Assembly (NCBI RefSeq): GCF_964204645.1
Contig: NC_134025.1
Location: 12,214,001-12,278,000 of the forward strand
DNA: 64,000 nt
Direction of reading: 5' to 3'
Source of the DNA: Tubulanus polymorphus
Taxonomy: Eukaryota > Animalia > Nemertea
The notes beneath the pieces were generated by a model that was given only the letters and a program-made list of their open reading frames with translations, ran no database searches and was not told the DNA's origin. The translations under genes were made by a program, and so were the position numbers. Below are positions 1 to 64,000 of this stretch, piece by piece; positions within the stretch are counted from its first letter, which is position 1, and every line of letters starts with the position of its first letter.

Positions 1-880
1 TTTTTAGTGCCCAAAAATGTTAATTTTGGCCCGAATTCTGAGTCCTGTAGCTTCCTACTGGTTTGCCATTTATCATTGCAATTTAAGATGGGCATTCTTT
101 GGAAAAGGATGTTTTATACCTGAGACAGGTATTTTTCATCAGCCAATTATGATGCAATTGGCGGCCATCTTTGTGTCACCAGTACTCATTCGTAAGTGGG
201 AAAAAGTTTTTCCACATTATATTGATACCTAAGCGTATTTTGCTACCACAATCAATGAGAAAGTTGTAGCTCATAACGTGCTCTATGATTGTGGTGAGTT
301 TCAAGGTAATTGGATTTTGTATATGGCCACCAGGGGGGCGTTGAATAATACAATATCTTAGTATTTCTATATTATATTCGTACCTATGCATATTTTGTAA
401 CCACAATCAATTGGAAAGTTGTAGCTCATGACATCATCTATGATTGTTGCGAGTTTTAAGGACATTAGTTTTTCTATATGGTCACCAGGGGCGTTGAATA
501 GTAGAATAACTTAGTATTTCCTTATTATATTGGTACCTAGGCATATTTTGTTACCATGATCAATTGCAAAGTTGTAGTTCATGACATGTTATATGATTGT
601 GGTGAGTTTCGAGGTCATTGGGTTTTGAATATGGTCACCAGGGGGCGTTGAATAGTAGAATGACTTAGTATTTCCATATTAAATTGGTAACAAGGCATAT
701 TTTGTTATCACAATCAATTACAAAATCGTAGCTGCTGACATGTTCTATGATTGTGGTGAGTTTCAAGGTCGTTGGTTTTTGTAAATGGTCACCAGGGGGC
801 GTTGAAAATTGAAATTGTTAGATTGTTGAGCATTTGAAACCACTCCCCAAGTGGGCATGGTGTCCCTGGACCCCTAGTTT
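1..880 (+). mobile_element. Helentron-associated non-autonomous element (HINE-like), 3' part, with ~154-bp internal tandem repeats
   Basis: The unit marker atatgg(t/c)caccagggggcgttgaa recurs at ~321, 476, 629 and 783. The 3' end has the subterminal IR cccaagtgggc, a gtcc-ct-ggac hairpin and a T-run. Same family as 20288-21327. Confidence 0.7.
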
Positions 881-912
881 ATGTAAGAACGACCGACACG
901 GCGGTCCAATGG

Positions 913-1896
913 TTAAGCGTACGACATTTCGATCTCGCACGCCACGCAGTCAACGGGCATGTCGTCAAATCCGTAGATGACCATGTCTCCCAGCGGCAAC
1001 GGGTGCACATGCACTTCACCGAAAGGCGCCGAAGAATTACGCAACGGCGGATCCCAAGTAATCTCGGCTGCGATCACTATTTTACTGCAGAATGCACACG
1101 AGAAGTGCGCCGAAGGGATTCCTCGGTAAATTGCGGGTCTACCGTTGCACGTCGGGTGCTTGTGCACTACCACTCGCTGCGTGGTCTCGGGTCCAGTCTG
1201 AAATTGTTGCTGTTCTTTTACCGGTCGAGGAGCGTCCTCCGCGGTCACGGGCGGAACGATCGGCCTGAGTTGGGACTCCTGGGTGATTTTAATACGAGTC
1301 GGCATTGCCCCACCAGTTCTGGAACCCGGCACCGAGTTTTTCCAGCGAATATGGTTCTGGGAGGGTCCTGTTCCGCTCCTCCAGTTCTCTCTTACGTTTC
1401 TCTTGAAGCCTGCACCTCTCCGCTCGCTAACCTCCCTCCTCCGTCGCTCCTCCACACGCTGCTTATTCGCGGTTTCTTTCGACGCTGCAGCTTCGGCTGC
1501 CCGGCGTTCCCGGCTAGCGTGAGTAACTCGCGCAACGCGTCTTTTAAGCTCCCGAGCACTGTCATTTGACGACTGTTCCGCGATGGAACTATGGGCCGCA
1601 TCTAGGACAGATGGGTCCAGTTTGGATAGAATTGGCGACGGATCTTTCGCCGGCAAGCATTTCGACGATGGAGAATTAGTGGTTTGCGGCTCCGACGGCG
1701 GAGAATTAACGGTCTGCGGCTCCGACGAAGAATTAGCGGTCTGCGGCTCCGACAAAGAATTAATGGTCTGCGGCTTCGACAAAGAATTATTTCTCGCGCG
1801 TTTCGTAGGTGGTTCGCCCTCATCCAGGGAGACAGGGAGGCTGGTCCCAGAGCTGCTCCACGACTTTCGTCGGGGTCCGGCGATCCCGGCGCGCAT
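913..1896 (-). CDS. Orphan intronless ORF, 327 aa: 9-aa S/P-rich repeats, Arg-rich middle, C-terminal CxxC...CxxC
   Basis: Open 981-nt frame in a GC/CpG-rich island. 27-30 bp tandem repeats at ~1670-1790 encode QTxNSxSEP. CAFC and CVAC near the C-terminus. No family recognised; expression unproven. Confidence 0.4.
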   Translation of the reverse strand: MRAGIAGPRRKSWSSSGTSLPVSLDEGEPPTKRARNNSLSKPQTINSLSEPQTANSSSEPQTVNSPPSEPQTTNSPSSKCLPAKDPSPILSKLDPSVLDAAHSSIAEQSSNDSARELKRRVARVTHASRERRAAEAAASKETANKQRVEERRRREVSERRGAGFKRNVRENWRSGTGPSQNHIRWKNSVPGSRTGGAMPTRIKITQESQLRPIVPPVTAEDAPRPVKEQQQFQTGPETTQRVVVHKHPTCNGRPAIYRGIPSAHFSCAFCSKIVIAAEITWDPPLRNSSAPFGEVHVHPLPLGDMVIYGFDDMPVDCVACEIEMSYA

Positions 1897-3298
1897 GTCT
1901 CCGGATCAAATCGGCCCGAGAGCCCGTCTTCCCGCACGCAAAGTTTTCTTAGTTTGTTCTGTTGGTGTTTTCCTGGGGAACTAAGTTGTTTATAATGCTT
2001 ATACCATTGATCTAAATCAATATTGGTTTCGCATGAGCTAGGATTTACTACTATTCGCAGGGTTACTTCTATGTTTATCGTCTATGATCTTGTCAATATG
2101 ATTTCCTTTTTCATCTCAATAAATTCCTGTATTACTTACGCTTTGTGTAATACGCAGATAGGTTCGGTCTTGAAATCGCCTTAGACAGTATTTTTAGCTT
2201 GTTGTTTTAGACTAGTTTTTGCATTGTTGCAGTCTCTATCAAATCATTTTTTCTTAGACTTATCGCTCGAATGGTTCAGCCACATTCGATTTTTTCGAGA
2301 CATGCATAGACAGGTCGGTGAAAAGAATTTGGATGTCTGAATATGGACGTTGAGAAATGAATGATAAATGCACTTATGTTTTCACCGGTTCTGGAACCCG
2401 GCACCGAATTGTTCCAGCGAATATGGTTCTGGGAGGGCCCTGTTCCGCTCCTCCAGTTCTCTCTTACGTTTCTCTTGAAGCCTGCACCTCTCCGCTGGCT
2501 AACCTCTCTCCTCCGTCGCTCCTCCACGCGCTGCTTCCTCGCGGTTTCATTTGATGCTGCAGCTTCGGCTGCCCGGCGTTCCCGGCTAGCGTGAGTAACT
2601 CGCGCAACGCGTCTTTTAAACTCCCGAGCACTGCCATTTGACGACTGTTCCGCGATGGAACTATGGGCCGCATCTAGGACAGACGGGTCCAGTTTGGATG
2701 GAATTGGCGATGGATCTTTCTCTGGCAAGCATTTCGACGATGGAGAATTAGTGGTTTGCGGCTCCGATGACGGATAATCAACGTCTGCGGCTCCGATGCC
2801 GAATAAGTGGTCTGCAGCTTCGACGGGGAATTAACGGTCTGCAGATCGGACGAAGAATTAACGATCTGTGGCTCCGACAAAGATTTAGCGGTCTGCAGCT
2901 TCGACGAAGAATTATTTCTCACGCGTTTCGTAGGTGGTTCGCCCGTCTTCCCGCATGCAAAGTTTCTTTCTTAGTTTGTTCTGTTGGTGTTTTCCTGGGG
3001 AACTAAGTTGTTTATAATGCTTATACCATTGATCTAAATCAATATTGGTTTCGCATGAGCTAGGATTTACTACTATTCGCAGGGTTACTTCTATGTTTAT
3101 CGTCTATGATCTTGTCAATATGATTTCCTTTTTCATCTCAATAAATTCCTGTATTACTTACGCTTTGTGTAATACGCAGATAGGTTCGGTCTTGAAATCG
3201 CTTTAGACAGTATTTTTAGCTTATTGTTTTAGACTAGTTTTTGCATTGTTGCAGTCTCTATCAAATCATTTTTTCTTAGACTTATCGCTCGAATGGTT
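1311..3298 (+). repeat. Direct segmental duplication: 1311-2276 vs 2383-3298, separated by a ~110-bp templated insert
   Basis: The two copies are near-identical. Copy 2 lacks ~106 bp between gccc microhomologies (1816-1819 and 1922-1925), which removes the ORF start codon. Confidence 0.9.
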
Positions 3299-3965
3299 AC
3301 TGCAGGCTTGTAATGACTTTTTTGATACTGTCACCAACGGGATCTTTGAATTTCGCTTGAGTGAGTGAAAATTCCGGTTTCACTCGACCGTCCAAAACAA
3401 CTAGTATATATAGTTCACTTCTTAATTAACTTATCAAAACAGTAAAAATTGTCGTCAGCTCAACCTGCGTTGTCGTTAGCTCAACCTGGGTTGGACGAAA
3501 AAAAATTCAATCTAAAGTGACGTGACAATAACTTGACATTTTCTCATTAATTTCTGTCTATATACTTGACATTTTCTCATTAAATTCTGAAAGTTTGAAT
3601 TATAGTTTGCCACAGCAGATGTTGATCCCAAAATCCCACATTTTCACATTAATTTATGTCACAAAGTTCGAGTTATCTTTTGCAGCAGCAGCTCTATTTA
3701 TGAATCGAACTGCTGTTGAAAATCAATAACATAAATCAATAATACCTCGAACTGCTGTTGAAAATCAATAACAAATTAATAATGCCGCTGTCATAATACC
3801 GCATGGTAAATGTTTTCACATGTCATGATGAAGCAGACATCAGAAGAGCTCTTTCCTCAACCATGGTGGCAATGAAGTTGCAAACCAGCTTACCCACTTC
3901 ATTTTCATTTTGATTATATGACATGGTAAACTTAAACTGGTTATGATTTGATAAACTCTGTAATA

Positions 3966-6080
3966 CACTCTAAGAAATGATGGTACTATGTAGCACCTTA
4001 AAGGGTACTATCAACTGCCACACTGGGAGCACCCTTATGCAGGCTATACGCAAAGCCTTTGTAAAGGGTAATAAATAGTACCTTCTCCTAAGGGTACGAT
4101 ATAGAGTCAATTCACAGGGTGATATTAAGAACCTTTCAACCTAAGGGTAACAGGTATAACCCATAATTAGGGTGATTAAAAGAACCATATAACAAGGTCA
4201 AGGGGGACTATTCAAACCTTCTTAGGGTAAAAATTCTAGTCATTCATTCATATACACAATAACCATATATTTTTTATCAAATACAGATATAATGTTGAGT
4301 ATTGTGCAGTATTGTTTATAAACATTACAATTCAAGCAATACTTCGCATTAAATTTATCATTATAATTTTGTTTCTAAATGTATCAAAATTTCTAAATGT
4401 ATCAAAAACATTCAAGTTGTTAATATATTTGTAAAATCGACTTATCTGGCCATCATTTTATATATGCAAGTAACATTTTTTTTCTCCAATCTTAAATATC
4501 ATATTAGATGATATTGTATTTCACGCAATAATTCACATTAAATTTATCAATATAATTTTGTATCTAAATGTCAATTAAAATTCTCCCAATCGCAAAAGAC
4601 GAGTGAAATATAAATCCCACAATCACTTTTAGTGTAAAACCGAAAATTCGGGTTCTTTATTGATTTTAACGTTAAAATATTTTAAAAAACTTTAAAAAAA
4701 AATTTTGTGGGATTTATATTTTACTCATCTTTTGCGATTCATGGCGTAGTTTTACTGCGTGAGCGTTAACTGTTTATTTTTCCAATAATAACATTTGATG
4801 CATTTGCTTCAAAAATGAATCAAAGTTAGTGGTACCTTTTCCTCCTCAATTTTCAATAAAAAATGTTCTATGAATGTTAGCGAATTCGATAATTCTTTCG
4901 GGTATGAGAGATCGAATTGATAATATAGTGCAATCACTTCACATACTGCCTCCTATAACTCTTACCCAGATTCGCTGATTATTATGATGCCATCAACATA
5001 TATATATATATATATTTTCTGAATGTTAAATGGGTTTTTCCCTCGAATGACGATCGTGGGTGTTGCTGTTGTGCATTCCTGAAAGAAAAAAATGATCTGC
5101 TTAATGAAAATTTTTCAAAATACATAAAGGTGTCATTCATTTATTACATACGTATTAGGAGAAGAGGTAAGTGCATACTGTTAATGCTTTATTTATATGA
5201 AAAAATGGCTGATTTAACGCACATTGGGGGAGGGGGTAAAAAAATCCAAATTTTAATTAGGATTTTTAGGATTCCAGTTGGACAGCCATGGCCAAGATAA
5301 AAAAAAACAGTCTAAGACCATCGAAGTTCTTTTGCCAATCTAACTACATAAGATCCTATTTTTATGATTTAGGACAACTTTAGACAAAGTCATTGCAGTG
5401 CAACTCGGCCCAGAATCATAAAACATGAAACCAACATTGTTATTATAGAGCACAACCTTCTCTGGATTTTCTTTTAGAAGGTATGGTAACAAATCAATAC
5501 TTGCCTTTAATTTCAAAGCTGTAAGAAATAATATTTCAAATAAGAAAAGTTAAAAAACTGCGCTTTCAAAAATCGGTGAAATATCATAACACTTCATGTG
5601 ACCCCTGGTTATACTGTTAATGAACACACAGTTTTTAATTTCACCAACTATTAGAAGTTAATTTATCTACCCTAAGTGATCAAAACTTCAGTGAAATTCA
5701 GCGTAGATAAATGGAAGGTCACGTGGCATTGAGATTGTAAACTAATTGGTTTCTCACCCGATTTTGAAGCTTCATCGCAAGCTAGCTCCAATTCACTTTC
5801 ATATAGCTTCGCAACGCATCTGCAGTTATGGAACCATTTGATTGGCGGCCCTTTATTGTTTTCAACAATTTCTCTCGAATCAGATCCATATCAGGCCTTG
5901 ATTTCTCCGCTTCTTGATTGATGTATTTCAAATGTCTCTCTATAGATACATCTTCTTCCAAATCCACTTCAGCCACATTCGATTTTTTCGAGACACGCAT
6001 AGACAGGTCGGTGAAAAAAATTTGGATGTCTGAATATGGACGTTGAGAAATGAATGATAAATGCACTTATGTTTTCACCA
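3966..6080 (-). mobile_element. Degenerate CACTA/EnSpm-like element end with spliced accessory-ORF remnant
   Basis: ta|CACTCTAAGAAA terminus followed by many aggg(t)a subterminal repeats. Minus-strand exons ~5757-6030, ~5440-5518 (LLPYLLKENP) and ~4790-5078 (TPTIVIRG...ALYYQFDLSYPKEL..LTFIE, with stops) resemble the non-transposase ORF of animal EnSpm elements. Confidence 0.5.
4588..4739. mobile_element. Small MITE / inverted repeat
   Basis: ~33-bp inverted repeat: aatcgcaaaagacgagtgaaatataaatcccaca / tgtgggatttatattttactcatcttttgcgatt. Confidence 0.6.
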
Positions 6081-8230
6081 AATCCTATTATTCAAAGACA
6101 ATCAATTCAAGTGATTCTTTAGAAAATGGTTGAATATTCTTTTCGGACATTTTGACCTGATGACTGACGTCGATGACTTTATTTAGGCCTTAACCAGTTA
6201 CTTTAGTGACCTATGATTCTGTTCCTGTTCAATTTGATAATGCTCATTCTACATCATTGATTAGGCTGGTCCTTTGGCATTTTGCATCTGGCATTTTTAC
6301 CGAACTAAGTGAATTTTGTTGTGTGATACTAATGCTATTGAGCAATGAGTTGCACATGTTCTAATTTCTGCGCCGCAACGCGACCGTTGCAACCGACCTG
6401 CGTGCTGTTGCGACTGGCAGCAACTAGTCGCACACAGTCGCTGACAACCGCATCGCAACCGACTTGCGCGGCCACTTGTGACGCGACGATCGCGTCGCGT
6501 CGCTAGGCCAACCTATGTCCGGCTTTAAGTAAAAAAACTCTTAAAAGATAATTTGATGATTATTTACAGTTATGCTGTAAATATACCATATAGTTACTGT
6601 AGAGTGCATAGCTACTAAGTTGTAAGATTTACATCATGCATAAGTCACTGATGATGGAGGTCATTAATATCGTTTTTTTCCTAGAGCAGGCAAAGAAATG
6701 CATTACGTTTTATACATGATGGAACTGAAACCATTTTTGTGACTGGTTTGTGGCGGATATCATCGCCGAAATCTACATCAATAACACCCACCAACAAAAC
6801 TGGATCGAATCTAGGATCCCTACTTTAACGCATCAGCCACGACGTAGAGTTTTCCCTTTCTATATCGTATTTCGAAATCAAAATCCTGAGTTAACACGAG
6901 TTAGACCAGTCAAATCGGTCCGTACCTAGTCCGGTCCAAACTTAGACCAGACGAAATTTTGAGCCTTCACATGGCGTTTTTACACGCGTCGATAAAATCG
7001 CTTGTCACAGGGCCCACAAGATATCGCCATGGGTATTCTAAGTTCGATAAAACCTGCTGAATAATTAACTGGACCTGGATGAAGTCTAGCTTCAGATTCC
7101 AAGTAGATCATGCGTTCTTCATGTGACAGTAGCTGAACGGTTTCCTGTCCAGATCACTGGATGCCCGAAATAACAAATCGAAAACACTATTAGCTCCGGT
7201 ATCAAGTTGTGGTTTTTATTCGACAATTTGCAAGTACAACGGAATTCCTTGTTTAAAAATCAATAAGGCAGGCACACACTGAGAGTTTGGTAACTAAATG
7301 ATGGACGAACATCGAAAAGCAATAACGGGAAAAGAAAAGAATAACGGAAAGAAAAGAAAGGGGGAGAGAAAAGACCTTGAAATATAATTAGAAATACAAT
7401 TAACTTATCACTGGTAAAACTGGTGGAGGCAACGTTCCAAAAACCCCAAAATTTGTGTAACTAACTGGCTGCACCGTTGAATACAAATACTTAATGTTAA
7501 TTGATATTTCCCCTAGTTAAAATAAGTGAAACCCAAGTATTAAGTTTAAACTCACCAGAAAGAGATTGATATAAAAGCTCCTAGGGAAAAATGGGAGGGG
7601 AAGAGACTTCCCACACACGTCTGCTCCAAGAAAGTTCTAAAAACTGTGTGTCAAATAAAACATCTACATGTAGGCCAAATAAAACTATATATCCCAGCAG
7701 GGGATATTCCAAATTACTAAAATCCTGCACCTCCACAAGTCTTACCAGGGACCATCGATCCAAGTCATGTCATTACCAACAATGCGGCGCATCGACCTCT
7801 GCTCATGCGCGCAACAATAGGCCGCGCTCGAGTCGACGGCTGACTGAGTTTCTATAGACCAACGAACTTCAAATCGCTGTGCTAGATTCCTGTTTGTTCC
7901 TTTTGATAAACGGTTTTCGACATCATTTACCAGACACCTTCAGTTATATGCTGCAAAAATATCATTAAGTTGCCAGAATATTTAATCCCTTCACTTTTTG
8001 AAAACAATTTTTAATTTGGATCTTGTTCAAAAGTGCCTATTGCGTAACGCGCAAGCGTGGTCGGGTTGTTTTCACGAGATGCAAGGCTAAATTAGAAAAT
8101 CAATACAGAAATAAAGTTTTCGACGAGTACAAGTATATGAAAAATCCTACTCTGTGGTACTAAACACAAGCAGGTGCCTTTAAAAAAGTTCCCTTCACTT
8201 TTACCCTGAAAAATTTAGAAAAAAATCAGA

Positions 8231-8298
8231 GCGCGATGCGGACGCGAACTACTAACCTCCCGCTTTGAAACCAATCGCTCTACCCACTGTGCCATTAC
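8231..8298 (-). repeat. tRNA-derived SINE-like head
   Basis: Minus strand has an A-box-like TGGCACAGTGG and a B-box-like AGTTCGCGTCC at tRNA spacing. No clean acceptor stem. Confidence 0.45.
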
Positions 8299-9084
8299 GT
8301 GTGCTTGTCTTCTGACCCAAATTTATTATCACTTTTGTTTGTATTTCTAAATCTTGTTCCAGGTTATTGCATAATACCAGCTCTCTGGCTACCTTGGCTC
8401 GGGGCGAAGCCAAAACAAAACAGCGGGCGGGATCCCGGGTATCATGGATGTGTAAACTGCGGTTTACTCCGCTCGATTATTGAAATATTTTTTTTAGTGA
8501 CAAACAATTTAAGGATCGTACCAACTCGGCGGATATCACCGTCGACACATTTTTACATTCCCGGGCAAAAGATCCAACTTGAGGGAGTCTACTGTACGTC
8601 CATAACAATTAAGAACAATCTTTGAAGCTACTATGGGTGGGACATGCGGTGCCTTGATTGATAATCCTTGATAAGTATCCTTGATTGAATTTTTAAAGAT
8701 CCTGAATGAAGACGACAGCAGCTTTCAGCCGTGAGAACCAATTTTTCAGCGAAAAGAAAACGAGAAAAAGATCCCTTTCTGCGGACAACTGTATAAAAAA
8801 CTGAGATCTATTAAAAGATTTTTCAATCTATTCTTTATTACGAAAATCAATGCTGTAATAACATATATAAAAAAAGACTAACAAAAACAAATTCGGAACA
8901 CATTTACATTGCACATTTCAAAGTACTTAGGACGGTATGAAGTGTAAATACACCAATAACACCACATAGGCATTGGATAATAGGTGCTTTATATATATCA
9001 ACAGTGATACCCTTTTTAGGAAACAGGCTCCAATATATATATGTAGATAATTCACTGGGAATATCACCAACAAAAACTACATCA

Positions 9085-9199
9085 GGCTCCGGTTTTATAG
9101 ACTGATATTAGCTTTAACCCAGGGGTTAACTCAATTGAAAACGAACTTTAGTTAGCCCCTGGGTTAAAGTTAATTAAAACAAGTTTATAAAACTGGCCC
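9085..9199. mobile_element. Harbinger-like palindromic MITE just downstream of the transposase stop codon
   Basis: Imperfect TIR ggctccggttttata / tataaaactggccc. Internal IR ttaacccaggggttaact / agttagcccctgggttaa. Similar design to 35318-35498. Confidence 0.65.
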
Positions 9200-9207
9200 C
9201 CCGAGGT

Positions 9208-11727
9208 CTACTGACCAGCCAATTCTCTCCGCATCAATAAAATACTTTTGAGCCTGTCATAGTTTCTAGCATTTGTTTTGAAACCTAGTTTCTGAAGCTC
9301 CGACTTAACACCCTCTACAGTTGAAGGAATTGGAGCCTGTTTCCTAAAAAGGGTATCACTGTTGATTTCATCCAAAATTTTGCGTTTTTTATTTTGAGCT
9401 CTGCTTTTTTTTTCCTCGTCCCAAAGTTTCGTATTTTCTTTAGAATATTTTCTCTTTTTTCTCTGGTGACCTTCCTTATTTAAATACTCGATACGCTTCA
9501 ATACTGTAAGAGCATCTTTTGGTCCATCACTACGGTTTGATTTTGACATATTAATTGACTTAACTACGTCATTTAATTTCTCAATACTTTGACCACTGTA
9601 TCTACTAATGGGCCCGTGCTCTTTTATCAAAAACGGAACGTGGTACAAGAGTACATGCATATAGGGCGTCACATTGGCCTTTTTATACCCTTTGCGTTTA
9701 CTGCCTAACGACAGAAATAAATTCACAAATGATTTAGCTTTTTCAAAACAAGACAGATGATTGTGGATATCAGTGCCACCGGTACTAGTTATATACGAAT
9801 GCAGAGAAATAAAATCAGCCCACAATTTAAGGACATCAGTCATTGTATCTTCATGCATGATTTTAGAAGTTGATAGTTTGTCTGGAAGTTGATTAAACAA
9901 TTTCTTAAATTCCGACCCTTGCAAAGAGCTCCATTCTAATTTTCCAGTTCCTTTCAATGTGACTGGATCACGGACCTCCCATATATGGAACACTACACCA
10001 CATTCTTGAATCAATCTTACAAGTCCATGCAAATTTTGACCAATGACTGATGCACTTAAATCGCGGGCAAATGATGCTTCATCGTCTACATCTTTGATAT
10101 CGAAGATTAGATTTCTCAGGAGAACATCTCCAACCCTGAGAAGTAAATGCAGTTCATCAACTACTAGATTTTTCATATCCACTGAAAACAAAGGTAATCT
10201 CTCCACACAAAATTGTGATCTCAAGGCGTCATCGCATAAGTTTTCATGCGTTCTTGCGATATAATCATTGTGGTAGAAGTCCCATGCTTTTGAAGTATCA
10301 TATCGATCATCTTGTGATACCTTACACCACGGACATGAATATTTTGCCGTAGAACCTTTTAATCCTAGAAACATTTGAATAAATTTCAAGTCGCCACCTA
10401 AAAGTATATTAATCTCATAAGTTTTCCCATCAATATCTATCTGTTTTGATGATATTAAATCATTAATTTCATCTATGAGGGGTTTCAAACCAGTTTTGAA
10501 ATTTTCATACGACTCAGAACCTTTTAATATGCCAAGTGCTATGGGCTTGTCAGGTAGTCCTGCATTTAGGAAATTAAACGCCACCGTAATAAAATTACTT
10601 GTCTTTGTCATACGTGCGCCATCGCCACTAATGCGAATTTCAATCTTTTTACTCGAATCCAAATTTTCTTTTTCAATTTTGCTGCAAATGGCCTCTTTCA
10701 AGCTAACATATGCACCAGGAATGCCCCCTTCAGCCCTATATATCGAGAAAATTTTGTTGAGAGATTCGCGGCATTGTACGATTAAACTGTTAGATGGTAA
10801 ACTCCCAGAGTTAAGCATAGATATTTCATGATACGCAGCATCACTGACACATAAACTATCTAAGACGTACAATAAATCCTGAATTCTGCTTTTATCCATA
10901 TCTGATAATTTATCAAATGATTTCTTGCTACTACTTTCTTCATCAAAATCTAATCTAAACTTCTGATTCTGATCACAAGAATCTCTAAAAGTTAAAGTTT
11001 CAGGAATCAAACCAAACGATTCTGCAAACCAAAGGGCCCGCTCAGCTTCATCCTTGAGGATTTTCAACTTCCTGTTGACTTGACTCTTCGACAAATCTTT
11101 AAACGCTTTACCACTATTGGTAATGCTAGGTTTTTGATACATAGTTTGAATGTAGTTTTTCAAATTTCTGTCAAGTTTGTCAATAGTTTCACATTTTTTT
11201 TCTAGTGTGTTTTCAAGATATTGATTTTTCTGCAGCACACCCTGTAATTTTGAGGAAAGTGATGACAACTTTTCCACAAGGTTCTGATTCTCTGAAACTA
11301 TATTTGACAGATATTCACTAATATGTGCTACGTTTAAGACTTCATCACTATGAATTGCAAGAGAATGAACTATACCTTGAAATTTTTGAAATTTCTTTCC
11401 ACCTTTATACAACTTATCTTTCCTAAACTTCAAGCATACACTGCTGCACAGATCGTGCAATCTATTCTCAACACGAAATGCATAATCAGAAATTTTGGCA
11501 TATTTCAAGCCAATGTTAACCATAGAAATATAACTTAAATTTTCATGAGATCTTTTTAACCCATTTAGTTCACGTAAAAATGCATTGCTTAACTTCAATA
11601 TAAACGCGATAGGTGTACTATTTATACACCGCTTTGTATCGACATATCCAACAGTTGATAACTGAATCTCTAATGCCTGGTGAAATTTAATTTCACAGTA
11701 ACTACCACGAACTAAATTGTCAGACAT
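9208..11727 (-). CDS. RAG1/Transib/Chapaev-related DDE transposase (~839 aa from ATG 11727), intact ORF
   Basis: RAG1-core-like motifs in the correct order: ISGDGA (cf. RAG1 ESCDGM, D600), GGDLKF (cf. GYDEK, D708), CPWC (Zn), VVDELHLLLR (cf. IDALH), VTPYMHVLLYH (cf. TNYFHKTLAH, Zn), SGQSIEKLND (cf. SEGNESGNK, E962). The ORF-track start at 11793 lies inside a MITE. Confidence 0.85.
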   Translation of the reverse strand: MSDNLVRGSYCEIKFHQALEIQLSTVGYVDTKRCINSTPIAFILKLSNAFLRELNGLKRSHENLSYISMVNIGLKYAKISDYAFRVENRLHDLCSSVCLKFRKDKLYKGGKKFQKFQGIVHSLAIHSDEVLNVAHISEYLSNIVSENQNLVEKLSSLSSKLQGVLQKNQYLENTLEKKCETIDKLDRNLKNYIQTMYQKPSITNSGKAFKDLSKSQVNRKLKILKDEAERALWFAESFGLIPETLTFRDSCDQNQKFRLDFDEESSSKKSFDKLSDMDKSRIQDLLYVLDSLCVSDAAYHEISMLNSGSLPSNSLIVQCRESLNKIFSIYRAEGGIPGAYVSLKEAICSKIEKENLDSSKKIEIRISGDGARMTKTSNFITVAFNFLNAGLPDKPIALGILKGSESYENFKTGLKPLIDEINDLISSKQIDIDGKTYEINILLGGDLKFIQMFLGLKGSTAKYSCPWCKVSQDDRYDTSKAWDFYHNDYIARTHENLCDDALRSQFCVERLPLFSVDMKNLVVDELHLLLRVGDVLLRNLIFDIKDVDDEASFARDLSASVIGQNLHGLVRLIQECGVVFHIWEVRDPVTLKGTGKLEWSSLQGSEFKKLFNQLPDKLSTSKIMHEDTMTDVLKLWADFISLHSYITSTGGTDIHNHLSCFEKAKSFVNLFLSLGSKRKGYKKANVTPYMHVLLYHVPFLIKEHGPISRYSGQSIEKLNDVVKSINMSKSNRSDGPKDALTVLKRIEYLNKEGHQRKKRKYSKENTKLWDEEKKSRAQNKKRKILDEINSDTLFRKQAPIPSTVEGVKSELQKLGFKTNARNYDRLKSILLMRRELAGQ

Positions 11728-11733
11728 CTTTAA

Positions 11734-11970
11734 CCCTTTCAGTGCAGAATAAGTAATACCTGAAAGTACTGGAGATAATTTAAAACTTTTCAAAAATTCA
11801 ACACTAATGGGTAGAGTGTCTACACCGCGACGCAGTGTATCGTTAGTTACTGATATTCACTATGTTTGCTGCAGTCATTTATTAGATATAAATTACGTCG
11901 GGCTGCGGTGTACTCGCTAAGTCTTTCAGCAATTTATACACCGAACTGCAGTATAGATGCACTGAAAGGG
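11734..11970. mobile_element. piggyBac-type MITE (237 bp)
   Basis: Perfect 13-bp TIR ccctttcagtgca / tgcactgaaaggg, flanked by TTAA on both sides (11730-11733 and 11971-11974). Confidence 0.9.
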
Positions 11971-12096
11971 TTAAAATAATTATTTCCTATGGGCAGCTAG
12001 TTCTTTAAAGACTTAAAAATAAAAACTAACGGAATGTCTAAAAAGAAAAAGACAGCTAAAACAGTCAAAGTACAGTATTATTGTAAAAACAGTCAT

Positions 12097-13399
12097 TCAA
12101 AGAGTTAATTTGTCACATGCACGGGACACAGCAGTGAATACGATGACTTCTTTAGGTTGCTGCTTTCCACGTTTCAATTCTCCATCTTGGACATAATATA
12201 TTGGACGAGTGAAGCTAAGCCTTGGACGTATCTTCACTGGAAATGTTAGTTTTACTCCCTGCCCGTGTTTGTCCAAAACATAATACCAATTGACATCCAA
12301 CGATAAATTCTCGAAATCAGCCAATTCGAGACTAATAAATCCTTTTTCGCATGGGTTACCTTTACGATAAAACACCGAACGATAAACATCCAGAGGAAAT
12401 GGAATTGTGATGGTCAAGTTGCCCTCCAATAATTTTGAGCGTATATGCGACATGAAGACATCTGCTACCTCTAATATTTTCGATTGGTCCACAGCAGGAT
12501 TCTTAAAATTGTCAAGAATTTCTTTTGGTATGTGGTGCTTTGGTTCCCATGTACTTTCGTGAAGATTGTAGTGTTGCCAATGGACGAGATACTGAAAATT
12601 AAAGATTTTTCAAAGCATGAATTAAAAAAAAAACAAGAAACTAATAGGCTATCGCTCTTTGTCAAAAGAGGGGTTGAATAGAGTCGTTCAAGACTGTCAC
12701 ATTGTCAATTACCCTTCTTGTCAAAATGGTATGCATGGTCATTGTAAACAGTATTTAAAATGAGTAGGCCTAGGTACCGACTTGACCTGACTCTTAGTCT
12801 TGACACATGGCTTTTAGGACATCTAGATTTAGGCCCGTGACGACCTTACCGACCTATTACATTGTCAATGTACAAAATCTCAAAATCATTTTCTGCCGAC
12901 ATTTTGAGACAGTCGGCAACGCAAAATTTAACATTTTTTCTGAAGCTGGTTCACACTCTGTCAGAATGCCTACTCGACCCGGTAAAAAGTAGCCTAAGCC
13001 TACCTACCCTAGTGTAGTATGGATAGAGGCTGACCGGTATTGTTTTCGTAGGAATGATATATAATAGCTTTTAGAGGGATAGCCTAATTAGGATAGTGGT
13101 GCGATACACGTACATTTTTAGGCTCCTAGGGCAGGCTGTTGTTGTTTAGTTAGGTTGATTTATGAATTTTGTCTAACGAAACTTACTTCCTCGGTTGATT
13201 CCTTGTATGTTATCAGGCGCTTGATTATATACCACCCCTCTAGAATATCCCTGTGCTTTCTTTGTGGTTCTCGTTGATATCTAACAGCTTCTCCATTAGC
13301 TAAGCGTTTAAAGTCGATCTTCTTGTTACGTAAATTGTACGGAGACTGATCGGTCTGATCGCTCGACGCGAGTAACCGGGGTAACCGGGGCGCAGCCAT
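12097..13399 (-). CDS. Two-exon chromodomain protein (~235 aa), exons 13399-13187 and 12591-12097
   Basis: Donor GAA|GTAAGT and acceptor ttttcag|TAT are both phase 0. The join gives GWYIIKRLITYKESTEE-YLVHWQHYNLHESTWEPKHHI, a canonical chromodomain with aromatic-cage Y/W/Y and TWEP. It is in frame with the ORF at 12097-12492. Confidence 0.85.
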
Positions 13400-14439
13400 C
13401 TTTGAACAGCGCGCTCGTAGCGGTGACTGGGAAAATCAATATGCGCCGTATTGTTGGTAATGAAGCAAAATGCTCCAGTAACCCAGGATGAGCAGTAACC
13501 TGGACATCTCTGCTAAAAATCAGCAATTTAACTACTGAATTCTAAGAAATTCAATTTACACCGGCCTAGTTAGAAATAAACAAAATACTACATACTGTGC
13601 CCATGCCACATTCATTTGACCAATTCATTCCTGTCAGGTTTCGACATTTTTGCGAATGCGATTTTATTCTATCATGCTGAAACTCAAAAGCGACGTTTAA
13701 ACACGATTCAAAATATGGTAAAACGGATGATGATACACGAATATTTACAATGAATACGAATAGGAATATTTATTTCACTCCTAACATTCCCATGGTATAT
13801 GGAGGATGTAATGGAGCCAAGGATCAGGGGGAACCAATCCTTAGATAGCTTCCTTTTACTAATTAGTTTCTAATATAAAAAAACAACAGCTATGACAGTG
13901 ACGCAGTGAATTAAAATACTACTAAAGGCTATTTATTTACATATGAATAATATAAACACGTCGGATCTTCGGATCTACTCTATTGGATGACGCATCCATA
14001 CGTGCCACATAGAACGACGATTGCGTACTCACACAGGAACCTTTCTTTACGAAATCGGATCACTCGCGGGCTTCCTTGGAGCACTGACACCAATGACCAT
14101 GAAAAACAAAAACTTCGAATCCGGATTGAGACTCACACATCTAGGCGCGGCGACGATACATTTTACTCACAATAGAATCTCGACTACTACCTGCTACAAG
14201 TTACAAAACATGGCTACTATACTAAAACAAAAGATGGATTGCTCCTACCAAATCTAAGTGCCATCGGCAACGTAATAATACGTAATAGTAAAAAATTAGG
14301 GTGACTCCTAATAATGCCTATGAGTGATAAGTATAATATATAAGTGCTAGACAGAACAGAGGAAAAAACAGTATTTACAATTATTTACATAAACAGTAGT
14401 AAAAGCATTCCAGAGTTGATGTTTCACAGAATTCTGCAA

Positions 14440-14790
14440 ATATTTCCATGAATTCTGAAAATTTGAGGACGCTATTTATTGTCTTGCAATTGCTGTTGGT
14501 CCAACCGATTGAATGGACTTTTTTCACAACTGATAGAATGAATATGTATTGCTTTAGTTACGTTTGTGATTTATCGAATTCCAATCATCTATTGTTCAGC
14601 GTTCCACCTTTACCAGAAATCGCTACAATTTTATCCTTCACTTTTTTACACCAGTTATGTAATAAATGTCATTTTATGTTTTTGATTAAATGCTGGTAGC
14701 ACAATATTTGACTTGATGCGGGGAATGTCTCTTTTACTACCTTGAGCAATGCTTTCGATTCATCTGTTCCGAAAGTCAGGGCCTCAATGT
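14440..14790 (-). pseudogene. MULE/Mutator transposase remnant
   Basis: FGTDESKALLKVVKETFPASSQILCYQHLIKNI (D...CxxH) and GWTNSNCKTINSVLK (catalytic E position mutated). Contains stops. Confidence 0.7.
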
Positions 14791-14989
14791 ATGCCTATTC
14801 TGTCTTTACTTTTTCCGGAGTTATAACAATTAAGATCAGTGTGCGAGATTAATTTCATGTGATATGAACCTTTGTCTACTTTTACTAAGCACCTAGCTCC
14901 CAAAAAATTAAGATCAACTAACTCCGGCAATGGATTAAGGAGCACCTTTAGACCAAACTGTTCTTGAACGCTCGTGTATTCTCGGTTTA

Positions 14990-15345
14990 TTTGGCGACTT
15001 GGCAATCGTCCGGGCTGTAGCCGTATATCTCACTTTCATTAGCCAACTCGACTTCCCACAGCTTTTTCAACATGCTATTCAAATCAGCGCTGTCAGTGAC
15101 TGTGAAATGTAGAAATGCATGCTTACTAACGACGGATCATTTCTTACCAGAACGCCCTACACATGTCCAACCGAGTGTGGCGAACGATCGGGTCACGGTC
15201 GTTATTGAAGGGTTCTTCAATTGAACGGTGTAGTTCTGCATGATGAAGTCCAATAAGCAAGCTGATTTTTGCATTCATCGGTACAGGTGGAAATGCTATG
15301 TCTTTCATATGTGGAAAAGGATTCTTAGCCGCATGATAGAGATAT
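14990..15345 (-). pseudogene. BEL/Pao retrotransposon pol remnant (post-protease region)
   Basis: FPHMKDIAFP...ISLLIG...PIV/TLGWTCVG...LKKLWEVE...SPDD, frameshifted. Confidence 0.65.
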
Positions 15346-15619
15346 GTTTCAGAGTACCAATTTCCTTGCTGTAACGGTCATTTAAACTAGCGAAGGTGAA
15401 TTGAGTGGAAGGTATGGCAGGCAGACCCAACCATATTCATGTTTCATTCCGACAATTCTCTGTTCAGACGAGCGCTGTTGCTATCTCTTCCGAAATATAA
15501 TGTCGGTGCTATAGTCATCTAAGACGATAGTCGTCTAAGATGGCGACTATTTTCATATGATTATTCCCATTAGCAACAATAACTGGTATCGTACGGAGGA
15601 ATATGTTCTATATCGTATG

Positions 15620-17156
15620 GACAAATGTGCAACAAATAAGATGATAGAGTACTCTGAAACCGGAACCAGAATGGTGATGCCCTACTGCTGACCAAACGCG
15701 ACTAGCTTACTCCAAGCCCGTTCATAGGCCTTCGCGGTTTCCATTGTCACGGCCACTGCTAATAGGCGTCTATAGTGGGCTTATACTTTCTGGTAGCCAA
15801 GACTGGGGAATCGGCGTAGGTTGAGGGTAGGCCTATGGCACTTCCACGCAAAATCGACGAAACTGGAACCGAGAAAGTAGGTCGGGTAAAATGTTATATT
15901 TACCGGGTATGTGTTCGCTAATGAAAAAACAATATTATATTTCAAACACACAGAGATCATCATAGCCTTATCTTGTGATGATTGTTTATTAATCACGTGG
16001 ACCACAGATTAGTTATCAGAATTAAAACATATATCGTAAATAAAATCGTTAAGCGATGAGCCTTCTGGGTACGATAGGTGGTGAATAACCCTAAAACCCC
16101 GGACCTTTTAGGACTACTCCTAGGGGCGAAACGTGGGTTGGGGTACCGTGCGGCATGAATGGCGTCTGAAAAGGACCCAGAACTCAACCGTTGAAAGCTC
16201 TTTGCTGACCCTTTCATGGATCACGTCGGGCGCTCCCTAGCGGACTTGAGGTTATCCATGCATTTGGTAGATGAAGGGCCCGTGAAAAAACTGTCTATGC
16301 GAAAACCAGAGGTAAAACCTTGGATAATAATGTCACGATCCTCGGCCTTGTAATCGTGAATGTACTTTCTTAGTTCGGTAAGTTTGACCAGCGTTGGCAA
16401 ATTATGATTTATAGGCCTGGTCGTTATGCTTATATCCACTCGAGGGGCCTGGCGTTTTTTTGACGCGAGCAACAAGCGGCCGAATGTGGGCCTCTGCATA
16501 ACTTGCATTGATGTGCGTATATGCAAGGTTTACGCGAACAGGATGAGGCGGCGCTATTAAATGCGTAGCAGAATTTGACCGCCTGGGCCAAAGATGCCTG
16601 AAAGGGCTGTTTCATGTTATTACTTCGAGTCTTAGCTTCCAACCACAGCTCCCAAATGAATGGTTGAATAGATTTCGCCCTCACCCACTGATCGATTGAC
16701 TTTATGGTTGTAAGCCTAAGTGTCGCTATCGATACGTGAGGCATTTCCTGACCGGGTGCGGGCAGTACGTTAAAGGAGTACGAGGCATCGAGCTTATGTG
16801 AGAGTACCGCAAAGTTGAGCCATTTCCCTGACCAAATAGTTTCTTTAATTTTATCCGGCACTAACGCATCTAATGCTACCGCAGAAGATAGGAGAAAGCC
16901 CGGTCCGCTCAACTGCGGTTGTTGAGGAATACCCATACTATCGGGTGCAATATAAGGAGATATCCCTGCTTCCGGCGTTTCCAGATCCAGAGCCTGTGGG
17001 ACGGTCTCCTGTTGAGGCGTATTTGTAGCGGTGTTTGCAGGGATGGCATGATTGACCTGAGGTAACAAAGAGACTGCTCTTTCGAGCGTCTCCAGAAGGC
17101 AGTCTGCCCGAGCCTCCTTCTGTATGCCCATTATACACAATGCAGCTATTATTTCT
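15620..17156 (-). mobile_element. DIRS/Ngaro tyrosine-recombinase retroelement fragment, copy 1 (internally deleted)
   Basis: Gag (VPDKIKETIWSGKW; CYAFN..C....C.YAH.C..C..PH), RT N-terminus (IQGFTSGFRI..NLKSA), RNase H end (VHVINKQSS; HIPGKYNILPDLLSR) and YR N-terminus (TAKAYERAW..FVAHL). Confidence 0.8.
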
Positions 17157-18693
17157 GACAAATGTGCAACAAATAAGATGATAGAGTACTCTGAAACCGG
17201 AACCAGAATGGTGATGCCCTACTGCTGACCAAACGCGACTAGCTTACTCCAAGCCCGTTCATAGGCCTTCGCGGTTTCCATTGTCACGGCCACTGCTAAT
17301 AGGCGTCTATAGTGGGCTTATACTTTCTGGTAGCCAAGACTGGGGAATCGGCGTAGGTTGAGGGTAGGCCTATGGCACTTCCACGCAAAATCGACGAAAC
17401 TGGAACCGAGAAAGTAGGTCGGGTAAAATGTTATATTTACCGGGTATGTGTTCGCTAATGAAAAAACAATATTATATTTCAAACACACAGAGATCATCAT
17501 AGCCTTATCTTGTGATGATTGTTTATTAATCACGTGGACCACAGATTAGTTATCAGAATTAAAACATATATCGTAAATAAAATCGTTAAGCGATGAGCCT
17601 TCTGGGTACGATAGGTGGTGAATAACCCTAAAACCCCGGACCTTTTAGGACTACTCCTAGGGGCGAAACGTGGGTTGGGGTACCGTGCGGCATGAATGGC
17701 GTCTGAAAAGGACCCAGAACTCAACCGTTGAAAGCTCTTTGCTGACCCTTTCATGGATCACGTCGGGCGCTCCCTAGCGGACTTGAGGTTATCCATGCAT
17801 TTGGTAGATGAAGGGCCCGTGAAAAAACTGTCTATGCGAAAACCAGAGGTAAAACCTTGGATAATAATGTCACGATCCTCGGCCTTGTAATCGTGAATGT
17901 ACTTTCTTAGTTCGGCAAGTTTGACCAGCGTTGGCAAATTATGATTTATAGGCCTGGTCGTTATGCTTATATCCACTCGAGGGGCCTGGCGTTTTTTTGA
18001 CGCGAGCAACAAGCGGCCGAATGTGGGCCTCTGCATAACTTGCATTGATGTGCGTATATGCAAGGTTTACGCGAACAGGATGAGGCGGCGCTATTAAATG
18101 CGTAGCAGAATTTGACCGCCTGGGCCAAAGATGCCTGAAAGGGCTGTTTCATGTTATTACTTCGAGTCTTAGCTTCCAACCACAGCTCCCAAATGAATGG
18201 TTGAATAGATTTCGCCCTCACCCACTGATCGATTGACTTTATGGTTGTAAGCCTAAGTGTCGCTATCGATACGTGAGGCATTTCCTGACCGGGTGCGGGC
18301 AGTACGTTAAAGGAGTACGAGGCATCGAGCTTATGTGAGAGTACCGCAAAGTTGAGCCATTTCCCTGACCAAATAGTTTCTTTAATTTTATCCGGCACTA
18401 ACGCATCTAATGCTACCGCAGAAGATAGGAGAAAGCCCGGTCCGCTCAACTGCGGTTGTTGAGGAATACCCATACTATCGGGTGCAATATAAGGAGATAT
18501 CCCTGCTTCCGGCGTTTCCAGATCCAGAGCCTGTGGGACGGTCTCCTGTTGAGGCGTATTTGTAGCGGTGTTTGCAGGGATGGCATGATTGACCTGAGGT
18601 AACAAAGAGACTGCTCTTTCGAGCGTCTCCAGAAGGCAGTCTGCCCGAGCCTCCTTCTGTATGCCCATTATACACAATGCAGCTATTATTTCT
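17157..18693 (-). mobile_element. DIRS/Ngaro fragment, copy 2 (head-to-tail duplicate, period 1537 bp)
   Basis: The same ORF set is shifted by 1537 bp. One substitution seen (LTEL vs LAEL). Confidence 0.85.
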
Positions 18694-20287
18694 AACCCTA
18701 TGAAATGGTTATCTACAGAGACTTTATAGTTTTTTATTCAGGAAGTTTGTGACACAGCTTCTTCTCATATCCACCAACTCTTCTGAATGCACACTGCCAC
18801 CAACCTGCTAGACATCTAAGTTGTATAATATTTCAGAGCCATCTTCTTATCAACTGAGTTGATCTGTGGTTTGACTTTCGAGATAATTGTGTCTTAAAGC
18901 ATCTTGCAACTGCAGTATTTTCCAAACCTTATCTTTTTTCTGTTTATCTCTGCCCGTTTGGTTACTGGTACAGTGCAGAGTGGTACCTAGATAATATATT
19001 TTTTCTGTGATATTACATTATCAGCAATCTGGGCTAATTGCTACATCCTCATTGATTTATTTTTACCAGCCCCATCAGTAGGTATATCCCTAACAATTGC
19101 TCCAACTCTCCGACAGTCAAATTTGTAATAGTTGTGTTAGGTCACGTCTAGCAAGCTCATGTATTTGTCAACTGGATGATGTCATCAACTGTAAGTTTAA
19201 GCATTTAGTGACAAAACCTAACTTTATGGTGTCCAAATTTAAGCCTGGTCGACGAATGAAGCTGATTTTCTGTATGATACAGTAGCACTATAGTTTCAAT
19301 GCTTGATGTTTCTTAATGAACGAGCTTGCAGACATGAGCTGGAGGCTCCTGCTCCACTCCTTTATCAAACGTTGGATCCACAGCCGCCCAACCGTCTTCT
19401 AAATCTCTTTGGTCCCTGAGGTTGACTGGAGAGGGTCCACGGCTATCTAGTGCATTATCCCCAAACACTGGACCCTAGCAATAAAACCTAGGAATTACTG
19501 CTTGCGCTTCAAAGATAGTGCTTTTTAATGCGATCTTTGTCATGACAATCCTGCCCTCTTGATAGGATAGTATCTCTCTTGATAGGATAGTATCTTAGAC
19601 TCAGCAATTTGGATGGAGTGGAGGGCATCCCAAAATTCACTGGAATTGGATATCGAGAGTGAACCACAGGGTCCTAAATGTGTATTTGGAACCACCTTGA
19701 AAATTGTTGAAACACTTAATAATGATAACACCCCAATTGGGTCACTCATTTGAGTCATCGCTAGCTTCGGGTCCTGGCTGTTGACAACCAATTATGTTAA
19801 TTCTCATTTGTATAGTGCAAAACAACACCACATCCATGTTTCAATTGGCTTGGGGTAAGGAGCAGTATGTACAGATCTGTTCCGAGATTTGTCAAGGGCA
19901 ATGGCCTGTTATTTGTCACTGCCTGAATTTCTCTAGTGAGTGTTATCTTTGAAATGTATAAATTACTTCCCTTAGACCATTTTATGGTTGATTTGCAAAT
20001 CCTGGTTATTCCTGTAGACTCTGTCGTGTGTGAATGCTTTTAATTTGTCACCCCCTCCGTGGAAGACTTTGTTAACCTGGAAATCTGGTTAATCATAGCA
20101 TTTAAGTGATCCAGTACTTTTCCTCAGTTGAGTCCTTGTTGATCTTATCCCATAATAATCCATAGTTTTGTTGGCATGCCTTATTAGTAGTGTGCTTACA
20201 GGTGAATTTGCTGGTGCAATAGACTCCAGTTGCCTCTGAGGCGACTGTCTCGGATAATCGGATGCCTCGGATCAAAAATAAATACCC

Positions 20288-21327
20288 TTTTTAGCCGACT
20301 TGGGACTAAAGTCCCAGCGGGCTTGCGTACAGTTTTCGTCCGTTGTCCGTCCATCTGTCCATCCGTTCGCCTGTAGACGGAATCCAGTTATTTTGGGAAG
20401 TTTTTTGAAAAGACACTTCAATGTAATGTCTTGATATTTGGGTTACACATGTACCTAACCTAGACACATCTTCAGACCTCTGGCCCTGTCAGATTCAAGA
20501 TGGCCAACTGGCAACCATTGTTGTTCGCCAAAATCAGCACTTTTTACACATTTTTCATGGGAAATTTCGAGGGAAATTTTGAAGACAATTCAATCAATTA
20601 TCTTGATCTTTTGTAGGTATTTGTATCCCCCCCCGGGCCCATCAGCATAAGAAAAGTTGTGTCGATCGGACTCGTGATGGCTGTCCTGTGGCTTTTTTGT
20701 GACCAAAAATGTCACTTTTGGCCCGAATTCTGAGTCCTGTAGCTTCCTACAGGTTTGCCATTTTTCATTGAAATTTGTGGTGGCTATTCTATGGAAAAGG
20801 ATCTTTAATACCTAAGACAGATATTTTAGATCTGTCAGTTTAGATCAGACCAATTATCATGCAACTGGCCGCCATCTTGGTGTCATCAGTACTCATTCGT
20901 AGGTGGAAAAAAGTTTTTCCGCATTATATTGATACCTAAGCGTATTTTGTTACCACAATCATTTGCAATCAATGATTATATTCGTACATATGCATATTTT
21001 GTTACGACAATCAATTGCAAAATTCTATGATGACATGTTCTATGATTGTGGTGAGTGTCAAGGTCATTTGGGTTTGCATATGGTCACCAGGGGGCGTTGA
21101 ATAGTATAATAACTTAGTATTTCCATATTATATTGGTACCAAGGCATATATTGTTATCTCAATCAATTGCAAAATTGTAGCTGCTGACATGTTCTTTGAT
21201 TGTGGTGAGTTTCTAGGTTATTGTATTTTTATATGGTCATCAGGGGGCGTTGAATATTGAAATTGTTAGATTGTTAAGCATTTGAAACCCTTTCCAAGTG
21301 GGCATTGTGTCCCTGGACCCCTACTTT
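20288..21327 (+). mobile_element. Complete Helentron-associated non-autonomous element (HINE-like), family 1
   Basis: 5' T-run and hairpin gccgacttggga..tcccagcgggc, then a (GTCC)-like microsatellite, ~154-bp internal repeats, 3' subTIR tccaagtgggc, short hairpin and T-run. Confidence 0.75.
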
Positions 21328-21499
21328 CTGTTACGCATTCTCAATTAGAATATATCGCTTGACTCAGGGCGGATCAGGGCGGATTATCGTTCAACTCGGA
21401 GGTTTCTATTGGAACAAACGTTCTTTTCTTTCTCGGACGCTGAGAGCACTTCATAAAATTTTTTTTTTTAATGGTTCATTCTGAGTATCGACGGGTACA

Positions 21500-23178
21500 T
21501 GTATTATATTTCCGACAGTGATCAGATTTACATTCTACAGTACCGTTTTATTTTCGTTCATACATTCAATCACACACATAGTACTCTACCACTTTGAATA
21601 TCTTTCACCGACTAAACTTTATTACACACTATGTTAACAGGGTCATGATACGTGTCATGTTAAGTTTACATGGTTAACACCCCCACTTAAACTTTAATTC
21701 ATGTACACAATATTTTTTACTACAATTCTAATTATAAAACTAAGATAATAATTTCCTTAATAATCTTGTATATAATGTCTCAATATAGTTCAATATAATT
21801 CATACAGAAAACACTTTTGTCAAAAACTGTAATTTTGTTTTCGACACTGGCTTAGTAAGAACATCTGCTAAGTTTTCCTCTGATGGTACGTACTCTAGTT
21901 TTACAACCCCCATTCGTACTTCTTTTCTTATGAAGTGATACCTGATATCGATATGCTTGGATCTCTGATGTTGTACAGGATTGTTTGCTAAAGCTAGTGC
22001 ACCTTGATTATCGCCATACAGCAGCAAAGAATCTACATCAAAGTTCAAGTCTTTTAACAATTGTAGTAGGAACTTCCCCTCGCATATAGCTGATGCTAAA
22101 GGCATGTATTCCACTTCACATGTTGACAATGCAACAGTTGGTTGTTTTCGACTCTTCCAGGAAATGAATGAACTTTCCCCTGATAAACCAAAACAATAAC
22201 CTGTAACACTGCGTCTATCAGCTGCAGCACCCCAGTCTGCATCACAGTAACCAACTAACGATAAACTTTCTGACCTTATGAAAGTCAGACATTGATTCCT
22301 TGTGCCCTTCAAATAACGTAATACACGCTTTGCCATGCTCAGATAGAGTTCAATAGGGCAAGACATGTACTGAGATAACAAAGTTACTACCAAACACAAA
22401 TCTGGTCTGGTAGCTGTCATGATGTAAATTAGACTACCAATTATTTCTTGATACAATTTCAACTCACTGCCTTGCAATAAATTTGACTGAACTACAATCT
22501 TATTGTCCCCTATTTCACAAGGGGTTGATCTCGGTTTACAATTTTCCATCGAGAATCTGGAGAGAATTTTGTCAATATACGGTGACTGACTCATAGATAT
22601 GTAATCTTTTTCGCATTCAAATCTGATACCTAGGAACCATGATAACTTTCCGAGATCTTTCATTTGGAATCTTCTACAAAGACATTGTTTTATATCATCC
22701 AACATACGGTAATCAGTTGTAGCGAAAATGATATCATCTACCCAGATGAGTAGTATTATAATTGACTCTTCAGTGAACTTCATATATACACAATAATCAG
22801 TTCGAGACTGTGTGAACCCTTCATTTATCAAATATTTATGCAATGTTCGATTCCAATTATGACCGCTTTGTTTTAAGCCATACAGCGATTTCTGTAATTT
22901 ACAGACTAAAATTTCACCGTTTTCACCTTTAACAGAATAACCTTCCGGTCATGTTTCTGATCATCGAATTTTACACATCTAACCCTCTTTATAGCTCTAG
23001 TTTCTGGATAGTATACTAGGTACGCAGGACTACCTTTATCGTAACCTATAAATACACCTTTTTCTGACCTAGGGTCAAGCTTTCGTTTGTGTTGAACATA
23101 TGCATAACATGGTGCCCCAAAAACATGCATGTGACTCAAATTTGGCTTTCGACCAGTTAGCATTTCATATGGGGTCTG
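21500..23178 (-). mobile_element. Ty1/copia LTR retrotransposon 3' remnant (integrase C-term/SH3, internally deleted RT, RNase H, PPT, 3' LTR)
   Basis: KLDPRSEKGVFIGY, KSLYGLKQSG, LIWVDDII, GYCDADW, STCEVEY, SKHIDIRYHFIR and ADVLTK. PPT gtggggg followed by LTR start TGTTAAC at 21679. The distal LTR end was not resolved. Confidence 0.9.
21800..22843 (-). CDS. copia RT/RNase H partial ORF
   Basis: 347-aa open frame with WVDD and the RNase H motifs. The RT N-terminus is deleted. Confidence 0.8.
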   Translation of the reverse strand: MHKYLINEGFTQSRTDYCVYMKFTEESIIILLIWVDDIIFATTDYRMLDDIKQCLCRRFQMKDLGKLSWFLGIRFECEKDYISMSQSPYIDKILSRFSMENCKPRSTPCEIGDNKIVVQSNLLQGSELKLYQEIIGSLIYIMTATRPDLCLVVTLLSQYMSCPIELYLSMAKRVLRYLKGTRNQCLTFIRSESLSLVGYCDADWGAAADRRSVTGYCFGLSGESSFISWKSRKQPTVALSTCEVEYMPLASAICEGKFLLQLLKDLNFDVDSLLLYGDNQGALALANNPVQHQRSKHIDIRYHFIRKEVRMGVVKLEYVPSEENLADVLTKPVSKTKLQFLTKVFSV

Positions 23179-24520
23179 GTACGATAGAAAATGCATGACA
23201 TGAAAATGACTGTAACGGAATATTCCTACAATGAAAACATGGGAATAATCCACTATTAGAAAATACTAGAAATGGCACAACCTGATAAAACAAGAACTGG
23301 AGAATGTAGGAACGTACACACTGGATTATAAAATAATAATCCAATAGTGGAATATACAAGAAATACCCCTTACTGGAAAATACAGGAAATTGAAAATGTA
23401 GGAATTTCCTGAATATTCCAGTTCCTGCAAAGTGTGATGCATGTTTTTCCGGCATTTTCCTGTTCTTGTACTTTCCAGTTCTTGTTCATTATTGATGTGC
23501 ACATTCTTGTAATTTCATGTCATGCTTTTTCTAGTTCTTGTTTTTTCATGTTGTTCATTTTCAGCATCCTACTGTCTATCGCTGAATGTGCACAACATGA
23601 AAATACAAGAATCCATTAATGATCTTTATATAGAAATTTCGGGATTTCATCCAGTTTTCAATAAATAATTAATGACAAATGGCCTATAAACATTTGCAAA
23701 AGCAAAAATCATCCACGAAATTATTTATGGTAAAACAATACTTCATGTTTAACCCTTCAAACCAGCCGTGCTATGACTTTTTTGTGCCCAAAAATGTCAA
23801 TTTTGGTCTGAATTTTTCATTGCAATTTGTGATAGGTATTCTTTGGAAAGGGATCTTTTTGATCAACCAATTATCACGCAATTGGTGGCCATCTTGGTGT
23901 CATCAGTACTCAATCATAGGTTGTAAAAAGTATTTCCACATTATATTGATACCTAAGCATATTTTGTTACCGCAATCAATTGGAAAGATGTAGCTCATAG
24001 CATAGCACGTAGCTCAGTTCTATGTTACTCGTGAGTTTCAAGGTCATTGGTTTTTGTATATGGTCACCAGGGGGCATTGAATGTTACACTAACTTAGTAT
24101 TTTCATATTGTTTTCTTACCTATGCATATTTTGTTACCATAATCAGTGCAAAGTTGAAGCTCATGACATTGGCTATGAGTGTGGTGAGTTTCAAGGTCGT
24201 TAGTCATTCCATATGGTCACCAGGGGCGTTGAATAGTAGAATAACTTAGAATTTCCTTATTATATTGGTACCTAGGCATATTTTGTTACCATGATCATTT
24301 GCAAAGTTGTAGCTCACGACATGTTCTCTGATTGTGGTGAGTTTCAAGGTCATTGGGTTTTGCCTATGGTCACCAGGGGGTGTTGAATAGTAGAATAAGT
24401 ATTTCCTTATTATTTTAGTACCTAGGCATATTCTATCACAATCTATTACAAAATTGTAGCTGCCGACATGTTCTATGATTGTGGTGAGTTTCAAGGTCAT
24501 TGGTTTTTGTTTATGGTCAC

Positions 24521-26976
24521 TGTTGTGGGGGCACGTTGCTTTCTCCCCTCGTGTTGTCGTTGTTGGTTCGGATTAATCCGATAAGTGATATCCCTCTGAC
24601 TCCGGAATAATAACAACTCTTCTAGTGGGTCTAAGTTCTTCCTTTATTCTCCCGTACAATGCTTATTCCTTCCTACCGCTCGAATTTTAGGCTTCTCCAC
24701 CACTCTAGCATCTCTCAACCCCCTTACTGTGCTGACCCTCCCTTTTTATCTGATTTCATGTTACTCGCGACGTATACTTCTACATATGTAATACGTCACG
24801 AGTTTATTACTTGTTACTACTTAGCCATACCAGAGCTCAAGGCTGCCGCTATAACCAGCAACCCTATGCAGATACTCACGTCACTTTCACCTATCTTCTA
24901 TTCAGTGTCTTATGTGCGACATAAGCATCTACGTAGGTTGTTTACTAACTTCAGCCACTGCCCTGAACTCTGGCTTCCCTCCCTGTTATGCAAACTACTA
25001 ATTTATCACCCCAATACTATCCCCCTCTCCAGACGATTGGTCTCCAATCGCCAAAAATCCACAAGACCCCATTGTGTTTCAAAAAATCGTTTCAAAAGTA
25101 CATAGGGTTCAGAACATCATTCCTAAGCCACATCTCTTACATACACAAATCCAGCCCAAGGTAATTAAAATTACACAAAATCTTCAGAACACAAGACTAA
25201 TGATACACAACTACCACATCGTTCATCAATTTACAACATCTGTATAGTACCCATAAATTACAATTTCTGACCCTTACACCTATTCCCGAATTACCCGATC
25301 TTTCCTCACACAACTTTTGGGCACTTTCCGTCTGTATAGCTCTGGATAGCTGCCCTAAGCCATCCTTGCCCCTGTCCTAATTATTCTGCTGGTGTTGGTT
25401 CACATTCTGACGGCAGTATCTCCTAATATGTCATGGTCGTCCACACTGATAACAAATAATGTCTCTACTCGTAGCCATACGGGCGGGTGTCGGCGGTCCC
25501 CTGCAATTCCTGGCCATATGTCCTAACATAATACACCGGTAACATCGGCCACTAAACGTAGGGTTTCGAAATCCAGTGTCCGTAGTTCCATTTCGCGCGT
25601 TCATTGGTGATGTATACGTGATCGAAAAAAAGCTTGATTTCCCTGCGCCATCGGTTGCTCCTTCCTCTGCTTAATCTCCAGCTGATCGATTCTAGTTTTC
25701 AGCTGATCCCACTCGGCGTTCGATGTTCCGATTTGACTGATACCAGGGCCATCCATCTTCATCATTTGGACTACGTTACTTGCCATTTTGATGGCTTTGT
25801 CCAGATCCTCTGGCATTTGCATCCAGACTATTTTCCGTATGTCCGCGGAGAGACCGTCAATAAATGTACTAAGTGTCACGTGCGCGGGTAATTCCAGTTC
25901 ATTCGCTCTCTGTTTAACATCGTCTGCGAAATTGTCTACTGTTTGGCCTGAAACCATGCGCATGTGTTTCAGCTGGTGAGTTTTTATTATTTTCCGATCC
26001 GGGTTATTATATCGCTGGTTAAATGCCTTTAACAAGTCATTCCACACGCGTTTCTTTTCTTTATCGACGCCTAAATACCACGATCGGGCTTCTCCCCTCA
26101 AAAACAAGGGAAAGCTCCTCAGTATCTGACGGTCAGACCATGCCATGAGTTTTACGTATTGTAGAAATGCGTCTAACCATGGTTCAGGATCATCTGTTCC
26201 GTCAAAATGTTCTGGTTTCAGCCCCCTTACGCCTTTTGGCACGATGATTATTTCATCGTCGCTATCATCTTTGTCCGCTCGTTCTACAGCTGGATTGGCT
26301 GGTCCCACGGCCGGTTGCTGTCCCGCGTTTGCCATGCACAACAGTTGTGCTTTTCTTTTAACGGGTTGGTTATAAAACATAAACCAGAGTTTTTATAAAT
26401 CGAATCAAAGTATTTTGTTTATAATGTCACTCACCACTAGCTTGGCTGCGAGACCGGAATTCTGCTGCTATTCTCCACCAGTGTTATGGGGGCACATTGC
26501 TTTCTCCCCTCGTGTTGTCGTTGTTGGTTCCGATTAATCCGATAAGTGATATCCCTCTGACTCCGGAATAATAACAACTCTTCTAGTGGGTCTAAGTTCT
26601 ACCTTTATTCTCCCGTACAATGCTTATTCCTTCCTACGCTTGTATTTTAGGCTTCTCCACCACTCTAGCATCTCTCAACCCTCTTACTGTGCTGACCCTC
26701 CCTTTTTATCCTATTTCATGTTACTTGTGATGTATACTTCTACATATGTTATACGTCACAAGTTTATTACTTGTTACTACTTAGCCATACCAGAGCTTAA
26801 GGCTGCCGCTATAACCAGCAACCCTACGCAGATACTCACGTCACTTTCACCTTTCTTCTATTCAGTGTCTTATTTGCGACGTAAGCATCTACGTAGGTTG
26901 TTTACTAACTTCAGCCACTGCCCTGAACTCTGACTTCCCTCCCTGTTATGCAAACTACTAATTTATCACCCCAATA
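24521..26976 (-). mobile_element. Complete non-autonomous gag-only Gypsy-type LTR retrotransposon
   Basis: LTRs 24521-25016 and 26482-26976 (about 20 differences by eye). 5-bp TSD GTCAC. PBS TGGTGGAGAAT is complementary to the tRNA-Ala 3' end. PPT ggagagggggatag. No pol. Confidence 0.93.
25601..26380 (-). CDS. Retrotransposon Gag (capsid); zinc knuckles downstream are out of frame or contain a stop
   Basis: KPEHFDGTDDPEPWL...FPLFLRGEARSWY...FIDGL. Downstream CYRCIMLGHMARNC and CYQCGRP*HIRRYC at ~25410-25550. Confidence 0.85.
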   Translation of the reverse strand: MFYNQPVKRKAQLLCMANAGQQPAVGPANPAVERADKDDSDDEIIIVPKGVRGLKPEHFDGTDDPEPWLDAFLQYVKLMAWSDRQILRSFPLFLRGEARSWYLGVDKEKKRVWNDLLKAFNQRYNNPDRKIIKTHQLKHMRMVSGQTVDNFADDVKQRANELELPAHVTLSTFIDGLSADIRKIVWMQMPEDLDKAIKMASNVVQMMKMDGPGISQIGTSNAEWDQLKTRIDQLEIKQRKEQPMAQGNQAFFRSRIHHQ

Positions 26977-28927
26977 GTCACCAGGGGGCGTTGAATATTG
27001 AAATTGTTCGATTGTTGAGTATTTGAAACCACTTCCCAAGTGGATATGGTGTCCCTGCTCCTTACACCAGGTCCAAAGCAACATTTACCTTTGGTTCTGT
27101 TAAACAATACAGTTTAGTTCTTCATTTAGAACACGCTCTCCTGGCTCATTTGCAATAGGGAGAGCTTCAGCAGTCAGTTCTCTCTAGCCAACTCGAGATA
27201 ATCTTCATCAAGGTCATTGTCACCACTTTCATTATGATTCCTTTCATCATTGGAGTCAGTTTTATTCATTTTCGTCATTGGTTTTGATGTCTTGCAAGCT
27301 ATCAGGATTTGTGTATCCTTTTATCACATATCATGCAACATTCACAAATTTGGCAATGGAACATCGTCCCTCCGATAGTATTTGAGTGCATTATTTGATA
27401 GCATTATCCATTTAGACTTCACTCCGTTTATGTTGCCTTCTGATTGTCAGTCTGTGCTGAAGATGTGTTGTTTAACATTCCGTGTATCCAATGCAATTTT
27501 CTTCAGATTGTTCAAATGAAGAAATAGATAGGGATGTACACCTTCTGTCTGAGGGTGGTGAAAAAACTTTCCACAGCATTGTTCGCTCGTTCAGTACAAC
27601 TATTGACAGAAAAATGACCAAACTAATCCCGAAACTGGTTTAGCTACCTATGTCCAACTTTGGGAATATCTCTGGCAATGCATTGTGTTCGGTGCTACCT
27701 CCCCCAATTGGTTTGTACGAAATGAAACCATCAAAATATTAAAGTTCAGATTCATTTCATGAAATTACAAATTGCATGTCATTTAAAAAGTGCAATTTAG
27801 TTTTGATAGTATATCTAAGATTAGATTTGATGTGTCAAATATGATGCGTCATTTTATGTAAATTTGATGGATGAATTCGAAGTTTAGTTTTGAATTGTAA
27901 AAAAGTTTGATGGGTAATAAATGAAAGTTTGACTTAAATTTGATGTTTCATTTTTACAGCGTGTCTATGCCATAGGTTCACAGTACTTGTAGCAAAATTC
28001 TTGTCTGAATATTATTGAATGGTTTTTGTCTTGCATTGCCTTCGAGTATGGAGTTTAGTCAGGAGGGTGTGGAAAGGGGAAAAGTTCGTAATAACAAACA
28101 TGATGAATACAATAGTGCTTTCTGCGAAGCAGCAGAAGGCTTTGATGTCTTCATATTTCCTTCAATGAACCTGCTTGGTAACATATGGCAGACTCACTGT
28201 TTTGAACTACACAAGACAAACAGTGGCAGAGATTCAGTGATACATCCATATTACAATGTGTCCCTATAAAAACACTCCTGCCTATGTTCTTCATTGTTTA
28301 GCCAATATGTTATGGTTTTCTGTACCAAATGTTAAACACTAAGTATATACAAATGTGAGGAAATTACTACAATAATGACCAATCAATGAGATTATGATTT
28401 AGGATCCTACCACGAAGGTTGTGGGTTAAAATCACCCGGTGAATATCCCACAAGGTACACCCCCCACTAAATATTCCTCTAAGGTAAAAATCCTGCCGAA
28501 ATTCACTTTTCTATCGAACTAGAGTAAAAACTAGATGATACAATATTTAGAATTACATATCTGCATAGATATTCTATTATTACTTTTCAACTTCATAGAG
28601 ATTTTCAAGACTACTATCAGGACCCAATTTTGGATACATGTGGCTTGCTTAAGTCACATAATATTGCCATTTTTATGAATATAGCTTGCTTAAAGTCACT
28701 GATAGTCCAAGGTGAATATTGTGACCAATACTTGCATAATTTGAAATTTCTGAAATCTATCAATGTTTTCAACATAAGAATATTGAAAGATTTTGTTGTG
28801 AAATCAAATTTGGGGGATTTTTAGCAGGTTTTTTTTATATCTATTACCTTGCAGGATTTTACCAGGGGATAATTACCTGTTACCAGGAAACCAAATGAAG
28901 TTAAATTTGTTACTATTTGTGTTTCAG

Positions 28928-32158
<3,231 letters not shown>

Positions 32159-32350
32159 CGAATGCTGGAATAAATAGTTGTTTGATAGGATAAATCATGA
32201 ATCACCATAATATCAGGACTTTGAATCCGGAGTAGAATTTTAGAATTGCGTCGGTGTGTTATCGGAATCTAGCTGTACTGTGTTGGGGATGTCGTATCTT
32301 CCCGGCCAGTGGAAGTTCTACTGCCTTTAATCAGACATTTTACCTCTAAA

Positions 32351-32606
32351 CAGAGCCGTCGGAAGGAATTTTTTCAGTGGCGAGGCTTATTTCTGAACGG
32401 TGGTCTGGGGGCCCTCCCCTAGAAAAATTTTGGAAATTCAATCGCCGGAGATGCGTTTTGGCCGGAGATGCGTTTCACGGTCTCATTCACAGAAGCATGA
32501 GAAGTCGTGAGTCAACCACCTAGTACAGACAACGACGAGCTGCTACGTGGTACAGCGTGCTTTTGAAAAATTTTTTGTTAAGCAAAAAAGTGTTCCGACG
32601 GCCCTG
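32351..32606. mobile_element. MITE downstream of the FDX1 stop codon
   Basis: TIR cagagccgtcggaa / ttccgacggccctg, flanked by a ctaaa direct repeat. Confidence 0.7.
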
Positions 32607-34514
32607 CTAAACCGCAGCTGGTACGAACAACAAATAACATGGCTCTATAAATCTGCTCTCAATTTTAATTCGAATATCAAGTATTTTATCTGAACTGTTT
32701 ATTTATTATTATTATGTAATTTTCCCTTGTAATTAAATGATAGAATATTTTAAAAGGCATTAAATTCAGTTTTCGTTTCTCCTTTTTGGTTAAGTGCGTC
32801 AGTCATTTGAATGTGAATTTGGAAAACAGATGCAGTAGATAGAGGCAGAAGCCTCGGTGGAGGCAGATTGTCTCCGATTCCCCATCCTCCCCAGGCGAAC
32901 CAGATTGCATCGCTTCACTCAGCCACGGTTCGATCTCGATACCATCACGTTCGAATCCCGATTCACTCGCATTCTGGGCTTTATTTATAACAATTATTTA
33001 TGCCATAACCAATGACCCATCGTTACTCTGCGTTGGACGAAATTGATCCGTCCGCGAGATCAAATTTAGTTCATTTTCGATGAACTCGAACTGAATTTTT
33101 AGGCACCCGAATCAACACATTATCACAAGGACCCACCAAATATACATCGAAATAAGGTTTATTCTCAATAATTTGAACTATTTTTCAATAATTCGTTTAT
33201 TTAAGATTAATATTCAGGTCTAACTGAACTGTACAAGAAATACAGAATCAGACTAAAAGATAAGACAGATAAGAATAAAACTGTACAGAAGACACGGAAG
33301 ACCGGGTATAATTACATGGTGGATCCTCGCCTGCCATAAGTGGAATCATCAATTGCCACAGGAGTTTCCCACCTACAACTATCATCGAAAGGCAAAATGC
33401 GCTAGAAAAATCACCTGCACACATGCCGAAAAATTGTGTTGCCGAGTAGAATACTGGGAAGGGAATTGAGGAAAAATTAGTCAGTTCAATAGAGACCTCA
33501 CCACCCAACCACACACGCGAACACACACAACTTCTGGAGAGTAGTTGCATCAACTTTTGGGCCAGTAACAAAGATTGGAAGGTTGAAAAGTTGTGTCAAC
33601 TGAACGTAGATACGGCTCAGAAAATTTTACCCACAATTTGGATGGACGAGGAATCTTGTGCACAGTCATAAGTAATGGAGCAGAAATCAAAAAAGAAACT
33701 TGCGAAAAAAAGTCCAACCATTGATGTCATACCACGTGTCAAGCCTGACGCCAGAAATTTCAAAAGGGGATTGATTGACTTTTTCAGGCAAATATAGGAA
33801 ATAAAAAAAGGGATTGACATATTGATCTCTGGGATTGACCCTGTTCTTAATTTGATGGGTAGATTTTGTTTGATTTGGTGTCCCTTACAAAACCCACCAC
33901 CTGCCGACAGCGAAACAATCGTCCAAACAGTCCGCACCAGCCCGATATTTTCTTGGAGTAATCATCTTGTCAAGTTAATCATATACATAATTACTGCAAG
34001 GTTTCTCAAAACAAGGCCGGAGCTGTAAGGTTCTATAAAGATAGAAATGCATACTTTGAAACCATTGGAAACACAAAAATTTAACGGCTTACGACAATGA
34101 TATCTGCTATCAGTTGTTTAGCGTTCATGCGACAAACACATTTTGACATAACCGGGTAGATATGAATTCATGCCCATAAATATCTTCTCTAAAGTATTTT
34201 GGAAATGATACTTATTCCGGAAGCTCGGTATTACATTTGACAGAATGAATATTGCCATTACGATATTAATCTGGACTCTCGATATACAGATCTTCTTTAA
34301 CCCAGAAAACTCAAATATCAGTGACCAACAGGGGTTTTAAGTAATAAAAACGACTGTATGACTTATTCCATATTTCCTTTATGCGAGTGTCGATCCAACC
34401 AGCTTCGAATCCAACCTCGGCAAGCGACGATGGATTGCCGAGGTTTGATTGCCACCCAACGAAGCTAACGCACAAACCGTGGCCGCACCTCTTTCATTGA
34501 TCTACCTAAACTAT

Positions 34515-34770
34515 TTCGGTGAAGACTCCAATCAGTCGCTTACCGGGTTAGACTTGTTGGAAGATTGCTTCAATGTACCGGAGCCGAATTTCCCAATTAT
34601 GTACTTCGAATCAAACAAAAAATTCTGTAAACTCGACCACCGATCACCCAACTATATTCTGTATTTCGATTTCCGATTTCAAAATCAAACCCCCTGTTTT
34701 GCTCCCGGGTTTGTAAGGACCAAAATAATAAATAGCAGGGTCAATTCCTATTTTAAGATAAAAAAAAGAT
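34515..34770 (-). repeat. Dispersed repeat (other copies at ~33810-33918 and ~48088-48390, opposite orientation)
   Basis: The reverse complement aligns to gccgggagcgaaacagggggtttcattttgaaatcggaaatcgaa... at ~48195-48390. Confidence 0.7.
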
Positions 34771-35317
34771 TTTACAGATACATAATTCGGTGGACAGGTT
34801 GCTACTTAACGGTCACCATGCAGTCCTATGTCCGCTGCGTTGCATCGGCAGGGCGATGTCTGCCAGTGCAGAACAAAATGGACGCCATACTATTGAGAAA
34901 ACGAAAAGGAAACATGTTTGTCATAAGTTGATTGATGATTTTTCGAAATATCTCATTAATTGTTACTCGCTTTATATCAGTATCGTAACTGTTCTTGTTA
35001 TATCCGTCTTGATTTGTTTGAAAAAAGTTGTTTTGACGGCGTATGTTGATTTCAGCATCTAGGTCTGATAAGAACTTTTTAGTCCTGAAAAAAACTTAAA
35101 GCTATTTGCAGCTCCCGCAGAAAACAAAAGTTGATTTCAGCACCCACTGAAATTAACTTTTAGGTACTGGCAAATTTTCACATAACAAAATTATTGATGA
35201 GAGTATATTAATCGAGAGTTAAGTCCCAGATGTTGCAAAGACATTGCATTCCAAGTTATTCTGCGTTCCTGTTTGTGAAATCGGTTTAAAAGGCTTGTGA
35301 GTCGTAAATAGAAACCT

Positions 35318-35845
35318 GGGTCCAGTTCCACAGTTCCGAGTTGAAATTTAACTCTGAGTTAACTTATTGAAAATGAACTAAAGCCTGGTTTTCACGAGCG
35401 GGTTCCAGCTAGCTTTTTCCAGCTGCCGCAGGAAACCGCTCGTGAAAACCAGCCTTAACTCAGAGTTAACTCTAACTCACAACTGTGGAGCTTGGCCCAG
35501 GTTTCCAGCTAGCTTTTTCCAGCTGCTGCAGGAAACCGCTCGTGGCCCCGAGCTGGAAAACGCGGTAGCTGGAAATTGCTGGCTGGAAAATGTTTGCCGC
35601 AGCAGCTTCCAGCTCTGAAAAACGCTCGTGAAAACGGTCAAACTGCGGGAGCGGTTTCCAGCTACCAGCGGCAATTTCCAGCCATTGCATGCAATAGCTT
35701 TTTTTGTCCAGCAGCTTGGAAACGCTCGTAAAAACACGTGCCGCTGGTATTGAAATTAGGTTGACCGGGGGACCATGCGCATGCGTGCTTGTTGTTGCTC
35801 GAGGCATTTTCACGTAGCTGAAAAACAGCCGCAGGAAAAAGCTAG
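35318..35845. mobile_element. Nested Harbinger-like MITEs: outer 35318-35498, inner 35382-35455 (TSD TAA), plus adjacent ccagct-rich element 35501-35845
   Basis: Outer TIR gggtccagttccacagtt / aactgtggagcttggccc. Inner TIR ctggttttcacgagcgg / ccgctcgtgaaaaccag. Confidence 0.75.
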
Positions 35846-36314
35846 TTTATGCTATTGTTGAGTTTCAGTGTTTCGGTGTTGTGTAAATGAATAAGATAGG
35901 GAAAAGTGGATAAAAAGTGGAATTGATTCGTCAGTTATTGAGTGCGGTTTCACAAAATCCTCGACTTGTAGGCTTTTGGAAATTTTTCGTGCCTTTTCCA
36001 CGTCTTTCTTAATGAACCGGTATATATAAAAATGATATCGATGACAATCTTTGGTATTTTGAATTTGCAAATTATTGTTTTTTCAGGGAATGTTTTCGGA
36101 AGGGTTCATCGAAAATGTATGTGGGCAAGCCGAAGAACCAACGTTTTCGAGTGGTAATCTTGTCAACAATTGTCGTACAAAGTCAAAATTATGAGGGGGA
36201 TGCGCACAATTGTTTAAAGCTGGCGTTTTGTTTACCGCAGATGTTGTTTAGCATACGTTGCATTTATTTGATAGTTCTTCCTCTATGTCATTCAAATGCT
36301 TAATTCAAATAATC

Positions 36315-39449
<3,135 letters not shown>

Positions 39450-41013
39450 AATCTGCACCGACATCATCTGCTGTCAACTACCGCAACGAATGAAGAGTAT
39501 ATGGCGAATTGTAAAAAAAAGAATTTATTCTAAATATACGATCTTGGGTACAAAAAGATTAATATCTTTTTTACGAATTGAAAAATCTTTTGTTTGACTT
39601 TTTCGAATGAGAAGTCGATAGTATTTTTCAAACTTCTTTTGATGGCCCTGGACGGCAGATTTCCATGCTTAGAAATGTATTCATTTGTAGAAATGTAATA
39701 AAGCGATCAGTTAAAAATATTCTACCCGTACAAGATCGGACATGGTAGAATAACTACACTTTGACGCGGAGAACAGATCATAAGTTTAAAACCCACACTA
39801 TATACATAATTTCTAAGGTCAAAAGCAAAGTTTATTATTCAAAGATTTAAAACCAAAAGACACGACGTTTCAGACTCTAGAGACCATCGTTACACTTAAC
39901 GTATATAGTCAGCCGTGTGTGCGTTTTAAACTTAATTAAGATCGGATATATTTATTCTGATTTCTTAGTTTCAAGCAATTTACATGTATTACTCGTCTAG
40001 AAATGCATTAACGATTTTTTTCCAAGTTCACAAATCAAATATAATTTTTTCTCGTATACACCAGGACGCCTCCGTATTCATATAGTATTTTATGATTTAG
40101 AAAATAGGTTGCCTATGTTGTATTGATCTATGGTGTATTAATTGTGGCTTGACAATCATCGATATCTAGTCTATCGTCGTTATGTCTTTTTGGAAAAATA
40201 AAACAAAAATCAAATGCTCGAAGTGATGTCTTTGCAGACGTTTCGAATCGATCGTGTATTCAAAGTGTGCATGATTTTCAATTACTCGTTTTTCATCTTC
40301 GATTGAAGTAAGTTCTTGCTGGCTGTCTTCACTTTAAGAGTCACTCAAAATACAACATCAAGCTCTATAACCACTGGGCAAGTGGACAAGTTCCATTGGT
40401 CTACTGGCTAGCGTTTAGAATATAGCGTTTTAATCTTGCAACATCTTTTTTTCTTTTCAGCTTATAAAGTTCTCCACCATAGTGCTTGTTCTGAACTTCG
40501 AGAGACTTTCCATACTCTCCCAAGCTCTGGTTTTTTCTTTCGGCCCATTTATATCAATTCATCATACGGGTAGAAGATTTTGACCTCTTTTGGTAATGTC
40601 AACTAAACTAAGATAAGTAGTATCTGGATAGTTGGGTGTTGGCCAACAGAATCATTCATTACTGTGGAATTTTATGAAATATTGGATTTCAATTTCTATT
40701 TGAGACGTACGTAAGTACGGGGAAAGGGTTTTAGTCACATCTTGGAGTAATCATTTAAAATGATTACTCCAAGGTCACATCACGATGCTTAGACCAATCG
40801 ACTTTCCAATGTCGACAACGTAGCCGGGTCGCTAAAGACATTTGTCAAGTAGCGACATACGAGTCGACGAAAATGGACTTGCGGAGTGATACCGCGATAT
40901 TAATCGACGCGATATATCGATTAAATTATTTCAAGAAAAATCAATAGCTTCCACAGATTTCATACGCATCTGTTGCATATTTTTGATTTTGTTTTAGTTG
41001 GTGATTGGAAGTC

Positions 41014-44000
41014 ATGATGAAGTGTTTACGCGCGGCAATTTTTGTACTAATGATTCTTTCGATTTGGTATGCATTATACATATTCATGTACGTTTTATCG
41101 GTAAAACGCGCATTTATTATCTCAGAAAGAAGAAACAGTCACGGCAGTTTGTTAACAGCTTTATTTTCTGTGACCAAGACACCTTTTCAGCCATCCAAGA
41201 AGTTTGTAAGACCATTTGAAAAAGAGTCAAAAAGTCAATGTGTTCTTAGCACGCCACGTCCAGGTACGTATTTGGTTAATTTGCTATCTCTAATTTGATA
41301 CCGGTCAACGGGAATATACTGGGCAAAGTTTTAAGAAACTTCGCAGCTATATCAGGTCACGGTCAATGCTCAACTAAACACATAGAATCTACTATATAAC
41401 TTAATGGTTATCATTCAATATGCATCGATTGAATACATGATAATATATTTGAAAAGGTGGACCCATCCGATGGTCTGTTGAGCATCCCAGTTTTCCAGAA
41501 CTCGAAAAGCGTTTTTCAAGCCTGCTACAACCCGACGGTCACGGTCGGCCTAATGATTGCGTTGCAGATCATCGAGTAGCCATCATTGTGCCGTACCGAA
41601 ATCGCGAATTAAATCTGAGGACGTTTCTAAACCACATGCATCCATTCCTACTCAGGCAACCTATAGATTATAGAATATTTGTCATTGAACAACAGGTAAT
41701 TTTCTCCTTTGTTTGATGTGCGTATGAAGTCTGTATACATCTATAAATGTAATGATATACATGTATATTATTTTTAGAATGACACTTTACCGTATAACAA
41801 AGGAATGTTAATGAATATAGGATTTATAGAGGCGAGAAGAGTGTATAATTTCACTTGCTTTATCTTCCACGATGTTGACTTGCTTCCCTTGGACGACCGA
41901 AATTTGTACACATGTTTCGATAACCCGAGGCATTTGTCGGTGTTAATAGATATTTTTAAGTTTAGGTATACGATCAGTATATTATCCGCCTAGTTAGTTT
42001 TATCGTAAGAGAATCATTCCTCGGAGCCATAATTGACAGTTTTGCCTAGCTATTTTAATTTCGTTTTCGACTTTGTAGACCTCTTTATAAAGATATCTTC
42101 GGCGGGGTTTGCGCAATAAAACCGGAACAGTTCATCCGTATGAATGGGTATTCGAATGTGTACTGGAACTGGGGAGCAGAAGACGATGACATGGCTCTAC
42201 GGTAAACACTTAATTGCGTTTGTTTGATGATTTCAATTTTTTACGCTCATATGCATCTCGCAACATTACCCGTCTTCTTTCCGGTATATTACAGATCACA
42301 GATTTAGAATGTGCTAGAGAAAGAAAGAGCAAATTTACACGAATTTGGTCTTTCTTCCGATAGATTTCATCCTGTTGTGTTGGTTAAGTTATTGAAAAAA
42401 AACATATGTATTTTCCTTTAGATTGAAGAGAGCTGGCTTCAGAATTCATACGCGTTATCCATTGCACATTGGCAAGTATACGATGTTATCTCACAACAAG
42501 TCCCGAGAGAATCCTAACAGGTAAAAATAAGATTGAAAACAGAATAGATGTAAACTATATGTGGAACAGTGGCAAGACTTTGATAATTCCAGCCGATATC
42601 AGAACTCTTAATATACTATGGATGAATTGTAGTCACATGATCAAGACTATTATCATGTAGACCGACCTGGAAAAATAGTGAGTGAGTTGACCTGGTTGTG
42701 CAATCCCCGATCAAACGAAGCTGTGTAGGTATATGACGACCACAGAATAGGCCACGTTTAGGAAGAATATTCCGATTCAAGTGCAAAACCTATAATGCGA
42801 ATACGATTACACGTATTGTATAAATATGTTCAGCACGTTCACAACTAATTCACCAAAACCATCTGGATTTCATAAAGACCCCAGCTCCCGTGATCGATTA
42901 CTTCGTTTAATTGTTAGTGATAATTAATCAACGTAAATCTTCACTGTCAAAGTAATAATATATTCGGACTGATAAGCAAATCTACGCGTCAGGTCAGTTT
43001 GAAAATAACTAATACCGTGGTTTTTATGTTCACCAGCGCTTTCGATGCTTTACAATTATAGGTGGTAAATCTTTTTATAATTTCTGTAATTGAATATGAA
43101 ATATCACGGGGATGTCAGATGTATCTGCTGATAAAATCATCAATTGTGATATTTGAAAGGTTCGATCAACTTCAATTATACGATCTACTTGAATCGTATA
43201 GTTGGTACTCTTCTGCAGATAATACATCTCCCTATATATCTCAATATCATTGTCATATCTTGATCGTTCAAATTAATTCTATAATGAAACGACTTGCGTG
43301 TTGGCTGTGGAAACTATAGAATTGAGGTAGAATTTTAAAAGGCTGTGCATTACTGTCGCAAAGAGATGCACAAACTCCCTCTTATTCTAGACAACACCCA
43401 AATACAATTCCTGATATATGATAAGGTCCAAATTGGGTCCTTACATCAAATTTGGAACGACCGATCGAGTCAGAGTGCGCATTCACACAGTCATGCGTTG
43501 CCATATTGGCTACAGATTGACTTGCCCCGCAAGATGTCGCCTTGAGAATCTTACACCGCAGTCTTTAAATCTAAATGATAGATTTATGAATCCCGGACTT
43601 TAACATATATATTTAGAATATTTTGATTACCGAAGTTTATCTTAAATCTGGACACATTAATCTACGCATGTTAAATTCTATGACATTTTCAAAGCATCAA
43701 AATTTGGAGGTAGGTCTTTTAGGTGGGTCCAAATTATTGGAGCGTTCCAAAATGGAACGGACTAACTTGGAACGGACTTTTTGCAAGTGTGAGCGCTTGG
43801 TCCAGTCAGAATAAATAATATGCACATCTCCCATTATTTCAAGAAATTAGGTTTTGGAAACTCTTTGTTTTTGCAAGCGCCCAAAATTATTTATGTATTT
43901 CTCGTTTTGTCGCGGTTGCAAAAACAAGGGCATTTTTGGGGGAATTTGTACTCTTTCGCATTTCATTACCACCTATATTCAAATGTCAGGAATTTTACTT

Positions 44001-44429
44001 TATGGCCCAAATCAGCCAAATACTAGTAAGCTGACAATAGAATTTTTTCCAAAACATTGGTCGATGTATACAACGAGTAATTGTATCTTTTGGCAATGAT
44101 CATAACATGTAATATTTTTACATACAAAAGTCAAACCTGTGATCATAAACAGCCTCGTTAAGTATAGTCATTAGGTTACTTCTTTGCGGTTGGGATCTTT
44201 TTCTGTTTCGCTCATCAATACATTCATACCAAATATCACTTCATTTTCTAGATTCAATTTACTTAGAACAGCCTATCGAAGATTTGACATCGACGGGTTG
44301 ACAAATATCGGCGAATTTTACAAAGTTCTTGAAAGGACACACAGTCCGCTATTCTCATATATCACCGTTGAATTAGGACGACCGGCACCAACAACGGATG
44401 CGCACCATCAAACGACGAACTATTATTAG
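41014..44429 (+). CDS. bre-4: GT7 bre-4/B4GALT-like copy 2; exons 41014-41263, 41457-41695, 41778-41965, 42079-42201, 42422-42520, 44252-44429
   Basis: Same six-exon layout, open frame. Motifs YNKGMLMN, FHDVDLLP, PLYKDIFGGV and YWNWGAEDDD. Confidence 0.88.
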
Positions 44430-46368
44430 CTCCTCGCAACTTCAGTGTCTCGGATGTATCATGTTTTGTTTTCTTTCTATTATTGTAAAAACCTTACACA
44501 CAGCAAGAAACAGGAAACGGAAAAAAGAAACAGAAACACTTTCTGTTTGGACTTGTTACTTTGCTCCGAAAACATCATTCGATGTATATGGTTGTATTCA
44601 TGTTGTAGTTTTCATTCATAGTTGTTGTATTATATCAATCCATAGAACTCATGTGATAATCCTTTTTCAGTACTGTGAAGGTTGTTTAACTAGATTCTCT
44701 CCAATAGTTGTAGATATTGATACAATGTGCCTCGATGAGTGTATGTTCAGAATAAATCAGTGTTGTTATAGATCTTTCAACTGGAAGGAAGTCTCGTCGT
44801 TTCTCCCGGACCTGAGAAATTCTCTGGAGTCCTCGATAGTATGGACAAAGCCTGAGTTTTTCATCACGATGAATATAATGACGAACCCTATAAAATACAG
44901 GATTACGGGATACTTTTGTCTACATTTTTCACGTATCAACTAGTGGACGAACACTATAGCAACGCCAATACAACATTCATTCATTCATTGACTATGTTAT
45001 CTCCTCTGTTGGAAAAAAAGCTCAAATAGTTAATTAAGAATAGCTTTGGATGGAAGCTACATTCTAACCAGAATTGCATTCAATATTTCTTATCCTGATA
45101 TACATAACGTTTTCTAGATAAAGGTTTTCATTTCAAAAATAGTTTTGCTTATTATGTTGAATCGATCGACTGGAGTTCATTAGCTTGATAGTTATTGGTG
45201 TCTGGCATCGTTGCTTGCGTTTGTATCCTGTGTTATAAAAAAAAACGAATCAAAATACCCATTACAGAGTGAGTTATGTGTATACATCATGCGCATTGGA
45301 ATCGATCGGTGTCGGTGAAAACACATGCACGATTCGTTAAGTAGCTAATACCCCAGAGTTAATAAAAGGGCGATTTTTTTTTAAATCAGTTGTCATGGGA
45401 CATTTTGCTCACTTGCCAAAGTGCTTGCAAATTTTACAATATTCAGTTCCAGGTTCAGTCTCAGTTTCAGATTCAGATTCAGATTCAGGTTTATTGCTCT
45501 ACAAGAGAAGATACATTTTGTTCATAAAAAAAGACACGAAAAGTTTACAGAGGGGATACACTAAAATATATTCATCTATAGTACGGTCATGTTGAATAAG
45601 ATTTAACGTACGATTCTGGAGTTAGTTTTATCCGAAGGGCTCTACGATCGACGGTGGCAATCGTGGATTCAAATTGTTACAATAGAGGATTCCGGGGTCG
45701 CTATACTATGCTTTCGGACATCGATAGAGAATTTCTCCTCAGATTCCATCGAAATCCATAGTTCCTCAATTTTTTTTCATGAATGATTAAATCTTTTGAA
45801 GTGGGTACGGTTACGTAGACCAATTACAATGGATAGACTAATGGTTGCTGCATTGAAGTGATACGTTGACCCTAGGCTAGTTGATTTATGGAACCCCTGA
45901 ATCGATACTTTGTATATGGTAATGTACAATCGGATCTCCTTTTTGTGTATACTGTTCAGGAAGAAGAATTCGATCAATCCAATATAAAAACTGCGGAATA
46001 GGAAAATGAGAGGGGGAAATGGCGTCATTCTTTTGCTAAATATAATTTAGTTTACTCAATCATTGCTCTCCAACCATTTGTGTTCGTTTCCCCTAATATT
46101 TATCTATTTGGAAATGCTCATACAGGTTTGTTGCGGTTCAAGTACGTAGAATAGAAGTGAATGCATGGAACGCGATAAATGAAAACAACATTTTCAATAG
46201 TCTACAACGACATTCTTGAATGTGACCGCCATTTTCAATTGATATCGCATCCTTCTTTGTTGACAATAGATACGTAATTATTGGGATTAATCAAAGTTGA
46301 CTTATAAGTATCGCAGATGTTACGCCGCATACGTTGTGTTTATTGTTAGTTTTTCTGTCTAGTGCAGA

Positions 46369-46721
46369 AGCGTCATGGGGACATCATTTACGAGAAATGA
46401 AAAATGTTACTTTCAGTTGAGATATATCTCAACATAAAATCATTTACGATTAATAAAGAGCTTCGTCGAGCTATTATCGATTCAGACACTTTCTTCTTAA
46501 ATTCAAAATTCGATTTTTCCGTCGAGATCCACCGCCGTCCTGGGGACATCATTTATGAAAAACAAAATTGATGTTATGTCGAGTTATTATCTCAACATAA
46601 ATTCATTTACGACTAATAAAAGTTTTCCAACTTTTTTATTAATCGTAAATGAATTTATGTTGAGATATATCTCAACTGAAAATGAAATTTCTTAATTCCT
46701 AAATGATGTCCCCAGGACGCT
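46369..46721. mobile_element. MITE with ~90-bp TIRs and an internal third arm copy, at the 5' end of pseudogene copy 3
   Basis: agcgtcatggggacatcattta... / ...taaatgatgtccccaggacgct. Extra arm at ~46535-46620. Confidence 0.75.
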
Positions 46722-46724
46722 CGT

Positions 46725-47876
46725 AGATTCTTGATTCTTTCGATTTTGTATACTTTATATGTATCCGTACGCCCCTATTGGAATGAGCAATTAATCAGTT
46801 TAGAAAGTAGAAACAGTTATGGCAGTTTGCTTACAGCTATGTTGTCTGCAACTTAACCACCTTTCCAGTCATCTAAGGAATTTGTGAGACTCTTTGAAAA
46901 GGAATCGAAAATTCAATGAGTTTAAAGGTAGCTGATTCGGGCCATACTAAAAATTTTTTCTATACTGTCGTGTTTGGCCTGGGGCGTCTTTGCCAAACGG
47001 GGATCCTCGTTGATATCCTTGGTCCGTTCATGAGATATGTGGTTTCCTCAAATCCTCATAGTATCGATCATAACGAAAACTCCGCTCTTAATATATATTT
47101 CAATATCTTTTATTCTTGACGATACGTATATATAAAATGTCGAGGCCTTTCTAAACATGTCTTGCCCATGCAAGATCTCTAGCTCGACTCCCCTGTTGCC
47201 TCTAAAACTCTCCCTAATATCTCGTGGATCTCGTGATGCAACCAACATCTGGTTTCCATCACTGCCCACGCAGATCCTGCATGCTTAAACCCCGCATCCT
47301 ATTGTTCGCATTCCTGTGACCAACAGGAATCCCACTTATAATGTTTGTATCTAATAACTTTATAACAGTACAGCTAAAGCAACGATAAAAAATTGTTTAC
47401 ATTGGCCCGTTTTTTTGTTTCCTCACGCGAGAATTAAAAACTTCTGGTTTTCCCGCGTGAGAAAACAAAACGTTTTGGTTGCTCGTGCGAGAATTCAAAA
47501 AGTTCGGTCGGCCTAATGCTTGCGTTGCCGATCGATCGAGTATCCACATTGTGCCGTACAGAAATCGCGAACTAAATCTATGAACGCTTCTAAACCATAT
47601 GCATCCATTCCTACTCAGGCAACCTATAGATTATAGCATATTTGTCATTGAACAGATGAATTTTGTGCCTTTCAGTGTTACTATACGTAAGTGTTTTCAA
47701 GCATCAATCGATGAATGCTTGATTTTTTTCAGATTGATACTTAAACGTTTAATCGGTGGTATTTTTTTCGGTGGTATTTGTGCAATAAAACCAGAACAAT
47801 TTACTCAGATGAATGGCTTTCCGAATGCGTACTAGGGCGGGGGGGGAGGGGTGAAGATGATGACTCGGCTCTACGG
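46725..47876 (+). pseudogene. GT7 bre-4/B4GALT-like pseudogene (copy 3)
   Basis: Exon-1 remnant 46725-46918 without ATG. Frameshifted exon-2 remnant ~47505-47656 with a mutated donor. Exon 3 deleted. Exon 4 has TAG in place of the first W of WGWG. Confidence 0.85.
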
Positions 47877-50231
47877 TAAATGAATTATCGTTTGTGTGAT
47901 TCCATGAACAGAATCCCTATACACGTAGTCAATTTTAAAGCACTGGTTTCTGGCTACCGCCACCTGACACGCTTCATGCATCATTGCATCGGGAAACGTT
48001 TCAAACGCAGCAGATGGGCTGTGTTGACCTATATTACGAAAATCTAATGGTGAATGTATAGGTCCAGTTACATACAGGGAGAAGTTATGTTTTTTTTAAT
48101 CTTAAAATATATATGGATTTTCCCTGTTATTTATTTGGCTGGTAAATTTCGTTTGATTTTTTGATTGAGTGTCCCTTACAGACCCACCACACCTGCCGGG
48201 AGCGAAACAGGGGGTTTCATTTTGAAATCGGAAATCGAAGTAAAAATATAGTTGTGTGATCGGAGGTCGAGTTAACAGAATTTTTTTTTAAAATCGAAGT
48301 ACATAATTGGAAATTCGGTTCCGGTTCATTCAAACAATCTTCCATTCAGTCTGAACCGACAAGCTACTGATTTGGGTGAATCCCTTACTGAACGTAGTAA
48401 ATAGAACCACAATCGACACTATGTGAACTGTCACTAATAAATGAAAACAAAAAAAAAACTTCTTCCAAAAATCGGTGTTTATTTCTGAATGCAAATTCCT
48501 CACTTAACAAATTGATGCATAAAAGTAGACCAACTTACCGGTAGTATTAACGAAATTATGGATCAAAACGCGCAAGGAGAGCATGTGCGACAGACTAGTT
48601 CATGCAACTGCCACCAGGAGACTTTGAAAGAACCATATCTTCAGTTAAGCCCTTTTGGTACATCGATACTTTTTACATGGTAGCCCTTGTATGTAGCTGG
48701 ATCCATATATCCTGCATATTGTTGACCCAGGTTGCGCTTCTTGGAAATAAGTCATATGTTATGAACTGTAGAATTATTTCGATGACGCTTCCCAGTGCGA
48801 TATATGAACCAGTTAGGCAGAAATCCGTTATCGCTGCTATGTAGCTATATTTATTATTATTATTATAAATTTTCCACTTTCAAGCCAAAAATGTTTCATA
48901 AAATGTAACTCCTCTCAGATTCGACGACTAACAGCTAATAAACGTAATTTTCAATTATGAAAGAACTATAACCCAGCGCCTGACCATTTCGAATTTGCGT
49001 ATTGTAATTCATCATGAATTAATTCCGCATAATTATTGGGTCTAAACAGCGAATAAGAAGGTCGCAAGCATCATCATCCATTGATAAATGTACATCCCCA
49101 AAAGCCTACACATTACCGGACGACCTTGAGCTTCAAACTCAACCGTAAATCACGGATTCGGACTAACATCAGTCTGGATCCGTCATTTCCCGCGAACAAT
49201 AACTACATCGGTGCGCAACGAAACAACATGGCGGATGGTTGAAATTTGAAAACGATTTCAATTGGTCTCCTAAGATTTCTATTATACTTTCTTTCGCTCA
49301 TCTTTGATAGTATATAACTGAGTAATTATTATAACATTTGATTGCTTAATTACAGTTGGGAAGAGGTTAGCTGGCATGAAAATCGACTGTGGCTGACTAA
49401 TTGACGCGCACAGATAAAGCGATGAGGTTTCAAAAGATGTCGCCAAAATGCTTGTATCATCAGGGGTAGACTATATCCAAAGATAAATGAAAACTCCACC
49501 TTGTTGATCGTCAGTTGATTTTGCTGTAATTATTTCGTCTGGATAAATCGACACATACTTCATTTCAAAATCTGTGTTCAGTAGAATTTCTTTCATTAAA
49601 ATGAGAATCTATTAGACTAATTTTTGACTAATGTATTCAGGAGTGAATTTGAATTGATCTCAAAACCAGAGAAAGCATTCTTGAAAGCTTTAGAAAGTCC
49701 TAGACTCATAATCAAATTCTGTGAAGGTCTTTTGCGCGAATCAAGCCAAGGGCTCAGGTGGCTAAAATTCAATTCCTCACTGTCCTATAATGCCGAGTAC
49801 GACGGAGCAATATGATGACGGCCCTGCCCCGCGCGCTCCATCTGAGACAAAAATAAGTTGGACTGTATTGCTTCGATGCTTTACCAAATGGACTCCTAAT
49901 ATCCACATATCCAGCATAATGTTGAACCAGGTTGCGCTTCTTGTCAATAGTCATATGTTATGGGCTAGAATGATTTCGATGAAATCTTCGTACGCTTCCC
50001 AGTTCGACATATGAACCAATTAGGCAGAAACCCGTTATCGCTGCTATGCAGCTATATTTTAGATTTATAATTACATATTCATTGGGATTACTCAAAGTTG
50101 ACTTATAACATGGACGTATAAACTAGTGAATACGTCCATGCTTCTAGGTATTGCAGGTGTTACGCCGCATGCGTCGTGTTTATTGTTAGTTCTTCTGATG
50201 AGCGATTCAAATATACTATATTTGAATAGTC

Positions 50232-53200
50232 ATGATGAAAATATGTTTACGGGCAATTAGTGGACTCATGATTTTTCCGATTTTATATACTTTATACGTT
50301 TTCGTGCGCATCTATTGGAATGAGCAAACAATCAGCTTAGAAAGAAGTTTGCTTACAGCTATGTTGTCTACGGCTAAACCATCTTTTCAGTCATCTAAGA
50401 AATATGTAAGACCCTTTGAAAAGGAATCGAAAATTCGATGCGATCTTGGCACGCCACGACCAGGTACGTTTTTGCTTGATTTCATTAATAGCTATAGTTA
50501 TGAATTCATTGCAATCAGTAGACTCCTTGCTTGGTACTGGTCAACTCAGAGCCTTATTTGATACCGGTCAACTCTGAGAAAGCTCGGGGTACGGTTTAAG
50601 ATACTTTCAAGTTAACGGCCATTTGTGGACTCGAGCCAATGCTGCCTAGGCCTATTAGGGTAGACTCAACTGACATCGTAACCGATTGCCTCGGATTATT
50701 GCAGCCCTAAAAAAATTTCAAAATGACTCCATTACAATTCATTTGCAAATGAGATCCATTATTGACTCGGAGAAACTTGCATCTAGCACTGCCAATTTCA
50801 CTGACAGAGATCTTCTTTCATTTATTCATTTAAGATAGTGGACCCATACAGTGGTCGCTTGAATGCCCTAGTATTCGAGAACTCGAAAAGCGTTTTTCAA
50901 ACCTACTGCAACCCGACGGTCACGGTCGGCCTAGTAATTGTGTTGCCGATCACCGAGTAGCCATCATTGTGCCGTACAGAAATCGCGAATTAAATCTGAG
51001 AACGTTTCTGAACCACATGCATCCATTCCTACTCAGGCAACCTATAGATTATAGAATATTTGTCATTGAACAGGTGAATTTTTGTGACTTTTAGTGTGCG
51101 GTTGATGAATGTTTACAAGTATCAATCGATAAATGCTTGATTTAAACGACATTTTTCAGATTGATAATTTAACCTTTAACCGAGGAATGTTAATGAACAT
51201 AGGATTCATTGAGGCAAGACGAGTGTATAACTTTACTTGCTTCGTATTTCATGATGTCGACTTGCTTCCTATGGATCACCGGAATCTGTACACGTGTTCG
51301 GACAACCCGAGGCATTTATCGGTGGAAGTAGATTTTATAAAATCAATGTATGTTAATTGAGTGGTCAACGTATTGATAGATGAGAACATTTTAGTAAGCC
51401 ATTCTTCGTTGCAGACTTCCGCCTGACGATGTATTCGGTGGGGCTTGTGCAATAAAACTGGAACAATTCATCAGGATCAACGGATCTCCGAATACATACT
51501 GGGGCTGGGGAGGTGAGGATGATGACTTGGCTCTACGGTAAATAAATCGCCATCTTTCTAATTACATGTTCTTTCAAAAATGCCAGTACATTGTTGAACT
51601 TCGAACCCGATAGGGATAATATTCATTGACTGGTTCTATAGTCAGTAACTTCTGCTCTACTGAGCAACGAAATGTTTCTAGCTAATCAAACGCTTAGTTT
51701 AATTCACATAAATTCTCATAGCCTTTGCAAAAACTTAGATTTATTCAATTCAATTTAGAAGTAATTTAAGAAGAAACACAATACCCGTGTAACATAAGAG
51801 AGAAAATCCACAAAACAGCAGGATATTTGATAAAATAAATCAATCAAAGGAACTGAGTCTAATGGTCATACATCTGATATCACTTAAGTGGCTGAAACGT
51901 GGACTAAGATGACAACAATAATGCCCACTAAATCATTGATTAACATATGAAGAGAAATATACATGAATTTGTGATGAGAAATTCGTGTTTTCCTTCGATA
52001 TTTTCATCTAGTTCGAGTTTGTAAAGTTGTTGAAAAAATCAATCCTTGATCGTGAAATGCTGGCCTGAAAATTTGTGTCTTTCTTAAGTTCTGCATCCGT
52101 TTTTTATCATCTCTCCGATATTTTCGTCCAGTTTTAGTTGTAGAGTAATCGAAATAAATATCATTTCCTAGATCTAAGAGCGCTGGCCTGAAAATTCTTC
52201 GTTATCCATCGTACATTGGCAAGTATACGATGTTACCCCACACAAAGTCTCGAAGGAATCCTAAAAGGTAAAAGAACTTTAAAAAGAATAGAATAGATGT
52301 TAACTAAAAGTGGAAATAGAGCATAAGTGTGGTGCCCCCGAGTCACTCTGGATATATTTGTATCATTATCAAAAATATATTTGGAAATGATTTTATTGAT
52401 GTATCATAATCGAAGCCATTCATTTGAAGGACCGAAAGAAACAATACAGTGAGTGAATTATCTTCTGCCATCCTTGATCAAACGAAGTGGGTATAATGCT
52501 CTGATCGGCCGGAGAGGGAAGCTCACATGTTTTGCGCTTTTCGGTAAAAGATGCCGATTCAGGTGCAAAAACCGTTATACAATTATAAGATAACGCGTAT
52601 CTTAGAACATTCGAGTATAAAATGCAGAACACTAGCTCAATCTCAACAAATTCATCAAAACCAGTCTGAAATTACATAGGTCTCATGCAGTACTCGTGAT
52701 CGATTACTTCATTAATATCAACAAAAGATCATAAATTTTTACTAAAGAGGTGATAAGATTACTTGAATCAGAGTTGGCACTCCGCAGATGATACATCACC
52801 CTATATATCAATTCATTTCCTAATTAATTTTCATAAAGCCAATACGTAGCTGCTCAGAAACGAAAATAACTAAAACGTGACCATACTCATTATCCTTCTG
52901 CAACTAGATTCAAAATGTCAAAGGTTTCGATTTGATGAAAATTCATAAATATTCTTAATTGGTAAACTCTAAGTCAATGCTACGCACTGGTAAGCCTGAT
53001 CCGTTTTCATCATAACAAGCTTTATGGTGGCTGATTCAGGCGATAACGCAAAATCATTGACAAGGGCGTTAGATAAAATGATATTGCCCAAACATTTTCG
53101 TGGCATCGGTTTTGGTAATTCTTCAAGTTCAAGTAATACACTCAACAACAAGGTGCCCATGGGCACTGTTAGATTCAGCGCAGAGGTTAGTGGATTGAAG

Positions 53201-54845
53201 GAGTTAATCATATCCACCATACCGGGCAACCGTATACTAGACCATACATTGGTTTAGTAAGGTACTCTATCAGCTTATACTTAACTTAAGAGGAAATGCA
53301 TGTTATAAAAGTATAAGGTAATTAGATTTTAAATGACGAAAAGTTGTTTACACAAGGAAGAGAAAGTAAATACGTAGCACATTTTAATTAAGTAAGCCTA
53401 ATAGATTTTGAAATGAAATACATATATATAATCGTTATAAATTATAAGCCTCTAATAGATTACAAGGTTTCGTTGAATCAAAAGCATCTCAGATGTCATA
53501 TTTATATTTTTGTTGCTGAAGCTGAGATCAAATCTAGCTGTATCGGGAGATGCAATGAAAGTATTCTAAGTTCAATACAAACTCTTTCAGAAAAGATTTT
53601 CAGGATTCAAAGCCAAGACCTAAGGCTAAAAAATTGATGCCTTGTCTCTCCACGCATTGCTGAGCTTAAAAGTTGATACAGCCGGCCACCTATCTTTACC
53701 CTTTACATCACTTTTTAAAAAACCATGATCAATTATATTTTTACTATAACAGAACCATTTTTAGCTCCGCTGTGACCGAAGGTCAGCGGAGCTAATGGGT
53801 TGGGGGTGAGCCGTCGTCGTCCGTTCGTTCGTTCGTGCGTCTGTCAACTTTTTTTCTTCAAATCGCTACTAGTCCTACAGTTTTAATCGGATCAATTCCA
53901 AATTTGGTATGAATGTTCTATGGACCACGGACTATGAAGTTACACAGCCATATTTTGGATTTGTCCCCAGGAGCACCCCCTGGGGGTGGAGTTTATATTT
54001 CTTCAAATCGCTACTAATCCTACAGTTTTAATCAGATCAATTCCAAATTTGGTATGAATGTTTTATGGACCTAGGCCTATAAAGTTACAGAGCCATTTTT
54101 TGGATTCGTCCCCCAGGGGGCGCCCCTGGGGTTGGAGTTCCTATTTCTTCAAATCGCTACTAGTCCTACAGTTTAATCACATCAATTCCAAATTTGGTAT
54201 CAATGTTCTACGGACCAAGGCCTATAATGTTACAGAGCCATTTTTGGATTCTTCCCCCAGGGGCGCCCCTTGGGGTGGAGTTACTGTTTCTTTAAAGCGC
54301 TACTTGTCCTACAGTTTTAATCAGATCAATTCCAAATTTGGTGTGAATGTTCTATGGACCACGGACTATGAAGTTACAGAGCCTTTTTTATTCGTCTACC
54401 AAGGGGCGCCTCTGGGGGGTGGAGTTTCTATTTCTTCAAATTGCTATTAGTCCTACAGTTTTAATCAGATCAAGTCAAAATTTGGTATGAATGTTCTATG
54501 GACCAATACCTACAAAGTACAGAGCCCTTTTTGGATTTGGCCAAAAGGGGGAACCCCTAGGTATGCAGCTTCCATTTCTTCAAATCACACAGCGGAGCTA
54601 TATTAGCAGATAGGCTCCTTGTTTTCTGTTTCGCTTATCAATACATCACTTTATTTTCTAGGTTCAAGTTATTTAAAACGGCCAAGTCGAGATTCGCCAA
54701 GGACGGGCTGACGAATATTGGTGAATTGTACACAGTGCTTGCAAGGGAAAATAATCTGCTGTACTCATTTATCAAGGTTAAATTGCAACGTCCGAAAAAC
54801 TTATCCAGATACACCGCTCCCCGGCAACTACTTCACGCGCGTTGA
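50232..54845 (+). CDS. bre-4: GT7 bre-4/B4GALT-like copy 4; exons 50232-50463, 50835-51073, 51160-51347, 51415-51537, 52172-52267, 54662-54845
   Basis: The frame is open if the acceptor at 50833-50834 is used. Motifs FNRGMLMN, FHDVDLLP, LPPDDVFGGA and YWGWGGEDDD. Confidence 0.85.
53758..54625 (+). mobile_element. Complete HINE-like element, family 2, with five ~145-bp internal repeats (intron 5 of copy 4)
   Basis: 5' T-run and hairpin agctccgctg..cagcggagct, (GTTC/GTCC) microsatellite, tandem units, 3' subTIR cagcggagcta and T-run. The paralogous intron in copy 2 lacks it. Confidence 0.8.
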
Positions 54846-55012
54846 TTATGAGCTCCCAGTCCCGCAACTTCAGTGTCTCGTCGTAGGATGTGTTCCATGC
54901 TTTTTATTTGCGTTAATGTAAACGCCGACATCAAATGTTCTATGACGATGTTGATTGGGAGGACCACAGACATAAGAATTGAATGAATTTCATTTTTCTG
55001 CCGAACGATTTA

Positions 55013-55684
55013 GGGGCCGTGCATAAAGTACGTACGTCCGTAGGGGGTGGGGGGGGTGGCGGGTTCTAAAATCCGTACAAAAGCGTACAGGGGGAGGGGA
55101 GGGGAGGGGTCAGCTAAAAACGTACATACTTTCCAAGGGGGGAAGGTTAATATTAATAGTACGTACTTTGTGCACGAAACATAATGTGAATTTCACAAAT
55201 ATCCCCGTTTGCCGACGATCCTGTTCATAATTATATTCAATAGGTAGTAGAATAAAACAAACAATAGTTTATTTTTATTGTGATCAATATTTTAATATAA
55301 ACATCTATGTCTGTGGGTAAACCTGTCTTCCTTTAATGTACAGCAAACACTGCCTTAATTGCGAAACCGGTCTCCCTGGGTTTGTTGCATTCAATATATT
55401 ATATTTGGATCTCGGGAATTCCCCACTTTCAGTCTTTCATTTCGTCGCCGTGGAAGATCGTTGATCAACGTCAGCAGGAACTCCGTTGAATCAGGGTGAA
55501 TTTTGCCTTCTTTAAACCATTATTCCTGAAGATTCTGTTTTACTGGGGGGGGGGGGGGTTACCCCTAAAAGTATGTACGCAAGGGGGGGGGGGGGGTTAT
55601 AAAAAAACGTACAATGAGCGTACAAGGGGGGAGGGGGGTTAAAAATACCCGGAAGTCAAGCGTACGTACTTTATGAACGGCCCC
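55013..55684. mobile_element. PIF/Harbinger-type MITE with G-tract subterminal repeats
   Basis: TIR ggggccgtgcataaagtacgtacg / cgtacgtactttatgaacggcccc. TSD TTA. Confidence 0.85.
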
Positions 55685-58600
55685 TTAGCCTACGCTAATT
55701 TGTATTGTTAAACCTCATTAATGCGATTTTATTCAAGACGAAACTAGTTTATTCAGGTGTTTTACATCATGTCCCAGCCAACAATCAAGATTTGTATACA
55801 AAAATCCATTTAATACAACAATTTCGGCACTTTCGCCGACACAAGATTCGTATTTAACGTAAAGGGTAATCCCGACTGACTGTGGTTTTCCTTGCATGGC
55901 CGAATAATGAAAACAAAAACAGAACGATTTTTCTGAATGCAAAATACTCTGATATGATCAACCGGACAAACGTACGCATCAAAACGTCGCACAGAGAGCG
56001 ATGCCGGCGTTGCGTTGCTGATGATTGCTTGTTTGTCTTTTTGTTTGTTTACGTCGTTCGGACCTTGGCTTTTAACCCTATTGGATTGTTCATTTAATCT
56101 CACGACGGGATGGCGTTGCCGCACACTGTAAGCAGTCAGCCACTTGTCACTCAGCACTGATAGTTGTCAAAAAGTGTTATAAAGGATAACAATTTCTATT
56201 TTGATAACCAGGATTCGCTAATCTAAAATTATTTTCAAAAATGATTTGCTCAACGAACTTTTTCCTTCCAACCCTCCTGTCATGACGAGGAATGATTTAC
56301 TCTCTCCTTGCTTATCATCGTTTAGAGAACTGCTATTCTTTGCGAATTACCAACAGACGTATACAACAAGAGAAACTTTAGAGAGCTAGTAATAACATTT
56401 AACACAAATTAATTTTCCTAAAAATTTAGCGATTATTTACATCTTGTTCTTAAATAACATCCAGATTACTCAAATTAGATATATTTTCAAAACTTTGTTT
56501 TCATCACAAATTACGGTACAAACTCATTGTTTCTTTTCGACTTTTCATTATTACTTTTGATTCGGAAATACATTGTGATTAATTATCAACCCTAAAAATA
56601 TTCTATAACTGTTATACTAATTCTATTACAGTACGGGATAAAGCAAAACAACAATGTCTCCCCATATTTCCGTTTCTATTTTTATAGAAAGTAGTCAGAA
56701 GTATCATGAAGTAAGAGCGTGATCCTTTCACATTATCAATACACTCCATTGTTCCGAACCAACCAAACACGGTTCCGTCTATTCTTAGGTTTATAAAAAG
56801 ATTTCTGAATGCTTGCCAGATATCGCAGCAGAAGAACTGAGGAAGAATTATTTTTCACCAGCCTGATTTATGGTCAGCGCTGATAGATTAAAGCATCAAA
56901 CAACAACTTGCTTACTACATTGTTTGTTGTCTGACAACCATTAACCACCTACAGGAAATTAATCAACACATACAGGAAATTAATCAACATTACAAACATT
57001 TCTAGCTACTACGAAATCTTGCTGCGGATCAATTGTTACGTGTAGTTTGTAGATTACTATTTTTGCGACAGCGCCACGGCGCTGGAGCATATTAAGATGA
57101 TCAAACCACCTGCTGTCTTCCAAAATACCACCACCTAGTAGGCTCAATTCAAGTTCAAATATACTTTATTAGTACTTATTCAAATATACTTAATGATTAC
57201 TTTATTCAATACTTTATTGTTCCCAGTACTGCAAATACATCGGATTTCCGCAATTAAGTAGACAGAACACAAATAAAATTAAGAATCTTTTAATATTCAG
57301 AAAACAACGTATACATGCATCTTGTTTTTCCACTTTAATTAGCAATGAGATAATTTTTTGCGACACTCACGGATGATGCGCAATTCCCTTTCGGGAATGG
57401 CTGATCGGCTCTTCCCTGAAAAATTAATCGCTGAATCGACGTCCCGCTAATGATGAATACTATTTTTATTTATACTCTATTGTACTGAACCTATGTGATT
57501 GTTGTATTCATACGGATCAATACAGCGACTTTGACTTCGACTTCTGACAGCATCACGCCTTTATCTCACTGAGCTACCGAGGCCGGGGACGTAGCCACGG
57601 CTTCTACAGGTCCGACCTCGTCGGACCAATATTTGAAAATATCGTTATCGTAGAAAACCCCAAAACGATCTTTTTCAATAAGGGGGCGGGGTGGGGTCGG
57701 GGGTATGGTACAAGCTGTCAAGATTATATATTCGTTTATTATCTCTTGACTAGATGTATACAATCTCTTCCCTGGAGCTTCCTCTAAACTTTTAGAAACC
57801 TCTAAGCTTTCTTCAACCTAAGCTTTCTTCCACCTATAAACAATTATAAACGCTCCCTTTTATATTATTTTCTCTTAAGTTACGTGTGCAGGCCCTCCTC
57901 CACACGTGGCTTGAAATTCATGGATTGTGTACGTCACAACATTCCTCTAATCCATGTATGCGTGATGACGTATCTGCACACGTCACAATTACCATTTTAC
58001 TAGCATTGGCATGACGTCATAGACGTCAACCAATGCTAAAAATGGCAGTAAAAGGTAGATGGATGATTAATTTTTTCAGATTGATGTTACTACGCATTCA
58101 TTATTCAGGTCGTGCATTAATGAATTTTTTAGGGTCCCCAAATTTTTTTCTAAATAAAAAGTAACTCTACACATTGCACTGTGATGCCATATCAGACTTA
58201 GGTCTTATGTACTAATCGGCTCGTTCCGCTCGAGTTCCGTTGCTTGATGGTCACCAGTTTCTAGCACCATTGCTTGTATTTCGGTGCTAAAAAAAAACGA
58301 ATTGAAAATTTACCTCGCAGAAACGCGCCCAAAAATGAATCTTTGTTTCTGCGCCCATTTTGGCGCAGTGATTCTTCTCTCGATTCTGCGCCCCGCAGAA
58401 ACAAACTTCGTTTCTCCGTCCGAAATTTACCGCGCAGAAATGCACCGAAATGAACCTAAATTTTGCGCTCGTTTCTGCGCCCGGGAATCTTTATTAGACG
58501 GCAGCGCCAGCCATCTTACATACTGATTACTGCCTAAAAACGTCGTAGGCCTACGAACTGATTGGATACCGGATGGTGCAACAAAACACTTGGTTACTCG

Positions 58601-59099
58601 GAGTGAAAATCATTTCCTTTTCAATGAAATTCGAACTTGATTTCTAGACTGCCAAATACGAAAACTATCAAAATAGTCATCGAATAGATAACTTTTTCAC
58701 TAAGTGCATGGTACCGATTTTGCTAAAAATTTATTAACTTCTGAGCAAAGTTCATTCGAATCTAATCGAAATGTATAAGAAAATTGAATCGCGGTAATCA
58801 ATTTATTGCCAAAAACATAAAGCAATAATATTCGATTTCACGGATAGATGCGCCCTACTTGGTTAAGTAAAGGAGAGTAAGGTTTCTTTAGTAGACCACG
58901 TTTAGAATGATTTGTTGAACCTAAGAAATGACCTTATAACGTCTCGTGCCCTTGGCCGGGACTGCACCACGTGGTAAAAATTGAAATATTGCTGCGCAGA
59001 AACGGGCACAGAACGAAGGTTCGTTACTGCGCTCGTTTTGGCGCGGTTTTTTTTTTCTTATTGGCCCGAATCAGCCACCATACGTGTGACATCGCCGTG

Positions 59100-62000
59100 T
59101 TAAAGGAAATTTAATAATAAATGTGGACTTTTGTTCGGACGAGTGGATGAATACCTTTCGTCATTCCTTTGTTGTTCGCTAATTTGCAGGCAATCCTCGA
59201 TAGTCTGTGGTAAATTCCTCGCGGTTGTTTCCGGCAGTAATAACGAAAACAACCCGGCCAGATACGCCAGTGTTCCAAACGTCACCAGAGGAACGACCGG
59301 TGCGTACTTCCCCGATAATGTTGAACCCTGGAAATATATGCAACGGAAAATATACCGATCATTCCAAATGGATGAGATCATCTTTTAAAGGTAGAAAAAA
59401 GCAGGAAACCGTATCTAGACACCGTATCTAGAATATGAGGCCACACAAAGAAATATCCTAGTTTCTCTTCAGATTATTTTCTGGAAAGTGACGAGGTCGG
59501 GCGAATTTCATTTTTATTGCTTTTTTGAAATGAGAAAGTTTGAATAAAAAGTTCAACCTGAGACTTATAGAACAGACGAGGGAGGGAAGTTTTTTTTACC
59601 AATGCCAAACAAATACCAGTTGCAGGTAGAACATATGCAAAAAAAGTTTATTGTAGCTCCCCAAAACCTATAAAATCAAACTATATCGACTCATTCAATC
59701 GGAACCGAGACAATCATTTTCACTATTTTCACGCTTCCTCGAAATGAAGTAAAAGGAAACGAACCTGGCGCTGTTTTTCGTCACCAAAAATCCGAATTAC
59801 TAGTGCGTCGAGGATGAGCATATAAATGCCCGCAGAATAAAACCACTGTCGTACACTATACAGCTACGCGGGCGAGCGGGTTTTAATTTTTATTTTAAAA
59901 AAGATGATTGATGCTTTGGCGATGCGGGTGAGCGCACTTTCCTTCTTGATTTTATTAGGGACATTTTTCATGACGCGGGCGGCATTTGAATTTCTTGAGA
60001 AACTAGGGTATTTCTTTGTGTGGTTTACGCGTAGCTTTTTTCAAAACATTATGATGGTCAAATGAATGTCTTCCGGTCGTTACTGAAATATGGCGATGCC
60101 GTCATTTTGGACAATGGGAAATGTGGCACTGGATTTGAGTGTCTAAACTATTTGGAACAATCTTAGCGACAAAAAGGAGAACATGAAAAAATGACGTCGG
60201 GTAACGTAGGCCAGTACGTACAAGCTCTGCGATGTATGGACCTGAGATACTTCCGAATCTAGCAAACATGGAACAGATACCCAACGTGGCATTTCTCGCA
60301 ACAGTTGGGTAAAGCTCCCCTGTGTACAGGTAAATGATCGAATATGCTGCAGAAGTGCCGAATTTTCCCAGCGTAGCCAAGGTCGTAATCAACCAGTACA
60401 TATCTGAAAATTAGATACAGTACTAAGTTAAGTTTTAGATTCATTTTTTAGATCGTATAAAGGTGATTATCGTATAAAGATGATTAAGGTTAATCTCGCA
60501 GTTTTGCAGTTTGAAACACAATACAATATAACTTAGTATCAAACTATGAGGGGAGGGACAATTTTCATGAAAGTGTCACCGAAGACGCTGCGATGTGTTC
60601 AAAGGGGTTAGGAGAATAAGGCGCAATCCACACTCGCAATAGGATCTGCAAAAGGGTTTGATTTTTCTGTACCTGTTTGGCTGAAAATACCAATGAACAT
60701 TGTACTGAGCAAAGACGCGCCGGCCATCAGCATGCTGAAACAATGCACTTTTTTCCGTCCGAACCGGTTCAGCGTCAGAATGACGATCACGTACGCCGGT
60801 GCCTCCACAACTCCGCTTATCAAAAGGTTTATGTAAACGTTACCTTTTCTCGTCCCGGAGTTCAGCGTTAAACCATAATAAGAACCGGAAATGACGAACC
60901 TATTCGTGTAAATATTCGAACTTCATTGACTAGTGATTCAAGACATTCAACAAAAATAATGAAATCAAAACAAAATGCCTGACATAAAGCCTGTGCCCAC
61001 ACTATCCCGGTTTTCCGAAAGGGAAATATTAGGGAAATAATGGAATAATTTGACAGGAAGTATTATGACCACCGTGACACCTCCTGTTAAATATAGCAGA
61101 CATTTTGGCCAATTCCGGAAACTCTGCTAAAGAAGCTCAGTTTAACATTTTTTTCTACTTATGAAAGTTTCAATCACCAATTAAACATCAATATCGTTGT
61201 CCTAATAGCAAGTCTCTTGTGCCTGAAAATACTGGTCAGCGGCACACTTCTACTAGACTCAGCAGGTTCACGATCATTTTTGGACAGCTGGAGACACCCA
61301 TTTGGGAATGACCGGCCATTCATAACCGCCGCCCGTCGCAGAATTTCTTCCGCTTCGTCTGCTTTTCCATGCGTAATTAGCCAATGTACCGATTCAGGTA
61401 TAAACCTAGAATGTCAAACAAGACTTATTGGACAGGTATTGTAAACGAAACCTGGATTCAATAAAATTTCCCACCACCAACATTGCGAACACGCAAGATT
61501 CTCAATCATTTTTTACACCACCCCTCAAAATTGAATACACCAGACAAAGACCCTAAATTCGTGACGTTAGGTGGGTATCCTTTATGATAGAGGCAGCTAG
61601 TGCCGAGATTCAATATCTTCTTCGCGTTGTCCTCAGGTCCGTAGCCAGTCATGTCTTTCTAACAATGGAACTATTTTCATGGAAGTAGAATTTTCTGCTA
61701 TGAGGCGTCCATGCAAATGTCTGGTCCTGGACGTTCTCGCGCCGAAAAGTTTTCAAAATTGGATGCCAAGAGAAATAATTTCACAATTTCTAGCATATTA
61801 GGGGTAGAAATTGGGCTTATTTTCCCTACAATTTGGCCTCCAATCATGTAAGTTGGGAAGCGTGTGCACATTTCGAACGAAAACGAATGAAATTATCGAG
61901 CTTTATAGAGCTTGCAAAAATAGAAAAAGATGTTGATGTTTCGAAAACGCCACTTTGTTGGCGAAATATGTATTTCAAAGGTCATTGAAGACTTCTAGGT

Positions 62001-63430
62001 AAGAAGTATCTAGATATTGATTTCTTTTTAAAGATAACTGCACGTATAACAGAGGTACAAACGTTTTACTATTTTGCTCCTATCGGTCGAAATGTGAATT
62101 AATTTGATATTTCATCGATTGCAATTCCATATAAAGTACCATAGAAGTGTTCTTTTATGTAAGTACCAAGGTTCATGGAAAGGACTGCGTTCGTGCAGTA
62201 AATATTAGTTTGTATACATTGTAGGATGGAACCATCAGAGAACTGTTTTATTTTTCTAGAAATAAACTACAATAAAGTCTTCTGACGTACATCTATGATT
62301 GAAATACCAAAGCAAAGTTCTGAAATTCTTTACCAATTGCGCTATGGGGACGCCGAAAAGTGTTGGACATATATCACTGAATGAAACGACTTGATATTGC
62401 ATCATTGCCGTTTTATTGTTCTTCCTATTGTTGTATTGCTTGGAGGTACAACCAGATATCCAGAAGGGGGTACGAGGTCAAATGACAGATCATTTCAAGT
62501 ACAAAATGTTTTCATCTTTTATAGTTATGGAACTAAGGTCGAAAAACCTCTTTTTGAAATTTGGGCCCCTTGACCCTGGCCCAAACGGATGGTCTGAGAA
62601 TATTGCCACCATTGCCAAAATAAACTTCAGGTTTGTTGGCTGTAACTTTCCCGATGATGTCGAGCTGAAACCTCAAAAATTCTCAAGCATTCTCTAACAC
62701 TCAACAACCTTTGCAACATGCTAAACTTATTGGAAAATGTAAAATTTCCCCTAGCAGAAGAACATTCTAACATTTCATTTGTGACCTTGAAGGAGCTGAA
62801 TAACTCCTGGAAATTTCATGAAGAACATTTAAGAATTGGCGGAGAAATTTCGAAATTATTGCGTGGTATAAAAGAATATATACCAATGAGAGAATAACGA
62901 TAGATTTTCTACAGAAAGGAAGAGATTGTTAAGATAAATATCAACGGGACACCGTCCTAGGTATGAAGGAACTCACCATAAAAAAGGAATTAGTAATGCC
63001 GATAAACAGGAAATTGCCGTTTGCAAATGTCGCCAATGAGTAATCCCATACGCTAGGGCAGATAGGACAACGTAACCTATTGAATACACGAGACAAATTC
63101 CAATACCTGTCACTGGTCTCTTCGAAGGACCTACCAATTCCATTCCTGTTTCAGAAATGACATATCATCGATTATGATTAGATTTGCATTTTTCAATTCA
63201 GTATTGGAACGACGTTGAATAACAATGCTATGGATCTAGGATCATCTTACTATACTTTGCTTAATCTCTACATACCCAGTACAAATATCGACGAATACAT
63301 GGCGTTGTTGCCCATCGCAGTTATACCCCTCAAAACTACGAAACTATATATTTCGGGAACCCATGCGGACATCAGGCCTGCAGCGCCTTGCAGTATTAAG
63401 CCAACTAGCACCATATTTTTTCGACCAAAC
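59100..63430 (-). CDS. Orct: SLC22 organic cation transporter-like MFS protein, 3' six exons: 63430-63276, 63145-62977, 61405-61178, 60899-60673, 60403-60222, 59327-59100; 5' exons outside the window
   Basis: FGRK, MELVGPSKR, FIPESVHWL, SYYGL, LNRFGRK, ELYPTVARN and LLLPET motifs. GT/AG sites with consistent phases. Confidence 0.92.
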
Positions 63431-64000
63431 CTTGAACATAGATTTGATGTTATTATTAATCATCACTAATGTATGACAAAATAAGAAATTCTTTGTTAAA
63501 GCGGGCCAAATGATTTGTTTTAGTTACAGCAGACTCCGGTAAAGGTCTATCCGGTAATCCGTTCGATTCGGTAAAATGAAAATAAGATTTCCGTTTACTA
63601 CCGTCTAATATCGTCTAGTCCGGTATCGCTCTATTCGGTAATCCGCCTTATCCAGTTAAATCTTGACTTCATTTCTGTTCATTCTGCACCTAAACCGTAA
63701 CGACTCATCACATACGGACTTACTTTACGTTATTACGTATTTGTGATTTTACAATAACTATTACTGTTATTACTATTACTGCACAATCGTGCCCTAACTT
63801 GGCCATATAGTTTCCATTACGAAACTGCATCGTGAGTAAACCGAGACGAAGGAAAACGTCAGGAATCTAAAAGAACGTAAAATGCTAAAAGGAATTGTTC
63901 GGATGTTTCGGTTGTTCAACCGGTAATCGCCTAATTTAGTATAAAAATGAAGGTCCCAACTTAACTGGTTAAGGGGGAGTCTACTCTACTTATTTTGGCG

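Follow-up and report, generated by a model that had tools for sequence, protein, structure and literature searches.

A RAG1-related two-gene transposon with a chromodomain partner and no target-site duplication in the nemertean Tubulanus polymorphus

RAG1-like transposons with two genes are already known from the RAGL/ProtoRAG elements and the RAG1-RAG2 locus, in which a RAG1-type DDE transposase with its zinc motifs is joined by a kelch-PHD protein, a partner of the histone-mark-reader type; the order is mostly tail-to-tail with a tandem variant in Aureococcus (AanRAGL), the terminal inverted repeats (TIRs) are RSS-like and start CAC, and insertion leaves a 5-bp duplication (PMC7204232, PMC9435367). 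Transib elements share the related catalytic core, short TIRs and non-autonomous deletion derivatives, are 3–4 kb long and have one transposase of ~700 aa, CAC ends and 5-bp duplications (PMC1131882). Together with EnSpm/CACTA, Mirage, Chapaev, Plavaka, ESTA and Lanisha, Transib makes up the CMCT clade, characterized by C(2)C and H(3-4)H motifs that lie after the second D and before the E, CA..TG termini and, in all lineages described, 2-5-bp duplications; extra genes of a chromatin-related kind, TET/JBP, occur in some lineages (PMC12730594, Kojima 2025). The main text of that paper does not mention a chromodomain partner, its single match to 'chromo' being a reference title. Blunt, non-staggered joining without a target-site duplication (TSD) has been described for Spy transposons, TIR elements of the PHIS group with an AAA|TTT target (PMC11304231). 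Mobile elements with a chromodomain include the chromoviruses, LTR retrotransposons in which this domain is fused to a retroviral-type integrase and has been linked in publications to heterochromatin integration. Our search of published papers found no description of a RAG1-like transposase paired with a chromodomain protein.

The window, that is the whole stretch of 64,000 nucleotides of T. polymorphus that was analysed, holds such a pair enclosed by a single element of 5,692 bp (7771-13462), and that this is a real two-gene transposon is close to certain. A preliminary description, made from the letters of this DNA, had proposed a RAG1-related transposon with a chromodomain rather than a kelch-PHD protein as partner, and this holds, both genes lying between the TIRs of a polymorphic element. 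Its coordinates, 9208..13399, contain both genes but miss the element ends, which lie outside (7771-7792, 13441-13462); defining TIRs and TSD, which it had suggested as a next step, yields 22-bp TIRs and no TSD at the window locus. The features are as follows.

7771..13462, minus strand: whole element, 5,692 bp, CAT...ATG termini, from an inverted repeat search and the read joint 7770->13463
13441..13462, minus strand: 5' TIR, 22 bp, first bases CATTACCAAC, with several different flanks beyond 13462 in reads
13187..13399, minus strand: partner exon 1, coding for 71 aa with a basic motif at the N-terminus and the first chromodomain strand, which holds the first cage aromatic
12592..13186, minus strand: predicted partner intron, 595 bp, phase 0, GT-AG
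12097..12591, minus strand: partner exon 2, rest of the chromodomain (Pfam Chromo, 31.6 bits) and a ~135-aa alpha/beta domain
11730..11974, no strand: high-copy MITE, core 11734-11970, TTAA on both sides, CCCTTT ends, 18-bp perfect inverted repeat, very high depth
9208..11727, minus strand: 839-aa RAG1/Transib-related DDE transposase (D369, D446, E716; C465, C468, H691, H696; DxxH 524-527)
9089..9198, no strand: palindromic high-copy MITE just past the transposase stop, from the inverted repeat search and depth
8997..9034, plus strand: 38-bp stretch identical, in inverted orientation, to transposase coding sequence 9329-9366, also in X1 and X3 contigs
8496..13253, no strand: breakpoints of the deletion that gave a non-autonomous 936-bp derivative, with 3-bp microhomology (X4: 12 reads, 7 starts)
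7771..7792, plus strand: 3' TIR, matching the 5' TIR at 21 of 22 bases; X1 and X3 contigs start at 7771

The element borders T7770 on one side and A13463 on the other, the site being TGT|AAG. Reads from two studies contain the empty site, in which 7770 is joined directly to 13463 with zero bases duplicated or lost (one X1 contig; five X4 reads with four starts; no ambiguous letters), and a comparison of the flanks of 7771-13462 for matches of 1-12 bp found none. Several other flanks follow the right end at 13462 in reads, and there are extra copies that are nearly identical, with 8 differences over 2,445 bp and 2 over 1,642 bp; the read depth inside the element is ~2x that of its flanks. The empty site, the other flanks, the near-identical copies and the 936-bp deletion derivative together show that the element has been mobile recently. 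In sample X4 this derivative resides elsewhere, away from the window locus. The host sequence at the insertion site is itself a multi-copy repeat.

The transposase is an intact frame of 839 aa (11727-9208) with zero stops, as first described, its D-D-E triad falling at codons ~10621, ~10390 and ~9580 and its zinc site comprising CxxC (465/468) and HxxxxH (691/696). D369, D446 and H527 are each present in 51/51 aligned relatives, and among rows with a residue at the position C465 and C468 are kept in 50/50, H691 and H696 in 48/48 and E716 in 47/47. A profile of these 51 transposases searched against PDB sequences finds BbRAG1L first (6b40, E 2.2e-6) and zebrafish RAG1 (E 5.3e-6), with the RAG1 catalytic motifs aligning to D446 and E716; the suggested kinship with RAG1 is thus borne out (E ~2e-6, with the triad and zinc ligands kept), as a likeness at profile level only. 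The RING region of the RAG1 N-terminus was not recognised in the transposase, which has a coiled coil at its N-terminus instead, and its single-sequence structure model was poor (pLDDT 37). No match to the transposase was found among viral contigs or phage records. The family tree (FastTree, 261 core columns) contains only members of the window transposase family and leaves out loci, L057-L061 included, in which introns or frameshifts interrupt the core.

Upstream on the same strand, 369 bp from the transposase ATG (~370 bp in the preliminary description), lies the predicted two-exon partner gene. Of these 369 bp, 241 belong to the TTAA-flanked MITE, which sits 2 bp upstream of the ATG and which we take from its hallmarks to be of the piggyBac type. 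The proposed junction 13187/12591 uses the sole GT..AG pair in a range of +/-4 nt around it, giving a predicted spliced product of 235 aa in which Pfam finds Chromo only. Homology supports this splice: exon 1 is scored at E 4.8e-7 by an HMM from three full-length relatives, and partner relatives have an intron at roughly the same position or no intron there. Runs X5 and X6, which we only guess to be RNA, contain zero records over the partner gene. The chromodomain had been thought to appear only after splicing, but exon 2 alone scores 31.6 bits against a Pfam cut-off of 25.1; what splicing would add is the first strand and the first cage residue. At the three aromatic-cage positions of HP1 the window chromodomain has Y, W and Y. 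The third position is aromatic in 17/17 locus matches and 16/17 protein matches, and the first in 14 locus matches plus the window, found by a pattern that requires an aromatic. The nearest solved chromodomains by profile are those of CDY, CHD1, SUV39H1, CBX and HP1 (E 5e-6 to 5e-5), their near-equal scores leaving the histone-mark specificity unfixed. A loop 2-3 residues shorter in the window than in relatives counts against our preferred explanation. The partner probably reads methyl-lysine.

The domain that follows, previously noted as ~130 unrecognised residues, spans ~135 aa and has no clear known fold in fold searches, although the exon 2 model is confident (pLDDT 96.8) and shows a mixed alpha/beta domain. 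A search of PDB and BFVD with the partner model gave no match at E<=0.001, the best structural Z against 48,161 chains was 3.4, and for the second domain the weak top matches (Z<=3.4) are uS8, R3H and Smr, small alpha/beta folds that bind nucleic acids. The ESM Atlas returned only cnidarian chromodomain clusters without names, scoring under 0.9. These failed matches do not demonstrate that the fold is new, nor do they point to a function, and no enzyme or effector domain was recognisable in the partner by domain and fold searches. With exon 2, HMMER collects 151 relatives at E<=0.001, whereas a word-index search confirmed 0 of 33 candidates, so that a full HMMER search was needed.

Whether homologous transposases are linked to the chromodomain gene elsewhere had been left to further searches, and they are. 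The partner adjoins a related transposase in 23/79 metagenome loci when exon 2 is searched by plain tblastn (E<1e-5) and in 27/79 by HMM, for which the best E of a reversed-sequence control was 0.2. These 27 loci form 17 clusters at 75% identity, or ~17 distinct elements, a recurrence that led us to reject chance linkage. Among non-soil loci with at least 1 kb downstream the partner is present in 22/26 and was not found at E<1e-4 in the other four (L007, L009, L051, L066). The order is convergent (tail-to-tail) in 24 of the 27 partner-bearing loci, a usual layout that the preliminary description had missed, and tandem in the window; a Mytilus coruscus gene model, with the partner followed by transposase pieces, has the window order. 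The same-strand partner at L034 is probably a neighbour's decayed gene, and this locus clusters with the convergent L027; with L034 discounted, support for the tandem order comes from L018, L022 and the Mytilus model. The gene pair recurs in many marine-animal DNA samples.

The TIRs start CAT at the read-proven ends and CAT-start termini recur in related elements, where sizes are 5.2 and 6.8 kb and flanks are varied and without an AAA|TTT target. Among eight two-ended elements no flank match of at least 3 bp was found and a 5-bp duplication in 0/8, L061 having the one 2-bp match; 1/15 cross-pairings of flanks gives a 3-bp match. L057 and L060 have 84 bp of left flank in common and different right flanks, and chimeras may occur among metagenome contigs. 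The empty site proves zero duplication at one locus only and the family-wide value is less sure, yet blunt insertion is likely to be the normal mode of the window element's family.

Set beside the known systems, the element resembles RAGL/ProtoRAG in its transposase motifs, in two genes between TIRs, in an order that is mostly tail-to-tail across the family and tandem in the window, and in a partner of the histone-mark-reader type. Membership was nevertheless rejected: the partner, of 235 aa, combines a chromodomain with an alpha/beta domain that belongs to no named family and is not a kelch-PHD protein, the ends are CAT rather than CAC, and there is no 5-bp duplication. It shares with Transib the catalytic core, CxxC and HxxxxH ligands, short TIRs and deletion derivatives, but was excluded from that group by its CAT ends, the absence of 5-bp duplications and its 5.7 kb with two genes, in a family of 5.2-6.8 kb. 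The motifs and CA..TG termini of the CMCT clade are present (CAT..ATG in the window), but the 2-5-bp duplication is zero at the empty-allele site, and for this reason we file the element as CMCT-related and not under a named lineage. Spy membership was also rejected: the element shares the lack of a TSD, but its flanks, TGT|AAG, depart from the AAA|TTT target, and its transposase has RAG1-type motifs and RAG1/RAG1L profile matches. In contrast to the chromovirus domain, the window chromodomain is encoded by a separate, predicted spliced gene of a DNA transposon. RAG1-like two-gene transposons are known; a RAG1-related element with a chromodomain partner and no TSD is, in the papers searched, undescribed.

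Our preferred explanation, with a probability of about 0.6, is that of a recently mobile 5.7-kb cut-and-paste-type transposon in which the partner binds both methylated histones and the transposase, thereby steering insertion. The transposase would bind both TIRs, excise the element and join both 3' ends at directly opposite target phosphates, with zero stagger against five for RAG/Transib. The partner would serve this transposase as its own cofactor, in the way RAG2 serves RAG1, although unrelated to RAG2 in sequence and predicted fold; its chromodomain likely binds methylated histone tails and its second domain likely contacts the transposase. Since the nearest solved chromodomains are those listed above, the mark may be of the repressive H3K9me/H3K27me type, and insertion may be steered towards marked, repeat-rich chromatin, as judged from one insertion site. 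Tethering is, on balance, the role that we would assign to the partner. More tentatively, and with some doubt, an unnamed RAG1-related lineage (corals, mussels, ticks and other animals) may have independently evolved the RAG1-RAG2 design, often tail-to-tail, with a new-fold chromodomain protein as obligatory partner and blunt zero-stagger integration.

The partner might instead bind repressive marks on the element's own copies, or compete with host HP1/Polycomb readers, keeping the transposase expressed while neither touching it nor choosing targets. The conserved cage would fit this, as would the encoding of the two proteins by different genes instead of a fused one; TET dioxygenases carried by fungal members of the wider clade are proposed to counter silencing (PMC12730594), and the weak nucleic-acid-binding fold matches of the second domain are a hint only. 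Nothing direct speaks against it, but no enzyme or effector domain can be recognised in the partner, and we consider such a role unlikely. The partner could also be obligatory in the transpososome through its second domain, a RAG2-core-like activator, the chromodomain being an add-on that tunes activity and is exchangeable for other modules. All partner genes keep that domain, at ~30% identity, and in soil-type relatives the second gene is another one, with a C2H2 finger, of like size and by eye of similar helix-strand order, so that the chromodomain is not always used by the transposase clade, a point that, like the four loci in which no partner was found, counts against our preferred explanation. 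Homology between this gene and the partner's second domain is not significant, however (3% probability in hhalign; the trimmed score, 14.3, does not reach the 20.3 of the best of 60 shuffles), and this option appears improbable. That the chromodomain gene is captured cargo without a role in transposition and the missing duplication a repair accident has very little to recommend it, for although the empty site was seen at one locus and some loci lack a partner, the linkage recurs: the gene is intact in about 17 elements with transposases only ~30-40% identical, two gene orders and conserved cage and intron position, has named relatives in corals, mussels and a tick, and no two-ended relative has a 3-5-bp duplication.

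If the more tentative reading of an independently evolved lineage is true, this would be the first RAG1-fold transposase without a TSD and a natural scarless, chromatin-guided insertion system. Zero-stagger integration by a RAG1-fold enzyme would reveal what sets target bending and stagger in this enzyme family, and a tool for scarless gene insertion could be derived from it. The calling of RAGL element ends requires a TSD (PMC7204232), and pipelines with this requirement would miss the window family, which may explain the absence of a description. The window copy is near-intact, recently active and usable for reconstitution. Overall, it offers a second and independent instance of a RAG1-type transposase accompanied by a histone-mark-reader-type gene, which bears on whether the role of RAG2 was a one-off or a recurring solution, a question made testable by a young and intact element.

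The RAG1-like transposase gene and its chromodomain partner gene form a real, young two-gene transposon of a lineage related to the CMCT clade (EnSpm/CACTA, Mirage, Chapaev, and Transib, together with Plavaka, ESTA, and Lanisha) that fits no named family tested. Both genes are bracketed by a terminal inverted repeat (TIR) agreeing at 21/22 bases, which lies outside the coordinates of the preliminary description, and the 13-nt terminal word has exact matches solely at the two element ends. The parts of the element are:

7771-7792 and 13441-13462: inverted repeats at the ends of the element (7771-13462, minus strand, 5,692 bp)
8997-9034: downstream of the transposase stop, a 38-bp stretch that perfectly repeats, in inverted orientation, the 3' coding sequence at 9329-9366
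11727-9208, minus strand: transposase gene
11730-11974: high-copy TTAA MITE (short non-autonomous element), 2 bp upstream of the transposase start codon
13399-13187 and 12591-12097, minus strand: predicted partner exons 1 and 2

Reads were compared from four runs, representing at most three samples and two studies, including X1, which may be the source sample, and X4. The empty-site joint from 7770 to 13463 is carried by one X1 contig and five X4 reads (four starts), with no ambiguous letters and nothing between. In a comparison by eye, the reads before 13463 equal the window's left flank at 27/30 bases, including the 14 adjoining the joint, and two further copies of the same host repeat preserve the same spacing at the insertion point. 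Therefore, no base was duplicated or lost at the window site, and the element inserted between T and A. That it is young, multi-copy, and polymorphic follows from depth, near-identical contigs, varied flanks, a short derivative, and the lack of stop variants. X1 depth is 63-73 in the interior and 30-39 in the flanks (about twofold), while X4 depth is about 12-30 and 4-10, with the ends higher again at about 43-55. Contigs differ from the window's element at 8/2,445 and 2/1,642 bases, reads behind 13462 (33 and 15, agreeing at 0.51 and 0.62) enter several distinct flanks, 12 X4 reads carry a 936-bp derivative joining 8496 to 13253, and no stop codon occurs among the 13 coding variants classed, which are part of all differences.

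Among metagenome loci with related transposases, CAT and then a CCA(G/A/C)A-type motif is found at the ends of L001, L003, L004, L010, L020, L038, L057-L061, and L067. Within the soil-type subset, which has a different second gene, L047 likewise starts with CAT and a CCA(G/A/C)A-type motif and L068 has CAT..ATG ends. The flanks of eight two-ended elements (five families) match at no base in four, 1 bp in three, and 2 bp in one, and a 3-12-bp match occurs in 0/8. Assemblies can be chimeric, since L057 and L060 have a common left flank and different right flanks; a 3-bp match turns up in one of 15 cross-pairings of flanks, where about 0.2 would be expected. Some families could yet have a short target-site duplication.

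The transposase is, as the preliminary description held, an intact RAG1-like ORF of 839 aa without stops, and the claimed D-D-E triad (D369, D446, E716) and zinc site (C465/C468, H691/H696) are in place, with a DxxH motif at residues 524-527. Alone, the protein matches Pfam RAG1 weakly (E 0.019) and PDB RAG1 at E 0.26 (phmmer), D446 and E716 aligning with RAG1 motifs. When the window protein is combined with 50 relatives into a profile, the top PDB matches are amphioxus RAG1L 6b40 (E 2.2e-6), zebrafish RAG1 (5.3e-6), and mouse RAG1 (~2e-4), all outranking coiled-coil noise. Nine key residues are conserved in nearly all alignment rows covering them, and motif and invariance point to D369 as the probable first catalytic aspartate. 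Named relatives are uncharacterised proteins, from Mytilus, Pocillopora, Desmophyllum, and Amphimedon. Weak Pfam matches in the transposase alignment (A1) are to SAP (4/51), Rho_N (5/51), and DUF1280 (6/51); SAP and Rho_N may indicate a DNA-binding tail of helix-extended-helix type, and DUF1280 may belong to this transposase family.

Near the proposed partner junction, a single GT..AG pair gives a 595-bp phase-0 intron and a 235-aa predicted protein. The chromodomain had been said to appear only after splicing; the predicted splice is backed by homology, but "only" was overstated, as exon 2 alone exceeds the Pfam Chromo cut-off. Homology supports the predicted junction because full-length relatives (e.g., P0112, P0113, P0147, P0197) have a complete chromodomain and share the basic motif at the N terminus, exon 1 scores E 4.8e-7 with an HMM built from three full-length relatives, and coral-type loci have the intron at approximately the same position (L021 and L064 are contiguous there). 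The C-terminal domain is matched by 151 cluster representatives at E<=0.001. AlphaFold2, with a 90-row alignment of exon 2, predicts a mixed alpha/beta domain at high confidence (pLDDT 96.8), for which fold searches returned no clear structural match. The aromatic cage, at what we take to be the HP1 positions, reads Y, W, Y in the window, and its third position is aromatic in 16/17 proteins and 17/17 locus fragments among those matching the cage motif used (17 proteins of 150 listed). The partner alignment matches the chromodomains of CDY, CHD1, SUV39H1, CBX, and HP1 with little difference between them. Among ten proteins looked up, five have an organism name, and the carriers so identified include Montipora, Mytilus, and the tick Rhipicephalus.

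Recurrent linkage of the two genes, for which a tBLASTn check had been suggested, was borne out. Keeping the best 80 of 214 confirmed metagenome stretches left 79 loci, and tblastn with exon 2 alone (E<1e-5) places the partner in 23/79, always downstream on the opposite strand. A C-terminal-domain HMM, which includes three locus sequences, finds it in 27/79 at E<1e-4, convergent with the transposase in 24 and lying upstream in the same orientation in 3. At 75% identity these form 17 clusters, and the reversed-protein control has a best E of 0.2. With nine soil-type loci set aside by our choice from contig type and low GC, the partner is present in 22/26 loci having at least 1 kb downstream (1 of 22 upstream) and was not found at E<1e-4 in L007, L009, L051, and L066, each with at least 1 kb downstream; most other locus contigs end too early to show it. 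The Mytilus model P0094 holds partner sequence followed by pieces of a transposase sharing 46% identity with that of the window, in the window's gene order. In a FastTree phylogeny rooted on the soil-type group, from which we draw no order of events, placeable convergent loci form one clade (support 0.96), with the window, L018, L022, and Mytilus outside it. L009 also carries an ORF fragment of another transposase type (2987-3505, minus strand) upstream of its RAG1-like gene, and a second, partial copy of the RAG1-like transposase.

The AT-rich soil-type elements (L047:484-4915, L068:45-4181, L049, L050, L069, L041) have related transposases and CAT..ATG ends. Replacing the chromodomain gene is an opposite-strand gene that encodes a C2H2 zinc finger together with a domain of ~130 aa, and the homology of this domain to the partner's second domain is not significant. 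Our guess, from their GC of 26-28% and the style of their proteins, is that these elements are probably fungal.

Two MITEs and the 38-bp inverted coding copy lie within the element. The MITE at 11730-11974 seems common to element copies because X1 contigs enter it at full depth. Minus this MITE, the inter-gene gap is just 128 bp, leaving little promoter space; might the transposase be expressed through a read-through transcript or a MITE-supplied promoter? The 38-bp pair, also in other element copies, encloses a palindromic MITE and would make a long transcript fold back as a hairpin.

Elsewhere in the window, 15620-18737 holds a decayed segment present twice in near-identical form at a spacing of 1,537 bp; it has a CCCH-type finger ORF and, after it, a presumably DIRS-like ORF. 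A tandem ~1.05-kb duplication (913-3266) contains a 27-bp minisatellite and GC-rich ORFs with no Pfam match. Pieces of decayed retrotransposons, of copia type (RVT_2) and gypsy type (gag), occupy 21800-23265 and 24600-26900. About four tandem galactosyltransferase-like host gene copies and SLC22-like transporter exons were seen by eye in translations (36200-52000 and 60100-60900). A ~153-bp repeat unit forms dispersed arrays (132-792, 20839-21264, 23856-24520), and a ~145-bp tandem array lies at 53808-54586.

Among published systems, RAGL elements carry RAG1L and RAG2L in convergent orientation, with TIRs that start CAC and duplications of 5 bp, and "chromo" has no occurrence in the available portion of that paper (PMC7204232). 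RAGL and Transib groups, with a tandem order in Aureococcus, have been described with no chromodomain partner in the main text as available; the supplements might list such transposases (PMC9435367). In the accessible parts of the respective sources, Transib is 3-4 kb with ~700 aa and a 5-bp duplication (PMC1131882), CMCT members have the C(2)C and H(3-4)H motifs, ends that are mostly CA..TG, and duplications of 2-5 bp (PMC12730594), Lanisha is named without description (PMC8245031), Spy inserts bluntly at AAA|TTT (PMC11304231), and fly Transibs are the subject (10.64898/2026.08.26.747230). Standard profiles, applied in a survey of bivalves, yielded one Transib there, and the available text makes no mention of a chromodomain-paired RAG1-like family (PMC10294476). 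No published chromodomain pairing or duplication-free RAG1 relative was found in the literature covered, Repbase Reports and most subscription journals lying outside its scope.

Under the established chemistry of RAG and Transib, the transposase would bind the TIRs, excise the element, and join its 3' ends to the target; because of the zero duplication, both ends would attack opposite target phosphates. Domain anatomy suggests that the partner may read a methyl-lysine mark and, via its conserved second domain, act on the transpososome so as to guide it to marked chromatin (probability roughly 0.55). The sole insertion seen, in a host repeat within a transposon-dense stretch, fits targeting but is no test of it. 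It is rather unlikely that the partner instead shields the element from silencing, improbable that it is mainly a structural activator, and very improbable that it is cargo. Whether or not it steers the transpososome to marked chromatin, the partner is surprising, the insertion chemistry, with zero duplication proven by one empty site, is unusual, and the element is directly testable.
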